A stretch of DNA of 64,000 nucleotides from a virus. The position numbers and the translations under genes were made by a program. The notes beneath the pieces were generated by a model, which was given only the letters and a program-made list of their open reading frames with translations, had not been told where the DNA came from and did not search any database. The stretch spans positions 974 to 64,973 of IMG/VR virus record IMGVR_UViG_2786546475_000019, one strand, 5' to 3'. Numbering within the stretch: the first letter of the stretch is position 1; the number at the start of each line of letters is the position of its first letter. Of this stretch, positions 1-64,000 are shown one piece after another.

Positions 1-100
1 AAGGACCATGGACCAAGGACAAAATGATAAATCTGGAACTGGACCCCGGACCCGGACAGGCCGACCAAGGACCGTGGACCGTGGACCATGTTGACAGCAC
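1..100. repeat. Tandem GGACC heptad arrays (ggaccat ggaccaa; ggacccc ggacccg; ggaccgt ggaccgt ggaccat)
   Basis: Direct reading shows GGACCNN repeated in three short arrays at 3-20, 41-57 and 69-90. Confidence 0.7.
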
Positions 101-219
101 CTAACATGTTCGCCATCTTTGGTCGGCCTGTCCGCCCCAGCAAAAAGCCGGTTGATGTTTTGCCGCCCCAGGTGAAGGCCGGTTGTTGGGAGGTCGATCC
201 AGGTTATCATGTGGGTGTT

Positions 220-257
220 CAATTTTGCAACACCGACAAAAAAGTGTTGCAAAATTG
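220..257. repeat. Perfect 14-bp inverted repeat (caattttgcaacac / gtgttgcaaaattg) with a 10-nt spacer
   Basis: Seen directly in the sequence. Confidence 0.8.
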
Positions 258-360
258 AACACCCCCCTGAAAGTGGGGTGTGCGGTATCGCACACCCCCT
301 GAAAGTGGGGTGTGCGATACCGCACGTGCGGAACCGCACAGTGAGCGGTATCGCTCAGCT
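258..360. repeat. Two tandem ~33-bp units (acacccc-ctgaaagt-ggggtgt-gcggtatcgc), each forming a hairpin, followed by two short palindromes (gtgcggaaccgcac, gagcggtatcgctc)
   Basis: Direct repeat with internal stems. GCGGTATCGC occurs three times, once inverted. Confidence 0.7.
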
Positions 361-387
361 CAACTGCCCTATATTAGATACTTCGGT

Positions 388-404
388 GTAGTCAATTTGA
401 CTAC
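388..404. repeat. 17-bp palindrome gtagtcaatttgactac
   Basis: Seen directly. Confidence 0.7.
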
Positions 405-739
405 ATGATAGATCGGCGATTTTGCCTAAATCCAAGGCATCGCTGCCCACGGTATAGGCACAAGGATATTAGACGGTAAAAACCGACATATTGTGAGCTT
501 TCCAGATCGCTTTCCCGAAAACTAAGTGTCCAGTAACTATTTCAAAGTATTTTCACGCGGGGAAAACCGATGAATGGGAGCCGCAGACAGCGTGCCTAAA
601 ATTCAGGCAGGTATAATTGGGGCGTTCCAAGCGAACACGGGCAAGCCAAGCCAAATTCGGCACGCTTGTCAAGTTCCACGGGACTCGCTACACTGTATGC
701 TGTAGCGTTTGATCTTTGACAATTTGGTTTCTAGTTGGC

Positions 740-792
740 GGTTAAACTCGCTACGCGGTCCAAATATCGCGGACCACGTAGCGAGTTTAACC
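740..792 (+). promoter_or_regulatory. Long hairpin with a 16-bp outer stem (ggttaaactcgctacg / cgtagcgagtttaacc) and an inner GGTCC/GGACC stem, in the 5' region of ORF 856
   Basis: Perfect 16-bp inverted repeat seen directly. Confidence 0.6.
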
Positions 793-793
793 G

Positions 794-826
794 GGCTTGA
801 ACGGTGACAGGTTCAAGCCTATTTCA
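794..826 (+). terminator. GC-rich stem-loop (ggcttgaac-ggtgacag-gttcaagcc) followed by tatttcatt. This is a terminator-like or attenuator-like structure 30 bp upstream of ORF 856
   Basis: 9-bp perfect stem with a T-rich tail. Confidence 0.45.
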
Positions 827-855
827 TTAAATCCTTATTTGGAAGGAATACCACT

Positions 856-2217
856 ATGTCACAAGAATCTAAACTTACCTCTGTTTTGTCGCTGCATTTC
901 GATTTTGACGCGAAGTCTTTACTTTGCGGCATGAATCCCGGTTCAGATCGATACTTGACGCCAAACCCGGTTCAATCGCTAGTAGATAGCTTATTTGCTG
1001 GTTGGAATAGCCAGGAAAGCTTGAAAGCCATCACTAATGGCAATCTCGCTAAAATCGATCCGCGATTCACTAAAGCGGACGACGTAGCTAGTTTCGCTGC
1101 TAAACAGCGTCAAACTTTCCGTTCTGAATTCAGACCGGGGACAGACTTGTGGGCAGCTCTTTGCGGCAAGTCTGACAAGTTCATCGCCATTGGACCAGCA
1201 CCTGCAAAGGGGCAGCCTGATGAACGTTTAAAGATTCCCGTTGAATCGATCTACGCGGTCCTTAATCTTTGGTGCGGTACCAAAGCGAATGGCATGACCG
1301 TATCGGGCAACAGGCGTATGCTTGCGCTACTGTTTGTTCTGGCCCTTGAATATGCGGAAGCATTCGCGGAAGCATTAGGGGCAGGGAAAACGAACGAAGA
1401 CGCGGAAGCTGTTGCTAAAAAGACAGTGAAAGCTCATCGGATTCCCGTAGTATTCAAATCGTGGGACACGTTCCAAGATTTGACTAGCGAGCAAATTGCG
1501 GACAATGAACGGGTTCACCAGTCCAACTATACGGAATTGGATCAGGTACGTTTGGCCGTTAAGATCAAACGCGAAGACTGGGGACTGTCCAAGCGGGATA
1601 TCGCTCGACAGATTCCGGGTTTGCGGACCGTAGCCAAAAAGACTGGCGAACTACGCATTAACCAGCGTAGGGCGTCCAATGCAACGGATCGTGCCGATCT
1701 TGTCATCTATGCCGATGACGGGCTGGATATGAACGTCATGGACCGGTTGACCACGGACAACGTAGAAAGCTACGTTGAAGGTGGACCGATTCCAGTGAAA
1801 CGGATCGCTTTCGAACACGTTCCCTTCCTCATCGACGCTACCAAAGAGTACAGCAGTACCCACGCTGCTATTCTTAAAGCGGTTTACCCTGATGCTGTTT
1901 TCAGTGAAGGGGAGGCTATTGGCATCGATGCCGATTCTAAAGCTTTGGAACGCTATTTTCGGTATATTATCGAACATAGCGGTTCAGCGAAACAAGCTTT
2001 GACGATCAAGCAATTACGCGATGCGATCACAAAAATTCCGTCGTCCAAAGACGTGGAAGTATCGCTACGCAAGCTGTACGAAGTGATTGCCGCTGGCGAT
2101 CCAAACGCACTAGCGTTACCAGCTTTGAAAGCTTCAGCGTGGGCCACAATTGTGGATCGCGAAGCGGAAGCGGAAGCGGAAGCGGAAGCGGAAGCGGAAG
2201 CGGAATCCGCCAACTAG
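856..2217 (+). CDS. Hypothetical protein, 453 aa, C-terminal (EA)7 repeat
   Basis: Long ORF with an RBS (aaggaatacc) 8 nt upstream. No recognisable motifs. It is isolated between repeat-rich non-coding regions. Confidence 0.55.
   Translation: MSQESKLTSVLSLHFDFDAKSLLCGMNPGSDRYLTPNPVQSLVDSLFAGWNSQESLKAITNGNLAKIDPRFTKADDVASFAAKQRQTFRSEFRPGTDLWAALCGKSDKFIAIGPAPAKGQPDERLKIPVESIYAVLNLWCGTKANGMTVSGNRRMLALLFVLALEYAEAFAEALGAGKTNEDAEAVAKKTVKAHRIPVVFKSWDTFQDLTSEQIADNERVHQSNYTELDQVRLAVKIKREDWGLSKRDIARQIPGLRTVAKKTGELRINQRRASNATDRADLVIYADDGLDMNVMDRLTTDNVESYVEGGPIPVKRIAFEHVPFLIDATKEYSSTHAAILKAVYPDAVFSEGEAIGIDADSKALERYFRYIIEHSGSAKQALTIKQLRDAITKIPSSKDVEVSLRKLYEVIAAGDPNALALPALKASAWATIVDREAEAEAEAEAEAEAESAN
2150..2198 (+). 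repeat. (GAAGCG)x7 hexanucleotide tandem repeat encoding (EA)n at the C-terminus of ORF 856..2217
   Basis: Seen directly. Confidence 0.9.
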
Positions 2218-2267
2218 AAACCCTTAGCCGCGGACCGGTCCAATTTGGACCGGTCTATTTTTATGCC

Positions 2268-2334
2268 CTTGGAATATCAACTAGCTGCACGCAATATCAA
2301 ATAGCTGCACGCAATATCAACTAGCTGCACGCAA
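2268..2334. repeat. About 3.3 tandem copies of a 20-bp unit, (c/a)tagctgcacgcaatatcaa, i.e. iteron-like
   Basis: Direct reading. Copies start at 2281, 2301 and 2321, with a partial copy before. Confidence 0.8.
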
Positions 2335-2436
2335 ACCCGGTAGGGGTTTATCACAAGTCGTTGCACCCAGGAACAATACCGGGGTCCGTCGCCCTTAACG
2401 CGACGACACAAGCATGATATTTTGTGCCACGGTCCC

Positions 2437-2521
2437 CGGACCTAGCTACTCGGACCTAGCTACTCGGACCATGCACCCTGATCCACGGACCATGATCCAC
2501 GGACCACGGACCAAGCTACTT
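2437..2521. repeat. GGACC-rich repeat block: ggacctagctactc x2 and tccacggacc(a) x3
   Basis: Direct reading. Confidence 0.75.
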
Positions 2522-2565
2522 AGGCCAAAACACAATGATACTGGGGTAGGGGTTCAGAATCCGCC

Positions 2566-2577
2566 GGTCCGTGGACC
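2566..2577. promoter_or_regulatory. GGTCCGTGGACC 12-mer, identical to 50177-50188. Candidate protein-binding site
   Basis: Exact 12-mer recurrence. Related ggaccgtggacc occurs twice at 69-86. Confidence 0.5.
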
Positions 2578-2687
2578 AAAGAACTTCATTAACGTTTCCT
2601 CTGAAAATTATTTTCTGAATTTTTTCAGAATTAGGGGCAATCCGTCCTGCCCTCATTCGTATCTATAGGGAAGTCCACCTACTGATA

Positions 2688-3257
2688 ATGATAATGACAA
2701 GAAAACTTTATCCAGCATTACCTGATCACCCTGAGTACCGTTGCAAGTCCACGGCTCAAAACAAACATTGTACGTTTCTATCATGTGACGGACTTCGCAA
2801 ACTGAATCTGTACGACGATCCAAGGCAATCTGATAAATGTCCCAAGCACGCCGGACGACCACCAAGTAAACAAACAGCTTTGGCAAAGTACATGGACACC
2901 CATCCTCATGAGGTGGGTTATCATTTGCCGGACCAAGCACCAAAGGTGCATTCCCAATCCCGAAGTGTCGCCGAAGAACTTCACATTCTCCGCACACTTC
3001 TTCAAAACACCCTGAACCAATGCAATACGTCGCTCGACTTACTCGCTAACACTGAGCGAATGACAGTCTTAAGTGATAAGATTGCTAACTTGATAAAAAC
3101 TGACGTATTCCTCGAAGAAAAAACAAAGAACTCCTTGACGCGGGACCAAATCATGGCCGTGCTCTCGGAGATACAACAAGTGATAACTCGGCATTGTTCG
3201 CCGGAGCAGGTCGCACTGATCCGTCAAGACTTCCAAGAACTAACCATTCCTGACTAA
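2688..3257 (+). CDS. Hypothetical Cys/His-rich protein, possibly zinc-binding. First gene of the long + strand operon
   Basis: ORF of 189 aa. N-terminal CxxxxxxxxCxxxxC...CPKH pattern. Confidence 0.4.
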   Translation: MIMTRKLYPALPDHPEYRCKSTAQNKHCTFLSCDGLRKLNLYDDPRQSDKCPKHAGRPPSKQTALAKYMDTHPHEVGYHLPDQAPKVHSQSRSVAEELHILRTLLQNTLNQCNTSLDLLANTERMTVLSDKIANLIKTDVFLEEKTKNSLTRDQIMAVLSEIQQVITRHCSPEQVALIRQDFQELTIPD

Positions 3258-3268
3258 CCTCAGTTACT

Positions 3269-3574
3269 ATGCCAAGTCACATAAATCCAAATCGCATCAA
3301 ATCAGAGACGATGTTCGCCGGAGCACAGAACATCAACATTATCACTACGGAATCCAGCGTCACGCTCCGTGCTCCAGATGATACAACTCAATCGCTCACG
3401 CCAACCGGAACCCATCCAAATAAAGTAATCTCAGCAACCCTCGATCAAGCAGGTTTCTACACCGTAGACGGTCACATTGGAAAAGTCCTTGTGCTTGTTT
3501 CCACTTATGATGAAACCTACGGAGCTGCTTACAGAGGAACGGGACTCACCCCAGTAGTAGGCCAAGACGCCTAA
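3269..3574 (+). CDS. Hypothetical protein
   Basis: ORF of 101 aa in the operon context. Confidence 0.35.
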   Translation: MPSHINPNRIKSETMFAGAQNINIITTESSVTLRAPDDTTQSLTPTGTHPNKVISATLDQAGFYTVDGHIGKVLVLVSTYDETYGAAYRGTGLTPVVGQDA

Positions 3575-3585
3575 CCAAACAAACC

Positions 3586-5217
3586 ATGTCATACGCAGAC
3601 GAAACAACAGCAAAAGCAGCCGTAGCAAATGCCATTGGCAACGCAACAAGCGTCGATCCAGTGAGCAATACGGAACATGCTGACGTTCTTGATAATTTGA
3701 TCGAGAACATCTTCGCCGCTGATGGTATCACTGTGTATTTCGCCGAACCTCTGTCGGGACTTGGCGATGACGGCGACGTCACAATCTACGAAAACAAAAT
3801 CTACTCGAAAGCTGCCGGAACATGGTCCGAGGAACTTGAATTAACAAGCTGGACTTTCAATACTGCTGATCCTCCCACGTCCACGTCTCACACTTATGCA
3901 ATCTCGACAACCGGCCAATTATACGTAAACGTCGCCGGAACATGGACCTTGCAGCAGTTATCATTAGGCAAATACAAAGGTGCTCACTCAACCACCACAA
4001 AGTATTACGCCAATGATATTATCCTCTACTCAGGGGAATTGCAGTACGCTAACAGCACGCACAATCCTAAGACATATGACGCCGCAGACTGGACTTCGCT
4101 ACCTACTGCGTCATCAACCCACGTACTCCACGATGATATCTCAACACTTCCTTCCTCCCCGGACGGTTACACGCTTGAACTATATGACGGGATCGGCGAG
4201 GGGATGCTCTTTGAGCGGGTATCAAGTGCGTGGGTTTACCGAACACAGACAACAACTCCAGTTGTTGACCTAACCTCTGGCAACGCTTCAACGATTGCAG
4301 CATATTTGTCCGCTGGTCAAATATATCGGTACAATTTAACGACAGGCGAACCATACTACGTTGATAACGCCGGAGCACGGACCTCGCTTCCTCCAATCCA
4401 AACCGCCGTAACAGCCCTACCGTCAATTGTAGACGGTCCCGATCTATTGGTTTGGACCACGGACCCTGACGGGCATCGAGCGTACTTTAAAGGAGCTTCC
4501 GCGTACCAGAAGCTCCCACTTGTCCCAAGTATCCAAGAGTCCGATCAATCACTTTCGGAGAATCGGGAACTAGCGTACAACGCCCGAACACTATCATTCG
4601 ACGGTGACGGCACATTCCGCTTCGGAGACTTAAGCGACAACACCGACGGATATTATGCGGCCTTCAACTCCGGTGCGTTACAGTGGGCCAATGCTACACC
4701 GGAAACGAACCTCACGTCCATCACCCCTACCATTGTCAATTCGCAAAACCTAGCTCTGGTAAACGACGGCACTAGCAACAGTTTCACGTTGAAATACGCA
4801 GGAAGCCAAGATCAAGACTTTACGTTTCCAGCAGATCTTCCAGCTTTAGGTAATATTCTGGAAGTCACGGGCCTTGCAACAAGTTCCATTGTAGTAGGCT
4901 GGCGTAAGCCCGTAAAAGACTGGTTCACGCTAACCTCAGCCACCCCAACTGTGACAGTTGACGGCAATGATAGCAAACGCTTTAAACTTGACCCTGGGCA
5001 CACTCCAATTACAATTGCTTTCACTAATTGTGAGCAACATGATTTTGTTCTCCTCAAGATACGAGGTCACGCTACAAACTCAGTGTCAATGCCTGCCGGA
5101 GCAGACGGTGACGTTTTCTCTCTTAGTACGGATGATACAAAAGCAACTTTAGTCACAGCTATCATTGATGGTTCCGCCATCCATCTTGGCGTAATGAGGG
5201 ACGTATCATGGGCTTAG
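3586..5217 (+). CDS. Putative tail fibre or structural protein (543 aa, Thr/Ser/Asn-rich)
   Basis: Large ORF. The composition is typical of fibre proteins. It lies adjacent to a beta-helix protein. Confidence 0.4.
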   Translation: MSYADETTAKAAVANAIGNATSVDPVSNTEHADVLDNLIENIFAADGITVYFAEPLSGLGDDGDVTIYENKIYSKAAGTWSEELELTSWTFNTADPPTSTSHTYAISTTGQLYVNVAGTWTLQQLSLGKYKGAHSTTTKYYANDIILYSGELQYANSTHNPKTYDAADWTSLPTASSTHVLHDDISTLPSSPDGYTLELYDGIGEGMLFERVSSAWVYRTQTTTPVVDLTSGNASTIAAYLSAGQIYRYNLTTGEPYYVDNAGARTSLPPIQTAVTALPSIVDGPDLLVWTTDPDGHRAYFKGASAYQKLPLVPSIQESDQSLSENRELAYNARTLSFDGDGTFRFGDLSDNTDGYYAAFNSGALQWANATPETNLTSITPTIVNSQNLALVNDGTSNSFTLKYAGSQDQDFTFPADLPALGNILEVTGLATSSIVVGWRKPVKDWFTLTSATPTVTVDGNDSKRFKLDPGHTPITIAFTNCEQHDFVLLKIRGHATNSVSMPAGADGDVFSLSTDDTKATLVTAIIDGSAIHLGVMRDVSWA

Positions 5218-7058
5218 GATTAGGATTAAACATGGGCTTGTTTCCTTTACCATCGGTTAAAGCAACATTGGACAACCGTCCTTTGTTCACGTCGCTTGCA
5301 TTTTTGCAATGGCGTCGCGATATAGTAACTGCAAAAGAACGCCCCACGTATTGGATCCCTCAAACAGAGTATTACGTCAGTGAATCGACCGGTAACGACG
5401 CTAACGCTGGAACAGAAGTCGCCCCTTGGCAAACACTTGAAAAAGCTCAACAAGTTCTTGACGCTTTGTCTGATGAATCGTATACCGTTATACGGCTCAA
5501 ACGTGGTGATACTTGGGAAGAAGAAGGAACTGTTTTAGCGGTAGACGGAAACTCGTGCTTACTGCGACTGACAAAGACGTTCAGCGGGATCAGTTCTTAC
5601 GGGTCCGGTGACCTGCCGTTTATCAATCAATTTGCTACCAAATACACGTCGGGTTGGACTGTTCACAGTGGGAACGTCTACGTCCGATCGGAAGCCAATG
5701 ATATTGTTAGCGTTCGGCTAACAACTGATCGCCTTGTACCTTTTTACGACGCCACAGACGCTACAGATTGTGCTACCGATATTGCTGACACAAACGGCTC
5801 ATATTTTTATGATGCGACTGGCAACAACTTATATGTCAACCTTGGCGGTACTGATCCGAATACAGTAACGATTGAAGCTGCAATTTCTAATGATGACACA
5901 GTTGAAGCGGTAGCACATGGTTGTTTCATCGAGAACATTCGGCTCGACGGCACGTTAAAAAGAACAACAAGGGACGAGCAGGCGGGTATCCGTTTAAATA
6001 TCAATGGCAGTGAAGTCGCAAGAATCGAGAACTGTGAAGCGTATTATGGTTCGTCTCACCTGATACACCAGAACGGTTTAACCGGGACTGGCGGCATCGG
6101 TATTATCAAGAATTGCAAAGCTGGCTATTCGCTCTGGAATACTGGCGGAAACACGATTTTCAATTCATACACATTAGGCGGCGATCAAGAGACTTATGTC
6201 CAAGACTGCGAGGTTCCTTATGGAACATTACCAGGTCACGAGTGGACGTCGACTAACTCAGCACACGATGCTTTAGATGGTTCAGCGTTTTATTGTCATG
6301 CTGGTGGCGGGGCAAACACTGGGTTTATCCTCGTCGATGGGATGAAGTGCGACCATGATAACGCTTGGGGTCCGCAAGAAGGGTCTTACAATGGTAGTGC
6401 TCCAGCAGCAGCAACAATCGAAGACGCCAAGGTAGTTGTCTTCGGAGAGGTCGTAGATAACAGCCGACTTGGGTTGCGATGTTTCCGATTATCACCTGCG
6501 AACGGAGTTGGAATTTGCAACACGTACACAGGAGGCTACGGCACCGATAGAAATTACCGAGCACTTTCAGCAACAAACCAAAGCGGCTTTATGTTTAATT
6601 GTCGCTTCGACGTTTCTCTCCCTGCTGGACTATTTAACGCTCACGGATTCTGGAACGGTTCTGGAACGTCAAATGTAAGCTGGTTCTTTAACCGTTTTAT
6701 CCAACGAGCTTCTCACGGATCGCATGATCTTGCGTTTAATTATGACTCCGTTTCTACATGGCCTGACAGCACGCTTTACAACAACGTTATCGCTCGCGTT
6801 GGAACCTATGATAACTCGGTCGCTATGTATAACGGCACTCCCGATTCCAACAACAATGCTCTGTATCAATTCAAAGGGGCGAACGCAGGAGCAAACTCAA
6901 TTGACATTACAACCGAGGCCGAAGCGGTTCAAGACACAGCAAATGTTGATACTTACGGTACATGGGAAGCTGCAAATACAGCAATCGGAGTTGTGCCTGA
7001 GTACGACAGGCTTCTGAACCCGCGAACAGCAACAACAAGCATTGGAGATTTGGCGTAA
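5208..7058 (+). CDS. Putative right-handed beta-helix (pectate-lyase-fold) tailspike/depolymerase-like protein
   Basis: 616 aa. The N-terminal ESTGNDANAGT...PWQTLEKA region, many G-x-N/D/T repeats and low-complexity Asn/Gly-rich segments suggest beta-helix. Confidence 0.45.
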   Translation: MGLGLGLNMGLFPLPSVKATLDNRPLFTSLAFLQWRRDIVTAKERPTYWIPQTEYYVSESTGNDANAGTEVAPWQTLEKAQQVLDALSDESYTVIRLKRGDTWEEEGTVLAVDGNSCLLRLTKTFSGISSYGSGDLPFINQFATKYTSGWTVHSGNVYVRSEANDIVSVRLTTDRLVPFYDATDATDCATDIADTNGSYFYDATGNNLYVNLGGTDPNTVTIEAAISNDDTVEAVAHGCFIENIRLDGTLKRTTRDEQAGIRLNINGSEVARIENCEAYYGSSHLIHQNGLTGTGGIGIIKNCKAGYSLWNTGGNTIFNSYTLGGDQETYVQDCEVPYGTLPGHEWTSTNSAHDALDGSAFYCHAGGGANTGFILVDGMKCDHDNAWGPQEGSYNGSAPAAATIEDAKVVVFGEVVDNSRLGLRCFRLSPANGVGICNTYTGGYGTDRNYRALSATNQSGFMFNCRFDVSLPAGLFNAHGFWNGSGTSNVSWFFNRFIQRASHGSHDLAFNYDSVSTWPDSTLYNNVIARVGTYDNSVAMYNGTPDSNNNALYQFKGANAGANSIDITTEAEAVQDTANVDTYGTWEAANTAIGVVPEYDRLLNPRTATTSIGDLA

Positions 7059-7309
7059 TGCTACTAAACATAACTGATAAACACGGTGTCACTGTGGGTG
7101 TTGTTGAAGCAGACACCTTGGAGAAAGCTTCCAAGCTCGCAAGAGATCACGTCACCAAGTTGGTAGATCCTCCTGCTCCTGACGGCACTCCAGGCATGAA
7201 GTACCCTAAGACTGAAAGCTCTGATTTGTTCATCGCATTCTTCCGAGAAGAAACTGATAAGCGACCAATATTGAAATTCAAATTCAAGCCACTTGATGTG
7301 ATCAAGTAG
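7058..7309 (+). CDS. Hypothetical protein
   Basis: ORF of 83 aa, start coupled to the upstream stop. Confidence 0.35.
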   Translation: MLLNITDKHGVTVGVVEADTLEKASKLARDHVTKLVDPPAPDGTPGMKYPKTESSDLFIAFFREETDKRPILKFKFKPLDVIK

Positions 7310-7320
7310 TTAATAGACCA

Positions 7321-8034
7321 ATGAAAGAAATTTTAGATTCACTATCACTAATCGGGCTGTTTGTGCTATCCATCGTAACGATCATGCATTTCGTACAGCT
7401 TGACAATCGAGGCGAGTGGATGCGACAAGTGCAAGAAAATTTTGACTACGGACAGCGATGCAGCTTGCACGATTTGAAGCAAACCATCAAAGCAAACAAT
7501 TTAATAGAGCCTGATTTTGCACCGCGTCCTCCAGTCCCTGAACCGTTTTGGCGAGAAACTACAACGTCTGCAAAATCAGACACCTGCCCACATTGTAATG
7601 TACCAATGAGATTTTTTGATTGTGTTGGAACCGTTCGGGCGTGGCGTATTATCATCGCACATTCTCTGATCAGTGCGATGTATCTGGGTATTGCGTTTTT
7701 CCGTTTTCTTCCGGCTGGAATGGAAGCACGAACGCAAACGGAACGAGTTGTTTGGTATTCGCTCGCGTTTATCTTCCCGTTTTGCTGGGCTGCGGGATAC
7801 GGGACGACGATACTCGCCGGCTGGTTTCCTGCTTTGGCGTACTTTTTGAAAGAATCAGCGTGCTACGTTGACGCTGCATTTTGTGTTACTTTTCTATGGT
7901 CGACGCGAAATCAAAATTTGGTTTCGGTTACTGTTGATAGTTTTCGAGACGAAATTGAAGACATTGTCAACAACGAAGACTCTGACTTATCTCACGGCGA
8001 CCGCATTCAGCAGATTCGAGACTCTTTGCAATGA
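7321..8034 (+). CDS. Multi-pass membrane protein with a CPHC...C zinc-ribbon-like loop
   Basis: 4-5 hydrophobic helices visible (LSLIGLFVLSIVTIM, IIIAHSLISAMYLGIAFF, VVWYSLAFIFPFCWAAGYGTTILAGWF, etc.). Confidence 0.5.
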   Translation: MKEILDSLSLIGLFVLSIVTIMHFVQLDNRGEWMRQVQENFDYGQRCSLHDLKQTIKANNLIEPDFAPRPPVPEPFWRETTTSAKSDTCPHCNVPMRFFDCVGTVRAWRIIIAHSLISAMYLGIAFFRFLPAGMEARTQTERVVWYSLAFIFPFCWAAGYGTTILAGWFPALAYFLKESACYVDAAFCVTFLWSTRNQNLVSVTVDSFRDEIEDIVNNEDSDLSHGDRIQQIRDSLQ

Positions 8035-8408
8035 ATATCTGGCTCTTGATGCAAGAATCGACAGCCCCTGGAATGCCTGCATGGGTGGGGTTCGTCACTG
8101 GTACGGGAGGTGGTCTAGTGATGGCAATTTTCGGACTGATTGCGTTGTGGAAGCGAATGATCTTCAAGGAAACACAGTACGAAAAACGGCTCGAAACGAA
8201 AGACAAAGAAGTCAATCAAATCGGGCGAGAGTTCGTTGAACTATCGATAAAGATGTTGGAACGGGACGAAAAAAACCGGGAAAACGATAAGGCAATCCGC
8301 GATGGTTTCGACAGACTAATTGAGCACGTTAAAACCGACTCACTTAAAATGGAGAATTGGCGGAAAGAGGTGGATCGAATATTGGCACAGCTGGTACCCC
8401 GTAAGTAA
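8031..8408 (+). CDS. N-terminally membrane-anchored coiled-coil protein (i-spanin-like architecture)
   Basis: TM segment WVGFVTGTGGGLVMAIFGLIALW, then a charged heptad-like region. Confidence 0.4.
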   Translation: MNIWLLMQESTAPGMPAWVGFVTGTGGGLVMAIFGLIALWKRMIFKETQYEKRLETKDKEVNQIGREFVELSIKMLERDEKNRENDKAIRDGFDRLIEHVKTDSLKMENWRKEVDRILAQLVPRK

Positions 8409-8430
8409 AACGCAAAACAAAAGAGAACAA

Positions 8431-9531
8431 ATGACGAATTTAAGAACCCTGCTGCTGCTTCTAACAATTGTTGTTTTTCCGTCCATTTGTATCGGACAAG
8501 AGGGTCCAGATATCACTCAATGGCTGAAAGACAAGATCGCGAACCACGAACCTATCAAGTTGGAGCGTGGCGATTACTTCATTACAGAAACGATCAAGCT
8601 TCCAGGCAAGTACGGATCTTCGATTGAGGGTGTCGGTGTGGCTGCTGCTCACTTGTCTTCTGCAAACCCATACAATTGGCAGTCGACACGCATCTTCTGG
8701 CGTGGTGAACCGAATGAAGCCATGTTTCGGGCAGATGGATCGAATCAAACATTTAAAAACCTCACTCTTGTCGGCAAGCCAAGCTACAACGGCTCGACAG
8801 TTGAGGGCGTCGTCGGCGTGAAAGTCTTAAAAGCTCGCGGGCTTGGAACAGGCAAGCATCGATTCGAAAGTGTTTGGTTCCAGAACTTACACTACGGAAC
8901 ACAATGGGGTGAGTCTGCTACAGGGGCAGGTGCAAATTGCGACGAATCGTATTTTGACTCTTGTACATTCATGCAATGCCATTCAGCGACACGGTACGAG
9001 CACAGCCAAGCACTCGGCTTTACGTACATGAATTGTGTCTATAAGCAAGTTGAACGGTGTCATGATATTCAAGCCGGTGGGCATATCACAGCGTACAAGT
9101 GTTTCGTATCACAACCACCAAGCGGCAAGAAAGTTAACTTCTTTCACTTCACCGATGAAGCACAACGACGATATCGTATTGGAACATCGGCTGGAATGAT
9201 CACAGCTTACAATCTTAAGGTGGATTATCAATCAAAAGAAAACTTCCGAGCAGTCTGGATGGACAGCGACGTGAACGGTGTAACGATCACGTTCCGAGAT
9301 TGCCAAGTATCATTCACGGACTACGGCAAGGAACTATTCATCAAGGCAGGTGGTCCTGCAAAGATCGTCATTGATAACTGTCGCTTTCCCGGATATACAA
9401 CCTCACGCTACCAATTGAATACAGATGATCGTGGATTGACGCCAACGATGCAACGACCAACGATGGAATATATTCCACGAGCGATCGATACGGACCCTGT
9501 TCCTTCACCTACACCTATCGGACAAGGCTAA
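8431..9531 (+). CDS. Secreted protein with a signal peptide and beta-helix-like repeats
   Basis: Start refined to MTNLRTLLLLLTIVVFPSICIG (the ORF-track start at 8320 lies inside the upstream gene). Shows a GDYFITETIKL pattern. Confidence 0.45.
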   Translation: MTNLRTLLLLLTIVVFPSICIGQEGPDITQWLKDKIANHEPIKLERGDYFITETIKLPGKYGSSIEGVGVAAAHLSSANPYNWQSTRIFWRGEPNEAMFRADGSNQTFKNLTLVGKPSYNGSTVEGVVGVKVLKARGLGTGKHRFESVWFQNLHYGTQWGESATGAGANCDESYFDSCTFMQCHSATRYEHSQALGFTYMNCVYKQVERCHDIQAGGHITAYKCFVSQPPSGKKVNFFHFTDEAQRRYRIGTSAGMITAYNLKVDYQSKENFRAVWMDSDVNGVTITFRDCQVSFTDYGKELFIKAGGPAKIVIDNCRFPGYTTSRYQLNTDDRGLTPTMQRPTMEYIPRAIDTDPVPSPTPIGQG

Positions 9532-10265
9532 TGGATTGGACTGTAGCTGTAACTGCTTTAATTGCTTCTTTGCTTGGTTCCGGGGCTACTGGTGGTGCGA
9601 TTGCTGCGTACTTCAAATTTCGTACAAACCAGCAAGCTGTAAAATATGAACAGCAAGAAGTGTTATTCAAACAGATAATGGAGAACGCGAACCGAGCAAC
9701 GGCAAGAGTTGATATCTTGCTCAACGAACTTGCGAAACGCGACGAAGCCATCACTGAACGCAACACTAAAATTGGACAGCTCCAAAACGAAGTTCACGCC
9801 CTATCCGAAAAGGTCGATCGGCTCCGCAAGCAGATTAAACAAATGGAGTCTAACCGAATAGCCTACGACACCATGCACGTAGTCGAAGGTATGATGGACA
9901 CGTTCCCGTTCCCAGCTTGGCTACACTCAGTTGGCGAGAATAAATGGTACGTCAACGACGCATATTGCAAAGCATTTGGAATACACCGCGACACGTTCTG
10001 GCAAGGGGTAAACATCTTGGCGATGTACCCCGCTGAAATTGCGGCAAAGTACGTTCAACATGATATGAAAGTGGTAGAGTCCAATATGGGTTCGCTGTTT
10101 ACCGAGCAAGTCAGCAAAAACGTGATGCAACACGATCCACAATCTGAATTTGAGTGTGACATTTACAAGATGCCAATTGTAGCAGGCGGGAAAAGATACA
10201 TTTTCGGGCTGGCAAAGCTTGGGCATGACGTATGGGGCAACAAACTAGCAACTATTTCAGACTAA
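9531..10265 (+). CDS. Membrane-anchored protein with a coiled coil plus a PAS-like C-terminal domain
   Basis: N-terminal TM (VAVTALIASLLGSGATGGAIAAYF), heptad region, then a C-terminal region with PAS-like features. Confidence 0.4.
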   Translation: MDWTVAVTALIASLLGSGATGGAIAAYFKFRTNQQAVKYEQQEVLFKQIMENANRATARVDILLNELAKRDEAITERNTKIGQLQNEVHALSEKVDRLRKQIKQMESNRIAYDTMHVVEGMMDTFPFPAWLHSVGENKWYVNDAYCKAFGIHRDTFWQGVNILAMYPAEIAAKYVQHDMKVVESNMGSLFTEQVSKNVMQHDPQSEFECDIYKMPIVAGGKRYIFGLAKLGHDVWGNKLATISD

Positions 10266-10274
10266 GGTGATAAA

Positions 10275-10526
10275 ATGAATACCGTTATTATGGGGGTAAC
10301 AGTTAGTTGGAAAACTACTGTTGCTGCAATTCTTTCCTCTCTGGCTGCTATTTTTATGGTGCTAGCTGCTTATTTTGATGGCGACCCAGCCACGATCCCT
10401 AATTGGGAAACTGCAGCAATTGCCGTGTTGGCAATCGGCCAAATGATTATTGGGGTTTTTACTAAGGACAATGATAAGTCCACTGAAGACCATAAACTTC
10501 CTCGTAAACGATTGAGGACAAAATAA
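10275..10526 (+). CDS. Holin-like small membrane protein (2 TM, charged C-terminus)
   Basis: 83 aa, two hydrophobic helices, KLPRKRLRTK tail. Confidence 0.4.
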   Translation: MNTVIMGVTVSWKTTVAAILSSLAAIFMVLAAYFDGDPATIPNWETAAIAVLAIGQMIIGVFTKDNDKSTEDHKLPRKRLRTK

Positions 10527-11554
10527 TGGCTACTACCAAAACATTACTTCAAGGCTTTGACGGGCGGGAAGACTTTCGTGATATGCTTCGCGAAATGCGA
10601 ACGGCTGCCCTTCGGTCTTGGGACATTACTCTTGCAATACGTATTCGCAAAGTTCTTCGAAACAATAAACTGTTTGAAAAAGTCTACGACCATGCAACTG
10701 TAACTTCGGCTCAAGCTCTACTTGATAGTCCACGGCTCTCGGAATTTGGCGATGGGGAGTTTGGCAAATGGTTCCTCGATTGGTTCAAGAACGGTGGGGC
10801 TCAAGCTATCATTGAGTTCATTCGAGCATTGCTCCCGTTGTTTGGAGCTTTTATGAGCGTTCTGTTACCGCTTCTTATCACTTTGTCTTTGTGTGCCACG
10901 GCCCAAGGTCAAAGTATCAAAGGAGCCGAAACTGCTAAACCGGGATCGCTCGTTGTCTTAACGCCGGTGGATGCTGACGATGTTCGAACAGTTTGGAACT
11001 TGAATTACCCCGAACAATTCGAGGAGTATGCAGAAGAAAACGGCAAGCTTTTCATTGCAATGCCGTCAAAAACAATTTCGTTTTCACTTCTGGTGATTCC
11101 AAACGATACAACACTCCCAATTCGTAACCTACGTCATACAGTTTCTCCGTCTGACGCTCCAGTGGTTCCGGGCCCCGGTCCTGATCCAGTAGTGCCGAAA
11201 CCTCCAGAGATTGACGTAACTCAATCTCCAATTTATCAATTTGTCAAGAACAGTTTTGAGAGTATCCCGGACCCTAATAAGCGAGAAAGGGCCGGTAAGC
11301 TTGCAAAATCCTTTGGCATCATTTGTGCTCAAATCAAGAATAAAGAAATTACAACAGTCAACGACCTCTTGACTGATATTCGAGAGGCTAACCTGAAAGA
11401 TTGGCCCGAAGACTCTAGGCAACTGTGGACCTCTTTCCGTAACGGTATGGCTCGCCAGTTTGATACTTTGGAAGACGCTGGGGAGTTGGAGACCGTTGAC
11501 GATTTCTACCTTCATTTGAAAGCAATTCAAGTCGCTCTTGAGGAGTCAGTTTAA
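10526..11554 (+). CDS. Hypothetical protein with a central TM segment and a Pro-rich linker
   Basis: ORF of 342 aa. LLPLFGAFMSVLLPLLITLSLCATAQG looks like an internal signal or anchor. Confidence 0.4.
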   Translation: MATTKTLLQGFDGREDFRDMLREMRTAALRSWDITLAIRIRKVLRNNKLFEKVYDHATVTSAQALLDSPRLSEFGDGEFGKWFLDWFKNGGAQAIIEFIRALLPLFGAFMSVLLPLLITLSLCATAQGQSIKGAETAKPGSLVVLTPVDADDVRTVWNLNYPEQFEEYAEENGKLFIAMPSKTISFSLLVIPNDTTLPIRNLRHTVSPSDAPVVPGPGPDPVVPKPPEIDVTQSPIYQFVKNSFESIPDPNKRERAGKLAKSFGIICAQIKNKEITTVNDLLTDIREANLKDWPEDSRQLWTSFRNGMARQFDTLEDAGELETVDDFYLHLKAIQVALEESV

Positions 11555-12492
11555 TGTACCCAATTCGTAGATTACCCGACGACCTTATCGTCAGTGAAGG
11601 GTTAACAGCTAAACAAATCAAAAGACAAGACGTTGGCTGGGATGAAATTGATCTCCAGCTTGATAAAGCTTTTGGCCGAGAAAATGAAAACCGATGCCCG
11701 ATTTTTATTGCAGACACCGGTCTTCCTGAACATCCAGATATTCCTAAAGCCCAAGAAGCTTGGAATTTTACCGACGACCCTTCTGTTGTGGATTTGAACT
11801 TCCACAGCACTTGGATCAATGGTAAGATGACGGCGTACAACAATGATATTGGGTACGAAGGTATTTGCCCTGAGGATACTCCAGTATTCATACTTAAAGT
11901 CTTGAACAATCAGGGTTCTGGTTGGCGTATGCTTCAAGCAATGCGTAAAGCGTTAGATTTCTGGGTCAACCATCCTAAACGTCGCTCAGGGGAGTGGGTT
12001 GCGGCAGTTTATAATATGAGTTACGGGGGTGGCGGCTATTCACAAGATGAACAAATTTTGTTTAAGGATATGATAAAAGAGAACATTCTTCCGTTTGCTG
12101 CCAGCGGCAATGAAGGACGTTCGGCTCCCTCATTCCCTGCGAAATATGAAGGAGTTCTATCAGTTGGAGCTTATGACCCTCAACGAGAGAAAGCAAGCTT
12201 TACTAATTACGGCCCGTGGACTGATTTTGTTGCTCCCGGCGTCAACGTCCCTTCCACAATCGGCAAAAACAAGTACGGCCCATATAGTGGGACGTCAATG
12301 GCTTGCCCAATTAAAGCAGCGTGTGCCGCTAATTTTATCAGCTCTCGCCCTAATGATAAATGGATGCATGATGTTCCAGGTTATCAAGAAGCTGTACAAC
12401 CGTATATGGAGAATCTGCCCGGCACTTGGGATGGAGACGGAGTATTCCTTCCCGCAAAAGGAACAGTTCGCAACAAATACTTTTTCTGGTAA
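11554..12492 (+). CDS. Subtilisin-like serine peptidase (S8 family), no signal peptide
   Basis: Motifs: IADTGL (Asp), HST...KVLNNQGSG (His region), ASGNEG (Asn oxyanion), GTSMACP (Ser). Confidence 0.65.
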   Translation: MYPIRRLPDDLIVSEGLTAKQIKRQDVGWDEIDLQLDKAFGRENENRCPIFIADTGLPEHPDIPKAQEAWNFTDDPSVVDLNFHSTWINGKMTAYNNDIGYEGICPEDTPVFILKVLNNQGSGWRMLQAMRKALDFWVNHPKRRSGEWVAAVYNMSYGGGGYSQDEQILFKDMIKENILPFAASGNEGRSAPSFPAKYEGVLSVGAYDPQREKASFTNYGPWTDFVAPGVNVPSTIGKNKYGPYSGTSMACPIKAACAANFISSRPNDKWMHDVPGYQEAVQPYMENLPGTWDGDGVFLPAKGTVRNKYFFW

Positions 12493-12503
12493 AGGAGATC
12501 CCA

Positions 12504-12961
12504 TGAGATCACTACTATTATCAATGCTGACTTTGTCACTTGTTTGTTTTATTTCGTCTATTGGAACAGCAAGCACTCCGCTTACGTTTCAAGACGCTTT
12601 CAACCCCTGCCCTAACGGAGTGTGTCCAACTCCAGTACAAGGCGTCACGGTTCGCAAACCTTTGCTTCGCCCACAAACCACGATCTATGAAGCTTGGGAC
12701 GCGACACAAGGAGTTGTTCAATATTCCCAACCAGTGATAATTTCACAAGGAGTTGTTGAACAATTCACCGCCCCAGTCCAAGAGGTTATGACTACGGAAG
12801 TCGTTTACGAGTACACAACTTTATCAAACGCCATGTACTCGCAATGTGCGACTGCCAATATGGCAGTCGATATTCAACGACGGCGACGTAACTTGGTAAC
12901 GGCGTGGCGACAAAGACCTGGACTATTTGGATGGCGTAAACGACGAGGGCTATGTCAATGA
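12504..12961 (+). CDS. Small secreted protein (signal peptide, basic C-terminus)
   Basis: Start refined to MRSLLLSMLTLSLVCFISSIGTAS. The ORF-track frame 12095.. overlaps the protease gene. Confidence 0.45.
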
Positions 12962-13218
12962 ATCCAGTAGCTCACACCCTTCGATTGATATCAGTGACAG
13001 CAACAGCCGAAACTCTTAAGAGCCAAAACGATTTGTTCCACGGAGCTTCGGAAATTCGAGTGACCCCTGCTGCTGATATTACAATGAAGGATTTGCAGAC
13101 GGGAGCTTCTGTTACATTAACTTCCGGCCAAACACATTCCCTACCTGCCGCTAACGTTGCGACAGAATTTCAATTCACCACAAGTGGAGCCGAAGTGTTC
13201 CAAGTTTACTCCGCATGA
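12952..13218 (+). CDS. Hypothetical protein immediately upstream of the terminase. Not an obvious small terminase subunit
   Basis: 88 aa, start/stop coupled (atga) with the next gene. Confidence 0.3.
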   Translation: MSMNPVAHTLRLISVTATAETLKSQNDLFHGASEIRVTPAADITMKDLQTGASVTLTSGQTHSLPAANVATEFQFTTSGAEVFQVYSA

Positions 13219-14894
13219 TAACTGAACTGTTTGACCATTTAGCCGAAAGCTTAACCCACAGCACAATCACAAATTGTGCTCAGTGGGCGTTAGAGCGTAG
13301 GGTTATGGGACGACCGTTCGAGGGCCCATGGAATTTTAAATTATTTCCGTGGTTATACACTCCGCACGTTTCCAACCATCCATTTCGGTTGGCATTGAAA
13401 GGTGCTCAATTAGGGTTTACAGAGTGGGCAATTAACGAAGCTTTTTACGCTATTGATCATAAGCGTTCAAATGTTTTATATTGTCTGCCTACAAAGGGCA
13501 ACGCGGGTGACTTTTCAACCACCCGCTTCAACCCTGCCCTAGCCCTTAGCCCCTATATCGCGAACTTGTTCTCTGGTGCAGATAATGTATCATTGAAGAC
13601 GGCAGGTTCTCGGTCACTGTATATTAGGGGTTCAAAGGCTAGAGCAGACTTGAAGTCTTTGCCAATTACTGTTTTGATACTTGACGAAATTGATGAAATG
13701 CCTAAAGAGTCAATCTCTCTAGCTCATCATCGTCTTGATGGACAAGCCGTAGGTTCAACTTCATTGCTTGAATTATCAACTCCTACTCTACCTGATATGG
13801 GGATTGACGCTGAGTACAAATTATCAAACCAGATGATTTACGTATTCCAGTGCCCAGGATGTAGCAAGTATATTGACTTGCAATACCCTAGGAATTTTAA
13901 GCTAACTGCTACGCGAATGAACGATCCTGACATTGAAAAGAGTTATTTCTTTTGTCACGAGTGTGATTACGTAATAGACCACGAAGCCAAACCAGAGATT
14001 TTTAAATGCAAGGAAATGGGCGGCACGGGTCACTACAGACCGCAAGTAAAATATGCTGACCGAGAAGGGTACTATGTAAATCAAATGTACTCCTCGGCCA
14101 AAGGCGGAACGCCAATTGAGTGGGCTAAAGCCGTAATACTTGCAGAAACAAATCCGTCAAAAGAACAAGAGCTTTGGAACTCTAAAGTTGGTAAAGGCCA
14201 TGCAACAGAGAACGCAAAGCTAGAAGAAGGAGTCTTAGAGCAGCATAAGCGAAACTACACTATTGCCGACTACGAACTCCATGATAATCGTATTAGAACA
14301 ATTGGGTGTGATGTTGGAGCAGTTTGCGATTTAGTGTGCTTAGAGTGGACGTGGGAGTCTGATCTTGGCCTGCCTAATGATAGATACCGTCCTCGACTGG
14401 TAGGTGAATTATCATTGCCCCGATCTTCGGAAGATGCCCGAGCCATTTTGGACTACTTCCGAAAGATGAACGCTCATATGTTTGTTATGGATTCCGAACC
14501 TGAAAGTCGTTTTGCTCGACAAGTCATCAATTTGCTAGGCGACTATGGGTTCATGTGTGATTATGGGAAAGGATACAAAGCAGGACAAGTTAATGTTAAA
14601 GAAGAAGATGGCTTTATCACTGTAAATCGAACTACATGGTTGGATATAACTATGTCTCGATTCACAGCTGCTAACAAAGACGGAACAGATTTACCTAGCG
14701 ACATAAGCGAACGATTCCTTCAACATATGACAGCCCCTGCTAGATATTACAAAGATGATGCAAATGGCGACCCCATAGCTATTTACAAAAATGAAAAAGC
14801 GGATCACTTGTTTCATGCGTGGACCTACGCTGAGATAGGATTGCCTCTTTACTTCCTAACAGCCGAAGGCGAAGATATCGATGTTATCTTTTAG
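13215..14894 (+). CDS. Terminase large subunit (GpA-like family)
   Basis: ALKGAQLGFTEW Walker-A-like, VLILDEIDEMP Walker B, CPGC...CHEC zinc motif. It sits before the portal gene. Confidence 0.6.
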   Translation: MITELFDHLAESLTHSTITNCAQWALERRVMGRPFEGPWNFKLFPWLYTPHVSNHPFRLALKGAQLGFTEWAINEAFYAIDHKRSNVLYCLPTKGNAGDFSTTRFNPALALSPYIANLFSGADNVSLKTAGSRSLYIRGSKARADLKSLPITVLILDEIDEMPKESISLAHHRLDGQAVGSTSLLELSTPTLPDMGIDAEYKLSNQMIYVFQCPGCSKYIDLQYPRNFKLTATRMNDPDIEKSYFFCHECDYVIDHEAKPEIFKCKEMGGTGHYRPQVKYADREGYYVNQMYSSAKGGTPIEWAKAVILAETNPSKEQELWNSKVGKGHATENAKLEEGVLEQHKRNYTIADYELHDNRIRTIGCDVGAVCDLVCLEWTWESDLGLPNDRYRPRLVGELSLPRSSEDARAILDYFRKMNAHMFVMDSEPESRFARQVINLLGDYGFMCDYGKGYKAGQVNVKEEDGFITVNRTTWLDITMSRFTAANKDGTDLPSDISERFLQHMTAPARYYKDDANGDPIAIYKNEKADHLFHAWTYAEIGLPLYFLTAEGEDIDVIF

Positions 14895-16407
14895 AAACAC
14901 TTCCGACTCGTTCAACTTTGATTTGAATATTACCAAATGGTATGAAGCTTATTATGGCGGGTATCAATTCATTGATAAATATCTGTACCAACAATCAAGC
15001 GAAAAGACAACTGAATTTGAGATACGTAAAAAGATTGCGTACAACCCTCCAGTATTGCAAAACGAGGTAGATCGTATTTTAAGAGCCGTCCAAGAACGTT
15101 TGCACTTGGTCAAACGGCGTAACGGCTCTCGAACCTATCAACAAATGGTAGCAGGAGAGAACGGCGGAGTAGATTATTTTGAGACCAACATGAATTTGTT
15201 TATGGCGGATCAAGTTCTACTTCACTTACTGATAGGCGGCGGGTGTGGAATCTTTATTGATAATTACGGCCCCGAAGATTTAACGTTTGAAGGGAACACT
15301 CACCCGTTCCTTCGAGTAGTTCCTCGTTACAAAATCACGCAAATGGAATACGGAGCTAATCGACAATTTGATAAAGTTTGTTTTGAAAATTTCAAATTTG
15401 AACGAGATTCAGACGGTCAACTTTGGTACACAGTTTACGACACGGACCCCGAAAAAGAGAAAGAGATCGATACACAAGGCCAATTGGAACTAAGCCGTAT
15501 TCCTTTTGTGTGGATTGAAATGCCACGACCCTTGTTGCGAGATGCAGCTGATATGCAAATTGCTTTGTTGAACCAACACTCAACTGAGCTTGAGTTCGCT
15601 ACCAAGTACAACTTTCCAATTTATTACGAGTACACGTCTCCTCGCGGTGGCGGAGACGTGCGTGATAAAAATCGAGAAATTGAACTTACCAAAACAAAAG
15701 GACGTAAAGTTAAACAAGGTTCTGGCCCTCCAGGTTATGTTACCCCGCCAACTGAAAATTTGGACGCGTCCATGCGTAAGAGTGAGCAGATCACTCAATT
15801 GATAAAAGACACTATCAATTCGAACATGGAAGAAAATAAAGAGGATGGTCAAAGCGGCTTGTCCTCATTGGGTCGCTTAATGGAGCGAGCGGAAAATGAA
15901 GTAGCCACGCTTCTAGAAGAATATATCAATGAAGGCGGACAAGCAAGAGTTTGTTACCCAAAAGTGTTCACCCTTCAAACGGTTGAAGAACGAACAGCTG
16001 AAGCTGAACTGTTTGAAAAAATGAGCAATTGCGTACCATCCAAAACGTTTCGAATGGTAACGCATAAGCAAAAAGCAGAAACGCTACTTGGCCCTGTTCT
16101 AACTACCGAAGAACTTGATGTTATATTCAAAGAGATCGAAGAAGCTCCGGCTTCGTGTGTAAACCCTGAAATGCTTTTAAAGCTTCTAGAAAAAGGAGCT
16201 TTGACTACTCATTTAGTTAATGAAATTCTTGGGTATCCTGCTGACGAAGCAGATAAAGCTTTGGAGCAACTTGCTGACCGAATGGCCGTCACTGTGGTAG
16301 CTCAAAGCAAAGCTAAAGAAGTTCAAAGTGATAGTTTACCAGACGACGCTCGACAAGCTCAACGCGGCGAGCAAGATGTTCCTAATGATATTGGAGAGCC
16401 TACCTAA
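14881..16407 (+). CDS. Portal protein
   Basis: 508 aa immediately after the terminase, acidic C-terminal region, canonical position. Confidence 0.55.
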   Translation: MLSFRNTSDSFNFDLNITKWYEAYYGGYQFIDKYLYQQSSEKTTEFEIRKKIAYNPPVLQNEVDRILRAVQERLHLVKRRNGSRTYQQMVAGENGGVDYFETNMNLFMADQVLLHLLIGGGCGIFIDNYGPEDLTFEGNTHPFLRVVPRYKITQMEYGANRQFDKVCFENFKFERDSDGQLWYTVYDTDPEKEKEIDTQGQLELSRIPFVWIEMPRPLLRDAADMQIALLNQHSTELEFATKYNFPIYYEYTSPRGGGDVRDKNREIELTKTKGRKVKQGSGPPGYVTPPTENLDASMRKSEQITQLIKDTINSNMEENKEDGQSGLSSLGRLMERAENEVATLLEEYINEGGQARVCYPKVFTLQTVEERTAEAELFEKMSNCVPSKTFRMVTHKQKAETLLGPVLTTEELDVIFKEIEEAPASCVNPEMLLKLLEKGALTTHLVNEILGYPADEADKALEQLADRMAVTVVAQSKAKEVQSDSLPDDARQAQRGEQDVPNDIGEPT

Positions 16408-16859
16408 TGTACGGAACAATTGCAGAAGCTGATATTTATTTCACAACAAAACAATTTGATAACTTGAACGTCTGGCGAGACGCTCTAGACACTGATAAAA
16501 CAATCGCGTTAACTCAAGCCGCTCTACAGATTGATGGTTTGAAATACGCAACGGATACTCCATCTGGCCAAGAACATAAGTTTCCCTTGACGGGCCAAGA
16601 TGCAGTACCTACTAACGTAAAATATGCAGCGTATGAGATTGCTCGTGCGTTGCTATTTGGTGCGGACCCCAATCAAGATGATGAACTTCTTGACGCATCG
16701 GGAATTACTTTAGGAGAAATGCAAGTTTCCAAAGACCTAAAGTATATCTCAAGGGCGAAAGACAATGGAATTTCTTCTGCTGTCGCTTTTAAGTTTTTAT
16801 TACCGTACCTTATCAGTGACGATTACATTGATATTGTACGAGACCAACCCTCTGTTTAG
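16407..16859 (+). CDS. Hypothetical head-morphogenesis protein
   Basis: ORF of 150 aa between portal and scaffold. Confidence 0.35.
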   Translation: MYGTIAEADIYFTTKQFDNLNVWRDALDTDKTIALTQAALQIDGLKYATDTPSGQEHKFPLTGQDAVPTNVKYAAYEIARALLFGADPNQDDELLDASGITLGEMQVSKDLKYISRAKDNGISSAVAFKFLLPYLISDDYIDIVRDQPSV

Positions 16860-16871
16860 AAAGAGAGATTT

Positions 16872-17738
16872 ATGTTTGTTCCATTTTATCAACGCTTTCA
16901 ACTACCATTTTTGAATGTTGACGACGGTGCTGGCGGTTCTGGTGGCAGCAGCGAAGGTGATACTGGAGAAGGTGATACTGGAGAAGGAGGCTCTTTTGAA
17001 CCTATCACTTCTCAAGATCAACTAAACCGTGTCATCGGTTCGCGAATTGCTAAAGTCAAAACGCAAGCTGAGAAGCTACAGAGTCAACTGGAAGCTGTAA
17101 AGCAAGAGAAGCGTGCAACTCTTGAACACTTGAAAGAGCTTGAACAAAATCATTCGTTAAGTGAAGAACAACGAGAGAAGAATCGGTCAAAAATCCAAGA
17201 ACTCGAAAACTCTCTAATGACAGAGAAAGAACGAGCTGAAAAAAGGGCCAAAGAACTCTCTACAAAACATCAAAAAGAGTTGAAAGCTCTGGAAGATGAA
17301 AAAGACACTTGGCGGTCTCGTTATGAAAATTCAAGCATTGAACGTGCTATCAAAGACGCGGCTCTTGAACATGGAGCTAAAGTTCCAAACCAGATTTTTA
17401 GTATGCTTCGCGGCAACACGAAACTGGAAGAAATTGTTGAAGATGGGCAAGCAACTGGCAGGTTCCAATCTGTGACTACTATCATGGGTTACGGAGAAGA
17501 TGGAGAAAATGTTACAGATTTCACTTTGCCAACCGCAGAAGCAATTGCTAAGATGCGGGAAGATGGCTTGAATGATAATCTGTTCGACTCCAAACAAAAA
17601 GCTGGAACTGGTCGAGGCGGACGAACCGGGACTCAACGATACACCGCAGATCGTCCACCTGTTCCTGCCGATTTCGGCGGAGATATGGACGCTTTCAAAG
17701 ACGCTTACGACGACTGGCGTAAGAAATTTTTAACTTAA
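16872..17738 (+). CDS. Scaffolding protein (coiled-coil, charged), with an EGDTG x2 tandem repeat near the N-terminus
   Basis: Heptad-rich EK-rich sequence directly upstream of the capsid gene. 15-bp tandem repeat at 16957-16986. Confidence 0.5.
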   Translation: MFVPFYQRFQLPFLNVDDGAGGSGGSSEGDTGEGDTGEGGSFEPITSQDQLNRVIGSRIAKVKTQAEKLQSQLEAVKQEKRATLEHLKELEQNHSLSEEQREKNRSKIQELENSLMTEKERAEKRAKELSTKHQKELKALEDEKDTWRSRYENSSIERAIKDAALEHGAKVPNQIFSMLRGNTKLEEIVEDGQATGRFQSVTTIMGYGEDGENVTDFTLPTAEAIAKMREDGLNDNLFDSKQKAGTGRGGRTGTQRYTADRPPVPADFGGDMDAFKDAYDDWRKKFLT

Positions 17739-17757
17739 ACACTACAGGAGATGAAGT

Positions 17758-19122
17758 ATGGCTTCGCCTAACGATGCGTTGATTCCTGAGCTATGGGCCC
17801 AGGAAGCTATTAACTTGATGTGGGAAAATTTCCTTTTCGGGCAATTGTTCCACACCGAATTCAAAAACCAAATTGCTGTTGCTGGCGACGTGGTTAACAC
17901 CTCTCGACCTGTTCGGATGCGTGCTCACCGTAAGAACAGCGACATTCAAACTATCAATGACCAAACCGCACGTTCAACTAATATCAAAGTTGAACTGAAC
18001 CAGCAAATTTACGTTTCGTTCTTGCTGGGTTCACGGGACCGGTCTTTGAGTTTTGTTGACTTGACAAGCAAGTATCTTGTCGAAGCGATGCAAGCTCAAA
18101 TCCGAATGATCGATCGCTCGATTGCTGGACACATTGCATTGTTCTTGGCCAACGCAGTTGGTACTTCAGGAACTATCAGTGCGTCTAACGCTTACAACCA
18201 ACTCACGTTGGCTCGTAAGAAACTGAACGATTACAATGTTCCTGAGCCAAACCGTCGGTTTGTCTTTGGCAATCGTTCGGATATCGCGTTCTTGCAAGAT
18301 GATCGCTTTATCAATAGCGATTACAACGGCATGGGCGGTACAGCGGTTCGCGAAGCGTATCTTGGTCGAACTCTCGGCTTTGATATGTTCCGTTCGCCAA
18401 ACTTGCCTATGGCTGAGAACTGCCCTCAACAGTCGCCAACGACTGTTGACGGAGCGGCAGCAGCAGGAGCTACGACTATTGACGTAGCAACTGGTACAGC
18501 CCCAGCTGTGAACTCGTACATCGAGATCGCAGGGGAAGGTTCTCCAAACTTGGTCACGGGAGTTTCAACTGATACTCTCACCTTGAAGCGTCCTCTGCGT
18601 AACGCCGTTGCTGACGGTGCCGCAGTCAAGATTTTCTCTCAAGGTGCTGTGAATAACGCAGCAGGCCACGATGCTGGTGATAACTTTGACGCCAAGGCAA
18701 ACGGTTACGCTGCTAACTGGGCCGAGGACATTGCTGTTGACGGTAACGTCCCAGCAGTTGGTCAAATTATCTCGTTTGCTTCGCATGACGCCGAGTACGT
18801 TGTTGTGAATCTCGAAGGTAGCAACATTCTTTTGGATCGCCCATTGGAAGCTGCAATCGATGACAATGACACTGTTGCTTTGGCTGGTGACTTCGAATTG
18901 AACTTCGCGTTTAACCCGAAAGCTATCGGTATCATTTCCCGTCCATTGGCTGTGGAGATGGAAGGAACTGGCGTCCGTTCAGCAATCGCCGAAGGTTATG
19001 GCTTTGGTGTTCGCGTGGATATCGGTTTTGACGGGACCAAGCAAGCACAACGTGTGACCATCAGCTCGTTGCTCGGTCTCAAGCAGTTGGATGAAGAACG
19101 CGGAGTACCTCTCCTTGCGTAA
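17758..19122 (+). CDS. Major capsid protein (with a probable insertion domain)
   Basis: 454 aa, strong RBS (ggagatgaagt ATG), position after the scaffold, Ala/Gly-rich insertion. Confidence 0.55.
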   Translation: MASPNDALIPELWAQEAINLMWENFLFGQLFHTEFKNQIAVAGDVVNTSRPVRMRAHRKNSDIQTINDQTARSTNIKVELNQQIYVSFLLGSRDRSLSFVDLTSKYLVEAMQAQIRMIDRSIAGHIALFLANAVGTSGTISASNAYNQLTLARKKLNDYNVPEPNRRFVFGNRSDIAFLQDDRFINSDYNGMGGTAVREAYLGRTLGFDMFRSPNLPMAENCPQQSPTTVDGAAAAGATTIDVATGTAPAVNSYIEIAGEGSPNLVTGVSTDTLTLKRPLRNAVADGAAVKIFSQGAVNNAAGHDAGDNFDAKANGYAANWAEDIAVDGNVPAVGQIISFASHDAEYVVVNLEGSNILLDRPLEAAIDDNDTVALAGDFELNFAFNPKAIGIISRPLAVEMEGTGVRSAIAEGYGFGVRVDIGFDGTKQAQRVTISSLLGLKQLDEERGVPLLA

Positions 19123-19546
19123 TCAACGGCAAAGAATTGATAGGCTGCTGTATGCTCTGCAAAGGGCGTACAGTCAGCCCTGTCATTACGTGACAGTTAC
19201 TGGGGTGTCAACTGATTATGATACTGGAGCTATCTCCACTTCACAATCTGTGACACTTCATCCGCAGACTATCACGTTCCGTTCTAAATACGCACAGGAG
19301 CGACTTGCTAGCATTGGCCAATTATCATCTGGAGTTGAAGTCGCAGAACGAATGTTCGTTTTTCGAGGAAGCTCTTGGGAAGTAAACGAAAATGACTTTA
19401 TTGTGTATAACGGTAAAGCATTTGAGATTATTTCACATGATAACTTGGACGGAGCTGGCATGAGCTTTGCAACTAAATCCACTCAAAATGCGACTTTTAG
19501 CTTGTCTAAAACACACAGAGTGAGTGTTTATGTCTACGCAACTTAA
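19091..19546 (+). CDS. Head-tail connector/completion protein (putative)
   Basis: Position and size. Confidence 0.3.
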   Translation: MKNAEYLSLRNQRQRIDRLLYALQRAYSQPCHYVTVTGVSTDYDTGAISTSQSVTLHPQTITFRSKYAQERLASIGQLSSGVEVAERMFVFRGSSWEVNENDFIVYNGKAFEIISHDNLDGAGMSFATKSTQNATFSLSKTHRVSVYVYAT

Positions 19547-19976
19547 CGAAGTCTGGACCAAAGCTATCAAGCGGCGAGTCAATTTAGTTTGGCAGCCGAA
19601 ATTGGTAAATGTTTTAGTCCCAGAAGAACAACGACACTCCAAGGACTATAGTTCTTGGTTTGAAGTTAGAGTAGTCAATTTGCGATTTCGTGAACTCACT
19701 CACGGTTGTTGGAGAGCGAGTTTTGAAATCAGCATTTTAGTTATCTCTCCTGAGAGTGATAACATTTACACCCACGACGAAAGATCAGGTAAGGCAGCTT
19801 CCACAATGGTGGGCTGTTTTACCTTTTCGTCGGCGGGACTCGTACACTTTCAAAGAGTGCGAGAAGACGACGTGCAGATTCGAAACTTAGCTCGAAGGAG
19901 CCAAGGGTCGATTATTTTTGATTACGAAGTGATAGCCAAATACCAAGGAGATTTTGAGCATGGCCAGATCACCTAA
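19524..19976 (+). CDS. Head-tail joining protein (putative)
   Basis: Position and size. Confidence 0.3.
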   Translation: MFMSTQLNEVWTKAIKRRVNLVWQPKLVNVLVPEEQRHSKDYSSWFEVRVVNLRFRELTHGCWRASFEISILVISPESDNIYTHDERSGKAASTMVGCFTFSSAGLVHFQRVREDDVQIRNLARRSQGSIIFDYEVIAKYQGDFEHGQIT

Positions 19977-20463
19977 GATCGATTTGAAAAATGCTACCAT
20001 CAAGTTTCTTGACGGTACTGCTGTGACTCCACAAGAGTTGGAGTTGAAAGTTGATGATGGAAACATTACGTTCCAAAGTCAACGTGAAATTGAATACGTC
20101 CTTAATCGAGGCAAACTTGATTCAACGCGAGAAGGGGACGAAGTCCCAATGTCCGTAAGTATCAACTTGCGATGGGACGAAATTCGAGCCTCAACCGCTG
20201 ATTCTCATATGTCACCATATGAGTTTATCACTGGAGAGAATAAAGGATCAGCTGTTGTTTCAACAGGAGCTGATTGTGAACCGCTTGCCATTGATATCCA
20301 AGTTGTCTTGGGCCTCGACGCTTGTAGCGGTTCAAATGTTGAAGACGAAACAATCGTCTTTACTCAATTCCGTTACGAGTCTATTGACGGCGATGCATCT
20401 AACGGCACGTTGTCCGTGCAAGGACGATGCAATGCTAAACACCCAACTTCAACACGAGGGTAA
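19954..20463 (+). CDS. Putative major tail protein
   Basis: 169 aa, beta-rich, position three genes upstream of the TMP. Confidence 0.3.
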   Translation: MSMARSPKIDLKNATIKFLDGTAVTPQELELKVDDGNITFQSQREIEYVLNRGKLDSTREGDEVPMSVSINLRWDEIRASTADSHMSPYEFITGENKGSAVVSTGADCEPLAIDIQVVLGLDACSGSNVEDETIVFTQFRYESIDGDASNGTLSVQGRCNAKHPTSTRG

Positions 20464-21054
20464 TTGATGAAAATCAAGGGAACCAAACTTGGACCAGTGG
20501 GACGTCACCCTATCACTTTGTTTTTTACGGATAAAAAACTTGTGGTATGGGTGAAGCCCATTTCTGATGAAAGTGAACTACACGCAGTCTATCCAGCTCC
20601 TCAACCTCCAACTGTTACAAAACGAGGGCAGGAGCCAGTTCAGGATTTCAAAGATCCACGCTACTTGGAAGCTGCGAAAAAATATAATGAAATTCATACT
20701 ACTTGGATGCTTTGGCATTCTTTGGTAAATGCCACTTTGGACGAAGCCGGAGAGCAGCCAGCAGGTATTGAATTTGAAACTATCAAGTTGGAAGAACCTG
20801 AAACTCTTCTCAACATTGATAAAGAATTGCACGAAGTAATGACTAGCTTGACGGTCATGAAAGTGTTCAATGATATTATGCGAGCTAATGCACCTTCTGA
20901 AAAGACTTTTGATGAATCTCTTGAAGCTTTTCAACTAGCTCGTCAAGCGGGCGGACAGTCTTCATTCCTGAAGGACGAACCGGAGACTACGGAGCTTGGC
21001 GAGCGTGCGAGCGAGCGGGAATCGGATTCCCCGGAATTGGCGGAAAGTCAGTAA
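20464..21054 (+). CDS. Tail assembly chaperone-like protein (acidic C-terminus)
   Basis: Position before the TMP. C-terminus is Glu/Ser-rich. Confidence 0.35.
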   Translation: MMKIKGTKLGPVGRHPITLFFTDKKLVVWVKPISDESELHAVYPAPQPPTVTKRGQEPVQDFKDPRYLEAAKKYNEIHTTWMLWHSLVNATLDEAGEQPAGIEFETIKLEEPETLLNIDKELHEVMTSLTVMKVFNDIMRANAPSEKTFDESLEAFQLARQAGGQSSFLKDEPETTELGERASERESDSPELAESQ

Positions 21055-21135
21055 ATTGGGACGATCTTACTTGCTGGGAGCAGGAAAGATTATTAGCTTA
21101 CGATTTAGTCCGAGCAAAAGACGAGCAATTGAAAG

Positions 21136-21633
21136 ATGCTGAATTTCTCAAAAAACTTGCCCAGCTTACGATTAGATCGAAGTTTAGCTAATAAGACTTT
21201 TCGACGAGTTGCCGCCCAAGTTTGGAGAGAGTCTGCACGGGAATGGTTAAGGAGTATCATTGAAAACGTTCCAGTGGAGACTGGAATGGCCCGTGCGACT
21301 CTCATCCCTTTGGGTGAGTATTTGAATAATGTTGGAGGATTATCATTTTCAGCTACGCGACGACCTTACTACTCTAAACTAGAAGGTGGCGTTCAAAGCA
21401 TTGACTTAGGTATTGACTACACTGAATTTGAAATAGATGATGACGCATTAGACGGAACATTAAAGTTAATTTGGAACCCTCACACAATTCACTATTGGGT
21501 CGCGGGCTACTACAAAGGTAACGCAACTCCAGGTCCAGAGCTTCTTGATAACGCTGAATCTGTTTTCGAAGAAGCGTTTCAGACAAGAATGGACAAACGA
21601 CTTCCTGCTGCTCTTGACGAACTCATTAAGTAA
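21136..21633 (+). CDS. Tail assembly protein (putative)
   Basis: Directly upstream of the TMP. Confidence 0.3.
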   Translation: MLNFSKNLPSLRLDRSLANKTFRRVAAQVWRESAREWLRSIIENVPVETGMARATLIPLGEYLNNVGGLSFSATRRPYYSKLEGGVQSIDLGIDYTEFEIDDDALDGTLKLIWNPHTIHYWVAGYYKGNATPGPELLDNAESVFEEAFQTRMDKRLPAALDELIK

Positions 21634-21641
21634 GGATTGCA

Positions 21642-24600
21642 ATGGCCAAGCAATACGATATTGATACCCAACCTGCGATTAAAAGTCTCGCTGATTTAAC
21701 ATCAATGGTAGGGAAGCTGACTAAAAAGTCAGAAACTTATAATGATAGGCAACGTACCGCGAACCGAGCACTTAAAACTGCTGGGGATCGCCTTGTTACG
21801 TTTAAAGATAATGTCAAGCACGCTGCTTCCGGTGTTCGATCTTTGAACACGGCTCTTGACAAAATGGACACAACCAATGATAATTTCAACAAATTAAATA
21901 CGGCTGCTGGTGTTTTAGGCCGAAGACTAGATAGCTTAGAGACTAAAGCCGGAACTACTATCATTCGGTTGGGGGAATTACGCACAGCCGCAGGTCGAGC
22001 AGCAGGGGCTTTGGAGCGTGAAAAGAAAATCATTGGAGAGTTAAACAGCTCTCTAAGTCAAATGAACCAACGCTTCAAGCGTATGGTTCAAATCTTTGAT
22101 GATAAGAACCAAAAGTTGAATCTGCAACAAAGGGCAATGCTGGCAGACGCTAGAGCCATGGGCCAAGGTACTAAGTCTGCTAACCTGCTCTCTCGTACTT
22201 TGCGACGATTGAGAGATATTGTCGGAACGTTCGCAGGATATGGAGCTTTGTTCCTTATCACTAACGAGCTACGTCAATCCATTGGTTCCGCAAAAGAATA
22301 CGCTAAAGCCATTTCCGAGATTAGAACAATCTCGGACCGAGCTGCAGTCTCCAGTCAAGAGTGGACCAATAAGCTTTTAGAACAGTCTAATGCGTATGGC
22401 TTTACGTTTCTGGATCAAGCCGAAGCTGCGTATCAATCTCTTTCGAATCAGGTCACCAACGCTGGTGATACTTTTGCTTTCTTGCGGTCAGAAGCTGCTT
22501 TGTCTATGGTAGCAGTTTCTTCGTTGGAAGCTGCAACTAACTCAACAACTGCTACATTGAACGCGTTTGGAGACTCGGCAGGAGCTGCTAGTCGCGTGAA
22601 CGCAATTCTGTTTAAGACGGTTGAAGAAGGTCGTATCCGCTTGGAAGACATGGCGAATACAATTGGTCGTGTTTCGATTCTATCATCCCAACTTAACATT
22701 AGCTTTACGGAACAACAAGCTGCTTTGACTCAACTAACAAAGCTTGGTGTACGGACCGAAGAAGCTATGACATTGTTGCGTAACGTCGAACTTAAATTGT
22801 TGAAGCCGTCGGAACGAATGTCTGAGCTGTTCAAAGAGTGGGGCTTTACCTCAGGTCAAGCAGCAGTTGAGACGTTAGGATTGGCTGGCGTCATGGAGAA
22901 GTTTGTCGAAACTGCTAAACAAAATGGCGACGTAGCCGCAGAGCTGGGTGATATTTTCAATCGCTTGAGGGCTATTGTCGGTGTCGCTGGTTTGACTCAA
23001 GCCTCATTAACTGAGGAAATGGAGAAGTTTGAGAACGCGTCGGAAAGTGCTTTAGGTGCTTTCTTGGAGCGAATTAACTCAATTGATACTAGAGCTAATC
23101 GCCAAATTCAACAGTTTAAGAATACGTTTGTTTCGGAGTTTGGGGCTCCTATTCTTAAAGTTCTTGTTGAGACCGCCGAAGGTATGGGCGGCATGGAAGC
23201 TGCAACAATTCAATTGATTCGCAACTTGAAACAGCTAGTGACAATTGGCGGAACTGTAGCCACGGCCCTTGGCGTCTTGGCCACAGGTCGTGGAGTTTAC
23301 GCCCAAGTTACGTACTGGACTAACCAGTACCGGATTGCCACTCTAGCAAATACAGCGGCTTTGTCGGCGGAACAAGTGGCATTAGTTCAAGCGTCAAGGG
23401 CTCGGATTGCCTACGCTTTGACTTCGCTAGGTGTGGCGGGGGGCGTAGCGTTAATTGCATATCAAATATATCAAGCCACTCAAGCTCACGAAGACTACGC
23501 GTCAAGTGTAAGACAAGCTGCTGCTGAGTTCCGTAACAACTTTGGACCGGACGGGCTTAAAGCTTATGAAACGCTTAATGTCGAAATCAACAACACTACC
23601 GAAGCAGCTCTAAAGCAAACACGAGCAATGCGTAGGGCCTTTGGAGAAAGTGCCGCCGCTATTACTCGCAACTTGAACGCGTTAGAAGCGGCAAATGATA
23701 GTACCATTAACGCACTAGACGAATCTATCTCCGCCTACGTTGATAAGATGGAGTCTAAGTTCCAGAAGATTCTTCGGGAAAGTGCCAAGATTTCAGCCAA
23801 GCTAGCTAATAATATTGCTCAAGGTACAGCGGCCACACAACAAGTTGATCTTAGCTTACGTGTGCGTCGACAAGTATCTAATATCAACCAAGGTGCTGAC
23901 CCTTTAATGGGGTACAAAAAGCTGTTCAAGCAGCTTGAGGCTGAGGCTTTTGCAGCTCTTGATAAAGGAGATAAACAACGAGCAGATAATCTGTTTGCAG
24001 AAGTTGACAAGCTAGTTTCTGAGTATCGCAAACGATACACTAATATTAAAGCTCCGACGCTCCCTATTCCAACTATTCCTGCGAACGCTACGCCGATGAT
24101 GCGTAGGCGATATCGAGGATACATTGAAAACATCAAAAAGCAAAATGCTGAGATTAAGAAAGCAACTGCTGATGATAAAGCGGAACTTAACCGAAAATTT
24201 GAAGAAGGTCAAATTAAGTTTTATCAACGACGTAATGATAAAATCAAAGAATACATTGAACTTCTTAAGAAACAAAAAGCTGCCGAGGATAAAGCTCGTG
24301 AAGTAATGACTCAAAAGTTTAAAACTTTTGAAAATATTTTCGAACAAGTTGATGAAGCTAAGACGGGAGACGAAGTTCGATCTCTTACTAATAAATTCAA
24401 AACAGCTTCCGCTGGTGTTCTGGACCCAACGGAACGTCTTAAGTTTATTCGGGACTTGAACCAGAAAGCCCTCGCTTTAGACGAGAAAGCAGAGATTGAG
24501 CGTAAACGAGTTCTGGTTGCACGGGCCAAAGAAACCCAAGAGGCGTACTTAAAGACTCGCGACGAATTGATAAAACGTCAAGAAGAAGCTCGACGTAAGC

Positions 24601-25241
24601 TCAATGAGTCCTTGACTATTAACTTAACAGACGGGGAGTTTGCAGATCGGTTTGCTAATAAAGATAAAGCGTTACAAACCATAATTAAAGACGCCCAAAA
24701 ACAAATTAGGCGATCCAAAGCTAGGTTAACTCCGGGTTGGCTTGTAAAGGAAGACAGCATTAGAGCGGAGAAGTTGACTCTGCGAGAAGCTGAACAGACT
24801 TTAAAAAGGGCTATGGCTCAACAAAAAACTCTTAAAGATCTTTATCGCCAAGTTAAGGACTTTAACCTCAAGCCTACTGATAAAAAAGCCGAAGCTTTGA
24901 TGGATACTTTAGGTAACCTTCCAGGTTTCGAAAAGTTTACTAATAAGATTGGGCAAGCAGCTGATGAAGTGAACCGGTTACGTAACCTTTCGCTCCAACC
25001 ATTTGATTTGAAAATTGACGCTGACGCCAGTTTGGAAACAATTCGAAAATTGCAGAAAAATATAGACATGTTGCGAGAAGGGTTGGAGTTGACACCAATT
25101 AATTTTGCTCCGCTTCAACAACCTACTACTCAAAACAACATTACGTTCAACGTATCTCCGGGCCAAGGACCAGATGCTTTGGTGGCGGACGTTACTGATA
25201 AAATTTACGATGCCTTTAGACGAGGATTGATAAACGTATGA
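21642..25241 (+). CDS. Tail tape measure protein (1199 aa)
   Basis: Very long, alpha-helical/coiled-coil, Ala/Leu/Lys/Glu-rich. Has a central hydrophobic stretch. Canonical position. Confidence 0.75.
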   Translation: MAKQYDIDTQPAIKSLADLTSMVGKLTKKSETYNDRQRTANRALKTAGDRLVTFKDNVKHAASGVRSLNTALDKMDTTNDNFNKLNTAAGVLGRRLDSLETKAGTTIIRLGELRTAAGRAAGALEREKKIIGELNSSLSQMNQRFKRMVQIFDDKNQKLNLQQRAMLADARAMGQGTKSANLLSRTLRRLRDIVGTFAGYGALFLITNELRQSIGSAKEYAKAISEIRTISDRAAVSSQEWTNKLLEQSNAYGFTFLDQAEAAYQSLSNQVTNAGDTFAFLRSEAALSMVAVSSLEAATNSTTATLNAFGDSAGAASRVNAILFKTVEEGRIRLEDMANTIGRVSILSSQLNISFTEQQAALTQLTKLGVRTEEAMTLLRNVELKLLKPSERMSELFKEWGFTSGQAAVETLGLAGVMEKFVETAKQNGDVAAELGDIFNRLRAIVGVAGLTQASLTEEMEKFENASESALGAFLERINSIDTRANRQIQQFKNTFVSEFGAPILKVLVETAEGMGGMEAATIQLIRNLKQLVTIGGTVATALGVLATGRGVYAQVTYWTNQYRIATLANTAALSAEQVALVQASRARIAYALTSLGVAGGVALIAYQIYQATQAHEDYASSVRQAAAEFRNNFGPDGLKAYETLNVEINNTTEAALKQTRAMRRAFGESAAAITRNLNALEAANDSTINALDESISAYVDKMESKFQKILRESAKISAKLANNIAQGTAATQQVDLSLRVRRQVSNINQGADPLMGYKKLFKQLEAEAFAALDKGDKQRADNLFAEVDKLVSEYRKRYTNIKAPTLPIPTIPANATPMMRRRYRGYIENIKKQNAEIKKATADDKAELNRKFEEGQIKFYQRRNDKIKEYIELLKKQKAAEDKAREVMTQKFKTFENIFEQVDEAKTGDEVRSLTNKFKTASAGVLDPTERLKFIRDLNQKALALDEKAEIERKRVLVARAKETQEAYLKTRDELIKRQEEARRKLNESLTINLTDGEFADRFANKDKALQTIIKDAQKQIRRSKARLTPGWLVKEDSIRAEKLTLREAEQTLKRAMAQQKTLKDLYRQVKDFNLKPTDKKAEALMDTLGNLPGFEKFTNKIGQAADEVNRLRNLSLQPFDLKIDADASLETIRKLQKNIDMLREGLELTPINFAPLQQPTTQNNITFNVSPGQGPDALVADVTDKIYDAFRRGLINV

Positions 25242-25564
25242 TATTTGCCTTGGAAACTATCACGGATCTTTATGGTCACTTGTTGTCCGCCCCAATGTTG
25301 TGCGGATTGATTACAGAGGAATTACCGACCTCATCAGATTCATGGGCCCTGAAGCCTTGGACTGCATCACAAGAGAAATCAATAGACGGTTCAGTCGTAG
25401 ACGATAAAATTATTTTTGATGATGTGTCGTTTACCTTGGAGTCTAACATCAAGGGCTTCTATATTCGTCATGCGTCTCGTTTGATATTTACAGACACTTT
25501 GGACCTTGGTTCAGAAACTGAATTTACCGTGTCGCCCCAATTCTCAATTATCAACGTGAGCTAA
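25238..25564 (+). CDS. Minor tail protein (M-like position)
   Basis: Position after the TMP. Confidence 0.35.
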   Translation: MIFALETITDLYGHLLSAPMLCGLITEELPTSSDSWALKPWTASQEKSIDGSVVDDKIIFDDVSFTLESNIKGFYIRHASRLIFTDTLDLGSETEFTVSPQFSIINVS

Positions 25565-25567
25565 CTC

Positions 25568-25921
25568 ATGTCTTGCCTAACTGAACGAGCAAACGATGTA
25601 TTGTTTGGAGCAACATCTGTTCGCAAACCTGAGTTTAATAATCAAAATCAATATGATAAAATGGTGGACGAGTACCGTACTCCAAACGGTCCCACCATTT
25701 TTATTGACCAAGATTGTTTAGAAGATAAACACGATCTTAGATTCCACCAACAAGATTGGACCACGATCTTTGAATTTTGGCTAGCAAACAAAGGCATCAT
25801 TTTTACGTACACTGACCATCACGATATTGAACACAATGCTTTGTTTCGGCGAGGTCCCCGTATCGTAGAGAAGCACGACGATTGTACGTACAACGTTCAA
25901 GTGGAGTTGCAGTATGTTTAG
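25568..25921 (+). CDS. Minor tail protein (L-like position)
   Basis: Position. Confidence 0.35.
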   Translation: MSCLTERANDVLFGATSVRKPEFNNQNQYDKMVDEYRTPNGPTIFIDQDCLEDKHDLRFHQQDWTTIFEFWLANKGIIFTYTDHHDIEHNALFRRGPRIVEKHDDCTYNVQVELQYV

Positions 25922-26231
25922 TATTGATGGAATTGACGTTCCGATGCCAAAACGAGGGAACTCGTTTGAAGATACAACGCAAATTATCATCCAGCAAACT
26001 GAGGATGATAGTGTCCACACGCAAATCAAAGATGGTGAAATTATTCGCCAGATGCAGTGTGAAGTTCCAAATGATGTTTACGACCAAATAAAAACTAAGA
26101 GAGGCACAGAAGTAGCTTTAATCTTTGACGACTATTCGGAAAATGTCACAATGATGTTTGACGCATCCCCTAACTTCCAACGCACTCTTTGGAATGTGAG
26201 TTTTACTTTCTATGAGAAATATAGCAGTTAA
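25914..26231 (+). CDS. Minor tail protein
   Basis: Position. Confidence 0.35.
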   Translation: MFSIDGIDVPMPKRGNSFEDTTQIIIQQTEDDSVHTQIKDGEIIRQMQCEVPNDVYDQIKTKRGTEVALIFDDYSENVTMMFDASPNFQRTLWNVSFTFYEKYSS

Positions 26232-28899
26232 CCAATACGGCCATTCTTCAAAGATTGAAATTGATTTGAATGGCATGTTATACGAACCTCTTAAAATTGG
26301 TACACTGTCTCAAACCAGTGTAAACGCCACCCGTGATGTTGCAACTATTGAAGTTGTACTTCACGGTACTATTGATATTGCTTTTGAAGCTCCGTGTGCT
26401 GTAAAGTATAACGGAGAAATTTTATTTAAGGGCATTGTTGATACTCCGATTCGGCAAGAACGAGGCGTAACCAAATTCCGAGTTATTCAACAAGTGGAAG
26501 CAGAGGAAGTTGGCTTTGCTCCAGAAGAAAGTGAACTTGACTTGATAAATGAGTTCACTCCGTGGCCTATGGGTTTCGGAAGTCCGGTATACGCTAAGAC
26601 CGTCAAGGTCCGTAAACAACCTACAACCAGCACTGAGACTAACATCTGTTTGATAAATCTTGAGCTAGTTGAACGACGCGACCAGCTTCTAGACGCAATA
26701 AATCGTGGGTTATTTATCATTAACTATTGGCGAACTGCTGCGGATAAGCAAGTCAATCCTAATGCTGAAACAACATTAAACCAATACATTGCAGTTCTCA
26801 CTACAGGAGAAGCTCAAAATATCCTCTGGGCTGAAGCTCGTAATTTGCTTCAACAACGTCAAGATGATCTGAACAAACATCCAAACGACATTGATACGCT
26901 AACTGAATTTTACAATCAGCAAGATGAAGTAGCTTCTTTAAGTGATACTATTAACGCTTTGCTTCAAAGCAAAGTAACGCTAGAGGACCATATACAGTTC
27001 CTACGCTTCATGGCTCGTATGAAGCGATATGCAGTTGATAACATGCTTAAGATTTGGAAGCAGCTTCGCATATGGACTTACGAGTATTTTGAGCTTGCGT
27101 TACAAATCTGTGAACAAGAACGGTGTGCTCAACCTGTTCATTACGTTGAAGACTCTAGGGACTTTCCTCAGAACACTGATGTTGATGTTCGGATCAATGA
27201 CTTCATTTTTACTGTCCAGTTCGACGGTAAAAAGATGACAGGTATCAGTGGCCCGAACCCTGAACAAGAGAACCTAACAGTTAGCCCACATCGAGAGGAC
27301 GATGCTCCGTGTTCCGAGTACGAGTTTTTCAACGGTGTCAACGTATTTTACACTCCCGCTATCGGCCTAGAAAATACTTGGTGTTTGGTCAAAGACACCA
27401 GCGACAATTATCACGTTATCTACGTCGAGAAGCAAGAAGATGATAAGTGCACGTTTCGAGTTGTTCCATGGTCCGGGGAGCGTTTTAAACAAGCACAGTC
27501 TCAATCTCTTGAAGCGGCAACTTTACAGTTAGCCGACGCTCCAATTTATGATATTTTAAGAGACGGAGTAAACTCGTCTCTTTACCAAAGTCAAGCGTTT
27601 AATCCTAATACATGGCTTGACCGTAAATCAGCTGACTACATTCAAGCTATCGCTCCGTTGTCAAATCCCGGACCAGACGTTCGTCGAAACATTGCTATGC
27701 TGGTCCACTTAAAGAAGTTTGATAACCTTAACGGTTTAGTGATTCCGGACCCTCAGCCTAGGGACATTTACACTATCATTGGGGAAGATATTGCTAGCAT
27801 TGAGCAAGTAGCCTCCCGTCCGTTACCTTCTTGGTATGACTATAATTTGATACCAGAAGAACTTCCTGAATTAGAAAACTGGGAAGCTCCTCCCGGCACC
27901 GAAGTCACAATGGACACTTGTGAAATTTACGCCATTAACACAATTCAATCTCAAGTTCATGGAGTTTATGCTTATTTCACGGATCGAGATAAGAAAAGTT
28001 TACGGGCCCTTCCTGAAAGTTATTATGAGATTGAGACAGAGGACTTAGGCACGTTACGTCCAACTCTTTTAAAGCTTCGGCGACCTTTGCCAAGTAATTG
28101 GGATAAAGAGATTTACGCCACCTACACGTCCAAAGTTGGACCAAACGTGGCAGATATCTTACGATACATTATCAATAAGTACACTGATAAAACACCAAAT
28201 TCGTCTTTTGATACTGTCAAAGAGTACCTCGTAAACTACCCTGCTAACTTTGTAGTGTATGATCGTCCTGACGCTCTTTCGCTGATAAATCGTATTTGTC
28301 GCGAAGCTCGCTGTGCGGTCACGTTAAGAGACGACCAGTTCCACTTGACTTACCTTTCCCGAGTTCCAGGCTCTGACGGCATTGGATTCACTTCTAGCAC
28401 TGTGTTGAAGAAATCACGCTCAGTAAGAGTTTCTAAAGTTGAAGATATTATCACTCGGTACAATGTTACGTGGACGCCGAACGGACTGCCCATTGAACCT
28501 GAGAAGCTTGTCTTGCGACATAATGTTGGCAAGTACGGGTTAAAAGATAATGACTACGATTTCCTGATTTATGACCAGTATGACTTGGTGCATAAAACAA
28601 TTAACTTCTGGTTGATTCGCAACTCAGAAATTTATCAATTTTGGAAAGGCAATTTAACAATTGGTGGCATCAACTATCAATTGCTTGATGAGCTGTCTAA
28701 TGGCGTTGGAACGGGTAGAGTACAGTCTTGGGAATACGCTCATGATACTCGGACCGTTACTGTTGAAGTAAACACTGGAATTCCTTACAACGAAGACGCG
28801 GTAAATCAATATTACTGGCCGTCTCAAATTGATGCTGAACTTATCTGGCCAAATGAAGCTGACACCACTGGAGTAACAGGAACAATCGAATGCCCGTAG
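26212..28899 (+). CDS. Tail tip / host-specificity (J-like) protein, 895 aa
   Basis: Large ORF after the small tail genes. Confidence 0.5.
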   Translation: MRNIAVNQYGHSSKIEIDLNGMLYEPLKIGTLSQTSVNATRDVATIEVVLHGTIDIAFEAPCAVKYNGEILFKGIVDTPIRQERGVTKFRVIQQVEAEEVGFAPEESELDLINEFTPWPMGFGSPVYAKTVKVRKQPTTSTETNICLINLELVERRDQLLDAINRGLFIINYWRTAADKQVNPNAETTLNQYIAVLTTGEAQNILWAEARNLLQQRQDDLNKHPNDIDTLTEFYNQQDEVASLSDTINALLQSKVTLEDHIQFLRFMARMKRYAVDNMLKIWKQLRIWTYEYFELALQICEQERCAQPVHYVEDSRDFPQNTDVDVRINDFIFTVQFDGKKMTGISGPNPEQENLTVSPHREDDAPCSEYEFFNGVNVFYTPAIGLENTWCLVKDTSDNYHVIYVEKQEDDKCTFRVVPWSGERFKQAQSQSLEAATLQLADAPIYDILRDGVNSSLYQSQAFNPNTWLDRKSADYIQAIAPLSNPGPDVRRNIAMLVHLKKFDNLNGLVIPDPQPRDIYTIIGEDIASIEQVASRPLPSWYDYNLIPEELPELENWEAPPGTEVTMDTCEIYAINTIQSQVHGVYAYFTDRDKKSLRALPESYYEIETEDLGTLRPTLLKLRRPLPSNWDKEIYATYTSKVGPNVADILRYIINKYTDKTPNSSFDTVKEYLVNYPANFVVYDRPDALSLINRICREARCAVTLRDDQFHLTYLSRVPGSDGIGFTSSTVLKKSRSVRVSKVEDIITRYNVTWTPNGLPIEPEKLVLRHNVGKYGLKDNDYDFLIYDQYDLVHKTINFWLIRNSEIYQFWKGNLTIGGINYQLLDELSNGVGTGRVQSWEYAHDTRTVTVEVNTGIPYNEDAVNQYYWPSQIDAELIWPNEADTTGVTGTIECP

Positions 28900-29705
28900 A
28901 AGACCGTAAACCTAGTGACCTGTCTGATGAATTTCCTGAACGAATTTTTCCAAATTTAAAACCGCCTGGAACTATTCGAACTGAACGAATAGGTCTCCCA
29001 AAACAAGACGCGTTCTACAACGACACTACCGAAGATCCGTACACAGATGATAGGTTGTTGTCGGAAGTTGGGGTCGTTGTTAAAAAGAACAGTAATGCCG
29101 TTTACGTAGTCCATACTCAAAATGGCGTTCAACGTACTTCGTTAGCTTTGGACCCAAATCGAGAATATCAAATTGGACGGGAAGTAGTTTTACAGCCGCC
29201 CCGATTAGAAGGGGATGACTGGCTTATCATTGGTGAGACTCGTCAACGAGAGAGTGAGTATGTAATTTGGAAAGCTCGCCATAATGGAACGTCCTATGCT
29301 TTCCAAGCTGACCCAATGAAAGAATCCCATTTGGAGCTAGACGGAGCTGACTGGAAACGATTTGCTACGGTCCTTGGCTCAACAATGACGCTACCTCCAG
29401 GTTGGTATGATATTTCAATCAACGTTAAGAGCCTAGGCAGCTCTCTGCTAGTTGTTGATATGACGCAAGTTGGTGGAGATCAAGGAAGCGACTCAGCCCC
29501 AGCTTCATGGACATATGACGTGGAACACAATGGCACGGAGCTTGCTACAGATTACGACCCTGTGAGCGGTAACATTTATAAACGTCCATCTATTGGCCAA
29601 CTAAGTGTAGCAACCAAGGGTATCTGGGCAGCAGGAGCTATTGTTTGGTGTAACGAAGCTTTGGTTGGTGGCGACTGTGACGATCTTGTAGGATGGGAAG
29701 GGTAA
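28890..29705 (+). CDS. Tail-associated hypothetical protein
   Basis: 271 aa, coupled to the J-like gene. Confidence 0.35.
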   Translation: MPVEDRKPSDLSDEFPERIFPNLKPPGTIRTERIGLPKQDAFYNDTTEDPYTDDRLLSEVGVVVKKNSNAVYVVHTQNGVQRTSLALDPNREYQIGREVVLQPPRLEGDDWLIIGETRQRESEYVIWKARHNGTSYAFQADPMKESHLELDGADWKRFATVLGSTMTLPPGWYDISINVKSLGSSLLVVDMTQVGGDQGSDSAPASWTYDVEHNGTELATDYDPVSGNIYKRPSIGQLSVATKGIWAAGAIVWCNEALVGGDCDDLVGWEG

Positions 29706-30379
29706 TGAAGAAGTCAATCGTATTGGTAGCAGTTGGCCCCATGTTCCAATTCTATCAACAGTATACTAAACGCCGCTTTGAAGCTTACGCTGATAAAATA
29801 GGAGCTGAGTTAATAGTCCTAACTGGCATCACTCAAAAGTGGTGGGGTTTAGAGAAATACCGAGTGTCTAAACTTGAACTAACTGGCCCAACAGTTTACA
29901 TTGATGTAGACGTTTTGATTCAAAGTTGGGCTAGAGACATTTTTGAACTTTATCAACCGGGGAAAGTTGGGATTTATGACGACTACCCCGAAGCTAGAGA
30001 AGCTCAACCGGGAAACGACTGGGCTCCCCGTGAATGGTCGGAAATGATGCAGTACCAACACATCGATGACCCTTTTAGGGAGCGACTTTTAAATAGCGGG
30101 GTAGTGCTTTTTGATAAAGAGACCCAACATATTTGGAACCCGCCGCCTTTTCGATTTAAGCCTAGGCATTGTGCGGAACAGTTCTGGATTGATTATCAAG
30201 TCGGTGACAACTGGTTCCCGTTGCCTAGGGAATTCAACCATCAACATTGGACTAAAAGCTTTGCTACCTCGTTTCATAAAAGCGATTTTGTGCACTTGTC
30301 CGCCTGCAAGAATCGAGAATATTGGATCGCTAAATACGAGCACCTTTTAGATAGGAGCCAACCTTATGACAACAATTGA
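29693..30379 (+). CDS. Putative nucleotide-sugar glycosyltransferase (GT-A fold, DXD motif)
   Basis: IVLVAVGPMFQ ... TVYIDVDVLI (DXD) pattern. Confidence 0.4.
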   Translation: MGRVMKKSIVLVAVGPMFQFYQQYTKRRFEAYADKIGAELIVLTGITQKWWGLEKYRVSKLELTGPTVYIDVDVLIQSWARDIFELYQPGKVGIYDDYPEAREAQPGNDWAPREWSEMMQYQHIDDPFRERLLNSGVVLFDKETQHIWNPPPFRFKPRHCAEQFWIDYQVGDNWFPLPREFNHQHWTKSFATSFHKSDFVHLSACKNREYWIAKYEHLLDRSQPYDNN

Positions 30380-30528
30380 TATTTCAGATATGACGTTTGA
30401 AATTAACTCGGATGGAAGCATCTCAATTCGATTCTTTAGCTCTACGACGTTTTCTATCAATTTGCTTGATGGAGTAGACGGCGATGAAGCAGTTGTATCT
30501 GTCACTCGAAAGAAACAAATGGATTAGA
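30366..30528 (+). CDS. Small ORF (54 aa), unlisted in the ORF track
   Basis: ATG at 30366 fills the gap between the GT and the next gene. Weak support. Confidence 0.2.
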
Positions 30529-30530
30529 AA

Positions 30531-31748
30531 ATGCCTAAATTTACGCTTCTTGATTTTGCGGAAACAGAGACTCAAAGAAAATACGTAAAAGAGTATTTAG
30601 CTGTAAGGTCAATGCAAAAAGTAGCTGATACTTTTTCAGTCAGTAGGCCCGCAGTTTCCAAGTGTTTGAAAAGAGTTCGAGCGTTAGCTATTGTTCAAGG
30701 ATGGGACCCGGACCGTGGGTTTGATAAACCTGTAGCTACTAATCAAATAGCTCACGGAATTAGTAGCTATTACAATTCCGAAGGAGTTAAAACTCAAGAA
30801 TGGGTCAAGTCTTCTCTGAATCTTGATAAACTCAAAGATTTGATGAACGCCCTAGTGGGAGAGTTTAAGAAAGATATTAAACCGATTCGTCCTACAAAGA
30901 TCCTGAAACGAGCTAAATTTTCAGAAGACGCTATTACGTTTTATTTAAAAGGAGATGCTCACTTAGGACTACTTTCCTCCAAAGAGCTTACAGGAGTAGA
31001 AAACCACACTCTGGATTTAGGGATTCAGGTTAATAAAGCAGCTACCGCCAATTTGATAGATCGAGCAGCTCCAACTAAAATTGGAGTTTTAGTGAATTTA
31101 GGAGACGTCCTACACGCTAATGATAGCTCTGGCTTGACTCCTCGGAACCGCCATAAGCTGGACACTCATCTTAATTTTACAGAAGTTGCTCGCGGTCTTA
31201 GAAAATTGCTCTTGTGGGAAGTGGCTCAAGCTTTAAGTAAACACAAAGAAGTTTGGGTAGTTAACGTGAAAGGCAATCATGACCCGGACCCTGCAATCTG
31301 GATCAACGAAATTCTTGAAACAAAATATGAGAATGAACCAAGAGTTAAAATTATTCCCAACGCTCAACCTATCATTCCTTTAGCTTTTGGGGACTCTGCT
31401 GTTTTCTTAAGGCACGGAGACAAAGCCCCTCACTCTAGGGCGTATGAAGTTATTACGTCACATGAGGAGTATTCAGAAGTTTTCTGTAACGCTCGCCCTG
31501 CAAACACCTACGTGTGGTCCGGACATATACATCATGAAACCAAGAAAGAAATTGGTAAAACTAAGATTGAAACGTTCCCAAGCTTAGCTCCAATTGATTT
31601 ACACCACGCTCAATCGTTGTACGGAGCTTCCCGTTCAATGGTAAGTATTGAGATACATGAAGAATACGGAGAGATTGCTAGACGAACTTGTAACCATCGT
31701 ATGGCTAAAGAGTTAATTCGAACTTACGCAATTACTTCGGGTATTTAA
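30531..31748 (+). CDS. HTH domain fused to a calcineurin-like metallophosphoesterase with Mre11/SbcD-like motifs
   Basis: N-terminal HTH-like (SRPAVSKCLKRVRA). GDAHLG (motif I), GDVLHAND (II), KGNHDPD (III), GHIHHE (V). Confidence 0.6.
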   Translation: MPKFTLLDFAETETQRKYVKEYLAVRSMQKVADTFSVSRPAVSKCLKRVRALAIVQGWDPDRGFDKPVATNQIAHGISSYYNSEGVKTQEWVKSSLNLDKLKDLMNALVGEFKKDIKPIRPTKILKRAKFSEDAITFYLKGDAHLGLLSSKELTGVENHTLDLGIQVNKAATANLIDRAAPTKIGVLVNLGDVLHANDSSGLTPRNRHKLDTHLNFTEVARGLRKLLLWEVAQALSKHKEVWVVNVKGNHDPDPAIWINEILETKYENEPRVKIIPNAQPIIPLAFGDSAVFLRHGDKAPHSRAYEVITSHEEYSEVFCNARPANTYVWSGHIHHETKKEIGKTKIETFPSLAPIDLHHAQSLYGASRSMVSIEIHEEYGEIARRTCNHRMAKELIRTYAITSGI

Positions 31749-32255
31749 ATGATACTTCAATGGCTTTCTGATCTGCTTCAAATGTTCACGGACCTCGTTC
31801 CTCGGCCTTTGATTGTGCGGGCTGACGAGGAGCTAGTATCATTTGTCTTTGGTAAATACACTAGGAAGCTTGGGCCAGGTTGGTACATTTCTTGGCCAGC
31901 TTTTGAAGAATTAGAAGTAGTTCAAGTCAAAAGAGATTTTGTTTCTCGCCAACAGAAATTTTGTAAAAACGGCATCACTTATGCTTATTCTTGGCAAGTG
32001 CCTTACGAAATTACTGATGCCTTAAAGATGGTAGTTAACACGTACGACTACCAAGAGACAATTGCTGATTTTGTAGAAGTGTCTTTAGCGGAGTGTTGGC
32101 AAAACTTTGGACCTGCCGAAATTTGTAACCTTGAAACACAAGATAAAGTGTTTGATAAAGTTCGCGGTATTTTGGAAGAGTACGGGGTTGAAATTAAAGC
32201 GTTTCGTATCACCTCGCACTCCGAAGTAATTGCTTTATCCATTTGGGAGAAATAA
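31749..32255 (+). CDS. SPFH/band-7-like domain protein (short, no obvious TM)
   Basis: VRADEELVSFVFGKYTRKLGPGWYISWPAFEELEVVQVK matches the SPFH N-terminal core pattern (V.RFGK...L.PGLHF.IPF...V). Confidence 0.45.
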   Translation: MILQWLSDLLQMFTDLVPRPLIVRADEELVSFVFGKYTRKLGPGWYISWPAFEELEVVQVKRDFVSRQQKFCKNGITYAYSWQVPYEITDALKMVVNTYDYQETIADFVEVSLAECWQNFGPAEICNLETQDKVFDKVRGILEEYGVEIKAFRITSHSEVIALSIWEK

Positions 32256-33403
32256 TGCCTTTTCTATTTCGTAACGGCCGCTTAGTTTATCAAGACGGCA
32301 AAGCAGTAGTTAGCGACGATACTACAGAGTGCGTCTGTTGTGATCAAATTGGAGAAGATCCTTGTACGTGTGCCGGGCTCCCTGATGCTATTTACGTCTA
32401 CGCTTACGACCGTTGGGCTTTGCAATATGATAGCTTTAGACCCATGTGGACGTGGGATGAATTCTTGTTTGAGAGGCAAACTGATACAACGTGGGAGAGC
32501 GTGGAGCTTGAAACTCTTAGGTGTGACGGAAGTAACTACTTAACGTGGGACGGCGTTGGATTGTTGCAAGGCCCGGGAAATAGTAATCTTGTTTGTGGGT
32601 GTGATCTTTTTGCAAGTCGTCAACCTTATTATGGGTATTATCGAATAGAGGAGTGCCACCCTGATTTCCAATCTTTTAACGCAACAAATCCTACTAGACC
32701 AATTCCTTGTCCTATTGAGAATCAAAATGATTTCGGGTATTCTATCAGTCGCACACTTAGCGGCTTATTCTTGGGATTTGAAGAATCGTATCTAGGGGGA
32801 GGGACTGGATACGATGGCGGCGAGAGCGGAGCCGGTAAACAATACGGCTACGGTCCATGGCAACGAACCTTGGGAAATGTTCAACGACCTGCGTTCCGGG
32901 ACCCATGTTTAGATTATCCTCCGTGGTTAGGAGCTACAGCTTACGGACCTTCGGCCTATGGAGCAGGGAGCATTGATTTTGACGAGTGTTACTCTCTTGA
33001 GTATTTAGAAGGTCCTTCTGAGACGTACCCTCAAGATTGGCAATATACTTGGGCTTTTGGTTGGAGTCAAGCGGAAGCTCCTAACATTGCCAAGTTTCTA
33101 AATTTGATAATTAAAGGCGATGGTACGCTATCTGTTATCTTCCACCGAGGCGTGCCTAATACAACTCACGCGTACGGCAAACCAATTATGTCGCCCCTGA
33201 ATCCTTTAGAAATTTGGGGAGGTACTGCTACAGGATACGACTTCAATGATAGCTCTCCACAAACTTTTGATATTGAAGTAAAGCGACATGGAATATATGT
33301 CACGCCTTTACCGATGACATACACTTTTACGATTCTTCAACAGAATCCGACAATTGATACTCCAGGCCCAACATCGATTTACACAGGGAGTTTTGAAGCA
33401 TGA
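32255..33403 (+). CDS. Hypothetical protein (Gly/Tyr/Trp-rich). ATG start at 32255 preferred over the TTG at 32243
   Basis: gggaga RBS upstream of the ATG. Confidence 0.4.
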   Translation: MPFLFRNGRLVYQDGKAVVSDDTTECVCCDQIGEDPCTCAGLPDAIYVYAYDRWALQYDSFRPMWTWDEFLFERQTDTTWESVELETLRCDGSNYLTWDGVGLLQGPGNSNLVCGCDLFASRQPYYGYYRIEECHPDFQSFNATNPTRPIPCPIENQNDFGYSISRTLSGLFLGFEESYLGGGTGYDGGESGAGKQYGYGPWQRTLGNVQRPAFRDPCLDYPPWLGATAYGPSAYGAGSIDFDECYSLEYLEGPSETYPQDWQYTWAFGWSQAEAPNIAKFLNLIIKGDGTLSVIFHRGVPNTTHAYGKPIMSPLNPLEIWGGTATGYDFNDSSPQTFDIEVKRHGIYVTPLPMTYTFTILQQNPTIDTPGPTSIYTGSFEA

Positions 33404-33612
33404 GCCAAAGCCAACTTGAAGCTTACGCCAGACAACGTAAGTTTAGGCCCAAGATGGAAAATGTTCAAATTTGTGAACAGTGCGACCACTTAATACGTGA
33501 TCGCTACTGTTCCAAATTTGGCAAGTGTCCTGACGCTCAAAAAGATTTCTTTAAAGCCCTTGAACGAAGTAAATGTCCTTTAGAGAAATTTCCGTCGCAG
33601 CTCAGCGAATAG
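33400..33612 (+). CDS. Small Cys-rich protein (CEQCDH...CSKFGKCPD)
   Basis: ORF of 70 aa, last gene of the + strand block. Confidence 0.3.
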   Translation: MSQSQLEAYARQRKFRPKMENVQICEQCDHLIRDRYCSKFGKCPDAQKDFFKALERSKCPLEKFPSQLSE

Positions 33613-33996
33613 AATTCTAACTTGCTTAGGAGTTAACTCTAACAAACGCCCGATTTCCGAATACGTATAGTATTGAAGTCGTAAACTTACAGCCCATCGC
33701 TCCTCGACAGTTAGCCTATCTAGGTCAAACTGATCGAGGAATTCTTCTGCACTTCTTGATAATTCTTCAATATCGCCTAACGCTTCGGTATCATTGTTTG
33801 TTTGCATTTTCTTTCGACGACGGTAAGCGTCAATACCTCTCGACCGTAGTAAGGTTCTTAAGTGTGAGATGAATTTCTTTTCCTCAACTAGCTCATGATA
33901 ATTCTCCCACGCTTGTAAAAATTCCAAAGATAGCGAGCAGTCAAATTTAGTTTCAAACTCTCGCAACAAGTAAACATAATCGTCGATCCTTCGCAT
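33580..33996 (-). CDS. Sigma-factor region-4-like HTH protein (possible ECF-type sigma or anti-sigma-related)
   Basis: C-terminal YSEIGRLLELTPKQVRILFAELRRKF resembles a sigma-70 region 4 HTH. Confidence 0.35.
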   Translation of the reverse strand: MRRIDDYVYLLREFETKFDCSLSLEFLQAWENYHELVEEKKFISHLRTLLRSRGIDAYRRRKKMQTNNDTEALGDIEELSRSAEEFLDQFDLDRLTVEERWAVSLRLQYYTYSEIGRLLELTPKQVRILFAELRRKFL

Positions 33997-34005
33997 GATA
34001 GTCTC

Positions 34006-34593
34006 CTACACTGCTGTTAAGTCTAGCCAACACAATTTTTTGTAAATTTTAGCAGTCAACAACGTATCATAAAGAGCGTCATGCAAACTAGCTTGATCGT
34101 AAGGAATGTCCAAAGCTTTGGCTAATGAGCTAAGCTTCACATCTGGGAACAATGGCTTATGGCCCCGAAGCTCACATCTATCATTGATAAAGTGAGCATA
34201 ATCCATGGTGTCTCTACAGAACCCGTGGAAGTGGAGTCCATAAGTTGCCGACCCATATAGTTTCTCCAACATAGGCCTATCAAAATCTTTGTAGTTGTGT
34301 CCAACTGGCAAGATTCTAGACCATTCCGCTGAGAAGTTTAACCGTTCAACCCAGTCTTCAAACGCATCCATTGCTTGGTCCTGAGTCAATCCATGGATGC
34401 TGGCTTTAGCTGCGTAGGGCGAAGTGATATTTACTTCTGGTTTTATCAACCACTGAACCGCTAGATGTTCAACAGGATCAAGATTATCATTAAGAGGAAT
34501 CATAGCAACTTGCCAGACCTCATCTAGCTCTACATCCGTTCCTGTCGTCTCAGTATCAATGCAGACTAACAAACTTCCTTTATGGTTTAACAT
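34006..34593 (-). CDS. DEDD-family 3'-5' exonuclease (DnaQ-like)
   Basis: Exo I motif LLVCIDTETTG. YDTL in the C-terminal region is consistent with Exo III. Confidence 0.6.
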   Translation of the reverse strand: MLNHKGSLLVCIDTETTGTDVELDEVWQVAMIPLNDNLDPVEHLAVQWLIKPEVNITSPYAAKASIHGLTQDQAMDAFEDWVERLNFSAEWSRILPVGHNYKDFDRPMLEKLYGSATYGLHFHGFCRDTMDYAHFINDRCELRGHKPLFPDVKLSSLAKALDIPYDQASLHDALYDTLLTAKIYKKLCWLDLTAV

Positions 34594-35230
34594 TTTCTAG
34601 GCCCCCAGAATTAAGACCTTTGATAGACTTAGCCAGTTTTAGGGTCTTCGCAATCAAATCCTGAATGCTTCCATCATTTTCCAAAATGAAAGTTGCACGC
34701 TCCTTGAACCGTCCAACATCTTCGGAGACGTGCTCAGGTTTAGGAGGAATCTTGCCCGGACGTTCAAGATAAATTGTAACATCGAACAAATCAAACTCGT
34801 TATCAAACCTAACGTCGTCAGCCAAGAATGAATTTGACCCCATGAAATTTAAAACGCCTCGGACGTGAGCGTCCTTATTAAGCGTTCGAACAATCCCCGT
34901 CCCAAAATATTGCATCAACATTCGAGGAGTCTGCATGATAGGATGGTCCCAATGAGCCACTCGTTCAATTCCTCGAAGCGAAACTCCGCTACGTGTTTGG
35001 AAATGGAGACAAAACTTACGAATAACTCTGGGCCCGATTACTCGTTCATTGATGCGAATGCCTTTGAAGAAACTTTCAAGCCAGAAACATCGCTCCAAAC
35101 CAAAAGTCAAAGACAACGCACTTTTCAAATGTTTAGCCAACGGATGATAGTAAAGCTCTAGCTCTTGGGTAAGAACTTGAGCCACGAGACTTTTTCCACT
35201 TCCTTTGTAGCCAATGATACCTACTCTCAT
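34580..35230 (-). CDS. P-loop nucleotide/nucleoside-monophosphate kinase
   Basis: Walker A GIIGYKGSGKS at the N-terminus. Confidence 0.5.
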   Translation of the reverse strand: MRVGIIGYKGSGKSLVAQVLTQELELYYHPLAKHLKSALSLTFGLERCFWLESFFKGIRINERVIGPRVIRKFCLHFQTRSGVSLRGIERVAHWDHPIMQTPRMLMQYFGTGIVRTLNKDAHVRGVLNFMGSNSFLADDVRFDNEFDLFDVTIYLERPGKIPPKPEHVSEDVGRFKERATFILENDGSIQDLIAKTLKLAKSIKGLNSGGLENVKP

Positions 35231-35655
35231 TCTTTTTCTCCTTTTTCTGGATTACCGAAACAGTTGTAACAAATACCTTCTACTAAGCAATAAGCTTCAC
35301 AATCCCCGCAATGTTCGCCAAGGTCTGTAGGAATACCATGATATTCGATAGGCTTATTGTGCTCTGTTGCGTAGTCCAACTCAGCTTGAACGCCGATTGA
35401 TTGTCTCCAACCCCACTGAGTTAGAACTATCAAAGATTCACAAAAGCTCAAATACTCTAAGTCAATCTTTTCCCAAAAGTCCCAAGTGGTGGCCACGTTG
35501 GACATATGTTTCTGAAGCTCATGACTGTGAGTAATAGGGCTGTAAACGTTGGTCCCATTCTGAACCAAACGGGCCGCGTACCTTGTGACTACTCCAAACC
35601 GATGGTCTATCATTCGAGAATCAGAGTGAGTGTAAGGGGTAGCTAAATATATCAT
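35227..35655 (-). CDS. Nucleoside 2-deoxyribosyltransferase-like fold protein with a C-terminal Cys cluster
   Basis: IYLATPYTH ... VYSPITHSH ... pattern, then CGDCEAYC...CYNC. Confidence 0.35.
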   Translation of the reverse strand: MIYLATPYTHSDSRMIDHRFGVVTRYAARLVQNGTNVYSPITHSHELQKHMSNVATTWDFWEKIDLEYLSFCESLIVLTQWGWRQSIGVQAELDYATEHNKPIEYHGIPTDLGEHCGDCEAYCLVEGICYNCFGNPEKGEKE

Positions 35656-36347
35656 TTGCTTCTCCGGTTAGCTTGATAATTTGCGATTGAAAACCCACGA
35701 GGAGTCATACTACGAATCTCTTTTACGTTAGGGTGTGATCCTCCAATTTTACCATATTGCCGGGAGTATCCATCTTCTGGTATCACTTTCTTTTTAGGCG
35801 GCATCTTAAACCCGCCACCTGTCCACAGGTATGTTTCCTTCGGGTACGCGTCCCGTGGAGCAATATATTGTGGCCAAGTAGGGTGTTCATCATCTTCTGG
35901 TAAGTACCCACCGTATTCGTACGGGTGAAACTTGTAATCTGGTTTACGCCACAAAGATGATAGTCTCGATTTAGGATTCTCAATGAACCACGGACATTGC
36001 AACTCTGTGAAAACGCGACGACACCAGATAGCGTAACGTGCAGCTTTGTATTGGAAGTCTGGATCGTGGCCTTCTTTCGAGGGCCAGTGAATAATTCCAG
36101 AGACTGCCAAGTCGGTACAAACAGGGAACGCCGCCCCAAATACCACTTCCTTTCCTTGAAAAGTATCAATGATACGCCTAACTTGTTCCAGGTCGTGAAG
36201 GTCAGCCTTGTGGAAATGAATCACGTTGTCCCCGATCCGTTGTCGATGATCTACGTGCTTTATATCGTAAGCATGACATTCGTAACCTGCTCTGGCCCAA
36301 GGATGAAGTAACACCCCGGAGTGATCGTACAAGCTTAAAACTATCAT
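35652..36347 (-). CDS. Short cytosine-C5-methyltransferase-like protein (divergent, 231 aa)
   Basis: LSLYDHSGVLLHPWARAGYECHAYDI (motif I-like), FPVC (PC-motif-like), FIENP (ENV-like). Too short for a canonical DNA C5-MTase. Confidence 0.3.
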   Translation of the reverse strand: MIVLSLYDHSGVLLHPWARAGYECHAYDIKHVDHRQRIGDNVIHFHKADLHDLEQVRRIIDTFQGKEVVFGAAFPVCTDLAVSGIIHWPSKEGHDPDFQYKAARYAIWCRRVFTELQCPWFIENPKSRLSSLWRKPDYKFHPYEYGGYLPEDDEHPTWPQYIAPRDAYPKETYLWTGGGFKMPPKKKVIPEDGYSRQYGKIGGSHPNVKEIRSMTPRGFSIANYQANRRSK

Positions 36348-37168
36348 ACGGCCACGTCACCTTTGATAGCCGGATGGGGATTGTAACCTTCAAGAATAAT
36401 ATCTTCCCACCGAAGTGATAAAATATTCTCCAAAGGAGATAACACCGGATCAGCTTGCCTTGCAAAACGAAGCTTTGGAGCTTCTTTAGCTGGGCGTCTC
36501 AACTGTAGGTTGACTTGATCTACGTGGTTGTTGTAGATATGAGCGTCGCCAAACGTATGGTAATACGTCTTGGGTTTAAGGTCCGTGGCCCACGCCAAAA
36601 TGTACATAAGCAACACGTAGGATGCAATGTTAAACGGAACGCCAAGAAACATATCAGCAGAGCGTTGATACATTTTCAAGGACAGTTCTCCATTTGATAC
36701 GTAGCATTGGAAAAACATATGGCACGGCGGTAAGGCCGCATCTCCACCTGGAAGGTGATGTTTTGGGTGCCAAGCAGAGCAAATAACTCGTCGGCTGTTT
36801 GGAGACTCAGTTAGGCAATCAAGCACGTACTGAATCTGATCTACGCCGTTGAAGTCTCTCCACATCTTCCCATACACCGGACCAAGCTCTCCGGCAGCGT
36901 CTGCCCATTCGTCCCAGATATGAACATTCAGGTCTTGTAACGATTTGATATTTGTCTCTCCTCGAAGAAACCACATCAGTTCCTCAAATACCAACCGCAA
37001 AGGTACAAACTTTGTAGTGAGCAATGGGAAGTGACTACTGATTGTTCCGTAAATTTGAGGGCCGAATAGACGAATTGTTCCGGTCCCTGTTCTATCATCA
37101 TGTGTTTCTCCGTGGAGCAAAACACTTTTAAGTAATGACAGATACTGTTGTTCTAACGCTGAATACAT
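36344..37168 (-). CDS. thyA: Thymidylate synthase (ThyA family)
   Basis: DRTGTGT, ALPPCHMFFQCYV catalytic Cys motif, FLGVPFNIASY (Asn for dUMP), DAHIY. Aligns along its length with E. coli ThyA by eye. Confidence 0.85.
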   Translation of the reverse strand: MYSALEQQYLSLLKSVLLHGETHDDRTGTGTIRLFGPQIYGTISSHFPLLTTKFVPLRLVFEELMWFLRGETNIKSLQDLNVHIWDEWADAAGELGPVYGKMWRDFNGVDQIQYVLDCLTESPNSRRVICSAWHPKHHLPGGDAALPPCHMFFQCYVSNGELSLKMYQRSADMFLGVPFNIASYVLLMYILAWATDLKPKTYYHTFGDAHIYNNHVDQVNLQLRRPAKEAPKLRFARQADPVLSPLENILSLRWEDIILEGYNPHPAIKGDVAV

Positions 37169-37294
37169 TAAGTGCTCCTTTGTTTTAGGTACGTGTCTAA
37201 GGTAATTACTGCTGCTTCAATAGTAGACTTCTCCTGTTCAAATTCTTTCAATAGGATCTCCTGATGATCTTTGGAAAGAATTATCAATGAATTT

Positions 37295-37573
37295 CTAGTT
37301 CTGATTTTTTTTTTTTTGACCTATTTTAACTGCCAGTATTAAATCTTCAACGTTCCAGGCGTCAGTTTCAATACCAGTAAATGATAGTTTTCGATTCTCA
37401 GGACCGGTATAAATTACTCCGCCCAAGTCATAGATCATATTAGATCTGAATGTTGCACTGTCTGGTGTAACATTGTAGACTCGCTCGCAATGAAGAATCC
37501 GTTCACAAGCCGTAGCCCAATCCGAACACCATTGGTTAACAACTACTTCATCTTGGAAATTGATAAATACCAT
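37295..37573 (-). CDS. Hypothetical protein ending in KKKNQN encoded by an A13 tract
   Basis: ORF of 92 aa. T13 on the + strand at 37305-37317. Confidence 0.35.
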   Translation of the reverse strand: MVFINFQDEVVVNQWCSDWATACERILHCERVYNVTPDSATFRSNMIYDLGGVIYTGPENRKLSFTGIETDAWNVEDLILAVKIGQKKKNQN

Positions 37574-37585
37574 AAACAGCCTTTC

Positions 37586-38236
37586 TTAAACCATATTCAA
37601 AGTAATTGGAGGTTTGTCGCTTTTTAAAAGTTTAGCTAGCTTTTCTAACGCTCGCTTTTCAAGTTGACGAACTCTTTCTCGCGAGATATTAAGAGTTTCC
37701 CCAATAGTCTTAAGAGGAATCCCTTGGGCTCGTAGCCTCAAAACTAAAGCATCTCGACTATTTAACTCAAGAAAAGCTTTTTCTAGAGCAATAAGCTCCT
37801 CTTGCCATTCTATCAAATCCCTATCAAGACATTCTAAAGGTGTAACAGGGTTATTAAATAGCCCGTGTAAGGTTTGAAACATTGGAGCACGAGCTATAGC
37901 AGCTTTAGCTCTGTCAAGATGAGCTGGATTTGGAGATACTTTAATTAACTCCACCTTGGTTTTCATGTAAGTTATCATTCGTTGTTTCACCCACGGAGTG
38001 GCGTAAGTTGAAAACTGATAACCTTTACTAGGGTCAAATTTTTTGACCGCCTGACATAACCCACTCATTCCTTCTTGAATTAAATCGTCTAAATCAAGCT
38101 TAGAATTTTTCTTGGCAAAAGACACCGCTATCTTGATAACCAATCCTTGATTATCTAACACTAACCGATTGAGTGCTTCATCAGCTTCCTTTCTAGCAGA
38201 ATGATATTTTTGTAATAACTCGTCATTAGTATCCAC
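37586..38236 (-). CDS. Sigma-70 family RNA polymerase sigma factor (group 3/4-like, SigF/FliA-sized)
   Basis: Region 2: DLIQEGMSGLCQAVKKFDPSKGYQFSTYATPWVKQRM. Region 4: TIGETLNISRERVRQLEKRALEKL. Confidence 0.65.
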   Translation of the reverse strand: MDTNDELLQKYHSARKEADEALNRLVLDNQGLVIKIAVSFAKKNSKLDLDDLIQEGMSGLCQAVKKFDPSKGYQFSTYATPWVKQRMITYMKTKVELIKVSPNPAHLDRAKAAIARAPMFQTLHGLFNNPVTPLECLDRDLIEWQEELIALEKAFLELNSRDALVLRLRAQGIPLKTIGETLNISRERVRQLEKRALEKLAKLLKSDKPPITLNMV

Positions 38237-38239
38237 AGT

Positions 38240-38425
38240 TCACTCACAATCTAAAGGGAATTGTTCATGTATTTCCAAACTCACAACCAACTTCCCACAC
38301 TTAGGACAACGAACCGACTGTTTTCTTTTCTTGAGCCGATGCTCAAGCTCCTGTTTTGTTGACCGTTGTTCAGCGGGAAAAGTTGTTTTGACTACCACAG
38401 GCTCCGGGGTTTCATTTACGTCCAT
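38240..38425 (-). CDS. Small zinc-ribbon protein (CPKCGK)
   Basis: ORF of 61 aa. Confidence 0.3.
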   Translation of the reverse strand: MDVNETPEPVVVKTTFPAEQRSTKQELEHRLKKRKQSVRCPKCGKLVVSLEIHEQFPLDCE

Positions 38426-38805
38426 AAGTCAACCAAATGTTCAGGAACAGGTTGTAGCTCTCCGTTACGTTCAATCAAAACGCTTCCAGGGCAAACTGTG
38501 TAAACTCTATCACCATAGTCAAGTATAGCATGTTCACTAACGGAACAGTGACAAACCGGACAGAGCCACTCGCCATCAATGTTAGGGTGACGAAAATGTC
38601 TCAACGAGCTGTCGTCCTTCAACGTGTTAAAATGTTTCACGAACCCGCCAAGCTTGATCTCTGCTACGGCTTTCGGGTAATTGAGTTCGAGTAGCTCATC
38701 TTGTGTCAGTGTCACGACCTGACCACGTTTAAATGGTCCACGGTCCGCGAAGCGACCATTGAAATAATGAGCACCTGCCGCTGATAGTTTTACTTTGAAA
38801 TTCAT
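38416..38805 (-). CDS. Hypothetical protein (CPVCHC...C cluster)
   Basis: ORF of 129 aa. Confidence 0.35.
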   Translation of the reverse strand: MNFKVKLSAAGAHYFNGRFADRGPFKRGQVVTLTQDELLELNYPKAVAEIKLGGFVKHFNTLKDDSSLRHFRHPNIDGEWLCPVCHCSVSEHAILDYGDRVYTVCPGSVLIERNGELQPVPEHLVDLWT

Positions 38806-39149
38806 TTCAAAACCTCGTTACACCACTCTTCCAAATCATTCACCCAACGTCCAGCTAAGTTGAACACAAACCATAAATGATACCACTTATGGTCTTTACC
38901 TAACTGCGTTTCGAAAGCTTCCTTCCACCACTCACTTGGTATCTGAAAATTACCCCATCGAGGCGTTTCGTCTCTTGCCCAGCGTTCAAGAACTGTTTGC
39001 ACGGTCCGTGCTACTTGCTTCAAGGAGTCTTCTTCGAATCCTTTCACACTTGCGACAAGTAAATCACGAAGTGATAATCCGTTGTCTTTTGCAAGCTCCT
39101 GAATCTTTTTGCGAGCTACTTCAGACATTTCAATTTTTAATGTTGGCAT
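38802..39149 (-). CDS. Hypothetical protein
   Basis: ORF of 115 aa. Confidence 0.35.
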   Translation of the reverse strand: MPTLKIEMSEVARKKIQELAKDNGLSLRDLLVASVKGFEEDSLKQVARTVQTVLERWARDETPRWGNFQIPSEWWKEAFETQLGKDHKWYHLWFVFNLAGRWVNDLEEWCNEVLK

Positions 39150-39327
39150 TCATTTTCTCCGATACGAAAATATAGATTGTACGAAACGTTAGACTAACAG
39201 TCACAAACCAAAGCACAATGAACGTAGGAAATGAGTGCCAAGCTTTCATATCACAGTGATGTAAGAAATATGCCAACAAATACCCCGAAGCAATTGTTAA
39301 TAGGCTAAATAATATCACTTTTACCAT
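39130..39327 (-). CDS. Small membrane protein
   Basis: 65 aa, two hydrophobic stretches. Confidence 0.3.
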   Translation of the reverse strand: MVKVILFSLLTIASGYLLAYFLHHCDMKAWHSFPTFIVLWFVTVSLTFRTIYIFVSEKMNANIKN

Positions 39328-39682
39328 CCGGTTTCTCCGTATTTGATAACAATATTGCAGTCCGCGTAACGCCGCCTATGGTCCACGTATTAGGGAGTAG
39401 CTCAATAAGCTCCTCTGCAATCTCTTGCATCTCCTCTTTATCAATGCTATTTGAAGTTACAAGAATATCAACGCCATGGTCGTAGACCATGTTTCGCCCG
39501 CAGAATGAACAGTTTTCGGCCATATAAGCGTAGACTATTTGGAAAGGAGAAAGATCTTCAACAGTGATATAAACGTTGTAGGTGTCAATACTGATACTCA
39601 AAGATTGAGCATCTTCAATATCAGACAATGCTTCACGTAACTTGCCTGCCGTTAAAGTCTTATCTTCTAGTTTCATCTTCAT
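39305..39682 (-). CDS. Hypothetical protein
   Basis: ORF of 125 aa. Confidence 0.35.
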   Translation of the reverse strand: MKMKLEDKTLTAGKLREALSDIEDAQSLSISIDTYNVYITVEDLSPFQIVYAYMAENCSFCGRNMVYDHGVDILVTSNSIDKEEMQEIAEELIELLPNTWTIGGVTRTAILLSNTEKPDGKSDII

Positions 39683-40206
39683 AGGTCCCCGTCCTTTCGG
39701 TTGTTTGATTCTTCGACGGTAAAACCTTTCTTGTACCGTCCTTCAAGTTTGTTTCGATTCATTTGTAGCACTTCTTCAAGTGTTGAGCCAATTGTTTGAG
39801 CGGCTTCCCGTATGTAGCCTATTAAAAGGCCATGACACCGTTTCACAAGTTCTCGGTCAAAAGGCAGACCTTGATAAAAGACTTTCTTTTTATGTTCTGC
39901 CAATGTTTCGAGGGTTTCTAAAATGCTGTCCCCACTATCTACCCATATCTCGAACGGCTCAATATCAATTGACGCCGCAAGCAGCAAAACGTAGAACAAC
40001 ATATCGCCAAGCTCAAGTTTAATATGTCGAGCGTCGTCCGTGTTCCTCGTTTCAAAGAACTCAGCCACGATCCCATCAACAGCAGTCGCGAATCGCGGAA
40101 CGTCGACCTCTTTATGAAGGTTCCTTTGAGCTTCAAAATACTCGTGAAGATCGCTTGATTGAGGTGATAATTTTTCGTTAATAAAGTTAAGATGTTCTTT
40201 AAACAT
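39679..40206 (-). CDS. MazG-like nucleoside triphosphate pyrophosphohydrolase
   Basis: IKLELGDMLFYVLLLAASIDIEP matches the EExx(E/D) MazG helix. Confidence 0.55.
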   Translation of the reverse strand: MFKEHLNFINEKLSPQSSDLHEYFEAQRNLHKEVDVPRFATAVDGIVAEFFETRNTDDARHIKLELGDMLFYVLLLAASIDIEPFEIWVDSGDSILETLETLAEHKKKVFYQGLPFDRELVKRCHGLLIGYIREAAQTIGSTLEEVLQMNRNKLEGRYKKGFTVEESNNRKDGDL

Positions 40207-40216
40207 TGTTTCTCCT

Positions 40217-40426
40217 TTAGGCAGAACCTAAACCTTTCCCACAAATGGCACACTCAATAGTATCATACAACCAGCCCGGAATGATAATTACAAGCCGTTT
40301 CTTGTACTTAGGGCCGCAGCATTCCTTTCTTGATTTAATTTGTTTAACTTCCTTGTTGGTAGCCTCTCGAACTTTCGATGATAGGACGTGTCCTGCGAAA
40401 CGTTCCGTAACTATTTCGACTTTCAT
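40217..40426 (-). CDS. Small Zn-finger protein (CAICGKG)
   Basis: ORF of 69 aa. Confidence 0.3.
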   Translation of the reverse strand: MKVEIVTERFAGHVLSSKVREATNKEVKQIKSRKECCGPKYKKRLVIIIPGWLYDTIECAICGKGLGSA

Positions 40427-40710
40427 TCTTGCTCCCCGAGTGCGAAGCCAAGCTCTTGGTACCGGCTAACACGTTCTTCTGCGGATCCACCACTGAAAAC
40501 TACTCTATTTTCTGTCTTGAAAATACTGCCGGTCCAAGTAAGATTTTCAATCTTAACTGTTACTTCTTCGTCTAACTCAAGCAACAAACCTTCAAAAGGT
40601 TGAAACGGTAGCTCATACAGCAAACTTAAACTCCCATGATACTTACTCACATACCTTCCGTTAAGGTCCTTATTCTCTTGTAAGTGAACTTTAATTAGAA
40701 TATGATACAT
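40423..40710 (-). CDS. Hypothetical protein
   Basis: ORF of 95 aa. Confidence 0.3.
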   Translation of the reverse strand: MYHILIKVHLQENKDLNGRYVSKYHGSLSLLYELPFQPFEGLLLELDEEVTVKIENLTWTGSIFKTENRVVFSGGSAEERVSRYQELGFALGEQE

Positions 40711-41024
40711 TACTTCTGCTCCTCGAAATGCTTAGATGGAAAACGATGCCAGCCAAATAATAACCGCTCCATGTTCCGTGGTTCGTCGATCTCAGCAACC
40801 GGACGAGCACCACCGACCGTGGTGAACTGGACGTACATACACTTCTTACGCTTATACCCAATACACAGATGGCCTTTCAACCGTTTGATAGGTCCACGGT
40901 ACATGTAGTATTTGGTGCGACTGAGCCGCCGGAACCGTTTCGTTAACCTTTCCATGACTGTTCCCAAGCGTGCAACGCTTTGAGCAAGTTCCTCAGTTGA
41001 ACAACTTAAAAGGTTATTTATCAT
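40710..41024 (-). CDS. Hypothetical protein
   Basis: ORF of 104 aa. Confidence 0.3.
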   Translation of the reverse strand: MINNLLSCSTEELAQSVARLGTVMERLTKRFRRLSRTKYYMYRGPIKRLKGHLCIGYKRKKCMYVQFTTVGGARPVAEIDEPRNMERLLFGWHRFPSKHFEEQK

Positions 41025-41377
41025 TTGTTAAACTCCTCAATATATTTTATCAACTCAGGTGTCGGTTCTGCAACAATAATCGGTAACATTAGTCCGATCT
41101 CACTGATACTTCGAGCCAACGTTTCAACATAATCTTGAGGTGCGACCCGTATAGGGTTTGGTGTTAGCTCGATATCTTCAATTTTCAAAACTTTTTGAGT
41201 CCGATTATCCGGCCCACGAACCACGTAACATTTGATAGAGTCGTACCCTACCAACTTACACGCTTCCAATCTTGCGTTGCCGCCAAGGACCACGTACTTT
41301 TTCTTAAGTTTGAAGCCTGGAGTCGAAAGCACACAAGCCGCAGCTCCGAGGGCCGCCATAAATTCTCTACGTTCCAT
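41021..41377 (-). CDS. ParB/Srx-like N-terminal domain protein (short)
   Basis: VLGGNARLEACKLVGYDSIKCYVV resembles the ParB GxxRxxA box. Confidence 0.4.
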   Translation of the reverse strand: MERREFMAALGAAACVLSTPGFKLKKKYVVLGGNARLEACKLVGYDSIKCYVVRGPDNRTQKVLKIEDIELTPNPIRVAPQDYVETLARSISEIGLMLPIIVAEPTPELIKYIEEFNK

Positions 41378-41567
41378 TTTTCTTCCAAATAAATACTGTA
41401 TATTTGTCCGGGTCCGTCACGTACGAAGCGAACCCTTTCTCAATCGCCTCTTTCTCTCGCTTTTTCTTCCCAGCATACTCGCCGAAAGCGTAACAAATGA
41501 ATCCGACTGCGGAAACAAGGCAAACGGCTGACGCAATCAACGGTGGAATAATCCTAGGGTCTATCAT
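41367..41567 (-). CDS. Small membrane protein
   Basis: 66 aa, one TM. Confidence 0.3.
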   Translation of the reverse strand: MIDPRIIPPLIASAVCLVSAVGFICYAFGEYAGKKKREKEAIEKGFASYVTDPDKYTVFIWKKNGT

Positions 41568-42001
41568 TTGTTAACCTCACAAGTGAACCGGATACCGTTT
41601 GGAGCACAAAGATCTCGCAACTCAGCGAGGGTTGTATCCTCCCTAATAGATAATCCATTCCCACCCGCATCGTGAACCGCCTTCGTGAGCGAGTCCATGA
41701 ACTCTCGCTCGGGGTCCGGCTTGACTCGGAGGATGTAGAAATCCTCTGGTGAAAAAGGAGCACGCGAAATCATATCGCTCCAGTTTCGCCAACCATGTGG
41801 TTTGATTTTGACTTCAAGATTACCTTGAAGGTACGCTGCCCACAACTCTTTTTGTTCAGGCGGTATCACTCGGTAACGATTTGCTGACCAATCAGGGGGA
41901 CAAACGAGGGTCCAATCTTGCCCATCGAGTGATGACCATACCTTAACATCTTGATGGTCGGCCCACATCTTTATGTAGTCAGCGTGTCTGTGTCTAGCCA
42001 T
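41564..42001 (-). CDS. Hypothetical protein, paralog of 45794..46369 (shared N-terminal M.KH.HAD.I..WA ... PE.KE.W..YL.G.LE)
   Basis: Similarity between the two translated ORFs judged by eye. Confidence 0.4.
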   Translation of the reverse strand: MARHRHADYIKMWADHQDVKVWSSLDGQDWTLVCPPDWSANRYRVIPPEQKELWAAYLQGNLEVKIKPHGWRNWSDMISRAPFSPEDFYILRVKPDPEREFMDSLTKAVHDAGGNGLSIREDTTLAELRDLCAPNGIRFTCEVNK

Positions 42002-42082
42002 TTTTCCAATTCTCCCACTCTTGATAACATTTGGTCATGAACGGTTGGAACTGTTCCAACGCTCTTTGTTCTTCAATGGATA

Positions 42083-42991
42083 TCATAACATCAACTCCCG
42101 CTCGAAACCAGCTGCATTTTCGTGCCCGCCACCATTGTAGAACTCGGCCACGGTTCTTGCTTTAATGTAACACTCTGCCGTAGACCGGATGCTGTACCGG
42201 TATTTCTTGGCAACGCCATCGTAGAACCAAGACATTGCTGGTTTACCAGTAAGGTTGCAAATCTCATGAAGCAAGTCACTGATAATATCTCCGTGAGTGT
42301 TGTTAAGACACGGAAGGAATCCAAATGGAGTCACGACTCCTGTGAGAATAGCCCCGTCCTCACCTACTGTTCTTTTTAGAATCCCTTTGATTTTATGGGC
42401 CAAATACTCATTGATAACTTTACCTTTATCGATAAGCTCAGAAATATCAAGCTCGGCCCATACTCCAAAATTCCAGTCCGTGGCCCGAAGGGCACGGTCC
42501 ACGTTAATGGTTGCGGGGTATTTCCAATTCCAAAGATCACGATCTTCGGTATATTGAACGAGAGCTTCAACATTCCCGCTCCCCATGGAACAGTTCATAA
42601 ACTCCCAAGTAAGTCTAGCCCCGGACTTCTCCATATTCAACTTGATAAACAACTTATGTTTCTGGATGATAGTTTCTTGCCCACTCTCTTGGATATCGTA
42701 ACCTGTCGCTTCTTTAGCTTGAGTTATCAATTTCTCAACCGCAGATTTATGGTGATCTAAGACCACAACCTGATCAAAATTCCGAGCGTATTGTTCCAGC
42801 ACTTCCAAGTCATAGCTGAAATCAACAATATACAGCTGGTTGCCTTGTGCTTCTGGAGCAGGTTGCCCGTAATGCACTGGAAGGTATTCAGTGAAATCTT
42901 CCCCATGTTTCATCCAAAGAACATAGGCTGAGCAGAATCCATCCAAACAACTGGCATGGTAAATGATAGTTACGTCTTGAGTGTTAGGCAT
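42083..42991 (-). CDS. DHH-DHHA1 family phosphoesterase (NrnA/RecJ-like)
   Basis: VVVLDHHKS (DHH motif), C-terminal GGGHENAAG (DHHA1). Confidence 0.65.
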   Translation of the reverse strand: MPNTQDVTIIYHASCLDGFCSAYVLWMKHGEDFTEYLPVHYGQPAPEAQGNQLYIVDFSYDLEVLEQYARNFDQVVVLDHHKSAVEKLITQAKEATGYDIQESGQETIIQKHKLFIKLNMEKSGARLTWEFMNCSMGSGNVEALVQYTEDRDLWNWKYPATINVDRALRATDWNFGVWAELDISELIDKGKVINEYLAHKIKGILKRTVGEDGAILTGVVTPFGFLPCLNNTHGDIISDLLHEICNLTGKPAMSWFYDGVAKKYRYSIRSTAECYIKARTVAEFYNGGGHENAAGFERELML

Positions 42992-43442
42992 TTGTTACTA
43001 CTTTCACGTTAGGTTTAAGAATATTTCTCCAAGCTTCGGGAACACGTCCCGCGTGCCAAACATTGTTACAAATGTAACAAATATCATCTCCTTCGAAACG
43101 AAGGACTCGGCCTCCGAAACCAAGAAAGTGGTCCGTGCCCCACTCCATTGGTACATAGTAAGCGTGATAATTTTGATCGACTATCACTTGGGCCATTCGG
43201 TCGTACCAAAAGTTACAACTGAAACAGAGCTTACGGGTCCTCATATCATCTTTGCAACTGTACGTCAAAGAGATGCACTTGCCGCACTTACAACAAGGCT
43301 CTTCTAAGATATTTTGGTTCCCCCGAAGCTTTTCCTCAGTATCAAAGCCGCCAACTCGTGAACTTTGGAAAGAGGGCGGCTCAATGGATTCAACAATTTT
43401 ACCGTCGACTAGCCAGAATGTAGCCACTTTAAGAGAGTTCAT
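42984..43442 (-). CDS. Cys-rich hypothetical protein
   Basis: ORF of 152 aa with CCKCGKC...CFSC. Confidence 0.35.
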   Translation of the reverse strand: MNSLKVATFWLVDGKIVESIEPPSFQSSRVGGFDTEEKLRGNQNILEEPCCKCGKCISLTYSCKDDMRTRKLCFSCNFWYDRMAQVIVDQNYHAYYVPMEWGTDHFLGFGGRVLRFEGDDICYICNNVWHAGRVPEAWRNILKPNVKVVTNA

Positions 43443-43693
43443 CGCTTTTTCTTTCTTTTTGGAGGTTTAGTAGCTTTCTTTGCTTCCGTTACTAAAACGA
43501 AAGCATAAATTTGCACCACTTCATCTGGAGTATGGGGACCTGTAGTGCTTTTATCAGGGTGACGTAACCTGTAATCTGGAAGCAGTTTGTACTTCCGCTT
43601 ACGCAACCCTTTCAAAGCTTTGTGCAACGGTGAATTTTTGATAGTTCCGGTTACTTTTCCAGGGTCTCCGACGTAGTTTACTTTAACTTTCAT
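43439..43693 (-). CDS. Small basic protein (C-terminal KKATKPPKRKKKR)
   Basis: ORF of 84 aa. Confidence 0.3.
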   Translation of the reverse strand: MKVKVNYVGDPGKVTGTIKNSPLHKALKGLRKRKYKLLPDYRLRHPDKSTTGPHTPDEVVQIYAFVLVTEAKKATKPPKRKKKR

Positions 43694-43911
43694 CGTATTT
43701 CAATCTCTCCCATCATAAGAAGTTCTTCTAGCCCAAACACTTCATCTTCCCCACAACTGGTACAGTGATAGTTTCGAGCGTCTGGCTCACAATAATCATC
43801 CGCAGGCTCCTCGCACTTGCGACAGAAACCGTGTCCGCCTTCCATAGACATCTCAGTGTATTCAGTTTCAGTTAATTCAATCATAGCTTTCCTTTCAAAT
43901 GAAGTAGCCAT
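43690..43911 (-). CDS. Small Zn-ribbon protein (CRKCEEP...CTSCGED)
   Basis: ORF of 73 aa. Confidence 0.3.
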   Translation of the reverse strand: MATSFERKAMIELTETEYTEMSMEGGHGFCRKCEEPADDYCEPDARNYHCTSCGEDEVFGLEELLMMGEIEIR

Positions 43912-44387
43912 TCCGGCTCAGTAGTTCCAACGTATCCCATACCTTTGCCAAGAATCTTGTCTTGATAATAATACCATCGGTATGAGAAGATACAGTCTTC
44001 GAAATCTCCGGCCAAGCCTTTATAATATCCAGGCATAGCCAAGTTTGGAGGAGTAAGAGGGCCACGTCGTATGTAACACGGAGATTGATAAAGATACCCA
44101 ACCCGGTTCCATACTTCATGTAAAGCTAACCCTCTCTTATCCCGCTCCTTCAACAACGCTATCATATGCTTCAAAGTCCATTGATAATTTGAATCAGTGG
44201 AACGAACCCATTGAGTTGACGGGTGATTTGCGAAGCATGGTTTACACATTCCTTGACGCCAAAGTCCAACTTCGTCATGTGCCGTTGATAACATTTGGGC
44301 ACACTCAATCGGCATTTTTGTTAAATGGTCCGTGGCCATGTAGCTAGCTGCAAGGACCGGGTCCATATCAAGGAAGAAAACATTCAC
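43881..44387 (-). CDS. Conserved phage protein of unknown function (N-terminal FFLDMDPVLAASYMATDHLTKMPIECAQMLSTAH)
   Basis: ORF of 168 aa. The N-terminal motif looks familiar from phage/viral proteins but I cannot assign a family. Confidence 0.35.
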   Translation of the reverse strand: MNVFFLDMDPVLAASYMATDHLTKMPIECAQMLSTAHDEVGLWRQGMCKPCFANHPSTQWVRSTDSNYQWTLKHMIALLKERDKRGLALHEVWNRVGYLYQSPCYIRRGPLTPPNLAMPGYYKGLAGDFEDCIFSYRWYYYQDKILGKGMGYVGTTEPEWLLHLKGKL

Positions 44388-44770
44388 GCCCCAAGTCCAA
44401 GCGATTTGATGGAAGCCCTTTTGAGTGCTGTCAAGGTAACAACACGTCCAAGTAGCTTGGAAAGTGTTTCTTCGAAGTTATCAAGTTGCTCCGATAATTT
44501 GTATTCGAAGCCGTTCAAAAGTATCACTTCTTCCAAGTTCTCAGAAACCCAAGAATTTAAGTCTTGGTCTTTCACAAGATACTTACCGTCTTGAATCGTT
44601 AACTTGCCATTGATAGTTGGGCCTTTCAATTCGTCTCGCCAAATTTTCACGTTTTCAGGAGCGGTTATGTTAATTGAAGCAGCTCCTGATCCTGCATCAA
44701 AGATTGTTACCCGAACGTCGTTCCCAATTGTAAATGATTGCGACGCCCAGCGTTTAAGAGTTAACGCCAT
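44384..44770 (-). CDS. Hypothetical protein
   Basis: ORF of 128 aa. Confidence 0.35.
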   Translation of the reverse strand: MALTLKRWASQSFTIGNDVRVTIFDAGSGAASINITAPENVKIWRDELKGPTINGKLTIQDGKYLVKDQDLNSWVSENLEEVILLNGFEYKLSEQLDNFEETLSKLLGRVVTLTALKRASIKSLGLGA

Positions 44771-44790
44771 GATAAGCTCCTAGTATTTCC

Positions 44791-45816
44791 TTAAAGTGTG
44801 ACTGTGAATGTTTCCGAAGCCCGTGTGACTGCCGTATATCGCCAACGGACCGGGCTCCAAAGGTCGCATTGTTCATCTACAATATGAACGTGCTCCCACT
44901 CAGAACCTTGTGATTTGTGTGTTGTAATAGCGTAAGCGTGATCAATTGCAAGCAGCCCTTTTGGAAAGGCATCATACAAATCACGCTGGTTCATGGACCG
45001 TCCAATCGAATCCAAGCCTACGTCGCTAATTGTATCATCTTCAAAAGTGACGTTAGCTACCATATCGTCATGCCATTTGTTCACTTTTCGAATGACCTTA
45101 ACCATTCCGTTGTAGAATGGTGGGTCATTTTTCAAAATGATAATTGGCCGCCCTGGAATCAAAGGGTTTGAAGGGTTGTCGTGGAGTTCCCGATTCAAAG
45201 AGTGACGAGTTTTATTAAACCCGCACAAAATGATCTTATCACCGGGCGTGGACCTGTACCATGATACAGGGTCCGTGTCCGCTACGAAACGATCTGAATA
45301 TTTGCCCGACGCTCGAACATACATGGACTCCTGAATGATAGGGTTGTCTGCTGCTTGCCGATGAATCGTGGACAACTCTACATCAAGGTCAAGCATCAAA
45401 TTTGGATTCTTACCGACTGGCTCCAACTGTCCATGATCTCCGGTGAGTATCACTTTCATGTTGTAACTCAGAAGGTCTTCCCAAAGCCGTTGATTCACGG
45501 TGCTTGCTTCGTCAATGTAGAAGTAAGTCCCAAGAATATCTTTCTTTGGCTTCTTGAAGAATCTCATACTCTTTCTATCAAATCGATAGATTGTGCTATG
45601 AATTGTTTGAGCTTTCTTTACTCCTTTCTTACGCAACTGCTCAACGGCCTTACCCATAAAAGCACAAGGGACTCCTCCGGGTTTACGTCGCAATATCTCT
45701 TGGGCAATCGTAGTCTTCCCAGTACCGGCGTACCCGCCAATACGGAAGACTTGCTGACTGGAACTAAGAGCTGTGTTGATTACAGACTCTTGTTCAGGCG
45801 TTAGAATTATCATCAT
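44791..45816 (-). CDS. SF1B helicase, Dda/RecD-like
   Basis: Walker A GYAGTGKTT, Walker B YFYIDEAS, ILTGDHGQLEPV, AITTHKSQGSEW. Confidence 0.65.
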   Translation of the reverse strand: MMIILTPEQESVINTALSSSQQVFRIGGYAGTGKTTIAQEILRRKPGGVPCAFMGKAVEQLRKKGVKKAQTIHSTIYRFDRKSMRFFKKPKKDILGTYFYIDEASTVNQRLWEDLLSYNMKVILTGDHGQLEPVGKNPNLMLDLDVELSTIHRQAADNPIIQESMYVRASGKYSDRFVADTDPVSWYRSTPGDKIILCGFNKTRHSLNRELHDNPSNPLIPGRPIIILKNDPPFYNGMVKVIRKVNKWHDDMVANVTFEDDTISDVGLDSIGRSMNQRDLYDAFPKGLLAIDHAYAITTHKSQGSEWEHVHIVDEQCDLWSPVRWRYTAVTRASETFTVTL

Positions 45817-46369
45817 TGAACCTTTCTAGAAACTCAGGGGCACAGACCGTGGGTCGTGTGTCTTCGAAATCCGTAACACTCAGTGGGAGGCCGAAACCAA
45901 TTGCCCCGTCGAAAGGGTAGTATGCTGCAATGTAACTTTTAAGATAGCCGAACGTCTGTATCGGCTCCGACTTTCCCGCGTATCGATACCCATGTTTCAC
46001 GAAGCAATTGATAACATCAATGGCTTCTTGCGACGTGTTGCACTCGACTTGGAATCCTGACAACCAAACGTTCGCCTTACGTGCACGTCGGAAGTGTTCA
46101 GGTTTAGTCACTGAAAAGATCGGCGGCTCTTTGTCCGTCCACGGCCTCCACTGGTTGTCCAAGATTGAATAATACTCAAGCTCGCCGTCGAGGTACACCG
46201 ACCACGCCTCTTTATACTCAGGTAAGATGGTGCGGTATTCTTGGTCGAGAGCCCAGTTCGGGTTAACAGGAATAAAAGCCCAAGGGCTAGTAGACGTCCT
46301 AGTCCAAACTTCTGCTTCTTGGTTCAGGGCCCATTTGATAATTTCGTCTGCATGTTTGTGTTTCATCAC
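45794..46369 (-). CDS. Hypothetical protein, paralog of 41564..42001
   Basis: Shared N-terminal domain. Confidence 0.4.
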   Translation of the reverse strand: MMKHKHADEIIKWALNQEAEVWTRTSTSPWAFIPVNPNWALDQEYRTILPEYKEAWSVYLDGELEYYSILDNQWRPWTDKEPPIFSVTKPEHFRRARKANVWLSGFQVECNTSQEAIDVINCFVKHGYRYAGKSEPIQTFGYLKSYIAAYYPFDGAIGFGLPLSVTDFEDTRPTVCAPEFLERFNDDNSNA

Positions 46370-46998
46370 TCAACTCCTCCAAATAAATTGTCTTGACACG
46401 TTTGACACAAGCCACTGATTTGATATTCGCGGATACTGGCTTCGTCTTCGAAATTGTCAGCAATGTTCCCACACCCAATGGGGCTTGGCACACATTGAGC
46501 TTGTTTGATACAACGCCTACGGTCCTTGCCCAACTGTTTAGTTAAAGCTGCTTCAATTGCTTCGTCTTTAACGGTAGGCGTATACCGTTTGATAAACTTT
46601 TCGACTTTCTCCAAGTTATCACGCCATTCAAAATTTCCTAAATACCAAAACGTATTTTTAGGGCAATCTTCTGTCCCGTAAAATGCCCACAATCCTTCTA
46701 GTCGCCCGGAACGACATTGATCAATAGCGTTTTCAAAAGCGTTCAAATCATCAAAGTCAAAGTCCAAGAACTTAGCCCTTGACTCACAGTCCCAAATTAC
46801 GGAAGTGGTTAACCGCTTCTCCGCTATTTTTTGGATAGTACAGGTCGCGGCACAGCCTATACAAATGCCTTCTCGTTGAGCACCCCAAGACCCCATATAC
46901 ACTTCAAAGTCCGGGGCTTTATCAAATTCTTTTAGCGAGTCAACCATGACTTGCAACGCGTCGATTGGAGTGGGGACTATTTCTTTGATACTTTTCAT
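46366..46998 (-). CDS. Cys-rich hypothetical protein
   Basis: ORF of 210 aa. Confidence 0.35.
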   Translation of the reverse strand: MKSIKEIVPTPIDALQVMVDSLKEFDKAPDFEVYMGSWGAQREGICIGCAATCTIQKIAEKRLTTSVIWDCESRAKFLDFDFDDLNAFENAIDQCRSGRLEGLWAFYGTEDCPKNTFWYLGNFEWRDNLEKVEKFIKRYTPTVKDEAIEAALTKQLGKDRRRCIKQAQCVPSPIGCGNIADNFEDEASIREYQISGLCQTCQDNLFGGVE

Positions 46999-47606
46999 AA
47001 TGATAATGCCTTAATGATAAGGGACGCTCGGATAGTTTCTGCTTCAATTTGAGCTTTTTTAAGCTCTTTCTCGTAGGTTCGCTTGGTCCGGGACCCTAGC
47101 CCCTGTTCCAAGTCCCAATAACGAGGGGTTACGTACTCCATTACAGACGTGGCAAATTGGCTTTCAGCTTCACACTCTAAAGCAATTTGTGCTTGGTCGC
47201 CTTGAGCCGAGTAGCCTAAGTATAAAAAGTCTTCTTTAGCCGCCCGGAAAGCAGCGACTCGTATGCACATTTTCATCGCATTGATAATATGAGACTGTTC
47301 CATATCCTCAATGTTAATGCTTTTGCCTCCTTTCATAATCCAGGTCGGTTTACGTAAATACTTGGAAGCGTGAGCACTTTTCACTGTGGAGCGTACTCGA
47401 CTGTTCCAAATCTCTAAATACGTCTTTTGAAGGTAACCCGCTTTTCGAAGTTTTTCCTCAAGCTGGCGAAGCTTTTTATCAATGTGACGATGTTTTGTAG
47501 CTCGTCTGGAGTCATCACTATGTTCGTAAGTTACGTCAAAAGTGTTGAGTAACTCTTTGTACTCCTCTAAACTCATGATATCTCCTTTTGGTTGTACCTG
47601 GCCCAT
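46995..47606 (-). CDS. Hypothetical protein
   Basis: ORF of 203 aa. Confidence 0.35.
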   Translation of the reverse strand: MGQVQPKGDIMSLEEYKELLNTFDVTYEHSDDSRRATKHRHIDKKLRQLEEKLRKAGYLQKTYLEIWNSRVRSTVKSAHASKYLRKPTWIMKGGKSINIEDMEQSHIINAMKMCIRVAAFRAAKEDFLYLGYSAQGDQAQIALECEAESQFATSVMEYVTPRYWDLEQGLGSRTKRTYEKELKKAQIEAETIRASLIIKALSL

Positions 47607-47848
47607 ATTTTTTTCATTTTATCAACTGGAACATCTCCAATGAAAAGAAAACGAATGCTGAGAGATAATTGAATCATGTCCCACGAAACTTTCTCTCCAT
47701 CGTCGAACTCAATCATAGGCTCTAAAGACCCATGATCGTTAAGAAAAATACCGACATATGTGGCCCTCGTAACTTTATCAATGTCTCCATATTGATTGAA
47801 CCATGTGAACTTTTTATCACGTACCGCATCCACTTGGTGCGTGGCCAA
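47573..47848 (-). CDS. Hypothetical protein
   Basis: ORF of 91 aa. Confidence 0.3.
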   Translation of the reverse strand: MATHQVDAVRDKKFTWFNQYGDIDKVTRATYVGIFLNDHGSLEPMIEFDDGEKVSWDMIQLSLSIRFLFIGDVPVDKMKKIWARYNQKEIS

Positions 47849-47992
47849 GAACTCGACTTCGGGTACTGTTTTAAGGTTCTTGAAAGGTACACCTGCGTGA
47901 CAAAGGGCTTTCTTCCCGTCAACAATGATAAAATCTCCTGTAAATGGAAGGTTACGAAAAATCCGTGATTTCAGTTATTGCGTATTTTTTCA

Positions 47993-48277
47993 TTACGAGT
48001 CTCCTAAAAAGAATTTATGGCTTATTTTATCATCAAGAATGTTTTCGACTTCTTCCCAAGTTGTAATTCCTTGGTATCCTCGTCCGTCGTACTCAAGAAC
48101 AACGTCTCCAAAGGTTAAGTCCCACGTGAACTCAAGCACGGCCCACACTCCATCTGCGTACTGGCACAGAAAAGAGCCTTGTTGCAAAGGACATTTTCCA
48201 TCAAGGAAAGAAGCGGCTTGCTCTGTAAAATCGGAGTCTTGGTTTTTAACAAAGTCAAGTAATGTATCAAAGTTCAT
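47993..48277 (-). CDS. Hypothetical protein
   Basis: ORF of 94 aa. Confidence 0.3.
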   Translation of the reverse strand: MNFDTLLDFVKNQDSDFTEQAASFLDGKCPLQQGSFLCQYADGVWAVLEFTWDLTFGDVVLEYDGRGYQGITTWEEVENILDDKISHKFFLGDS

Positions 48278-48281
48278 TTTT

Positions 48282-48650
48282 TTATCCTTGTGGAAAATAA
48301 TGATTTAAAAAAGGTTCCAAGGCCCGGGCACAACGAGCACATGAGTGTTCCCAGTCCCCGTTATCACTTAACTCCCCGTGGCCTACTTGATACGTGCCGT
48401 TAGTATGGAGCGTCACTTGGCAACGTCCGCCACACTCAATACCGATACTCTTGTTGTGAGATTTGATAATCTCATCAGCGATCTCGTAACACGGAGCTTC
48501 AACAACAATGTACGTATCAGGGGCGTTGACCATTACTACTACTACTGCGTAAGATTTACGCCCCATTCCCCGCTCATTAACACCTAGCCGCCACTCCAGA
48601 GAGCAGGCTTTTTCTTGAAGAAAACGTAATCGTTTCAAAGCTCCATTCAT
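48282..48650 (-). CDS. Hypothetical protein
   Basis: ORF of 122 aa. Confidence 0.3.
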   Translation of the reverse strand: MNGALKRLRFLQEKACSLEWRLGVNERGMGRKSYAVVVVMVNAPDTYIVVEAPCYEIADEIIKSHNKSIGIECGGRCQVTLHTNGTYQVGHGELSDNGDWEHSCARCARALEPFLNHYFPQG

Positions 48651-48850
48651 ACCACGCTCCTTGTTGCTTTAGTTTCATCTCCAAGGCCCACGACAGGAAC
48701 TATCAATTCCCCGTTTGGGACAGGGACCGTGACTTCTTCTGGCAATTCAAACCAGTAGTTATAGTGTCGTCCACAAGGGAATTCCACTTTGATAGCTACC
48801 TTAGCTACTGAATCCCTTGTACTTTCTTTGATTCCTTCTTGGGTAATCAT
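48647..48850 (-). CDS. Hypothetical protein
   Basis: ORF of 67 aa. Confidence 0.3.
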   Translation of the reverse strand: MITQEGIKESTRDSVAKVAIKVEFPCGRHYNYWFELPEEVTVPVPNGELIVPVVGLGDETKATRSVV

Positions 48851-48910
48851 TGTTAAACTTTCTGTAAAGTGAGTATAGTCCGTAAATAAACACTAATAAG
48901 TAAAGCATCC

Positions 48911-48940
48911 TGCTCCCCTTTGCTCCCCTTTGCTCCCCTT
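48911..48940. repeat. tgctcccctt x3 tandem 10-bp repeat (minus strand aaggggagca x3), intergenic
   Basis: Seen directly. Confidence 0.85.
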
Positions 48941-48951
48941 TGCTTCATTCG

Positions 48952-49341
48952 CTAGTTAAGACCTGGAAATGTACCCATGATACTTCCAAAGTGTTCCAAA
49001 CCCCCTAGCCCCAAGTAGTACCGCTCCACATCGATATCTAATAAATGATAGTGTGCGTTGTACAGCTCTAAATAATCTAAATATCGTTTGATAATTTCAG
49101 CTTGTGTCTCTCCTTTACAAAGAGACTCACGACTTATTGCATATACGTAACGATATATTCCCTTATTCTTAGGGACTGGGTTCTCCCATAAATGTTGTTG
49201 CACGTAATCTACGCCTAGAAGCACTAGGCTGTCAACGTACGTGCAAGTATCAGCGTCCATCTTATGTCCAATGATACTGAGATGTAGCTTTAGGTCCATC
49301 TCCAAAGCCCATGGACCTACTTGCTTTTGCCATTCGGTCAT
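48952..49341 (-). CDS. Hypothetical protein
   Basis: ORF of 129 aa. Confidence 0.35.
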   Translation of the reverse strand: MTEWQKQVGPWALEMDLKLHLSIIGHKMDADTCTYVDSLVLLGVDYVQQHLWENPVPKNKGIYRYVYAISRESLCKGETQAEIIKRYLDYLELYNAHYHLLDIDVERYYLGLGGLEHFGSIMGTFPGLN

Positions 49342-49508
49342 TTGTCTCTCCGTACAGGTAGATGGTAATATTGGCCGTGTTCTTCAAACAAACATCTGAT
49401 AAAAATGTTCACTTTTGACATTTCTGTCCACGGCCCTTTAGAGGCCATCCAAATTACAAAAAGTCCGGCCCCCAATATTAAAGCCATTGATAAAGCTTTG
49501 TGTTTCAT
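49338..49508 (-). CDS. Small membrane protein (start refined to MKHKALSMALILG...)
   Basis: Conserved RBS gaaaggaatatcATG. The ORF-track start at 49550 lies inside the upstream element. Confidence 0.35.
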   Translation of the reverse strand: MKHKALSMALILGAGLFVIWMASKGPWTEMSKVNIFIRCLFEEHGQYYHLPVRRDK

Positions 49509-49520
49509 GATATTCCTTTC

Positions 49521-49578
49521 TAAACAAGTAAACAACGGTCCACGCTCCATGATACTTGGAGCGTGGTACGTTGGCTAC
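49521..49578 (-). promoter_or_regulatory. Conserved palindromic element copy A: GTAGCCAACGTACC-hairpin-GGACCGTTGTTTAC (minus-strand sense), immediately 5' of the RBS
   Basis: Four copies share conserved 14-bp arms with variable, self-complementary inner stems. Confidence 0.6.
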
Positions 49579-49586
49579 TCTTACCG

Positions 49587-50147
49587 TTAGGTAGACTCAA
49601 ACGTTACGATATCCGGGTCTTGTAGCCCTCCGCCTAAGTCGGAAGCTTTCAACTCAAATTCGTAATTAACTCCACGGAACCCCGTGAAGTTATCACCGAC
49701 CCAGCCGTCGAAAGTGAACTCAACCCGCACCGTGACAGTAGGAGCGGGAATAGCTACTTCCTCAATGAATACGTCGGTCCAGCCTTGACCGCCAGAACCT
49801 CCATTAAGCGGGTTAGTGTTGTTTCCCCAATTCATAGGAAATTTTATAGTTTCCGTCACGCTCACGGGACCATTTGGGCCTTCTACCACGACAGTGTGGT
49901 CAACCATTTGATAAGTTCTCACGTGAACTGCAAGCCACTCCAAACGATTGTCAACCCACCAAGTTGCAGTTAAGTTAACTTTTGTAACGTCCCCGGCTGA
50001 GACTTCCGTGACTCCCATTGAGGCGGAGCTGTAGTAGTCTCCGGAAGTGCCGTGCACCGGGTTGTTGCCGCCTCCGCCTACTTGACCGTAAGCAGTTGTT
50101 GCTACGAGCAACAGAATAGTAAACAACACAAGTGATAAAATACGCAT
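49587..50147 (-). CDS. Secreted protein (signal peptide MRILSLVLFTILLLVATTAYGQ)
   Basis: ORF of 186 aa. Confidence 0.45.
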   Translation of the reverse strand: MRILSLVLFTILLLVATTAYGQVGGGGNNPVHGTSGDYYSSASMGVTEVSAGDVTKVNLTATWWVDNRLEWLAVHVRTYQMVDHTVVVEGPNGPVSVTETIKFPMNWGNNTNPLNGGSGGQGWTDVFIEEVAIPAPTVTVRVEFTFDGWVGDNFTGFRGVNYEFELKASDLGGGLQDPDIVTFEST

Positions 50148-50176
50148 AGTCTCTCCTTAAAAGAGTAAAGATTTGT

Positions 50177-50188
50177 GGTCCGTGGACC
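50177..50188. promoter_or_regulatory. GGTCCGTGGACC 12-mer (second exact copy), intergenic
   Basis: Exact match to 2566-2577. Confidence 0.5.
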
Positions 50189-50189
50189 A

Positions 50190-51014
50190 TCATTTAGTAG
50201 GACGACACAATGCTCGTGTCTTCCAGTAGTTGAAGCTACGTTCCAACTCTTTGACGAACGCTTCCGCATCCATCTGAGTATCAGTGCCGCCGTCGCTGCC
50301 GAAGTGGTTGTGCAGCAACGTTTCAGGTTTCATCGGAGCATTCAGGTCTTCTAAGTCCACCCCAGCGTTGACTGAGATGATATTCCACCGCCCGTAGGCT
50401 TGTTCTCCGCTCTCATAGAGCACGTCTCGATGATAAAGGACGACTTCGACGTGGCAGGCGGCGGCCTTATTTACGCCGTCCAAGTATTCATGCCGACGTG
50501 GCGACTCGCCGTCACGTCGTGGCTTATACTCCACGATCAAAGTATCATTGTTCCGAAGCTTACGAATAGGGCAATAAACCCCGTTCGCGTCAATCGGAAC
50601 GATGATAACTCCGTCTCTATAGCCGGGACGCTGCTCGTGAAATCGGGCTTGTACCTGTTCAACGAGCACTTCGTCTGAGAACTTCCAGTGGGAGAACTCA
50701 CTATTGGCTGTCTGCCGACTAACGAAGTCGTGGACCGCTACGTCTGGAGCTGGGTTGCTCCAGTTCTGTTGCGTAACCTGCAACACGGTGGGTTCTCCAT
50801 TAGGGTGGATCGCCGCTTTGTCCCTTGGCTCGTAGTCATAAATGAAGGTATCTCCGTCCGAGGATTGAAGGGCATTACGCCCCGATCCATCTTCTTCTGC
50901 GTCGCCGTAGGGGACGTAGCCGTTTTTAAGAAGTATGATAAATTCGTCGTTACTTAACATTTGTTGGTTGTCAGTTTTCATCTCGCTCTCCTGTTTATTT
51001 AACAAGCTTTCCAT
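50190..51014 (-). CDS. Hypothetical protein
   Basis: ORF of 274 aa. Confidence 0.4.
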   Translation of the reverse strand: MESLLNKQESEMKTDNQQMLSNDEFIILLKNGYVPYGDAEEDGSGRNALQSSDGDTFIYDYEPRDKAAIHPNGEPTVLQVTQQNWSNPAPDVAVHDFVSRQTANSEFSHWKFSDEVLVEQVQARFHEQRPGYRDGVIIVPIDANGVYCPIRKLRNNDTLIVEYKPRRDGESPRRHEYLDGVNKAAACHVEVVLYHRDVLYESGEQAYGRWNIISVNAGVDLEDLNAPMKPETLLHNHFGSDGGTDTQMDAEAFVKELERSFNYWKTRALCRPTK

Positions 51015-51283
51015 TCAGCAATAAGTTTAGCAGCTTCGGGTGAGACTTTCACCCACTGTTTCACTGAAATGTCCTCATGGGTTTCAACAGCTGCCGTGAT
51101 ACGTGTGTTGGTCTTCGGACCATTAGCCGCTAAGCCAAAGAGTCCACCGCACTCAGAACTCCAGTAAAGGACCATTCGAGCGTTTCGCAATTTGATAGGC
51201 TTTCCAGCTTCGGGGTCTTTGTCCGCCATACCGATTATAACGGCTCGTCCGTTTTCCCCGCAACAAACTAGATACATCGACAT
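50999..51283 (-). CDS. Hypothetical protein
   Basis: ORF of 94 aa. Confidence 0.35.
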   Translation of the reverse strand: MSMYLVCCGENGRAVIIGMADKDPEAGKPIKLRNARMVLYWSSECGGLFGLAANGPKTNTRITAAVETHEDISVKQWVKVSPEAAKLIAEWKAC

Positions 51284-51284
51284 T

Positions 51285-51629
51285 TCAGTCTCCTCTTATC
51301 AATTGATAAATTTCTTTGTAAGTATGTACTGGCATATTATACTTGTCCGCTATATCCTGCCAGTTCTCTTCCCACCAGCTAAAAGAATGACACTGACCCC
51401 CAACTTTCAACACTCCAAAGTCTTGGTTGACTTCTACTTTGCGGCCGTGTAAAATTCCGAGTGTTATCAGTTTGCCGTAGCCGTAGCCGTAGCCGTAGCC
51501 GTAGCCGTCGCCGTCGCCGTAGCCGTCGCCGTAGCCGTAGCCGTAGCCGTAGCCGTCGCCGTAGCCGTAGCCGGTCCCGTAGCCGGTCCCGTAGCCGGTC
51601 CCGTAGCCGTCGCCGTGGTTACTTAACAT
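51285..51629 (-). CDS. Gly-Tyr repeat protein: N-terminal (GYG/DGYG)n low-complexity region (~50 aa) plus a ~60-aa C-terminal domain
   Basis: RBS taaggaactatcaATG. Encoded by a (GCCGTA/GCCGTC)n hexanucleotide array at ~51470-51610. Confidence 0.45.
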   Translation of the reverse strand: MLSNHGDGYGTGYGTGYGTGYGYGDGYGYGYGYGDGYGDGDGYGYGYGYGYGKLITLGILHGRKVEVNQDFGVLKVGGQCHSFSWWEENWQDIADKYNMPVHTYKEIYQLIRGD

Positions 51630-51726
51630 TTGATAGTTCCTTATAAATGATCAACTTTGGTCTTTGCTTCACGCGGACCGATGTACGGTTCCAACGTAAA
51701 TAAGTCATTGATATTTTCACATAGTT

Positions 51727-51933
51727 TCATCTTGCTCTCCTGTTTGCTCGCTTAGCGAGTCGTTGAGTTTCAGGATCGTCCGGAAGTATCACTAGCGATC
51801 CTGCGGTCTTATGGCCGTACACCATGTACCCTGTAGCACGCTCCGTGGTGCTACAGGTTGCACACGTCATTGTGTGCGGAAGTACCTCTAAGCGTTCACT
51901 ATCAATTTGTGTTTTGCAGTTTATGCAGTTCAC
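51727..51933 (-). CDS. TraR/DksA-like C4 zinc-finger protein
   Basis: CINC...15 aa...CATC in a 68-aa protein, typical of the phage TraR-like family. Confidence 0.4.
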   Translation of the reverse strand: MNCINCKTQIDSERLEVLPHTMTCATCSTTERATGYMVYGHKTAGSLVILPDDPETQRLAKRANRRAR

Positions 51934-52178
51934 TCTTGCTCCTTCCAGAACTTGATATTTTTGACAACCCCTTCGGCGAGGTCAGCGATAGAATCTATCA
52001 CTTCTCGCTCACAACCGGGAATGGTGTAGAAGTAATTAAACTCCCCACCCTCGGTGAAGGTAACAAGTTGCGTGAAGCGACCCTTGTTTATCTTGGACAA
52101 GTGCCAGTAGACTTCGCGAACGCCTTCGTTAAGAAAAATGTAACAGGGAGTTTCGCCAATGACTTTAGTTTCGTACAT
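51930..52178 (-). CDS. Hypothetical protein (start refined to MYETKVIGE...)
   Basis: The internal ATG is preceded by the conserved tgaaaggattatcATG start context. Confidence 0.35.
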   Translation of the reverse strand: MYETKVIGETPCYIFLNEGVREVYWHLSKINKGRFTQLVTFTEGGEFNYFYTIPGCEREVIDSIADLAEGVVKNIKFWKEQE

Positions 52179-52188
52179 GATAATCCTT

Positions 52189-52518
52189 TCAGATTGAGTA
52201 AGTGCGAGATTGAAGTGCTTGTTTCGGTTCACGGCCCTTGTACTTAGTTCCAGGCTGCTCGAACCACGTTCCACGTGAGATGTGAATATCCAAGTCAAGA
52301 TATTCATACTTCGGGACGTTATAATAGTCTGCTAAGTCGTAAACGTCCAGATTATCAAGATCTGGAATTGGTCGCAACGTAATATGCGACAGTACGTAAG
52401 CCGCCACATTACGTTGCTTACGCTTGAGCGTTGGGTTAGCCGCTTGGACCGTGGCCCACAGCCGCTCAAAAGACTCTAGAGTTGGACACAACTCAATGAT
52501 AGATACTCTCTTAGACAT
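52189..52518 (-). CDS. Hypothetical protein (start refined to MSKRVSIIEL...)
   Basis: Avoids the 185-bp overlap with the upstream gene. gggag RBS. Confidence 0.3.
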   Translation of the reverse strand: MSKRVSIIELCPTLESFERLWATVQAANPTLKRKQRNVAAYVLSHITLRPIPDLDNLDVYDLADYYNVPKYEYLDLDIHISRGTWFEQPGTKYKGREPKQALQSRTYSI

Positions 52519-53062
52519 TGGCCACGGCTCCCATCTTAAGAACCTTGGCACACATTGCCAACAATTTGGCGTGGTGTCGGGGAGCTTCAACATGGTTCTC
52601 GAACCATGAATCATCCGCCCCACATGGTAGCTTGACTCCCCCGGCTCGGAAGTATTGATAATTGTGCCGTGCGACACGGGCATTGTCCCGTGCATTGAGC
52701 AAGCACTCCCGTCTCGTGGCCCGTGGCGGACGAAGATGGTCGAATTTCATCAAAAGAACGCTATCAATGGAAGATTTCCCGCATCCTGCGTCTCGCAGCG
52801 TGCGAATATCATCCGCTGCGGCTTTGCGAGCGGTTCGAACCCACTCAATATGGGCCAGAGCTTCCCGATAAAGGTCGATCTGTTCGCTGATCCAGTAGCC
52901 AAGGGTGGCCTCAAAATCATGGAGAGTTACTTGATAGTCCAGAGTTCCGACCCAACGTAGCGGGGTGCCTGGAATGTAAGCTTTGTAGTCGTGGCCGGAA
53001 GCCTCGACCTCGACAGGCAAATCGTTGACGTAGAACATTCCAAGAGGTTGCATAGCTTTCAT
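52511..53062 (-). CDS. Hypothetical protein (start refined to MKAMQPL...)
   Basis: Conserved start context. The ORF-track extension to 53152 runs through element copy B. Confidence 0.4.
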   Translation of the reverse strand: MKAMQPLGMFYVNDLPVEVEASGHDYKAYIPGTPLRWVGTLDYQVTLHDFEATLGYWISEQIDLYREALAHIEWVRTARKAAADDIRTLRDAGCGKSSIDSVLLMKFDHLRPPRATRRECLLNARDNARVARHNYQYFRAGGVKLPCGADDSWFENHVEAPRHHAKLLAMCAKVLKMGAVANV

Positions 53063-53087
53063 GATAATCCTTTCAAGTGAGAAAAAA

Positions 53088-53134
53088 GTAAACAACGGTC
53101 CCTGCACCTCACGAGTGCATGGTACGTTGGCTAC
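53088..53134 (-). promoter_or_regulatory. Conserved palindromic element copy B
   Basis: gtaaacaacggtcc ... ggtacgttggctac on the + strand. Confidence 0.6.
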
Positions 53135-53144
53135 TGGCTTGCTA

Positions 53145-53570
53145 CTAAACAATTGCCCTCTGATTCAGTTCAGGAACAACAGTGTGAGCTATCAATATCC
53201 CAAGCTTGACGCCCCAGTTGACGAGTCTTTGATAAGCTTCGTCCAGCTCCGCCAACGTCTTATATTTAAGGGTCAGCCCGCTGATTAGCAAAGGCTCACC
53301 GTCGCGAGTCGCTCGCAACACGCATTTCCCGTCCCCGGTTGTGATAGAAAAGCTGCATTTATCAGCTAGTCGTAGCTGCGGTATGCCAACCATGTTCAAT
53401 TTTCGTCGAACGTATTGGCGAGCCGCCTGGGAGTCCGTAGCATACGTGACCTTGAGGTGCTCAATAATTTGTTGAGTGTCGGACGTGCCATACAGCTCCT
53501 GAAGTCGCTGATCGGTCTCAAACATCAGAAGTTGCTCGATGAAATTCCAAGTCGTGTGATTGTTAATCAT
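53145..53570 (-). CDS. Hypothetical protein
   Basis: ORF of 141 aa with the conserved start context. Confidence 0.4.
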   Translation of the reverse strand: MINNHTTWNFIEQLLMFETDQRLQELYGTSDTQQIIEHLKVTYATDSQAARQYVRRKLNMVGIPQLRLADKCSFSITTGDGKCVLRATRDGEPLLISGLTLKYKTLAELDEAYQRLVNWGVKLGILIAHTVVPELNQRAIV

Positions 53571-53591
53571 GATAATCCTTTCAAGAAATTA

Positions 53592-53638
53592 GTAAACAAC
53601 GGTCCATGCACCTCATGGGTGCACGGTACGTCAGCTAC
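53592..53638 (-). promoter_or_regulatory. Conserved palindromic element copy C
   Basis: gtaaacaacggtcc ... ggtacgtcagctac. Confidence 0.6.
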
Positions 53639-53645
53639 CAACTAC

Positions 53646-54014
53646 TTATACTTCAGTCCGCCACTTAAGCCAGAATTCCAACATAGCGTTAAAGTTGTGG
53701 TAAGTCCCGTCGTCTTCGACGTTATGATAATCTTCAAGGTCCAACGGGGCGAACTCCTCAAGTGTCTCACGCAACGGTCTGACGGTGTGTGAACCATTCG
53801 TTGAGTAAGAATATGAAACTTCCGTTAACGCCTCACATCGCACAATAAAGGTTTCGAAAGTTTTCTCAAGCCGAGATTGGAGCCTGCGATCTTTGATTTC
53901 TCGAACTATCAGTACCGGGGTTCCTGGTCCTTTGACCAATAACCCTTTCTTGATTTCGATTCGGTTCTCTTTGACTTCTCGACAGATTTTGAACAACATA
54001 GACTTAGCTTTCAT
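53646..54014 (-). CDS. Hypothetical protein
   Basis: ORF of 122 aa with the conserved start context. Confidence 0.4.
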   Translation of the reverse strand: MKAKSMLFKICREVKENRIEIKKGLLVKGPGTPVLIVREIKDRRLQSRLEKTFETFIVRCEALTEVSYSYSTNGSHTVRPLRETLEEFAPLDLEDYHNVEDDGTYHNFNAMLEFWLKWRTEV

Positions 54015-54038
54015 GATAATCCTTTCAAGTGAGAAACA

Positions 54039-54086
54039 GTAAACAACGGTCCGGGCTACCCGTGGGCAGCACGGTACGTTGGCTAT
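54039..54086 (-). promoter_or_regulatory. Conserved palindromic element copy D
   Basis: gtaaacaacggtcc ... ggtacgttggctat. Confidence 0.6.
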
Positions 54087-54142
54087 TGATAGACCTAGGC
54101 CCGAAGGCCCAGGATTAAATCCAGATTGTCAAAGATCAAAAT

Positions 54143-54285
54143 TATCATTTGTGTCCCGCCACTGGCGGAAATGATATGATAGCTTACAGACCTACGGTCA
54201 ATCTATTCTATACTTAATATCGGCAATTGGGAAGTAAGAAAATAGATTATTTTTGAAAATAATCAAAACTTTATCATATCATTTT
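54143..54285. promoter_or_regulatory. Operator-like region. It has the palindrome TATCATTT-gtgtcccgccactggcgg-AAATGATA. It also has the inverted pair AAATGATATGATA (54169-81) and TATCATATCATTT (54273-85)
   Basis: Seen directly. The same architecture recurs at 59145-59359. Confidence 0.55.
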
Positions 54286-54627
54286 TTACACTGTTTCCTT
54301 CTCAATGATAATCCCATTGATTTCGAATTGGTTCGTGACCATATGCCAATGCATATCATTATACAGGAACCGATAGCAAGTTCTCCGATACCTGAACTCG
54401 TGACTAGGCCCATGGGCCGTGTACTCGGGTGTAGGCCATTTATCAATGTACCCTGTTAGAGACACGGACCTTTCATCTGGAAAAAAGAATTCAGGCTCTT
54501 GGACCTTGATCAATTCATCGTTGGACAAGTTACGGAGCCAAAGCCTATCTTCATCAAGATGATAATTTGCCTGCCACTCAAACCAAGCTTCAAACTCAGT
54601 CATGAAACAGTATGGGTTTCTGTTCAT
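54286..54627 (-). CDS. Hypothetical protein (start refined to MNRNPYCF...)
   Basis: gggagttaacATG RBS. Avoids the 175-bp overlap with the Dam gene. Confidence 0.35.
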   Translation of the reverse strand: MNRNPYCFMTEFEAWFEWQANYHLDEDRLWLRNLSNDELIKVQEPEFFFPDERSVSLTGYIDKWPTPEYTAHGPSHEFRYRRTCYRFLYNDMHWHMVTNQFEINGIIIEKETV

Positions 54628-54628
54628 G

Positions 54629-55396
54629 TTAACTCCCAAGAATATAAAGTGCTTCAACCACGGAAGATCGAATCTCGCCAGCAGATTGATAGATTCGATA
54701 CTCGTACTTTTCAGTCCATTCCTGAGCTTCCAAGTATGTGTTCTTGTAGTGATTGATAACAACAGTGCCTTGTCGGTCCTTGGCCCACGAAACAATTTCC
54801 TCAAGCGAGATCAGATCGAACCCTTGTGTCTCATCGTAAGGCGGGTCCAAGTAGAATAACGCATCGACACTATCATATGAAGCTAGCTTCTTCCAGTCCC
54901 AATTCTCGATTTGCCACTTGCTAATACGAGCACGAAGCAGGGGCCAGATTCTCATTTTACTGGCTACATTCGGCTGCTTCTGTGAGAAGTTGCGAGCGTA
55001 GTTAAGCCTCCGCCCCAAGTAAGACATAACCGCTGTCACGTACCACTTTGCTGCACGCTTCACGGGGTTACTTGATAGCTGCCAAGTCTTTTTGCAATGC
55101 AACCATTCTTCTTCGGAAGAAGGATGATACTTTTTAAGTTCTTCGACAAGCTCCTCGTAGTGGTTACGGAACGCTCGATAGAAGTCAATGATCCCGGAGT
55201 CTTTATCATTAAACACCATGTACGGGAACTGAGCCACGTTCAATGATACCATTCCTGTCCCGCCAAACACGTCAATAAATTTCTTGTGCGTGTCTCGCAT
55301 GTGGTTCAGAATAGGAAGAATATGTTGCAAGGCCCGTGCCTTAGACCCTATCATTCGAAACGGAGCTTCACGTTTCTTGAAGTCTTTATCAGTCAT
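54629..55396 (-). CDS. DNA N6-adenine methyltransferase, Dam family
   Basis: DVFGGTGMVSLNV (motif I, FxGxG) and YLDPPY (motif IV DPPY). Confidence 0.7.
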   Translation of the reverse strand: MTDKDFKKREAPFRMIGSKARALQHILPILNHMRDTHKKFIDVFGGTGMVSLNVAQFPYMVFNDKDSGIIDFYRAFRNHYEELVEELKKYHPSSEEEWLHCKKTWQLSSNPVKRAAKWYVTAVMSYLGRRLNYARNFSQKQPNVASKMRIWPLLRARISKWQIENWDWKKLASYDSVDALFYLDPPYDETQGFDLISLEEIVSWAKDRQGTVVINHYKNTYLEAQEWTEKYEYRIYQSAGEIRSSVVEALYILGS

Positions 55397-55581
55397 CCTA
55401 GTATCTCCAAGAGAACATTTAATTGGTCAGCACACGTCCGATACCCTTGTCGCTCGGCTTCGCGACGGTTTTCAAACTCCTGACCTTCTGGAGACCCATC
55501 AACTATTTCAGGTCGAGCCCCTTTCTCTCGCCACTTCTCAATCAACGCTTCTAAAACTTCTCGCTTGATACTTTTAGTCAT
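55393..55581 (-). CDS. Small hypothetical protein (ATG start at 55581 with a gggagg RBS; the ORF track uses GTG at 55641)
   Basis: RBS spacing. Confidence 0.3.
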   Translation of the reverse strand: MTKSIKREVLEALIEKWREKGARPEIVDGSPEGQEFENRREAERQGYRTCADQLNVLLEILG

Positions 55582-55976
55582 ACGACTTTCCTCCCGTGTG
55601 TTAATGTAATTGTTTCGCCAGTTTGGGTAGTCTCTGTCCACGTCTTAGACCACGGACCTCGAATTGATAGCATCCACCCTTTGCCCTCGACCTTATGGTT
55701 CAGCTCGTGAGGTGTGTACTTTACTCGGAACTTTTTATACTCCCGTGGCCAGCCGTAAATACAGTCAAAGTCGTCCGGTTTCCGAACAAACTCCGTGGCC
55801 CATCCCATTAGGAGCATGGTCCATGCATTGAACGCATGGGTGTGGAAGTTCCGTTCAGCAGCACCGCCCTTCACTCGAAGCAGAACGATTGAGAACAAAC
55901 ATTTGATTTCAATGATAAAGAACCCTGTTACGTTGGACTTTGGTCCACCATCTTTACGCCATGATAATAACCTCAT
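55578..55976 (-). CDS. Hypothetical protein
   Basis: ORF of 132 aa, atga-coupled to the downstream gene. Confidence 0.35.
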   Translation of the reverse strand: MRLLSWRKDGGPKSNVTGFFIIEIKCLFSIVLLRVKGGAAERNFHTHAFNAWTMLLMGWATEFVRKPDDFDCIYGWPREYKKFRVKYTPHELNHKVEGKGWMLSIRGPWSKTWTETTQTGETITLTHGRKVV

Positions 55977-55979
55977 AGT

Positions 55980-58586
55980 TTAAGTTGCCCTTTCTCCCTT
56001 AATCGTTTCCCTTTTAACACCGTCTGGAGTTTCAACAAAACGAAACCCGTTGTCTTTCGGAGCTTCATACGAGAAGCGAACATTGTAGATACATGTCTTT
56101 TGCATCTCGTCAATAGCTATCAAATACATTTCCGCTAGGTTCTGTTCGAACTTCTTACGATTTGCTCGCCCCCCGTCGTCCATGTAGTTCTTATACAGAA
56201 GTTGAAGCTCCACTTTTGATCCAGGCTGTTCTTGGAGCACGGACCGTGCAAAGAGTTCAACGTCGGTTCGGTTCAAGTCCGCAGCTTGCTCTTTATCAAC
56301 CGTATCCACAACAGGAACATTCAAACGCCCCTGAGTTGGCGGTATTTGATACGCTAACAAGGCATACAGAAACGCGGGAGCTTGAGCTTCCAGTTGTTCC
56401 AAAAGAAGTTTCTTTGGAATAACTTTATCTGGCTTCTTGGGTACATTGATAACCGTGATTCGGGTGTCTCCGGGAAGTATCGGACAGAACTCACGATTGT
56501 TCGCGGTGTGAATCCAATGCGACGTATTAGGTATCATGTAAGCGGGCTTGCCTTTTGTGTTGACTGAGATTACTTTGGACGTAACATAGTCTTTAACTTT
56601 TTGATAAACAGTGGAGTCCGAGTTCAAGTTAATCTCCTCAAGAACGCAAAGCACCGCCCCAGCAAGTTCACTGTTGAACGAGCTGACTAACGCGTTCTCC
56701 GCTCGAACGACACCGGGACTAAACAACAATGATAATGCTTCATGCAAAATCGACTTCCCGGTGTCTTGCTCCGTGGAATACAAAAACAGAAACGGCAAAG
56801 GTTCAAACGGTTGTTGTATCAATGACGCGACCCACGCAAACAGATAGTCGTGTCCTTTGCAAATACCGTTCTCCGTGAACCAATTATCCTTACGAACGTA
56901 TTGATCTAGAGAGTGTCCGATATGGTCCAGAATCTTCATCCAAAGATCAAAGTTTCCTTCTTCTGGAGTGTGTCGCAGTTGAGCAGCTCCCCGATTCCAT
57001 AAACGATTACCCGGATATTCAGACTCAAAGGGTCGTGAAACAATGTTCCAGGGCTTCATGATAGCTTCACCCTGCATCTGCTGAATCTCTTTAGTGTTCA
57101 TTCCTTGGCTTTTGAGACCGAGCGTCAGGTTGGCGATCGGTTCTTCGATCCAACCGTTATCATGCGTCTCAATAGCCCAACCGGCGTCCACGCTACCCAT
57201 AATCATGTGACGAATCTGCGTATTCGTGTCCACGTCATACGGGCTACCAGTACGAGACTCTTTTATCACTTTCAACCAACGTGTTCCTTTTGCGATCCAA
57301 CCTTCAATGCCGCCTGGGTCGCCTTTGATTTTCGGAATCTCAATTTTAAGCTTGTTTTCCTTTAGCTGAGTGACAGTTGCTTGACGAGCTATCAATACTT
57401 CGTCAATGGCTTGCATTTCATGTTGCTGGAAAAGCTTAGTCAATTTATGAGCAGGAAGCACCATTCCTTTTTTATCATCTTCTAACGCTCCTGAATCTTT
57501 CACCAAGGTCCAAAGCGGTGGAACATAATTCAAATACGTGCGAGTCCATCCGTTCTTCGTGGTCCACGATTCATGTTCCTTGGCTTCGTTGCCATATCGG
57601 TACACGGCCCATGCTCCGTGTGGAAGCGGATACGCGAAGCAGTTCTGTTTGTGGAGATCAGTTCCGTCACTGATAGTCTGGAAATCGCCTTTAAACCCGA
57701 GTTCTTTGGAAGCTTGCTCCAATAGTTTAGTGTGCGTGATAAACATCTTTCCTTCCGCGTTCCAGTAACCAAACGCGGAGTTGTTATTCATCCACTCAAG
57801 CAAACGCTCATGTTCTTCTTCAAGCGTCACGGACTGTTTGTGCTTGATAATTTCTTCCATACGGTCATCAGCATAAGAGTGTTTCTTCTTACCGCTCACG
57901 ACGCCAATATGATCTCGCCATCCCAGCGGCTCTTTGATATGGGCCTCAGCTTCCTTAATAATTTGAAAGCCGTTCTCTCCCGTTTTCCGTGACCATACCC
58001 ACATATTACAACCGAAAACATCAACTGCAAGGTCAAAGTCGAAACCAGTCTCAAGACATAGTTGACTCAGAACGCCGCGAGCAAGAGCAGCGTGTTCTGC
58101 CCGACTTGTCGTAGTGATAAGGTCTTCAAAGAAAACATATAAGTGGTAGCCAGCTCCACTTTTAGATCGTTGTACTCGCACCCAAGGTACGTTACACGCT
58201 CGTTGTTGAATATCAAGTAGATCAGTCTGCGTTAGCTTGTGCTTGTGCCGAGCTGAGTGGCCCACGATACCGTCAAAGTCGAAAGCAACATATCGCGAGA
58301 TGCATTGCCCAAAGTCCCACCCCGATAAACCAACCATTGAGGCGTGATCTTCCAGGCTGAACTTGATATTTCCTTCATCGTATTTGCCATCAATTCGAAA
58401 ATTCTTCCAGACTTGAACACCGTCAGTCCACTCCCGGTAGGTCCGACCTTTGTATTCCTTATCAACAGGCTCGCCGCCATCAGCGGCTACGTTTACTTGA
58501 ACTTCCATTGTAGGCGAGTATAACGCCGCCATGTGGGGTTCTGCGTTATCACGCAAGAATCGTTCTAAAGCTTCACTTTTACGCAT
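55980..58586 (-). CDS. Bifunctional primase-helicase: AEP/PrimPol-type primase N-terminal domain plus a D5/P4-alpha-like SF3 helicase C-terminal domain
   Basis: VAFDFDG ... SGAGYHLYVFF (AEP motifs). LYSTEQDTGKS Walker A. ATG at 58586 with a gagg RBS preferred over the TTG at 58592. Confidence 0.75.
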   Translation of the reverse strand: MRKSEALERFLRDNAEPHMAALYSPTMEVQVNVAADGGEPVDKEYKGRTYREWTDGVQVWKNFRIDGKYDEGNIKFSLEDHASMVGLSGWDFGQCISRYVAFDFDGIVGHSARHKHKLTQTDLLDIQQRACNVPWVRVQRSKSGAGYHLYVFFEDLITTTSRAEHAALARGVLSQLCLETGFDFDLAVDVFGCNMWVWSRKTGENGFQIIKEAEAHIKEPLGWRDHIGVVSGKKKHSYADDRMEEIIKHKQSVTLEEEHERLLEWMNNNSAFGYWNAEGKMFITHTKLLEQASKELGFKGDFQTISDGTDLHKQNCFAYPLPHGAWAVYRYGNEAKEHESWTTKNGWTRTYLNYVPPLWTLVKDSGALEDDKKGMVLPAHKLTKLFQQHEMQAIDEVLIARQATVTQLKENKLKIEIPKIKGDPGGIEGWIAKGTRWLKVIKESRTGSPYDVDTNTQIRHMIMGSVDAGWAIETHDNGWIEEPIANLTLGLKSQGMNTKEIQQMQGEAIMKPWNIVSRPFESEYPGNRLWNRGAAQLRHTPEEGNFDLWMKILDHIGHSLDQYVRKDNWFTENGICKGHDYLFAWVASLIQQPFEPLPFLFLYSTEQDTGKSILHEALSLLFSPGVVRAENALVSSFNSELAGAVLCVLEEINLNSDSTVYQKVKDYVTSKVISVNTKGKPAYMIPNTSHWIHTANNREFCPILPGDTRITVINVPKKPDKVIPKKLLLEQLEAQAPAFLYALLAYQIPPTQGRLNVPVVDTVDKEQAADLNRTDVELFARSVLQEQPGSKVELQLLYKNYMDDGGRANRKKFEQNLAEMYLIAIDEMQKTCIYNVRFSYEAPKDNGFRFVETPDGVKRETIKGERAT

Positions 58587-59017
58587 TAACAAACCTCATT
58601 AACAAATTGATATCATTTTCGATAACAGATTCGAGAAAGCCCGAAACAACCAGACTTCACCCTATAGCTACGAGTGGCGGGATATCGGATTGCCCCACAA
58701 AATGAAAATAAATCGAGTTAATGGAAATTGATACGAAACTTTAATGACGTTTCCAGTGCAGCGTTATCATTATTCTCTCACGTACGCGAAGCCATTAACG
58801 TTTTTGATACTCAAACCTTTAATTTAAGCTTCTACTTCTTATGGGTACGAGGTGAAAGTAAAATATAGTAGTAGTGTAAATATTATAAGGATTTCAGCCG
58901 CTCAGGCGAGCTTCTGATAAGAAAACGTTAATGAGCCAAATTTTACGTTAAATTGGTATGTTTCGACGGGAATTGATACCGTCTCACTGCTCTCCTCCCG
59001 AACCTTGCATCTTGGCT

Positions 59018-59059
59018 CACGCTACACGTATCACGCTACACGTATCACGCTACACGTAC
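59018..59059. repeat. cacgctacacgtat x3 tandem 14-bp repeats (iteron-like), followed by the ACGT-rich palindrome tacgcgta
   Basis: Seen directly. Confidence 0.85.
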
Positions 59060-59144
59060 GCGTAGCACGTGGGTACGTGCCAGGGCCAAAGACCTTGAGT
59101 TCTCTTTTAAGTCTCGGAACTGACGTGTAAATTAGTAAGCGGTT

Positions 59145-59359
59145 ATCATTTTGCGTGAGCAAATGATAATTCTCGCGTGCTCCCGCGTGTCCCGCACGTG
59201 CGACTATTTAAATACGCGACGTGCGTAAATGATATGATACATGGTTTTCAAAATACTTGAAAATATTTTCAAAATACGGGGCAATCCTGCCCGGTTTTAT
59301 TCGTAGCTATAGGGGGAAAGTAGACTGTTTTACTTTCCAAAACGACTATCATATCATTT
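59145..59359. promoter_or_regulatory. Operator-like region. It has the palindrome TTATCATTTtgcgtgagcAAATGATAA (59144-69). It also has the inverted pair AAATGATATGATA (59227-39) and TATCATATCATTT (59347-59). Inside it are the 16-bp palindrome ttgaaaatattttcaa and two copies of ttttcaaaatac
   Basis: Seen directly. Same architecture as 54143-54285. Confidence 0.55.
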
Positions 59360-60403
59360 GTGGAGAAGTCCAACATGGCAGAAGAAACTCAAGCTACCGA
59401 AACTATCATTTCAGAAGGATTGACTCAAGAGCAGTTCGAATCCGTGGGTAGCGACATTCAGGCGATTTCTATCAATGAGATCACCGTCCCTGAAGTTAAG
59501 CTTCGTGGCGTGAACACCGAAGGGGAAGAATACTTGGAACTCAAGGATTCTATCAAATCGCAAGGACTGTTGCAGAACATTACTGTACGTCCCGTCGAAA
59601 TCGCTGGCAAGCAAGGCTACGAACTTATCACTGGGCTCCAGCGATATACTGCTTGCAAGGAACTCGGACATGAGACTATCGACGCTCGTGTGAAAGAAAT
59701 GTCCGAGCAAGAAGCTTGGTTGTGGATGATCCACGAAAACACTCAACGTGTTACGCAAAAAGCGTCAGATATCACCAAGCTCTTGAAGCGTCTGATCGCC
59801 AAAGATCCAACGATGTCTATTCCACGACTCGCGAAGCTTTTGTCGAAGTCCGTGCCCCAAGTACAGAACTATCTGGCACTTGATAAACTGACCGACGAGG
59901 CAAAGGAATTGGTCGATGATGAAACCATCGGTTTGACCAACGCAGTTGCTCTCGCCAAGCTCCCACCTGAGGAGCAGGAAGACTTGCTTGCTGACGCGTC
60001 AACAATGACCGTTGCTGAATTTGTTCCACTTGTAAACGAACGAAAAGAAAAGGTTGATCAAGCCAATCGTGAAGCTCGTGAACAGGAAAAGAACACGTTT
60101 TCTCCGAAACCAAAAGCTCGCAAGAAAGACGATCTCGTCACCGAGCTTGGAATTATCATGGGCACGGAGACTGGCACTTCGCTTCTTATGGAGTGCTTGA
60201 ACGGTCAGGATGTTGATACTTCCAACCAGAATGTCAAGGCAGTTATCACTCAGACAATGGAGTGGGTCCTGAACCTTGATCCAGCGTCCGTCGACGCTCA
60301 ACGAGCGAAATGGGAAGACGCCAAAAAGAAGCGGGAAGAACGAGAAAAAGCGAAAGCTGCCGCTCGTGCCGAACGTGAAAAGGCGAAAGCCCTGGAAATC
60401 TAA
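59360..60403 (+). CDS. ParB-like N-terminal domain protein with a highly charged KE-rich C-terminal tail
   Basis: YELITGLQRYTACKELG matches the ParB GxxRxxA box. RBS ggagaag. Confidence 0.55.
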   Translation: MEKSNMAEETQATETIISEGLTQEQFESVGSDIQAISINEITVPEVKLRGVNTEGEEYLELKDSIKSQGLLQNITVRPVEIAGKQGYELITGLQRYTACKELGHETIDARVKEMSEQEAWLWMIHENTQRVTQKASDITKLLKRLIAKDPTMSIPRLAKLLSKSVPQVQNYLALDKLTDEAKELVDDETIGLTNAVALAKLPPEEQEDLLADASTMTVAEFVPLVNERKEKVDQANREAREQEKNTFSPKPKARKKDDLVTELGIIMGTETGTSLLMECLNGQDVDTSNQNVKAVITQTMEWVLNLDPASVDAQRAKWEDAKKKREEREKAKAAARAEREKAKALEI

Positions 60404-60487
60404 ATTGATAGTTTCAATTTAGTTTCAATTTAGATTCCATCTGATACTTCAATTTTAAACTTCAACTTCAATTTAAAAGGACATTTT

Positions 60488-61156
60488 ATGTCTCAACTTG
60501 CACAGCTCAAGAAAAAAGTTTCCAACAAACCTGATCCTCAAGAACGTAACTTGATAACATCCGGCTCTAACATGCCGTACGTCAAGTTGTGTGGCTCAAG
60601 CACCACGCTTGTGAAGCAGGGTATCATTCCAATGGGGCATCACTCCCTAACGGAAGGTCAGAATCACATTGACCTTGGAAACGAGTTTCTTGCTGCGTTT
60701 ATTTCAAATCGTCCAAAAGCCGTTCACTACGGCGAAGATTTGACTATCAGTTATGATCCGACGAAACCTGAGTTTCAGGAGATTATGAAGAAAGCTGATT
60801 TGGGTGGACAAGCCGCTCGTGGGTATTCCTACGGTTACGAGTTTCTTCTATACTTGCCAGAGCAAAACAAAATGGCAACGTATCATTTTGGAAATCCCAC
60901 GGCTCGCCAGTCAACTGATGCGATCCTTGCATTGTTTGACGACCACAACTTCTTCATGGCGACGGTCAGCTCCACACTGATCGAGCGGAAAGGCAATTCA
61001 TGGCACGGTCCTGTAGTCAAATACTACGAGAACCCTGTTGAAATGCCAAAGTTTGATGCTGAAACTGTTCAAGCTTCCATTGAGAAGTTTGATAATCCTG
61101 TCCCATTGATCGGTACCGAAGTGGCTACTGACGAAGTGGCAAACGATCTTGAGTAA
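60488..61156 (+). CDS. Hypothetical protein
   Basis: ORF of 222 aa. AT-rich direct repeats upstream. Confidence 0.4.
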   Translation: MSQLAQLKKKVSNKPDPQERNLITSGSNMPYVKLCGSSTTLVKQGIIPMGHHSLTEGQNHIDLGNEFLAAFISNRPKAVHYGEDLTISYDPTKPEFQEIMKKADLGGQAARGYSYGYEFLLYLPEQNKMATYHFGNPTARQSTDAILALFDDHNFFMATVSSTLIERKGNSWHGPVVKYYENPVEMPKFDAETVQASIEKFDNPVPLIGTEVATDEVANDLE

Positions 61157-61442
61157 GCGACCAAAGTGGGAGTTCTTTGAACCTCAAAAATTCAAAAAGC
61201 TTCTATACGAAGCAGACCAGACTGATTTGTCTGGTCTGCATTCGCTTACTGATATTTCACAACATTACGGCGAGCGTAATAGACACCACTATTACGCTCT
61301 CGTTTTCGTTTGTGACATTGAGGAAATAACTCGTATTGCCCCACACGTCAACGTAACAATCTGTACGGTCGTTGATAAAAAGTATTATTGTTTGGCCTCA
61401 GGAAGTAAAGAATCATGGATCAAGCTCGGTTACATGAAATAA
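61149..61442 (+). CDS. Hypothetical protein
   Basis: ORF of 97 aa. Confidence 0.3.
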   Translation: MSKRPKWEFFEPQKFKKLLYEADQTDLSGLHSLTDISQHYGERNRHHYYALVFVCDIEEITRIAPHVNVTICTVVDKKYYCLASGSKESWIKLGYMK

Positions 61443-63412
61443 GAAATTCACACAAAGGGATAAACGTCATCCGCCCCAGCTTAATGAGTAAGCTGGCAGA
61501 AGGTCCAGTACGTCTAAAGCTCACGTACCAAGGCCGACGTTATCCTATGACGTTCAACATCAACAGCGATGCCACTGAAATATCAATTAAGTTCCCCTTC
61601 TCAAGAAAAGGGCTTGAGCTGGTCAAGACTCGCTTCGGGGGACGTAAATGGGACAAAACCAATGAGCGTTGGACCATGCCGCTCACAATGCGTAACTTGT
61701 TCCTAATGGACCTACTCTCAGGAGGCAAACCTCATTTAAATTGGCGTCGTGAGGAAGACTACACCGACTTTATCAAAGAGTTCTGGGCTCAACGAGATAA
61801 ACCTTTCGAGTGTGAATTGTTTCAACATCAGATTGAAATGATAAATCTTGCTCTCAACTCTCGACACGTAATCCTGGCCGCAGATATGGGCCTTGGCAAA
61901 ACGTTAACGGCAATCGTTGTTATGGAGATTCTAGGAATTCCCAAGTGTACTTGGGTGGCTCCTAATGCTCCGTTAGCTCAAGCAAAGAACGAGTTTCGAG
62001 ATTGGCGAACACTGACTCAGGCTCGGTGGCTCACGTATCGTGGAGCCGTAAAATGGCAAAACGAATACACTGGTAAAGCTCCGAAAGCTTTTATCATTGA
62101 CGAATCTGCCTACATTAAAAACAAATCACAACGAACAGATGCTTGTTTGTACATTGCCGACTGCGTACGAGAGGAGCATGGCCTGGACTCATTAATCCTG
62201 CTCCTGTCGGGTAAACCAGCTCCTAAGTCCCCACCTGATTGGTTTAACCAAGTGGAAGCAATTTGTCCCGGAGCTATCAACGAGAATTCAAAATATACTC
62301 TTGAACGTCGCTTAGGTCTTTGGAAACAATCTGAATACGGCGAGTTCCAAGAACTTGTTACTTGGTATGATAACGAAGATAAGTGTGCCCATTGCGGGGA
62401 GATTAAACTTCACCCTAACCATCAAGAGCTTGACTTCGAAGAATTTATTCGTCACGGCTCTACTGGCGAACTAGCCACGTATGAGCGTCACGAATTCCAA
62501 CCGTCGGTAAACGAAGTTATCAAGTTCGGTCAACGGCTTAATGGCTTTTGTGGTGTGTGGCAAAAAGAAGATTGCACTGACTTGCCGCCAAAGCAATTCC
62601 ACGTGGAACAACTCGTTGTTACTCCTGAAATGTTGAACTTAGCTAAGTCTTACATGGCGAAAGCAACATCAGGTTCCGAGTCTTTGATATTTTTACGAAC
62701 ATTATCTGATGGTTTTGTTTACCAGAAGATACCAACCGATCAACTTGCTGTATGCCAAGGGTGTCATGGCGAAAAGCAAGTCGAAATGATAGACCCTGAC
62801 ACTAACGAAACGTTTTGGGCTGATTGTCACACGTGCCACGGTGAAGGATCAGTGCCGCTTATTGAACGAGTCTATCAAACGTACCCAACACCTAAGTTGG
62901 ATTACTTACACAAGTTACTTGAACTTCATAAGGAGACTGGACGATTTGTGACATTTGCAGCTTTCCAAGCATCAGTAGACATCATTACCAACTTTGCATT
63001 GCAAAAGAATTGGCAAGTGATACAAGCTGATGGGCGAGGCTGGATGTTCCACAAAGGTATTGATAACGTTGCTAAGATGAAGAAAGGGGAAATGCTAGAT
63101 TACTTCCAGAAAGGCCCGGACGACCGCGTATTATTCGTAGGTCAACCCGGAGCTGCTGGTAGTGGATTGACATTGCATCGCTCACCCGGAGTCTTCTTTT
63201 ACTCCAATGATAACGTACCGAATAACCGGTTTCAAGCTATTGATCGAGTTCATCGTATTGGTATGCGTGACGATGGTGGTCACGTCTACGATTGTTTGTG
63301 TTTACCGTCGGATAAACGTATTTTGTCCACGTTAAATAATTCAGAACGATTATCATCTATTACTCTTGACCAGTTGAAGAAGGATTATGAGCACTACCAC
63401 CCCACAAATTGA
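61415..63412 (+). CDS. SNF2-family helicase with an inserted CxxC...CxxC zinc finger
   Basis: ILAADMGLGKT (motif I), IIDESAYIKN (II), LFVGQPGAAGSGLTLH, QAIDRVHRIGM (VI). Confidence 0.7.
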   Translation: MDQARLHEIRNSHKGINVIRPSLMSKLAEGPVRLKLTYQGRRYPMTFNINSDATEISIKFPFSRKGLELVKTRFGGRKWDKTNERWTMPLTMRNLFLMDLLSGGKPHLNWRREEDYTDFIKEFWAQRDKPFECELFQHQIEMINLALNSRHVILAADMGLGKTLTAIVVMEILGIPKCTWVAPNAPLAQAKNEFRDWRTLTQARWLTYRGAVKWQNEYTGKAPKAFIIDESAYIKNKSQRTDACLYIADCVREEHGLDSLILLLSGKPAPKSPPDWFNQVEAICPGAINENSKYTLERRLGLWKQSEYGEFQELVTWYDNEDKCAHCGEIKLHPNHQELDFEEFIRHGSTGELATYERHEFQPSVNEVIKFGQRLNGFCGVWQKEDCTDLPPKQFHVEQLVVTPEMLNLAKSYMAKATSGSESLIFLRTLSDGFVYQKIPTDQLAVCQGCHGEKQVEMIDPDTNETFWADCHTCHGEGSVPLIERVYQTYPTPKLDYLHKLLELHKETGRFVTFAAFQASVDIITNFALQKNWQVIQADGRGWMFHKGIDNVAKMKKGEMLDYFQKGPDDRVLFVGQPGAAGSGLTLHRSPGVFFYSNDNVPNNRFQAIDRVHRIGMRDDGGHVYDCLCLPSDKRILSTLNNSERLSSITLDQLKKDYEHYHPTN

Positions 63413-64000
63413 AATGATTCCGTTAAGCGACATCTATTCAGATGATTCGTTTAACTGTCGTCAAAAATTTAAAGATCGCGAAGTCAGAGGACTTTCCCGA
63501 AGTATCAAAGCTAAGGGATTGTTTACTCCGATTATCGTTCGACCAAAGCCCGGACCTAATGGTGAGAAATACACTATTGTCGCGGGACACCGTCGTAAAC
63601 GAGCCACGGAGCTTGCAGGCCAAACCCATATTCAAGCTATCGTTAAGAACCTTACGGACGACGAAGCTCGAAATATCAATTTGAAAGAGAACTTGGAACG
63701 CCAAGATTTGACACTTTGGCAAGAAGTGAAAGCTCTTGAGTGGTATCGAGATCAACAACTGAACGTCTTTCAAATTATGGACCGTATCAATCAAACAGAA
63801 GCGTGGATTGAGAACCGGCTTCTCGTTCTTCGGATGCCTGCGGGGGTTCAAGAAATGGTTGAAATGGGTCACTTAACTTTAGGCCATATTCGAAGCTTGA
63901 AAAAGTTTATGAATCGTCCTGACTTGCTTGGAAAGTATGCAGCCAAGCTATCAGAGCGGTACGCTTTGGGCAACAAAAACGTCACTCTTGCCCACATTCT
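63387..64000 (+). CDS. ParB-like N-terminal domain protein (3' partial at the window end)
   Basis: TIVAGHRRKRATELAG ParB box. The ORF runs off the window. Confidence 0.5.
   Translation, partial: MSTTTPQIEMIPLSDIYSDDSFNCRQKFKDREVRGLSRSIKAKGLFTPIIVRPKPGPNGEKYTIVAGHRRKRATELAGQTHIQAIVKNLTDDEARNINLKENLERQDLTLWQEVKALEWYRDQQLNVFQIMDRINQTEAWIENRLLVLRMPAGVQEMVEMGHLTLGHIRSLKKFMNRPDLLGKYAAKLSERYALGNKNVTLAHI

Follow-up and report, generated by a model that had tools for sequence, protein, structure and literature searches.

What might read the repeated boxes found in two control regions of a marine phage that has not been cultured, and what would their reading achieve? The regions lie within a 64-kb window, which is the whole stretch of DNA analysed here. 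One of them, region 54, is situated at 54.1 kb within a long leftward operon, and the other is the spacer between the leftward primase-helicase gene and the rightward gene of a ParB-like protein. The explanation that we tentatively favour, at somewhat less than an even chance, is that the repeats are operator arrays built from a 5-bp box and predicted to serve a lineage-conserved, sequence-specific DNA-binding factor.

Anatomy of the two control regions

Exactly four copies of the 13-mer AAATGATATGATA are present in the window, as two inverted pairs and always in intergenic DNA (Table 1), and no copy with one mismatch is found in the 64 kb. An earlier sequence-only reading had described these pairs (54169/54272 and 59227/59347) and the palindromes beside them (54143-54176 and 59143-59169), and both are present. 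The sites also bracket segments of roughly 100 bp next to gene starts, as had been proposed, with gaps between the arms of 90 nt in region 54 and 107 nt in the spacer. The assignment of both pairs to the same spacing class holds only loosely: both are of about 100 bp, but the centre-to-centre distances are 100 and 117 bp and the helical phase differs. This 17-bp difference gives no indication of phase-dependent looping between the sites; looping had been one option in the same proposal.

Table 1. Positions of the boxes, associated elements and neighbouring genes in the window
Feature	Position	Strand	Remark
Long box AAATGATATGATA, tandem TGATA doublet	54169-54181	+	Region 54
Long box, inverted partner (TATCATATCATTT on +)	54272-54284	-	Region 54
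Long box AAATGATATGATA	59227-59239	+	136-148 nt upstream of the ParB-like start codon
Long box, inverted partner (TATCATATCATTT on +)	59347-59359	-	Primase/ParB spacer
Short box, AAATGATA on - strand; AAATGATAAT with flanks	54143-54150	-	
GC hairpin CCGCC-ACT-GGCGG	54156-54168	.	Within the N18 spacer
20-mer TTTGATCTTTGACAATCTGG, includes TTGACA	54121-54140	-	
Palindrome TTATCATTT-N9-AAATGATAA, two short boxes	59143-59169	.	
Degenerate box cluster TTATCGAAAATGATATCAA	58600-58618	-	Fifth site
Leader block E1 (TATTTTCA..GGGGCAATCC..N..TCGTAGCTATAGGGGGAA), conserved	59264-59318	+	Within the spacer bracket
Leader block E2, inverted copy of E1	58656-58710	-	Primase side; alignment z = 7.9
14-bp x3 tandem repeat TCACGCTACACGTA	59017-59058	+	GC-rich core
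ParB-like protein 1 (ParB_N + HTH_ParB)	59375-60403	+	Candidate reader
Primase-helicase (DUF5906, P4-alpha-like)	55980-58586	-	Alternative candidate reader or initiator
D12 (Dam-like) N6-adenine methyltransferase, intact DPPY motif	54629-55396		Adjoins region 54
TGATA/TATCA boxes	1-64000	both	496 sites, about 1 per 129 bp, evenly spread

Each 13-mer pair adjoins a short TATCATTT...AAATGATA palindrome. The palindrome of region 54 has the form TATCATTT-N18-AAATGATA and consists of the short box and positions 54169-54176. This short box directly abuts the 20-mer TTTGATCTTTGACAATCTGG, whose second and last copy (708-727, + strand) lies upstream of the structural operon; because of the location of this sole other copy, the 20-mer can be considered a candidate promoter block. 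The far arm of region 54 starts 2 nt past the stop codon of the gene at 54286-54627. In the spacer, the palindrome overlaps a -35/-10-like pair, TTATCA-16-GATAAT, directed toward the ParB-like gene. The long box nearest to this gene ends 2 nt before a GGAG Shine-Dalgarno sequence and 15 nt before the ATG, and the degenerate cluster is located 23-30 nt upstream of the primase-helicase start codon (58586). A consensus scan placed no clear sigma-70 promoter inside the brackets of the window.

The common architecture that had been claimed for the two regions is confirmed for the end boxes but not for the bracketed interiors, which are not homologous to each other. Region 54 shares only the end boxes and one 11-mer with E1 and E2, and a description of the three as homologous 130-nt elements was withdrawn in favour of homology between E1 and E2 only (z = 7.9).

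Word statistics and genome-wide selection for the box

The significance of these repeats depends on the background against which they are counted. The 8-mer AAATGATA occurs 27 times in the window compared to 2.6 times in dinucleotide shuffles, from which a chance argument could be made. Under an order-5 Markov null (300 simulations), which reproduces the abundance of TGATA, 23.7 +/- 5.0 copies are expected, so that the 8-mer alone is not enriched and the argument from it fails. The 13-mer, in contrast, is far beyond chance under the same null, with 4 copies observed in the two intergenic control regions versus 0.043 expected, and it never appeared more than once in any simulation. The doublet TGATATGATA is seen 4 times against 1.2 expected, and clusters of 8-mers within 250 bp reach 4 and 3 members against a simulated maximum of 3. 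Against the TGATA background, nothing but the tandem doublets and the way they cluster is exceptional.

The background itself is the unusual part of the observation. TGATA is the most over-represented pentamer of the window (rank 1, 3.0x; TGATT, 0.86x) and is common throughout the genome, an outcome that the earlier reading had itself named as a refutation, although AT-richness is not the cause. Coding DNA contains 216 TGATA sites compared to 67 expected after codon shuffling (z = 22); 47% of the NNT-GAT-ANN positions are realised as a box versus 17% expected, and 34% of the NNT-ATC-ANN positions versus 11% expected. The enrichment on the coding strand is equal in both orientations and is achieved by synonymous choice, which points to selection on double-stranded DNA. 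The abundance of TGATA can therefore be ascribed to strong selection for this word rather than to an AT-rich genome. Two other origins of the abundance could be ruled out: off-frame stop ('ambush') codons, since TATCA shows the same enrichment on the coding strand, and C-to-T deamination, since GGATA is depleted as much as CGATA.

Doublets and enrichment in relatives

No close relative was found in a cultured-phage collection by DNA search or with the terminase-like protein, and the ParB-like protein as a single-sequence query of IMG/VR retrieved no close relative; the primase query gave only partial-length matches with an identity of about 29%. Tara/ENA contigs that are 99% identical show zero differences in either control region and are for this reason uninformative on conservation. 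An IMG/VR scan yielded no match to the exact inverted 13-mer pair. Nine metagenome-contig loci that carry it were rejected as long palindromic repeats of one assembly or chance contexts, unlike the window. Related phages were found through the ParB-like protein, and 66 remained after dereplication (ParB identity about 30-38%, GC 35-53%).

In 45 of these 66 relatives, TGAT[AT]TGAT[AT] doublets are present within 1 kb upstream of the first ParB gene (ParB1). The density of doublets is 67-fold higher in the spacers (88 in 63 kb) than elsewhere (18 in 871 kb). This concentration is among the findings that partly support the earlier proposal of a dedicated regulator-operator system, even though the argument from the 8-mer fails. 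The median distance from the end of the start-proximal doublet to the start codon of ParB1 is 56 nt, and this doublet is sense-oriented in 31 of 37 relatives; in the window it is antisense, which counts against the operator explanation. Seven of the 18 non-spacer doublets are intergenic (7.6% expected), three of them directly upstream of the second ParB gene (ParB2). The boxes are joined in tandem with N0 or N1 and in inverted order with N0, N4, N5, N9 or N18, and this variable syntax fits modular protein recognition rather than one fixed structure.

The position of the doublets relative to promoters is clearest in three relatives. L046 has doublets on both sides of a separate TTGACA-N16-TATATT promoter; one of them lies within the 5' UTR, at 21 nt from the ATG. 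L086 and L009 show a similar arrangement, having one doublet upstream of a sigma-70-like promoter and one in the 5' UTR. This is operator behaviour. Promoter calls are weak in most relatives, and the sigma-70 consensus scan of their spacers is too weak to position doublets against promoters generally.

The same data bear on the possibility that the long boxes are themselves promoters, with two face-to-face pairs giving sense and antisense transcripts. Early genes necessarily use host RNA polymerase, and AAATGATATGATA can be read as an extended -10 element (TG-n-TATGAT; TGaTATGAT at 59227-59239), while its complement offers TATCAT hexamers. In all four window copies, TGATATGAT agrees with TGnTATAAT at 8 of 9 positions, or 7 of 8 specified bases, and includes the TGn, a TAnnnT hexamer, A at -11 and T at -7. 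The consensus scan found TTGAAA-18-TATCAT, TTTACT-17-TATCAT and TTTTCA-18-TATCAT at three of the four sites, and AATGATATGATTTTG occurs in the sense orientation 48-65 nt before gene starts in L010 and L013. However, the majority form TGATTTGATT reads TTTGAT at -10 and lacks the essential A at -11, as 87% of the 106 doublets in relatives carry T there. Moreover, the doublets of L046, L086 and L009 stand beside, not within, recognisable -35/-10 pairs, the four window copies have no common -35 upstream, two of them would fire antisense, and selection for -10 elements in both orientations across coding DNA would not be expected. A promoter function of the boxes is therefore rather improbable.

Three known DNA motifs were also rejected. 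The best Fur-like site of the window, GCAAATGATAATTCTCGCG, matches the 19-bp consensus GATAATGATAATCATTATC at 11 of 19 positions, and the family majority form is unlike GATAAT. The IHF core (WATCAA) is ruled out by consensus mismatch and by the TGATT majority form, and the Bacteroidetes -7 motif (TAnnTTTG) by its wrong spacing and by the clear Shine-Dalgarno sequences on the genes.

The repeats could alternatively act in RNA, in which 13-bp stems closing leader domains of about 100 nt, together with short hairpins, would govern translation of the downstream gene, the processing of its transcript (for example, by RNase III) or transcript stability. The predicted folds closed by the 13-bp stem have energies of -44 and -28 kcal/mol (z = -4.5 and -4.7), although perfect inverted repeats give favourable energies by construction, and the short hairpins have z values of -3.2 to -4.1. 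The proximal arm abuts the ParB Shine-Dalgarno sequence, and the sense orientation and fairly fixed start-codon distance of the doublet in relatives would suit an RNA element. Nevertheless, most relatives have single doublets with no partner in the same transcript, the primase-side leader E2 lacks a closing stem (z = -0.7), and Rfam returned no matches for the window at gathering thresholds or for either region at E <= 1. The genome-wide enrichment in both orientations points to DNA, not RNA, and we regard an RNA element as very improbable.

TGATT is the form of the box in most relatives, and the variant found in the spacer, TGATT or TGATA, matches the pentamer that is enriched genome-wide. 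TGATT is enriched 3.3x and ranks first in L011, and TGATA is enriched in L077 and L033, which are of hybrid or A type. No TGATW enrichment is seen in L014, L016 and L017, whose spacer repeats are unrelated (11-13 bp palindromes replace the boxes in the distant L016 and L017), or in L027 and L053, which have no doublets. Outside the spacer, the median TGATT enrichment is 1.67 in genomes with doublets versus 1.18 in those without (p = 5e-6). Spacer count and outside enrichment are correlated with a Spearman rho of 0.49, although this correlation may in part be due to a general k-mer bias that raises spacer counts too.

An enrichment of this kind might be ascribed to the D12 methyltransferase encoded beside region 54, if the boxes were its targets, the clusters methylation-sensitive switches and the enrichment a selection for modified sites. 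The D12 enzymes known so far act on sites that contain GAT, a length of 5 bp is typical of a methyltransferase target, and the window and L011, in which the strongest enrichments were first seen, both have the enzyme. Over-representation, however, is not normal for methyltransferase target sites. Across the 66 relatives, the median TGATT enrichment is 1.51 with the enzyme and 1.61 without it (p = 0.59); the strongly enriched L098, L029 and L056 have no such enzyme in the available sequence, and L017 has the enzyme without the enrichment. Methylation is the least probable of the explanations weighed here. No gene family, the D12 methyltransferase included, is associated with the enrichment across the 66 relatives.

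Candidate readers of the box

The ParB-like protein encoded just downstream of the spacer sites is the leading candidate for the reader. It matches PF02195 (3e-14) and PF17762 (7.5e-8) in Pfam and Spo0J, ParB and Noc in the PDB (1e-11 to 1e-7). At the position of the GERRxRA CTP motif, it has TGLQRYTA, and its relatives have DGLHRYSA, so that the canonical arginine patch is absent. The recognition helix of ParB1 departs from the family consensus in four genomes (the window, L014, L016 and L017), and it is in these four that the spacer repeats differ most from TGATT. However, the recognition helices of ParB1 and ParB2 are identical across the TGATT-type relatives, L033/L077 and several doublet-free relatives. 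ParB specificity thus does not appear to track the A/T switch of the box, which counts against ParB as the binder, and the ParB-like binder suggested earlier is retained as a candidate only. A small HTH protein, which had also been suggested as the regulator, finds no support, since Pfam gave no match to a small HTH or RHH regulator near either region. Other genes include those of a sigma factor (37586-38236), a 138-aa region-4-like protein (33580-33996), a 222-aa protein (60488-61156), a second ParB-like protein that starts at about 63.4 kb and extends past the window end, nucleotide metabolism and, in relatives, DNA polymerase A.

The alternative candidate is the primase-helicase, which is universal in the phage family and owes its P4-alpha-like label to the annotation of its matches. 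The boxes could be replication-origin elements that it reads, with the origin in the spacer and a second cis site 5 kb away. In phage P4, the iterons of ori and crr are bound by the alpha primase-helicase and have an octamer as repeat, and SV40 large T antigen, an SF3-helicase initiator, binds pairs of pentamers. Similarly, two clusters of short repeats lie several kb apart around the primase-helicase gene of the window, and L011 has four pentamers as two inverted doublets, which resembles an SF3 initiator site. The spacer contains an AT-rich minimum (30% GC, 58800-58900) adjoining the 14-bp x3 repeat of its GC-rich core, both of which are possible origin features, and the cumulative GC skew reaches its minimum at about 59-61 kb. 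This minimum coincides with the switch in gene orientation and is thus not independent evidence for an origin. The + strand carries slightly more TGATA (0.58 and 0.57), and this bias stays the same where transcription changes direction at 33.5 kb, but the box has no strand asymmetry in relatives (476:440 and 733:733), and on this ground primase recognition sites were rejected as an explanation of the boxes. In addition, no DNA-binding domain was identified in the primase-helicase, and the boxes are not confined to the spacer: a second cluster is found at 54.1 kb, and relatives have doublets upstream of ParB2 and around other promoters. To our knowledge, the P4 sites do not also flank the promoters of other genes, nor are they known to be enriched genome-wide. 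An origin function is therefore unlikely, although less so than a promoter function.

Proposed operator mechanism

In the favoured explanation, the TGATA box, or TGATT in most relatives, is probably read by a lineage-conserved, sequence-specific DNA-binding factor, for which the boxes of the control regions would be high-affinity composites of tandem doublets and inverted pairs. The composites would lie beside or extend into the promoter-leader segments of the two divergent early replication operons, with primase-helicase leftward and the ParB-like protein rightward; they would also flank a start region inside the long leftward operon, ahead of a 122-aa gene. Binding would block either the promoter or the leader with its 5' UTR and ribosome-binding site, and the bound factor may bridge flanking sites, so that the replication module would regulate itself or be timed. 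Probably the same factor would also use the single boxes, roughly 500 in number, that selection keeps across the genome. A unit of 5 bp is unusually short for an HTH dimer, which counts against the operator explanation.

It is also conceivable, though on balance doubtful, that the arrays are the visible part of a genome-wide system, in which one reader would act as an operator regulator and as a genome-coating or marking factor. The 5-bp box, which synonymous codon choice would maintain about once every 130 bp on either strand, would then represent sequence-programmed phage chromatin or a self-identification code in a large uncultured phage family with a primase-helicase/ParB/SNF2/PolA replication module, and the T-to-A switch at box position 5 would have remodelled the codon usage of an entire genome.

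Implications for the phage family

If operator function is correct, the cis-regulatory code of the replication module would be defined for a large, uncultured and widespread phage family, the code being present on more than 60 distinct contigs from many metagenomes. Orphan phage ParB-like proteins, whose functions are 'largely unexplored' according to a 2025 survey (PMC12704722), would gain a testable role. The selection on synonymous sites would be unusually strong, given the share of possible Asp-codon TGATA positions that is realised (47%), and the reader of the box, whichever it is, would constrain the whole genome sequence. Such a reader should be easy to find because its predicted site is short, abundant and different between sister lineages, and the box could serve as a sequence signature for recognising the phage family in metagenomes.

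Comparison with known systems

KorB of plasmid RK2, acting at OB, and BisD are transcriptional regulators of the ParB family, and KorB uses one operator at several control regions, near to or distant from promoters, for replication and maintenance genes (PMC11790492, PMC12409273). The window resembles KorB-OB in that a ParB-fold HTH protein is encoded beside its own candidate sites and the same box composite is found in more than one control region of the replicon. OB consists of one 13-bp palindrome, and the window has instead a 5-bp box in a variable tandem and inverted syntax; its inverted pairs with N9, N18, N90 and N107 spacers likewise differ from the fixed 13-16 bp palindromes of the ParB/parS type, as does TGLQRY from the canonical CTP motif. 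Unlike in KorB and ParB systems, a KorA or ParA partner was not seen among the genes of 33.5-64 kb. The scanned and precomputed Pfam matches of this part include none of the ParA/CbiA type, and the genes examined include no integrase or other lysogeny function. We know of no genome-wide half-site enrichment in KorB systems.

Dispersed centromere sites read by SopB lie within control regions over the prophage-plasmid genome of N15, and P1 parS is composed of short heptamer and hexamer boxes that ParB reads in mixed orientations and spacings. The putative ParB-family sites of the window are similarly scattered over a phage genome within control regions, but the sites of N15 and P1 belong to partition systems, which work together with ParA in prophages of low copy number.

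In Cluster K mycobacteriophages, SAS/ESAS are conserved 13-bp repeats at the translation starts of a gene subset; about half of the SAS occur together with inverted repeats whose spacer varies, and the repeats are conserved in the cluster and have yet to be assigned a function (PMC3203893). SAS contain the ribosome-binding site, are asymmetric and occur in essentially one orientation with 11-19 copies per genome (PMC3203893). The 13-mer of the window differs in having four copies in both orientations and in not being a Shine-Dalgarno sequence; only one copy abuts a ribosome-binding site, which it does not contain, and its core pentamer is selected genome-wide.

The parH centromere of plasmid TP228 consists of very short degenerate tetramer boxes with AT-rich spacers, to which ParG binds cooperatively and which also serve as operator (PMC3130281). 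The reader of parH is the ribbon-helix-helix protein ParG of the ParF/ParG partition system, a fold that Pfam did not detect near either region, but parH and the window have in common an array of very short boxes.

Organization of the two control regions

The window covers 64 kb out of the roughly 72 kb of an uncultured marine phage. A Tara Oceans contig is 100% identical to it and several further contigs are at least 99% identical, and database searches found no close relative among cultured phages. All elements that the sequence-only reading had listed in the two box-bearing control regions, region 54 and region 59, were found where it had placed them. The long box, a 13-mer tandem TGATA doublet, occurs in exactly four copies and has no one-mismatch copies in the 64-kb window. 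In region 59, a 107-nt segment lies between two long boxes, and its central 55 nt (E1) is repeated in inverted orientation on the primase side (E2; alignment z = 7.9); alignment detected no homology of the region-54 bracket interior to this block. The short palindrome of region 59 overlaps a -35/-10-like pair, TTATCA-16-GATAAT, directed toward the ParB-like gene (ParB1), and the leader is bracketed by long boxes, the proximal one abutting the Shine-Dalgarno sequence. Region 54 consists, in the direction of transcription, of a long box, 90 nt, an inverted long box, a GC hairpin and a short box (8-mer), which directly adjoins a 20-mer containing TTGACA. This 20-mer is present in exactly two copies, compared with 0.02 expected, and possibly acts as a promoter recognised by the phage sigma factor.

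Downstream of ParB1 lie genes for a conserved 222-aa protein, an SNF2 helicase and a second ParB-like protein (ParB2), and the 113-aa gene beside region 54 comes after a Dam-like D12 methyltransferase. Other phage-encoded products include the sigma factor, ThyA, dNMP kinase, MazG, RNase T and CsrA; relatives encode DNMK, MazG-like and dGTP diphosphohydrolase-like domains. No promoters for the sigma factor or for a 138-aa region-4-like protein were identified in the window. Two paralogous leaders, which share an identical AAAGGATTATCATG start region and each contain a GC hairpin and a T-rich tail, might work as attenuators, as sites of processing or as CsrA targets.

Features of the window and of three related loci (L014, L016 and L017)
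Feature	Position (strand)	Description
Rightward genes	856-33403 (+)	Long ORFs, presumably structural
Leftward genes	33580-58586 (-)	
Second rightward gene block	from 59375 (+)	
Region 54		271-bp gap within leftward operon, flanked by 113-aa and 122-aa genes
Region 59		788-bp divergent spacer between P4-alpha-like primase-helicase (DUF5906) and ParB-like protein (ParB_N + HTH_ParB)
Long box (13-mer)	54169 (+), 54272-54284 (-), 59227 (+), 59347-59359 (-)	AAATGATATGATA
Short palindrome, region 54		TATCATTT-N18-AAATGATA
Short palindrome, region 59		TTATCATTT-N9-AAATGATAA
Fifth, degenerate box cluster		TTATCGAAAATGATATCAA, 23-30 nt upstream of primase start
E1 and inverted copy E2	59264-59318 (+), 58656-58710 (-)	Leader block
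20-mer	708-727 (+), 54121-54140 (-)	TTTGATCTTTGACAATYTGG; upstream of structural operon, within region 54
Paralogous ~75-nt leaders	53571-53645, 54015-54090 (-)	Before two consecutive genes (141 aa, 122 aa)
138-aa protein	33580-33996 (-)	Weak region-4-like HTH
Sigma factor	37586-38236 (-)	216 aa, Sigma70 regions 2 and 4
Nucleotide-metabolism cluster	34580-37168, 39679-40206 (-)	ThyA (E = 3e-97), dNMP kinase, DUF1937/nucleoside deoxyribosyltransferase-like protein, MazG
CsrA homologue	44384-44770 (-)	128 aa, PF02599; adjoins RecD-like helicase and pyrimidine-dimer glycosylase
GCCGTA hexamer, ~24x	51474-51616	Coding DNA inside ORF 51285-51629 (-)
Strain-variable segments	51474-51616, 51750-52370	
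20-bp x3 tandem repeat	2273-2334	AATATCAACTAGCTGCACGC; gap after first long rightward gene
GGACC/GGTCC-rich arrays, GGTCC..GGACC hairpins	1-90, 2237, 2431, 2566, 50177	Intergenic
L014 spacer repeats	9436-9850	CCCCATTTT iterons
L016 spacer repeats	1308-1381, 2090-2114	TCAGCGGCTGA; pairs of 11-bp palindromes 14 bp apart
L017 spacer repeats	5157-5181, 5749-5773	AATACGGTATT; pairs of 11-bp palindromes 14 bp apart

Significance of the boxes

The significance of the boxes depends on the null model chosen. The 8-mer AAATGATA is found 27 times in the window versus 2.6 times in dinucleotide shuffles. The cause is its core, TGATA/TATCA, which exceeds expectation more than any other pentamer in the window (496 sites; 3.0x the base-composition expectation and 1.58x the maximal-order Markov expectation). 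With an order-5 Markov null that matches the pentamer count, 23.7 +/- 5 copies are expected, and therefore the 8-mer gives no signal by itself. Under the same null, the four 13-mers compare with 0.043 expected and never more than one in 300 simulations, which excludes chance as their origin. The groups of four and three 8-mers within 250 bp equal or exceed every simulation, and no tandem TGATA-TGATA with 5-bp spacing exists outside the four 13-mer places. Thus, the earlier claim of an architecture far beyond chance holds for the doublets and their arrangement and has to be given up where it was built on the 8-mer.

Genome-wide excess of TGATA

The sequence-only reading had counted a motif that is a common AT-rich word throughout the genome as evidence against it. 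The motif core did prove common genome-wide, apparently owing to strong selection for its presence, and neither AT content nor amino-acid usage accounts for the excess. Compared with a shuffling of synonymous codons among all genes, coding strands contain 216 TGATA versus 66.8 +/- 6.9 expected (z = 21.7) and 207 TATCA versus 77.4 +/- 7.3 expected (z = 17.6), the top two pentamers, with the next at z = 8.9. NNT-GAT-ANN is used at 47% of the 344 synonymously possible places (17% expected), and NNT-ATC-ANN at 34% (11% expected). The Asp codon is GAT in 72% of cases when A comes next and in 41-50% otherwise, and T is the final base of the codon before GAT-A in 67% of cases, versus 35% where another base follows GAT. 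Other NGATN words reach counts of 66-170 versus 496 for TGATA, the flanking bases of which hold little information. The sites are evenly distributed over the window, with almost the same enrichment for either orientation on the coding strand, which speaks for selection at the level of double-stranded DNA and not of translation. This apparently selected enrichment is a more surprising result than the putative regulatory sites.

A strand bias was also observed: the fraction of TGATA relative to TATCA on the + strand is 0.58 and 0.57 in the two gene blocks left of the spacer (856-58580), whatever the direction of transcription, and 0.42 to the right (59375-64000), a possible reversal that is not significant (n = 36). 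The bias is absent from relatives.

Boxes in related phages

ParB-like homologues with 28-38% identity were recovered from public assemblies, and scanning IMG/VR with an alignment of these added 80 loci. Synteny is kept, with the primase-helicase leftward and ParB rightward, followed by the 222-aa family, SNF2, ParB2 and DNA polymerase A. TGATWTGATW doublets (W, A or T) lie within 1 kb upstream of ParB1 in 45 of the 66 dereplicated loci, overwhelmingly as TGATTTGATT and usually as an inverted pair, one per divergent gene, or as two adjacent palindromes. They are 67-fold denser in spacers (88 per 63 kb) than elsewhere (18 per 871 kb). The start-proximal doublet is separated from the predicted ParB1 start downstream by a median of 56 nt (interquartile range 44-91) and is sense-oriented in 31 of 37 loci.

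Seven of the 18 doublets outside spacers are intergenic (7.6% expected), three of them just upstream of ParB2 (loci L009 and L086). In a second cluster in locus L046, doublets flank a textbook TTGACA-N16-TATATT promoter, and one is in the 5' UTR, 21 nt upstream of the ATG. A second box-sharing control region is therefore a family trait. These doublets at other promoters and upstream of ParB2 weaken the idea that the boxes are origin sites for the primase-helicase, an unlikely explanation despite the AT-rich minimum and GC-rich repeat core of the spacer, the skew minimum and the box clusters flanking the primase gene. Where promoters are recognisable, the doublets stand beside these predicted elements and do not form them. 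That they act as extended -10 promoters is improbable: TGATATGAT fits the consensus, but T occupies the position of the essential -11 A in 87% of the family's doublets. A role as RNA stems is highly improbable, since strong folds arise only by construction, E2 and most relatives have no pairing partner, and there is no Rfam match.

The type of spacer box, including its A/T variant, tracks the genome-wide enrichment across this large phage family. The window combines TGATA doublets with TGATA enrichment of 3.0x (rank 1 of 512) and TGATT at 0.86x, and L011 combines TGATT doublets with TGATT enrichment of 3.3x (rank 1). By codon shuffling, TGATT/AATCA is among the top four pentamers in L011, L063, L084, L098 and L029. 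In L033 (TGATAtTGATA, TGATAataaTATCA) and L077 (TGATTTGATA, TGATAccagTATCA), the relatives with the most TGATA boxes in the spacer, TGATA outside it reaches 1.81x (z = 4.0) and 2.44x (z = 4.4), respectively. No TGATW enrichment was found in L014, L016 and L017, with unrelated spacer repeats, or in L027 and L053, relatives without doublets. Among the 66 loci, which are phylogenetically related and in which a general k-mer bias would also raise spacer counts, TGATT enrichment outside the spacer has a median of 1.67 with doublets versus 1.18 without (Mann-Whitney p = 5e-6) and correlates with the spacer TGATT box number (rho = 0.49, p = 3e-5). K-mer bias alone does not account for the A-versus-T switch or the 10-mer doublets.

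The primase/ParB spacer of the distant relatives L014, L016 and L017 contains wholly different repeats. The loci L018-L024 (JAAUYA01 contigs) belong to an unrelated family without similarity to the window; they are long palindromic repeats with ~60-nt arms from one AT-rich metagenome assembly and contain AATGATATGATA...TATCATATCATT by coincidence.

Candidate binding proteins and proposed mode of action

We tentatively read the box arrays as operators serving a DNA-binding factor that is sequence-specific and conserved in the lineage. Occupied by such a presumed protein, the boxes would block initiation, or elongation together with translation initiation, at the replication module and the operon segment beginning at 54014. 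The regulator proposed in the sequence-only reading is reasonable as to regulation; the ParB-like protein is a candidate binder, with a recognition helix that is unchanged in L033, L077 and the doublet-free loci. ParB1 is a genuine ParB/Spo0J/Noc-type protein lacking the canonical GERRxRA motif. Its helix reads KSVPQVQNYL in the window versus the family consensus KSxxW[VI]xQRL, and it also differs in L014, L016 and L017, the loci with the most divergent repeats; the ParB2 helix follows the same pattern. A search around region 54 and region 59 turned up no small HTH or RHH protein, and no gene family was found whose presence tracks enrichment in the relatives' loci. The primase-helicase, universal in the phage family, is still a candidate reader as well. 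That the boxes are methylation targets is even less probable than RNA stems, because TGATT enrichment is not associated with the D12 methyltransferase (median 1.51 present, 1.61 absent; p = 0.59).

P1 parS, with boxes in mixed orientation, and the dispersed SopB sites of N15 are both close to the boxes found here. Also close are parH, a tetramer-box centromere (PMC3130281), and the 13-bp start-associated sequences of Cluster K mycobacteriophages, whose function is still unexplained (PMC3203893). The closest functional analogue of the putative operators is the KorB-OB network of RK2, with other ParB-fold regulators (PMC11790492, PMC12409273). Of the features of the ParB/parS class, a fixed palindrome and a canonical CTP motif were not found, nor was ParA among the genes scanned at 33.5-64 kb, and therefore the boxes may work like such a system rather than be one. 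A limited keyword search of the literature found no description of an operator box also selected genome-wide in a phage.

Other sequence features

GCGC has one site in 64 kb (at 1324) versus roughly 160 expected from base composition, and CCGCGG, CCCGGG, AGGCCT and GAAGAG/CTCTTC are also strongly depleted, which looks like restriction-site avoidance. The strain-variable segments hold nearly all differences between otherwise 99-100% identical strains. Every unit of the 20-bp tandem repeat contains a TATCA box, with a fourth TATCA nearby downstream, and the repeat is possibly a further box array, such as a site for packaging or regulation. GGACC is over-represented in coding DNA too (z = 6.8), and CACGGACC has 17 copies versus 1.9 expected.

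What the first reader, a model, noticed from the sequence alone, without database searches (positions are those of the whole stretch)
58587..59359. 773-bp divergent intergenic region with iterons and nested palindromes, a candidate replication origin or genetic switch
The region lies between the primase-helicase gene and the ParB-like gene. It contains cattaacaaa x2 at the primase start, AT-rich tracts, and 3 x 14-bp tandem cacgctacacgtat repeats followed by ACGT-rich palindromes (tacgcgta, cacgtgggtacgtg). It also has cccgc(g/a)(t/c)gtg direct repeats, the AAATGATA operator set, the 16-bp palindrome ttgaaaatattttcaa and two copies of ttttcaaaatac. Origins of phages that encode primase-helicases commonly lie in or beside that gene. 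The iteron-plus-AT-rich layout fits an ori. The divergent layout also fits an early/late switch region.
Basis: partly seen in the sequence, partly recalled or inferred. Interest (0 to 1): 0.55.

Follow-up and report, generated by a model that had tools for sequence, protein, structure and literature searches.

The report
Twin-promoter replication control region, possible origin
This 788-bp gap between a phage's primase-helicase gene and a ParB-like gene holds two mirror-image promoters that fire outward, plus short repeated "TATCA" boxes that most likely bind a phage protein; it may also be the replication origin, but that is not proven.

Summary
The anatomy differs from what was proposed.

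- **Mirror symmetry.** The ~130 nt next to each gene are inverted copies of each other.
- **Promoter-like motif.** Each copy carries an exact bipartite motif, GGGGCAATCC-N13-TCGTA(G/T)CTATAGGG. It occurs only three times in 68.6 kb, and each copy heads one of the three large operons.
The TTTTCAAAATAC repeats and the 16-bp palindrome are the AT-rich upstream element of the ParB-side copy. "cattaacaaa x2" is the primase ribosome-binding site and start codon.
- **Boxes.** The "AAATGATA" boxes are tandem TATCA pentamers. In 103 relatives the same ParB/primase gap is conserved (median 400 bp). It is mirror-symmetric and carries an equivalent box, AATCAAATCA, 113 times in the gaps and 0 times in 757 kb of flanks.
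- **Origin evidence.** Inverted double pentamers flanking AT-rich DNA, beside a gene whose predicted fold matches SaPI self-loading primase-helicases, fit a SaPI-type origin. The GC-skew minimum falls here but is confounded by the gene-strand switch.
- **14-bp repeats.** The repeats and ACGT palindromes are lineage-specific, and their role is unknown.
- **Unexplained.** TATCA is 3.3-fold over-represented across the whole window.

No experiment exists for this uncultured marine phage.

The parts
55980..58586 (-). Primase-helicase gene (868 aa): AEP primase, SF3/D5-like helicase, and a C-terminal helix/strand pattern that looks like a winged helix.
   Evidence: Pfam DUF5906 and a weak AEP hit; PHROG 'DNA primase'. 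The AlphaFold model has mean pLDDT 84. Foldseek hits are the NrS-1 C-terminal region, SaPI5 primase-helicase 7OLA and PriRep1-dsDNA 7PDS.
58584..58606 (-). On the sense strand this reads TTTGTTAATG-AGG-TTTGTTAATG: the primase start codon (58586-58584), the Shine-Dalgarno GAGG (58597-58594) and an out-of-frame ATG.
   Evidence: sequence; family D11.
58605..58618 (.). Imperfect palindromic TATCA box AAtTGATATCAtTT, just upstream of the primase ribosome-binding site.
   Evidence: pair I12.
58636..58658 (-). 9-bp hairpin at the 5' end of the predicted primase leader.
   Evidence: MFE -15.8 kcal/mol, z -2.5.
58660..58696 (-). Promoter-like bipartite motif facing the primase gene: GGGGCAATCC-N13-TCGTAGCTATAGGG.
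   Evidence: Exact copy; one of only three in 68.6 kb. The two blocks are identical between copies while the 13-nt spacer is not conserved.
58793..58933 (.). AT-rich segment (27% GC at 58794-58893) bracketed by a perfect 12-bp inverted repeat, CATTAACGTTTT / AAAACGTTAATG.
   Evidence: pair I8; third least stable 100 bp in the window. CATTAACGTTT occurs exactly three times in the window, all in promoter regions.
59017..59058 (.). Three perfect tandem copies of TCACGCTACACGTA. Lineage-specific.
   Evidence: Absent from IMG/VR. Relatives' gaps are mostly too short to hold it.
59057..59080 (.). ACGT-rich palindromes TACGCGTA and GCACGT-GGGT-ACGTGC.
59143..59169 (.). Inverted TATCA boxes: TTATCATTT-N9-AAATGATAA.
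   Evidence: pair I21. The same TTATCATTT box opens the 54-kb module.
59174..59227 (.). GC-rich block: CGCGTG(C/T)(T/C)C x2.3, the palindrome CGCACGTGCG, TATTTAAATA, and TACGC-GACGT-GCGTA.
   Evidence: It is partly shared with the 54-kb module (GTGTCCCGC...).
59227..59239 (-). Double-pentamer box TATCATATCATTT, pointing left.
   Evidence: four exact copies in the window..
59245..59277 (.). AT-rich upstream element of the ParB-side promoter: TTTTCAAAATAC x2 overlapping the 16-bp palindrome.
   Evidence: Analogous TTTTCA-rich repeats lie upstream of the other two promoter copies.
59278..59314 (+). Promoter-like bipartite motif facing ParB: GGGGCAATCC-N13-TCGTAGCTATAGGG.
59315..59338 (+). 10-bp hairpin at the 5' end of the predicted ParB leader.
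   Evidence: MFE -16.6 kcal/mol, z -1.9.
59347..59359 (+). Double-pentamer box TATCATATCATTT, pointing right. It lies 2 nt upstream of the ParB Shine-Dalgarno sequence.
   Evidence: Together with 59227-59239 it brackets the ParB-side promoter symmetrically (pair I1).
59375..60403 (+). ParB1 gene (342 aa), first gene of the rightward operon: ParB1, a 222-aa protein, SNF2 helicase, ParB2 and, beyond the window, DNA polymerase A.
54143..54284 (+). Second copy of the box module, 5 kb away on the other side of the primase gene cluster: TTATCATTT-N18-AAATGATATGATA, then 90 bp at 23% GC, then TATCATATCATTT.
   Evidence: the boxes are exact while the DNA between them has diverged; it contains the least stable 100 bp in the window.
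2634..2693 (+). Third exact promoter copy, GGGGCAATCC-N13-TCGTATCTATAGGG. It is followed by the box TGATAATGATAATG, which overlaps the start of gene 2688-3257.

Best explanation
The gap is the control hub of the phage's replication module.

**Shown by sequence comparison**
- Two mirror-image modules face outward.
- Each module has an AT-rich upstream element, then the bipartite promoter-like motif GGGGCAATCC-N13-TCGTAGCTATAGGG.
- A leader follows, with a 5' hairpin and a TATCA box just before the ribosome-binding site.
- One module drives the primase-helicase operon leftward. The other drives the ParB1-to-DNA-polymerase operon rightward.
- A third copy of the motif drives the third large operon, at 2.6 kb.

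**Inferred**
- The TATCA boxes are tandem pentamers arranged in opposite orientation around AT-rich DNA. I infer they are binding sites for a phage-encoded protein.
- The most likely binder is the adjacent primase-helicase, acting through a C-terminal winged helix.
- The same sites would then serve as origin iterons, where the helicase loads itself as in SaPI islands, and as autoregulatory operators sitting on both leaders.
- Outward transcription from the twin promoters would underwind the DNA between them and help melting.
- The 14-bp repeats and ACGT palindromes in the centre are a lineage-specific addition with no assigned role.
For: **Promoter part**
- The 24 specified bases recur exactly three times in 68.6 kb, with a fixed 13-nt spacer that is not conserved. 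Each copy lies upstream of a major operon.
- The two sides of the gap align as inverted copies at 74% identity. The same holds in L008.
- 75 of 91 relatives show mirror symmetry at z > 4, against 2 of 91 coding-DNA controls.
- Relatives read in full show TTTACA-N17-TATATA-type promoters in the mirrored blocks.
- The geometry GCAAT-N16-CGTA resembles ECF-type promoters (PMC5758882). The phage encodes a 216-aa sigma factor with regions 2 and 4.

**Box part**
- TATCATATCATTT occurs exactly four times, as two inverted pairs.
- Tandem double pentamers occur only five times in the window, all in non-coding control DNA.
- The boxes are exact between the 59-kb and 54-kb modules while the DNA between them has diverged.
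- The family equivalent, AATCAAATCA, occurs 113 times in the gaps and 0 times in 757 kb of flanks. It sits between each promoter and its gene.

**Origin part**
- SaPI origins consist of penta- or hexanucleotide iterons, at least two on each side of an AT-rich centre, pointing in opposite directions. They are read by the Rep C-terminal winged helix (PMC9371898).
- The predicted primase-helicase fold matches SaPI5 PriRep 7OLA and PriRep1-dsDNA 7PDS across essentially the whole chain. The C-terminus has a helix/strand pattern like a winged helix.
- The detrended GC-skew minimum is at 59,055.
- The cumulative pentamer strand-skew minimum is at 58,974.
Against: - No transcription start, protein binding or replication data exist. 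The host is unknown and there is no cultured relative.
- The -35 block has AAT rather than the ECF-typical AAC, and the -10 block is a poor sigma-70 match. The responsible holoenzyme is therefore unidentified.
- The phage sigma gene lies about 20 kb downstream in one of the operons it would have to start.
- Boxes sit at ribosome-binding sites or start codons of three genes. This fits a pure repressor just as well.
- SaPI origins lie downstream of rep, not in its promoter.
- GC skew is confounded by the gene-strand switch at the same point.
- The change in pentamer skew is not significant (Fisher p = 0.17).
- Other repeat-rich non-coding regions (1-855 and 2218-2687) are equally good origin candidates.
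- Neither role explains why TATCA is enriched across the whole window.
Confidence: 0.55

Rival explanations
1. Pure transcriptional switch with no origin. The TATCA boxes are operators for a repressor that is not the primase-helicase, for example ParB1 acting like KorB, or a small unidentified regulator. It shuts both replication operons, the 2.6-kb operon and the 54-kb internal site.
For: - Boxes lie between promoter and ribosome-binding site, or over the start codon, at ParB1, the primase gene and gene 2688.
- Relatives carry a small inverted repeat, TGATT-N5-AATCA, right at both start sites.
- The two 13-mer boxes bracket the ParB-side promoter symmetrically, 120 bp apart, which is loop-like (pair I1).
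- ParB1 has an HTH_ParB domain and is the first gene after the boxes.
Against: - Spacing and order of the box halves vary from 0 to 45 nt among relatives. That is unusual for a dimeric helix-turn-helix operator.
- ParB/Noc relatives bind 16-bp palindromes, and none with that form is made of TATCA boxes.
- The 54-kb module keeps its boxes although its promoter copy has decayed.
Confidence: 0.35
2. The central 14-bp x3 repeats act as iterons, and together with the neighbouring AT-rich tract (58794-58893) they form a classical iteron-plus-unwinding-element origin.
For: - The repeats are perfect.
- The AT-rich tract is the third least stable 100 bp in the window and lies about 125 bp away.
- The detrended GC-skew minimum, at 59,055, falls inside the repeat array.
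- The site lies between divergent promoters.
Against: - There are only three contiguous copies with a 14-bp period, which is not in helical phase.
- No similar word occurs elsewhere in the window or in IMG/VR.
- Most relatives have gaps of 250-500 bp with no room for it.
- There is no DnaA-box cluster.
- The skew test is confounded by the gene-strand switch.
Confidence: 0.15
3. The boxes are clusters of the recognition site of the phage's D12-class (Dam/EcoRV-like) adenine methyltransferase at 54629-55396. Methylation state would gate promoter or origin use, as with GATC clusters at oriC and P1 oriR.
For: - All pentamers enriched in this family contain GAT/ATC: TGATA, TGATT, GATTA, GATTC.
- The methyltransferase gene is syntenic with the primase gene.
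- TATCA is enriched on both strands and beyond codon usage: 433 observed against 169 ± 10 in synonymous-codon shuffles.
- The top flank pentamer contains GAT/ATC in 40% of loci that have the methyltransferase, against 12.5% of loci without it.
Against: - The association is weak, with small numbers (47 versus 16 loci) and no control for phylogeny.
- No methylation data exist.
- Genomes are not normally enriched for their own methylation sites.
Confidence: 0.12
4. The gap is a ParB centromere: parS-type sites where ParB1 or ParB2 load for partition or for spreading-mediated silencing.
For: - The phage encodes three ParB_N-domain proteins.
- CACGTG-centred palindromes lie in the gap at 59066 and 59195. 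CGCACGTGCG recurs at 321 in the other large non-coding region.
Against: - None of the palindromes in the gap matches the 16-bp parS form.
- The best parS-like site, TTCCACGTGGAA, lies elsewhere, at 62597.
- CACGTG is not enriched in the window.
- ParB1 has GLQRYTA in place of the GERRxRA CTP-binding motif.
- These palindromes are lineage-specific.
Confidence: 0.1
5. The central 500 bp encodes a small RNA or micro-protein, or is an invertible or mobile element bounded by the 37-bp inverted repeats.
For: - Folds are moderately better than shuffled sequence (z about -2.6).
- Inverted repeats flank about 580 bp (pairs I2 and I4).
Against: - There is no Rfam hit even at E = 1, and no tRNA.
- No ORF has a ribosome-binding site.
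- The spacers inside the 'repeats' differ, so they cannot be recombination cores. A third copy heads another operon.
- Four contigs all show the same orientation.
Confidence: 0.05

Closest known systems
SaPI (staphylococcal pathogenicity island) replication origin with PriRep self-loading primase-helicase
   Same: - Short pentanucleotide repeats occur in at least two copies on each side of an AT-rich stretch, pointing in opposite directions.
- They lie next to the gene for a fused AEP-primase/SF3-helicase.
- The predicted fold of that protein matches 7OLA and 7PDS, and its C-terminus looks like a winged helix.
   Different: - Here the repeats lie upstream of the gene, inside the promoter and leader DNA of two divergent operons. 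In SaPIs they lie immediately downstream of rep.
- A second cluster lies 5 kb away.
- The pentamer is also enriched across the whole window.
- Binding has not been tested.
Phage P4 ori/crr with alpha protein (primase, SF3 helicase, winged helix)
   Same: - The initiator has primase, SF3 helicase and a C-terminal DNA-binding domain (PMC2777425).
- There are two separated clusters of short initiator-site-like repeats near the initiator gene, at 54.2 and 59.3 kb. The P4 ori/crr layout is from my own recall, not from a paper read here.
   Different: - P4 alpha has a DnaG-type primase, not an AEP primase.
- P4 uses octamer iterons.
- No evidence here shows that both clusters are required.
Divergent early control regions of temperate and lytic phages and plasmids (lambda PRM/PR-OR; RK2 KorA/KorB operators; pSC101 RepA autoregulation)
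   Same: - Back-to-back promoters with repeated operators between promoter and gene.
- The first gene downstream is a DNA-binding protein (ParB1).
- Initiators that also repress their own promoter are known (pSC101 and P1 RepA; from my own knowledge).
   Different: - The two promoter-leader modules are near-identical mirror copies, and this symmetry is maintained across a whole phage family.
- The operator is a tandem pentamer with variable spacing rather than a fixed palindrome.
- No repressor has been identified.
ECF-type (group 4) sigma-factor promoters
   Same: - Bipartite motif with a CGTA -10 element.
- 16 nt separate the -35 core from CGT.
- Highly conserved blocks with a free spacer.
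- The phage encodes a two-domain sigma factor.
   Different: - The -35 core is AAT, not AAC.
- The blocks are much longer (10 and 14 nt).
- The sigma-promoter pairing is untested.

Membership tests
SaPI-type PriRep origin | Six to twelve penta- or hexanucleotide iterons | tested here: met
   There are 15 TATCA/TGATA pentamers in 788 bp, against 2.4 ± 1.5 in shuffles of the gap. They include two tandem doubles and three further AAATGATA-type boxes. Caveat: the pentamer is also enriched across the whole window.
SaPI-type PriRep origin | At least two iterons on each side of an AT-rich centre, pointing in opposite directions | tested here: met
   TGATATGATA at 59230 and TATCATATCA at 59347 flank 107 bp at 30-40% GC. 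Copies at 54172 and 54272 flank 90 bp at 23% GC. Relatives carry AATCAAATCA/TGATTTGATT pairs on both sides of an AT-rich centre.
SaPI-type PriRep origin | Origin lies immediately downstream of the rep ORF | tested here: not met
   The boxes lie upstream of the primase-helicase start. The second cluster is 1.7 kb downstream of its stop, with four genes in between.
SaPI-type PriRep origin | Initiator is a self-loading SF3 helicase with a C-terminal winged helix that reads the iterons | tested here: inconclusive
   Fold match to 7OLA (E = 4.6e-9) and 7PDS across about 440-470 columns. The C-terminal secondary structure is H-E-H-H-E-E with pLDDT 86-92. The winged helix was not searched on its own, and binding cannot be tested here.
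Classical iteron origin (lambda or plasmid type) | Several 17-22-bp direct repeats in helical phase next to an AT-rich unwinding element, often with DnaA boxes | tested here: not met
   Only three contiguous 14-bp units. An AT-rich tract is present 125 bp away. There is no DnaA-box cluster. The array is not conserved in relatives.
Sigma-70-family promoter (ECF-like) | Two conserved blocks at fixed distance with an unconstrained spacer, upstream of operons | tested here: met
   Three exact copies with a 13-nt spacer that differs in each. All lie 25-75 nt upstream of the first gene of a long operon.
Sigma-70-family promoter (ECF-like) | -35 'AAC' and -10 'CGT' with a 14-17 nt spacer | tested here: inconclusive
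   CGTA is present, 16 nt after the -35 core, but the core reads AAT rather than AAC.
Sigma-70-family promoter (ECF-like) | Transcripts start a few nt downstream of the -10 block, and a cognate sigma factor is required | not testable with these tools
   A candidate sigma factor is encoded at 37586-38236. No transcript data exist.
ParB-parS centromere | 16-bp parS-type palindrome(s) bound by a CTP-dependent ParB | tested here: not met
   No parS-like 16-mer occurs in the gap. The best one in the window is at 62597-62608. ParB1 carries GLQRYTA instead of GERRxRA.
Invertible DNA switch | Inverted repeats with an identical crossover core, a nearby recombinase, and both orientations present in populations | tested here: not met
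   The spacers inside the repeats differ. No recombinase was found among the neighbours scanned. Four contigs are identical in orientation.
Known RNA families | Match to an Rfam covariance model, or to a tRNA or tmRNA | tested here: not met
   No hit at the gathering threshold or at E <= 1, and no tRNA.

The most novel reading that the evidence does not exclude
The pentamer (TATCA here, AATCA, TAATC or GAATC in relatives) may be the recognition word of the phage's own primase-helicase.

- Tandem, oppositely oriented copies around AT-rich DNA would form a two-part origin, at 59.3 kb plus a crr-like site at 54.2 kb. The enzyme would load itself there and throttle its own operons.
- Single copies have been selected throughout the genome: about 260 more than codon usage predicts, on both strands. 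They could serve as priming or reloading sites.
- The word would then co-evolve with the enzyme across a large uncultured family of marine and freshwater phages.
Probability: 0.2. Interest if true: 0.75.

Novelty: new variant of a known kind. Interest (0 to 1): 0.5.

Why it matters
This is the first anatomical description of the replication-control region of a widespread, entirely uncultured family of roughly 60-100-kb marine, freshwater and sediment phages. More than 400 relatives were seen in IMG/VR alone.

- **Testable parts list.** It gives three identical promoters, a candidate cognate phage sigma factor, and a 10-13-nt box that is exclusive to this gap.
- **Link to a solved system.** It connects the region to the SaPI PriRep self-loading helicases.
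- **If the boxes are iterons.** The family would show how an origin can be embedded in twin promoters.
- **If the window-wide enrichment is tied to the same protein.** It would be a rare case of a replication-protein recognition word shaping a whole viral genome.

If neither holds, the region is an ordinary, though unusually symmetric, divergent promoter-operator region.

Tried and rejected
- **Known RNAs.** Rfam at the gathering threshold and at E <= 1, and tRNA/tmRNA scans, found nothing.
- **Hidden small gene.** No ORF of at least 20 aa has a credible ribosome-binding site.
- **DNA similarity.** The gap has no match in 50,697 phage records.
- **Protein similarity.** Primase, TerL and ParB1 find only remote relatives.
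- **Exact-pattern scans of IMG/VR.** Neither the promoter motif nor the 14-bp array was found.
- **DnaA boxes.** No cluster.
- **Generic sigma-70 scan of relatives' gaps.** It did not discriminate. 29 of 90 gaps had promoters in both directions, against 20 of 90 shuffled gaps, and 38 of 90 coding controls had at least one hit. I therefore do not claim canonical sigma-70 promoters across the family.
- **TATCATATCATTT as a -10 element.** Reading it as TTTACT-N17-TATCAT is possible. It would put the start inside the ParB Shine-Dalgarno sequence, so I set it aside as secondary.
- **Invertible segment or MITE.** Rejected because the spacers differ, a third copy exists, and all four contigs show one orientation.
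- **Fur-box resemblance of TGATAATGATAAT.** Considered from memory only. It was not pursued because the relatives' AATCA boxes lack the conserved AT-rich inner positions of a Fur box.
- **Methyltransferase link to pentamer type.** Inconclusive.
- **L155, a primase gene without a neighbouring ParB.** Uninformative.
- **Loci with genes inserted between ParB and primase.** Their motif variants were too diverse to show which gene the boxes follow.
Full report
**1. Source and context**

The window is bases 1025-65024 of a 72,328-bp Tara Oceans contig (ERZ909121 k127_854715). NCBI carries its proteins under an 'Acidobacteria bacterium' MAG name. It is a phage. Terminase, portal and major head protein genes lie on the plus strand between 13 and 19 kb.

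A block of about 25 kb of replication and nucleotide-metabolism genes lies on the minus strand, from 33.6 to 58.6 kb. It includes thymidylate synthase, a Dda-like helicase, an exonuclease, a sigma factor, a CsrA homologue and DNA methyltransferases.

The finding lies between the 868-aa AEP-primase/DUF5906 SF3-helicase gene (55980-58586, minus strand) and a ParB_N + HTH_ParB gene (59375-60403, plus strand). To the right, the operon continues with a 222-aa protein, an SNF2-type helicase, a second ParB_N protein and, beyond the window, DNA polymerase A.

No cultured phage is close. The gap has no DNA match, and the primase-helicase and terminase find only remote protein matches of about 22-30% identity.

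**2. Checking the observation**

- The 14-mer TCACGCTACACGTA occurs three times in perfect tandem at 59017-59058.
- TTGAAAATATTTTCAA at 59257-59272 is the longest perfect palindrome in the window.
- TTTTCAAAATAC occurs twice.
- AAATGATA occurs five times in the gap plus once at 59404. The window has 27 copies against 2.6 expected.
- Only the 'cccgc(g/a)(t/c)gtg' repeat is looser than written. It is a 9-mer in 2.3 copies.

The gap is identical in four contigs from different Tara samples. It is therefore not an assembly artefact, and it is neither a length-variable nor an invertible locus in those populations.

**3. Mirror symmetry and a three-copy promoter-like motif**

Aligning the 150 nt next to the primase gene (reverse complement) with the 150 nt next to ParB gives 74% identity.

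The shared part has a particular form. Two blocks, GGGGCAATCC and TCGTAGCTATAGGG, are identical in both copies. The 13 nt between them share nothing.

A third copy sits at 2634-2670, upstream of the first gene of the long plus-strand operon that starts at 2688. It reads GGGGCAATCC-N13-TCGTATCTATAGGG and has yet another spacer. In 68.6 kb (window plus extension) these are the only three matches even with four mismatches allowed.

Two invariant blocks at fixed distance, with a free spacer, each upstream of a major operon, is the signature of a promoter. It is not the signature of a recent duplication or a recombination site.

All three copies are preceded by AT-rich DNA with TTTTCA(A/G)AA-type repeats.

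Both predicted leaders begin with a 9-10-bp hairpin and carry a TATCA box just before the Shine-Dalgarno sequence. 'cattaacaaa x2' is simply TTTGTTAATG-AGG-TTTGTTAATG on the sense strand, that is, the primase ribosome-binding site and start codon.

Which RNA polymerase holoenzyme reads the motif is unknown.
- It is a poor sigma-70 match.
- The geometry GCAAT-N16-CGTA resembles ECF promoters, which have -35 AAC, -10 CGT(A) and a 14-17-nt spacer (PMC5758882).
- The phage encodes a 216-aa sigma factor with regions 2 and 4 only.
- Against this, the -35 core is AAT, and the sigma gene lies far downstream in one of the operons concerned.

**4. Comparison with relatives**

The primase-helicase has hundreds of relatives at 37-47% identity in marine, freshwater, sediment and wastewater metagenomes. 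In 103 distinct loci that carry a divergent ParB hit upstream of the primase match, the estimated gap runs from 252 to 2279 bp, with a median of 400 bp. The window's 788 bp is therefore unusually long.

Mirror symmetry is a family trait. The ParB-side half, reverse-complemented, aligns to the primase-side half with z > 4 in 75 of 91 gaps. Only 2 of 91 coding-DNA controls reach that level.

In the gaps I read in full, the mirrored blocks contain TTTACA-N17-TATATA-like promoters. Each is followed, before its gene, by an inverted pair of the 10-mer AATCAAATCA / TGATTTGATT and a smaller TGATT-N5-AATCA inverted repeat at the ribosome-binding site. The centre is AT-rich.

The 10-mer occurs 113 times in 42 kb of gaps and not once in 757 kb of flanking DNA. 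AATCAAATCA is two tandem AATCA pentamers. The window's box TATCATATCA is two tandem TATCA pentamers, and L005 uses the same TATCA form.

By contrast, the central ~510 bp (58716-59226) has no counterpart in most relatives and none in IMG/VR. This stretch holds an AT-rich tract bracketed by a perfect 12-bp inverted repeat, then the 14-bp array and the ACGT-rich palindromes. L005 and L008 also have a GC-rich core with short repeats, but nothing there is alignable.

**5. A second box module**

TATCATATCATTT occurs exactly four times in the window, as two inverted pairs: 59227-59239 (-) with 59347-59359 (+), and 54169-54181 (-) with 54272-54284 (+).

The 54-kb site lies between two minus-strand genes, 5 kb away on the other side of the primase gene cluster. 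It aligns with 59143-59359 as a whole module: TTATCATTT, a GC-rich piece, AAATGATATGATA, about 100 bp, then TATCATATCATTT. The three boxes are exact. The DNA between them has diverged, and the promoter copy inside has decayed.

The 90 bp between the 54-kb boxes is the least stable DNA in the whole window, at 23% GC. Tandem double pentamers occur only five times in the window, all in these control regions or at the 2.6-kb promoter.

Conservation of the boxes without the promoter argues that the boxes have a function of their own.

**6. Origin or operator?**

The literature describes SaPI origins as follows: six to twelve penta- or hexanucleotide iterons, at least two on each side of an AT-rich centre, pointing in opposite directions. 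They are read by the C-terminal winged helix of a self-loading Rep or PriRep helicase (PMC9371898).

An AlphaFold model of the window's primase-helicase (mean pLDDT 84) matches several solved structures. These are the NrS-1 helicase region, the poxvirus and ASFV D5-type primase-helicases, SaPI5 PriRep (7OLA, E = 4.6e-9) and PriRep1 bound to dsDNA (7PDS), in the last two cases across essentially the whole target chain. Its last ~90 residues have a helix/strand order like a winged helix. P4 alpha and pRN1 ORF904 have the same three-part organisation (PMC2777425).

The box grammar and the neighbouring gene therefore fit a SaPI-type origin, with three caveats. The location (upstream, not downstream of rep) does not fit, the winged helix was not tested separately, and binding cannot be tested here.

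Those are also the points where gene orientation switches, so the result fails to refute but does not confirm. No DnaA-box cluster is present.

In favour of a purely regulatory role, boxes sit at the ribosome-binding site or start codon of ParB1, the primase gene and gene 2688. The two 13-mers bracket the ParB-side promoter symmetrically. Initiators that also repress their own promoter through the same sites are well known, so the two roles need not exclude each other.

My estimates:
- The twin-promoter reading is about 0.8 likely.
- The boxes being protein-binding sites is about 0.8 likely.
- The gap containing the origin is about 0.45 likely.
- The combined statement is 0.55.

**7. An unexplained window-wide signal**

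TATCA/TGATA is by far the most over-represented pentamer in the whole window. It occurs 496 times against 151 expected (z = 28) and is evenly spread.

On the sense strand of genes the two orientations are equal, at 213 and 220 copies. Within coding sequences there are 433 copies against 169 ± 10 in shuffles that preserve every protein and each gene's codon usage.

The word varies in step with the gap box across relatives.
- Flanks of relatives whose gap carries AATCAAATCA are most enriched for AATCA (z = 16).
- L005, which uses TATCA boxes, is enriched for TATCA (z = 12.6).
- The top flank pentamer equals a tandem pentamer in the gap in 12 of 80 loci, against 3.5 (maximum 8) in permutations. 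This test is not corrected for phylogeny.

Left of the gap, TGATA outnumbers TATCA on the plus strand, 255 to 190 (p = 0.002), in both transcription arms. To the right the counts are 36 to 39. The cumulative minimum is at 58,974, but the left-right difference is not significant.

Candidate explanations are listed below. None is established.
- A primase or helicase recognition word. AEP primase-polymerases can be sequence-specific; NrS-1 is an example (PMC8718748).
- The target of the syntenic D12 methyltransferase. All enriched words contain GAT. The association is weak.
- A coating DNA-binding protein.

**8. Verdict**

This is a divergent control region, built from two mirror-image promoter-leader modules and family-conserved pentamer boxes.

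It is a reasonable but unproven origin candidate, on the strength of the pentamer boxes and the PriRep-like neighbour.

As a kind of element it is a variant of known divergent promoter-operator and origin regions, found in an uncharacterised phage family. The link between the boxes and a window-wide enriched pentamer is the part that would be new.

Noticed in passing
whole window (1-64000): The pentamer TATCA/TGATA occurs 496 times against 151 expected (z = 28). It is evenly spread and lies on both strands. In coding sequences there are 433 copies against 169 ± 10 after synonymous-codon shuffling. Relatives are enriched for the pentamer that matches their own gap box (AATCA, TATCA, TAATC, GAATC).
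   Followed up: partly
window 1-855 and 2218-2687: Two large non-coding regions flank gene 856-2217 (453 aa, no family hit, ending in (GAAGCG)x7.5). They are packed with GGACC-containing repeats: 28 of the window's 154 GGWCC sites lie in the first 3 kb. They also hold a 32-bp x2 repeat (263-325), a 20-bp x3.1 repeat (2273-2334), and 14- and 21-bp repeats (2437-2513). This is an alternative candidate for the origin or the pac site.
   Followed up: partly
window 62597-62608: TTCCACGTGGAA (aATTCCACGTGGAACa) matches 14 of 16 positions of a palindromic chromosomal parS (consensus from memory). It lies inside the SNF2-helicase gene, just upstream of ParB2. Three other CACGTG sites (48123, 49920, 52272) have partly parS-like flanks.
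   Followed up: no
window 320-331 and 59193-59202: The palindrome CGCACGTGCG (CCGCACGTGCGG at 320) occurs only twice in the window, once in each of the two largest non-coding regions.
   Followed up: no
window 51474-51616: There are 23.8 tandem copies of the hexamer GCCGTA inside a minus-strand ORF (51285-51629), which implies a long dipeptide repeat. The copy number differs between contigs: the corresponding gene is 114 aa in L001 and 96 aa in L002.
   Followed up: no
window 37586-38236 (-), 33580-33996 (-), and 33.6-55.6 kb generally: The phage encodes a 216-aa sigma factor with regions 2 and 4, and a second protein resembling sigma region 4. The same 33.6-55.6 kb minus-strand block also gave hits to a CsrA homologue and to a ParB_N-domain protein (the third in the phage, with ParB1 and ParB2). 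I did not locate the individual genes for the last two.
   Followed up: partly
window 60404-60487: The short gap between ParB1 and the 222-aa gene holds TAGTTTCAATT x2.6 (60409-60437). It is the second least stable 100 bp in the window (23% GC).
   Followed up: no
window 2587-2597, 58793-58803, 58923-58933: The 11-mer CATTAACGTTT occurs exactly three times in the window, all in promoter-upstream DNA. Two of them form the perfect 12-bp inverted repeat that brackets the AT-rich tract in the gap.
   Followed up: partly
window 2001-5000: GC skew is strongly negative (-0.10 to -0.17) although the genes here are on the plus strand. This is unlike the rest of the plus-strand arm, so skew in this genome is not purely a coding-strand effect.
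   Followed up: no

Follow-up and report, generated by a model that had tools for sequence, protein, structure and literature searches.

What do two ParB proteins do in a phage in which no ParA partition ATPase is visible, and why do their genes bracket a SNF2-family helicase? The question is raised by the right end of a 64,000-nt stretch of viral DNA (positions 974–64,973 of the IMG/VR record IMGVR_UViG_2786546475_000019; hereafter, the window). The source phage, which is uncultured and tailed, has a genome of ~71–72 kb, a gpA-type terminase and a P22-like coat. The initial annotation, which is partly supported by the analysis reported here, had described a block of ParB, two unknowns, SNF2 helicase and ParB, and had proposed for it a function beyond simple plasmid partition, with DNA modification of the Dpd type as one lead.

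Organization and conservation of the block

All five ORFs of the block were found on the + strand, in the order ParB1, a 222-aa protein, a 97-aa ORF, the SNF2 ATPase and ParB2 (Table 1), and the domain identities first given to them were correct. Transcribed divergently from ParB1 is the primase (Pfam DUF5906, 1.3e-15; phrog_1156 "DNA primase", 1.8e-19), whose AEP-TOTE match is faint (0.0099 in Pfam, under the cut-off). To the right of position 64,000, as seen on a contig of the same phage (L003), the series continues with a 157-aa unknown, a family-A DNA polymerase (PolA), a VRR-NUC nuclease and an ATP-dependent DNA ligase, instead of the tRNA-guanine transglycosylase (TGT) or methyltransferase partners that the initial annotation had suggested looking for there. 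The sole methyltransferase nearby, a D12-class enzyme, is on the other strand, three genes past the primase; a D12 methyltransferase near the primase recurs in the relatives L008, L009, and L010, and in L010 a Dam-type methyltransferase is directly 3' of ParB2. The phage genome also encodes an ordinary ThyA thymidylate synthase (3e-96) and an RNase T-like exonuclease.

Table 1. Positions in the window of the ParB block and of the features around it
Feature	Position	Strand	Remarks
Orphan ORF, weak ParB fragment with halves swapped	41021–41377	-	118 aa; Pfam ParB_N 23.9 bits
Second convergent TGATATGATA pair	54172 (+), 54272 (-); 54172–54281		Intergenic gap 54015–54285
D12-class N6-adenine DNA methyltransferase (Dam-like)	54629–55396	-	Pfam MethyltransfD12 1.3e-18
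Primase, AEP-type fused to D5-like (DUF5906) helicase	55980–58592	-	Divergent from ParB1
Divergent control region, primase to ParB1	58593–59374		GC 0.38 at 58600–58999
Three exact tandem 14-mers TCACGCTACACGTA, then CGCGTAGCACGTG	59017–59058	+	
Convergent pair of exact TGATATGATA	59230–59239 (+), 59347–59356 (-)		Flanks palindrome
ParB1: ParB/Srx N-domain, ParB HTH, Lys/Glu-rich C-terminal helix	59375–60403	+	342 aa
OB-fold protein with acidic C-terminal tail	60488–61156	+	222 aa; real, conserved ORF
97-aa ORF	61149–61442	+	Overlaps structured stretch 61157–61414
SNF2-family ATPase	61415–63412	+	665 aa; HARP-like N-terminus, two zinc-binding inserts between RecA lobes
ParB2: canonical chromosomal-type ParB with HTH	63387–64000, past window end	+	First 204 of 280 residues

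The order and strand of the divergent primase, ParB1, the SSB-like 222-aa protein, SNF2, ParB2, and PolA were identical in all 48 complete IMG/VR loci. In each of 80 IMG/VR loci, ParB1 lay upstream and directly followed the divergent control region; the divergent primase was present in all those with sufficient upstream flank (59/59), and SNF2 in all those with sufficient downstream flank (48/48). The order is also kept in four metagenome relatives, with helicases 33–47% identical. Among the loci fetched from GTDB, mostly from Planctomycetota, 11 of 13 had the module core; in six of the 11, the contig or flank ends before ParB2 or PolA is reached. Several of the GTDB loci are on contigs of 0.1–1 Mb and one is within a 4.2-Mb chromosome, and the copies inside large Planctomycetota contigs are apparently prophages. 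A search for cultured phages carrying the module found none. The block belongs to a replication module whose synteny is strict throughout a large lineage of uncultured phages linked to Planctomycetota.

Two ParB types and an orphan fragment

Three ParB paralogs had been counted initially. Two are full ParB proteins, while the third, the ORF at 41021–41377, is an orphan that scores under the Pfam gathering cut-off (23.9 vs. 26.3 bits). In it the GxxR-box half (aa 25–61) precedes the N-terminal half of ParB_N (aa 63–112), an order that was seen in the PHROG stretches and with which pairwise and HMM checks concur, and a hydrophobic N-terminus with RR-x-F lies ahead of both halves. A search for its homologs found none elsewhere.

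ParB1 has both ParB domains (Pfam ParB_N, 3.3e-14, 53 bits with a cut-off of 26.3; HTH_ParB, 3.7e-08) and matches Spo0J in the PDB (1vz0, 2.7e-11). Its start is likely the ATG at 59375 rather than the GTG at 59360; GGAG stands ahead of this ATG, and the same call was made on three independent contigs. The initial annotation had proposed checking the CTP-binding residues, and the two proteins gave different results. In the 84 orthologs of ParB1, the G, R, and N never vary and the HTH is retained, the Arg-Arg pair is found in none (0/84), and the catalytic Glu of box III is kept in three. Box II reads G-L-Q-R in the window phage and DG-L-[H/Q/Y]-R across the lineage. Judged from its sequence, ParB1 is thus a degenerate ParB type.

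ParB2, in contrast, kept every one of these residues. The full-length protein, read from L003 (ParB_N, 1.8e-20; HTH_ParB, 1.9e-05), has Spo0J as its best PDB match (1vz0, 5.3e-25), followed by ParB and Noc among the top matches and, weakly, KorB (2e-4). In its 61 orthologs, the N and R of the FNCR motif and the E, N, and R of ENxxRxxL are present without exception, and each Arg of GxRR is present in 60, so that all the predicted CTP-binding and hydrolysis motifs (boxes I–III) are retained. ParB2 is absent from one distant relative (L100) and reaches only 3e-16 in another (L099). By their conserved residues, ParB1 and ParB2 are two distinct and separately conserved ParB types.

Since every CTP-switch residue is kept, ParB2 would most likely load at a phage-specific site and then close around the phage DNA as a sliding clamp that depends on CTP. 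The last 26 nt of the helicase gene, stop codon included, are also the first of the ParB2 gene, and of 67 loci, 30 have the two genes overlapping or abutting. This frequent translational coupling suggests that ParB2 probably works with, or recruits, the SNF2 motor or the replisome.

The proteins encoded between the ParB genes

The 222-aa protein takes an OB fold in its model, with phiC31 gp3 closest, and is a probable single-stranded-DNA-binding protein of the phiC31 gp3/TG1 gp25/T4 gp32 structural type. The proteins phiC31 gp3 and TG1 gp25 (Pfam Gp3-like) are serine-integrase directionality factors and also phage SSBs, and TG1 gp25, a homolog of phiC31 gp3, is a proven SSB. The window phage differs from these systems, as it has no serine integrase and its ssDNA binding is predicted from the model; at the sequence level, no Gp3-like Pfam match was found in 52 members of the family.

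The 97-aa ORF is probably a real but clade-restricted gene because, although it is uncalled on identical contigs, a 118-aa gene in the same place in the closest relative (L007) is 45% identical. The stretch that it overlaps contains two perfect 11-bp hairpins and has an RNA fold z-score of -6.2, and one of the hairpins recurs in L007 with a compensatory change.

The SNF2 ATPase matches Pfam SNF2-rel_dom and Helicase_C weakly and phrog_62 strongly (9e-42), its PDB matches are SNF2-family remodelers only (SNF2/ISWI/INO80), and its motifs I, II, V, and VI are intact. The Zn-finger insert noticed initially is in fact two elements, CxxC...HxxH and a DnaJ-type ribbon (CxxCxGxG...CxxCxGxG, aa 443–480), conserved in six of seven homologs. 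Its nearest relatives in cultured phages are the gp02 helicases of YuA-like Pseudomonas phages (Mesyanzhinovviridae; ~22% identity, 1e-11 to 1e-12). Their gene is likewise in an early/replication region with a RecD/Dda-like helicase nearby; however, the similarity is very low, and it has neither flanking ParB genes nor a gp3-like SSB.

At about aa 50–95 of the ATPase is a HARP-like segment, detected by Pfam HARP in one member (0.071) and by hhalign (probability 84%); the HARP domain of SMARCAL1 (4o66) was the sole PDB match of a 37-sequence profile (E 0.54). This assignment is statistically weak. As in SMARCAL1 and its partner RPA, the ATPase follows a HARP-like segment and its gene is beside that of an OB-fold SSB-like protein, a likeness which points to fork remodeling or strand re-annealing, in which the ATPase would be the double-strand DNA translocase. 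Unlike SMARCAL1, the phage protein has a single segment of weak HARP similarity (E 0.07–0.6) and zinc-ribbon inserts, and its activity is predicted.

The divergent control region

The AT-rich region between the primase and ParB1, where the cumulative GC skew reaches its minimum, is a candidate promoter, operator, and origin region. The iterons and palindrome reported there initially were recovered: the three tandem 14-mers, the convergent TGATATGATA pair, and between its members TTGAAAATATTTTCAA (59257–59272), the only perfect 16-bp palindrome of the window. No further exact copies of TCACGCTACACGTA are in the window, and with up to three mismatches there are eight matches versus 3.9 expected. 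The exact 10-mer TGATATGATA occurs just four times in the 64 kb, making two convergent pairs; with up to one mismatch it has 15 matches, against 3.4 ± 1.7 expected, a count reached by none of 100 shuffles.

A relative of this 10-mer, GATTTGATT, is found throughout the lineage, with 97 copies in primase-ParB1 intergenic regions and 28 elsewhere in the loci (1.69 vs. 0.024 per kb, a 72-fold enrichment), usually as one inverted pair at each end of the intergenic region. In its variants (TGATT, TGATA, TGATG) both 5-mers change jointly, and the TGATxTGATx variant was associated no more closely with residues of the ParB proteins than with those of control proteins. Because they overlap sigma-70-like -10 hexamers (TATCAT), these sites could instead belong to promoters and not be sites for ParB. 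No parS-like palindrome common to the lineage, canonical parS, or centromere-like parS array was found. With its HTH kept but the Arg-Arg pair gone, and the catalytic Glu usually gone as well, ParB1 would most likely be a non-hydrolyzing site binder, serving as operator/origin binder and autoregulator at the TGATxTGATx pairs.

Roles for ParB without ParA

The initial report of no visible ParA was upheld. The deviant Walker A motif KGGxGK[ST] is absent in all frames from the window and from the 9.4 kb of L003 beyond it, of which ~2 kb overlaps the window start (the sequence wraps round), and no CbiA/ParA or integrase Pfam match was obtained in the scanned ORFs. A canonical ParA just outside the window, which had been named as the result that would speak for a plain partition system, is likewise not in L003 beyond. 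With two ParB proteins, no ParA, and a fixed order with the SSB-like protein, SNF2, and polymerase, a role in replication or its control is favored over partition or modification. We therefore read the block as the promoter-proximal part of an operon for DNA replication that runs rightward in this uncultured tailed phage, with a ParA-independent ParB pair built into replication and early-gene control, and give the two claims jointly a probability of about 0.55. Both ParB proteins would then bind DNA sequence-specifically as components of the machinery for replication and early control, in keeping with the initial idea of a function beyond simple plasmid partition.

The ParB relatives KorB (with KorA) of the IncP plasmid RK2, Noc, and VirB have non-partition roles, and a tentative second explanation is control only, as by KorB: one or both proteins would repress or silence the divergent early promoters and a second promoter region at 54.1–54.3 kb, whether in a CTP-dependent manner or as plain HTH proteins, with no direct role in the replisome. 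The invariable place of ParB1 after the control region fits such a role, as do the repeated, operator-like sites that adjoin the starts of both divergent genes and share positions with -10-like hexamers, the recurrence of the TGATATGATA pair in the second intergenic region, and the KorB match of ParB2. KorB, however, is still paired with a ParA protein, IncC, and recognizes a defined 13-bp palindrome, whereas the putative phage operators are TGATxTGATx pairs and the neighbors are replisome components. Control alone also leaves unexplained why ParB2 is fixed between SNF2 and PolA, often coupled to SNF2, and why the lineage invariably keeps two different types of ParB. This explanation overlaps the replication-and-control reading and does not exclude it.

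Somewhat less probable is that one of the proteins (ParB1 is the likelier, having a DGxHR-type motif) is a ParB/Srx nuclease or nickase under NTP control, which would nick the repeats to start replication or degrade host DNA. Proteins with a ParB domain but no ParA have been reported to act as nicking endonucleases or NTPases, with a proposed part in the early replication of invading elements (PMC5512222). "ParB-like partition nuclease" families are among the PHROG neighbors, and a place beside an origin-like region suits an initiator. Yet both proteins have a full ParB-type HTH and match partition-type ParB, Spo0J, and Noc best, not the Osa/Srx/GmrS type; ParB2 bears the complete CTP-clamp signature, and the phage already encodes the VRR-NUC nuclease and the RNase T-like exonuclease.

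Partition of an extrachromosomal (plasmid) prophage, by a host ParA or a ParA-independent pathway, is improbable. As in ParABS, ParB2 joins an N-terminal CTPase domain with intact boxes I–III to an HTH, and ParB1 has both ParB domains too; both are true members of the family, and no integrase was detected in the scanned ORFs. The differences from ParABS are the missing ParA (up to the wrap to the window start) and parS sites, including any centromere-like array, the two divergent paralogs, of which ParB1 has no Arg-Arg pair and usually no catalytic Glu, and the location of the parB genes within the phage replication operon, where PolA is their neighbor in every genome. Relatives in the Planctomycetota contigs of 0.1–1 Mb and in the 4.2-Mb chromosome look integrated, and such copies would not need partition.

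Dpd 7-deazaguanine clusters contain the TGT DpdA, the ParB-like DpdB, and SNF2/DEAD helicases, and although this co-occurrence and the conserved Dam-type methyltransferase near the primase (right after ParB2 in L010) recall a system in which a base-exchange or transferase enzyme acts on virion DNA, such a role is the most implausible of all and the lead was not borne out: no TGT/DpdA, QueC/D/E-type (preQ0) genes, methyltransferase partner, or other transferase were found past 64,000 or in the remaining scanned ORFs, the thymidylate synthase is ordinary, the ParB proteins have a partition-type HTH and, in ParB2, the CTP-clamp signature, and the conserved partners are replication proteins.

The strict synteny of the replication module is a result beyond what the single window of the initial annotation could offer, and the preferred reading, that of a ParA-independent pair, points to a role of ParB in phage replication or its control.

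Gene order and conservation of the module

The genes at the right end of the window form part of a replication module in which two distinct ParB proteins belong to the core, ParA is absent and the control region carries a conserved cis-element. The five-ORF arrangement of the initial annotation, a ParB, two proteins of unknown function, an SNF2 helicase and a second ParB, was confirmed; the start of the first ParB (ParB1) was corrected, and the 97-aa ORF is accepted with a caveat. In the gene calls of three contigs with an identical helicase, ParB1 begins at ATG 59375 (342 aa) and not at GTG 59360. The gene for the second ParB (ParB2) shares 26 nt with the end of the helicase gene, and its first 204 codons lie inside the window. 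The coordinates of the main features are collected in the table.

Table. Features of the module, its control region and other parts of the window
Feature	Position	Strand	Remarks
Subtilase (S8)	11554-12492		Unusual cargo
SPFH/Band 7 protein	31749-32255		Unusual cargo
Sigma-70-family factor of the phage itself	37586-38236		Unusual cargo
CsrA-like regulator	44384-44770		Unusual cargo
Second convergent TGATATGATA pair	54172/54272 (region 54172-54281)		100 bp apart
Cupin	55578-55976		Unusual cargo; matches the PHROG named 'cysteine dioxygenase'
Primase-helicase (AEP/D5)	55980-58592	-	Divergent from ParB1
Control region	58593-59374		782 bp
Three exact tandem 14-mers, TCACGCTACACGTA	59017-59058		14-mer absent elsewhere in the window
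Convergent TGATATGATA pair	59230/59347		117 bp apart, in the control region
Perfect 16-bp palindrome	59257-59272		The only one in 64 kb; about 1 expected by chance
ParB1	59375-60403	+
222-aa ORF	60488-61156	+	No Pfam or PHROG match
97-aa ORF	61149-61442	+	No Pfam match; marginal PHROG match (phrog_22515, E 0.0026)
SNF2 ATPase	61415-63412	+	phrog_62 (9e-42); PDB matches only to ISWI, Snf2 and INO80-type proteins
ParB2	63387 to window end	+

An identical helicase protein was found on a 71,449-bp Tara Oceans scaffold (L003), a contig of the same phage whose overlap with the window is 99.6% identical. On this scaffold, ParB2 is followed by a 157-aa protein of unknown function, a family-A DNA polymerase (PolA, 824 aa) and two small ORFs, and then by a VRR-NUC nuclease, an ATP-dependent DNA ligase and three further unknowns, before the scaffold wraps into the start of the window. 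This annotation past position 64000 places the block in a replication operon. Upstream of the block, on the opposite strand, are the primase-helicase, the cupin-like protein, a small ORF and a Dam-type methyltransferase, and the rest of the leftward arm consists of nucleotide-metabolism and DNA-processing proteins, including ThyA (3e-96), the sigma-70-family factor, MazG, a DHH/DHHA1 phosphoesterase, a RecD-like helicase, CsrA, a pyrimidine-dimer glycosylase, an RNase T-like exonuclease and a dNMP kinase. A 114-aa ORF (51285-51629, minus strand) has an extended Gly/Tyr/Asp repeat, GDGYGTGYGTGYGTGYGYGDGYGYGYGYGDGYGDGDGYGYGYGYGYG, in the N-terminal half. The structural arm is the rightward one (1-33 kb), where a gpA-type terminase, a P22-like coat protein and a tape measure protein are encoded. 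At its head, a 453-aa ORF (856-2217, plus strand) has no family match and ends in (Ala-Glu)8; its 'SGNRRMLAL' looks ParB-like by eye, and a reading as a fourth ParB was unsupported by Pfam or by local ParB HMMs. In NCBI, the proteins of this phage are entered as 'MAG: hypothetical protein CL489_... [Acidobacteria bacterium]'. Since the genome looks like that of a complete phage of ~71-72 kb, the contig has probably been mis-binned into this Acidobacteria MAG.

The same layout was observed in four metagenome relatives, with helicases 33-47% identical. A scan of IMG/VR with an alignment of the 222-aa protein gave 80 loci, which were annotated with HMMs built in this analysis. ParB1 lies directly upstream of the 222-aa gene in 80/80 of them, the divergent primase is present in all 59 with enough upstream flank, and SNF2 in all 48 with enough downstream flank. 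Every one of the 48 six-gene loci has the same order and orientation, with the primase divergent from a series of ParB1, the 222-aa protein, SNF2, ParB2 and PolA, and the only insertions between these anchors are small variable genes. In 30 of 67 loci, the ParB2 gene adjoins or overlaps that of SNF2. A helicase-only, single-protein scan of IMG/VR returned one locus, which was spurious.

When the helicase alignment was used on GTDB, with one genome per species, 13 loci were returned. The core of the module was present in 11, and ParB2 scored above threshold in 8 of those. Nine of the 11 core-bearing loci are in Planctomycetota MAGs (Thermoguttaceae, Pirellulales, Planctomycetaceae and Aureliella). 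Because several copies are on contigs of 0.1-1 Mb and one is within a 4.2-Mb chromosome, the GTDB copies look like integrated prophages; in OY762224.2, for example (among loci L091-L102), the module is at 1.49-1.52 Mb. The presence of the module in Planctomycetota contigs and in a closed chromosome suggests that some relatives are temperate and that the hosts of the lineage belong to this phylum. A distant copy in a Chitinophagales MAG (L100) is without ParB2 and has the primase downstream. Among cultured phages, the block had no megablast match in 50,697 phage records, and tblastn of the 222-aa protein, ParB1 and ParB2 gave either nothing or generic ParB proteins at ~30% identity. The 222-aa family was not found in the cultured phages of INPHARED, where the closest ParBs and helicases were generic matches of 22-35% identity.

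Two different ParB proteins and a ParB-like fragment

The full-length ParB2 on the L003 scaffold has 280 aa and matches the Pfam families ParB_N (1.8e-20; 73.2 bits, against a cut-off of 26.3) and HTH_ParB (25.1-26 bits, against 22.6). The closest solved structure is Spo0J (PDB 1vz0, 5.3e-25), and the Spo0J alignment extends through the HTH. The copy in the window carries FNCR (box I), GHRRKRA (box II) and ENLERQDL (box III). Among 61 non-redundant orthologues, the N and R of box I (F-N-C-R) are kept in all 61, as are the G of box II (G-x-R-R) and the E, N and R of box III (E-N-x-x-R-x-x-L), while each Arg of the box II pair is kept in 60. Judged on its sequence, ParB2 is a canonical chromosomal-type ParB. 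In characterized ParBs, the residues of boxes I-III serve in CTP binding and hydrolysis and in clamp closure.

ParB1 also matches ParB_N (3.3e-14) and HTH_ParB (3.7e-08), and the solved structures closest to it are those of Spo0J, ParB and Noc. It retains the ParB fold and the HTH, but has D-G-L-[H/Q/Y]-R as its box II, with the Arg-Arg pair in 0/84 orthologues, and the Glu of box III is usually Ala, being present in only 3 of the 84. The ParB1 of the window, with GLQR and ENTQR, is one of these three. The CTP-clamp residues, which the initial annotation proposed to check, are intact in ParB2; ParB1 departs from this signature in box II and, outside the three orthologues, in box III. The C-termini differ as well: ParB1 has a Lys/Glu-rich helix and ParB2 another conserved C-terminal domain. 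That each paralogue is under its own purifying selection points to two separate roles.

A third ParB-like gene had been reported at 41021. This 118-aa ORF (41021-41377, minus strand) does contain ParB-like halves, but it scores under the Pfam ParB_N threshold and their order is the reverse of normal, with the GxxR-box half (aa 25-61) before the match to the N-terminal half (aa 63-112), as shown by PHROG profiles, pairwise alignment and two local HMMs. The ORF begins with MERREFMAALGAAACVLS, which resembles a twin-arginine (Tat) signal. Neither 5.8 billion proteins nor the fetched loci yielded a homologue. The ORF does not belong to the conserved module; it may have arisen by circular permutation or be what is left of a rearrangement.

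A probable SSB and an SNF2 ATPase

A three-sequence profile of the 222-aa family retrieved 1290 clusters (50% identity) from 1.84 billion proteins. The family is large, lies outside Pfam and PHROGs and provides a good marker gene for this phage lineage; none of 52 members had a Pfam match at E <= 0.01. An AF2 model from three sequences was poor (pLDDT 58.8) and was replaced by a 52-sequence version, in which the protein is predicted to share an OB-based core fold with SSBs of the Gp3-like/gp32 type. The gp3 protein of phage phiC31 itself matches PF18897 (Gp3-like) at 1.7e-17, and the 222-aa family is without a Gp3-like match at the sequence level. In phiC31, the gp3 gene lies between an exonuclease gene and the primase and polymerase genes. 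The gp3 homologue of phage TG1 bound ssDNA and not dsDNA in vitro, and has been described as a phage SSB with a moonlighting role as directionality factor (PMC11795197). Given the match of its predicted fold to phiC31 gp3, the 222-aa protein, which has an acidic C-terminal tail, is best read as probably the SSB of the phage.

Between this gene and that of the helicase, the plus strand of 61157-61414 folds far better than shuffled sequences (z -6.2) and contains a pair of perfect 11-bp hairpins, with a U-rich run after the second one. The first, GCAGACCAGAC...GUCUGGUCUGC, is also found in the metagenome relative L007 (9723-10000), with a compensatory change of A-U to G-C, but is situated within the conserved 97-aa ORF. 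The stretch may be an attenuator or a processing site. No Rfam matches were obtained in 58000-64000.

The SNF2 protein was scored for Walker A (GxGKT), DExx, motif III, motif V and QxxxRxHRxG (motif VI). DMGLGKT, IIDES, LSGKPAPKSPPDW, GQPGAAGSGLTL and QAIDRVHRIGM are present and are conserved in seven homologues; motifs I, II, V and VI are intact, and the individual Pfam scores are near or under cut-off. The protein also has two conserved zinc-binding inserts, one of them a DnaJ-type CxxCxGxG pair. Its first 100 residues are conserved in the family, in a pattern like that of the HARP domain of SMARCAL1. Pfam HARP was matched in one of seven members (0.071), the SMARCAL1 HARP structure 4o66 was the third of four PDB matches of a 7-sequence profile (E 0.63) and the sole PDB match of a 37-sequence profile (E 0.54), and the hhalign probability for HARP was 84%. 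These statistics are weak but run in one direction, and are suggestive only of a HARP-like N-terminus. The RPA-SMARCAL1 pair acts in the remodeling of stalled forks; if the HARP assignment holds, the placement of the SSB gene next to that of a HARP-SNF2 protein parallels this pair.

The control region and its repeated sites

The region between the primase and ParB1 genes is AT-rich and located at the cumulative GC-skew minimum. The initial annotation placed repeats and a palindrome beside the block, and both are there: the three tandem 14-mers and the perfect palindrome. The 14-mers open an array (59017-59080) that runs into CGCGTAGCACGTGGGTACGTG, and CGCGTG, CACGTG and GACGTG cores occur further on, at 59153-59225, so that the whole resembles an iteron array with many ACGT cores. 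The four closest relatives showed nothing comparable.

The exact 10-mer TGATATGATA occurs four times in the window, always in one of the two convergent pairs, and the regions of the 54172 and 59230 sites have flanking sequence in common. When one mismatch was allowed, 15 matches were observed, against 3.4 +/- 1.7 expected. Across the lineage, including loci L008-L090, the related 9-mer GATTTGATT was found 97 times in the primase-ParB1 intergenic regions and 28 times in all other fetched sequence, which corresponds to 1.69 against 0.024 per kb, a 72-fold enrichment. The usual layout is one inverted pair by each gene start. The variants TGATT-TGATT, TGATA-TGATA and TGATG-TGATG show that both 5-mers vary in concert, the behavior expected of a tandem half-site recognized by a protein. 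An attempt to identify the binder by association between motif variants and residues of ParB1 or ParB2 was unsuccessful: the mutual information did not exceed that obtained with PolA, SNF2 or primase, so the test is confounded by phylogeny.

Possible roles of the ParB pair

Our preferred reading, to which we give a probability of roughly 0.55, is that the ParB pair has a ParA-independent role in replication and early control. ParB2 would be a CTP-dependent clamp that loads on the phage DNA and acts with the SNF2 motor or the replisome, and ParB1 would be a non-hydrolysing binder of sites at the control region or origin. In a more specific and doubtful version, ParB2 would be a replisome accessory, a sliding clamp closed by CTP that loads at the control region and tethers or guides SNF2 and/or the clamp-less family-A polymerase, with ParB1 as a degenerate, site-bound loader or origin marker; the ParB CTP switch would then have a new, ParA-independent job in replication.

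Among the alternatives, purely transcriptional control of the KorB type is a serious rival and a realistic possibility, if not the favored one. The TGATxTGATx sites overlap -10-like TATCAT hexamers; a scan for sigma-70 promoters gave 11 sites, not above the 8.3 +/- 2.3 of shuffled sequences. A nickase or nuclease role of the ParB proteins also has to be taken seriously, improbable as we consider it.

Partition of a plasmid-prophage is unlikely. The initial annotation saw no ParA, and its absence was upheld: a ParABS system was rejected for lack of a ParA/Soj-type Walker ATPase partner, as six-frame translations of the window and of the L003 stretch beyond it had no deviant Walker A motif (KGGxGK[ST]), the scanned ORFs of the window and downstream had no Pfam match to ParA or integrase, and no ParA lies between the conserved genes of the 48 complete loci. 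Nor was a canonical parS found in the window at up to three mismatches, and 1.6 Mb of related loci gave only seven three-mismatch matches, at chance level. As a parS-like site, a perfect 16-bp palindrome shared across the lineage was sought, and there was none. Candidates for a loading site of ParB2 are nevertheless present in the lineage-wide TGATxTGATx motif and the TGATATGATA pairs of the window. Modification of the Dpd (7-deazaguanine) type, the other lead of the initial annotation, is very unlikely, since annotation beyond 64000 brought PolA, VRR-NUC and ligase, and the scanned ORFs of the window and downstream had no Pfam match to TGT (the homologue of DpdA) or to the preQ0 synthesis proteins QueC/D/E/FolE.

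The protein families involved are known, and a fixed replication module of this kind, with two ParBs, without ParA and with its cis-motif, was not described in the literature searched. A canonical and a degenerate ParB are here fixed core genes of a phage replication operon, in a lineage with ~1290 clusters of the marker protein. A probable function is also given to a large unannotated family (gp3-like SSB), and an uncultured phage group, for which the collections searched here contained no cultured match, is tied to Planctomycetota hosts. Clamps with the ParB CTP switch have been described in the segregation of chromosomes and plasmids, and a few offshoots (Noc, KorB and VirB) are known as well. 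If the two ParBs act on replication or control, the use of the ParB CTP switch would be wider, with a defined set of partners in the SSB-like protein, the HARP-like SNF2, PolA and the TGATxTGATx sites, and this would account for the many orphan 'ParB-like nuclease/partition' annotations in phages.
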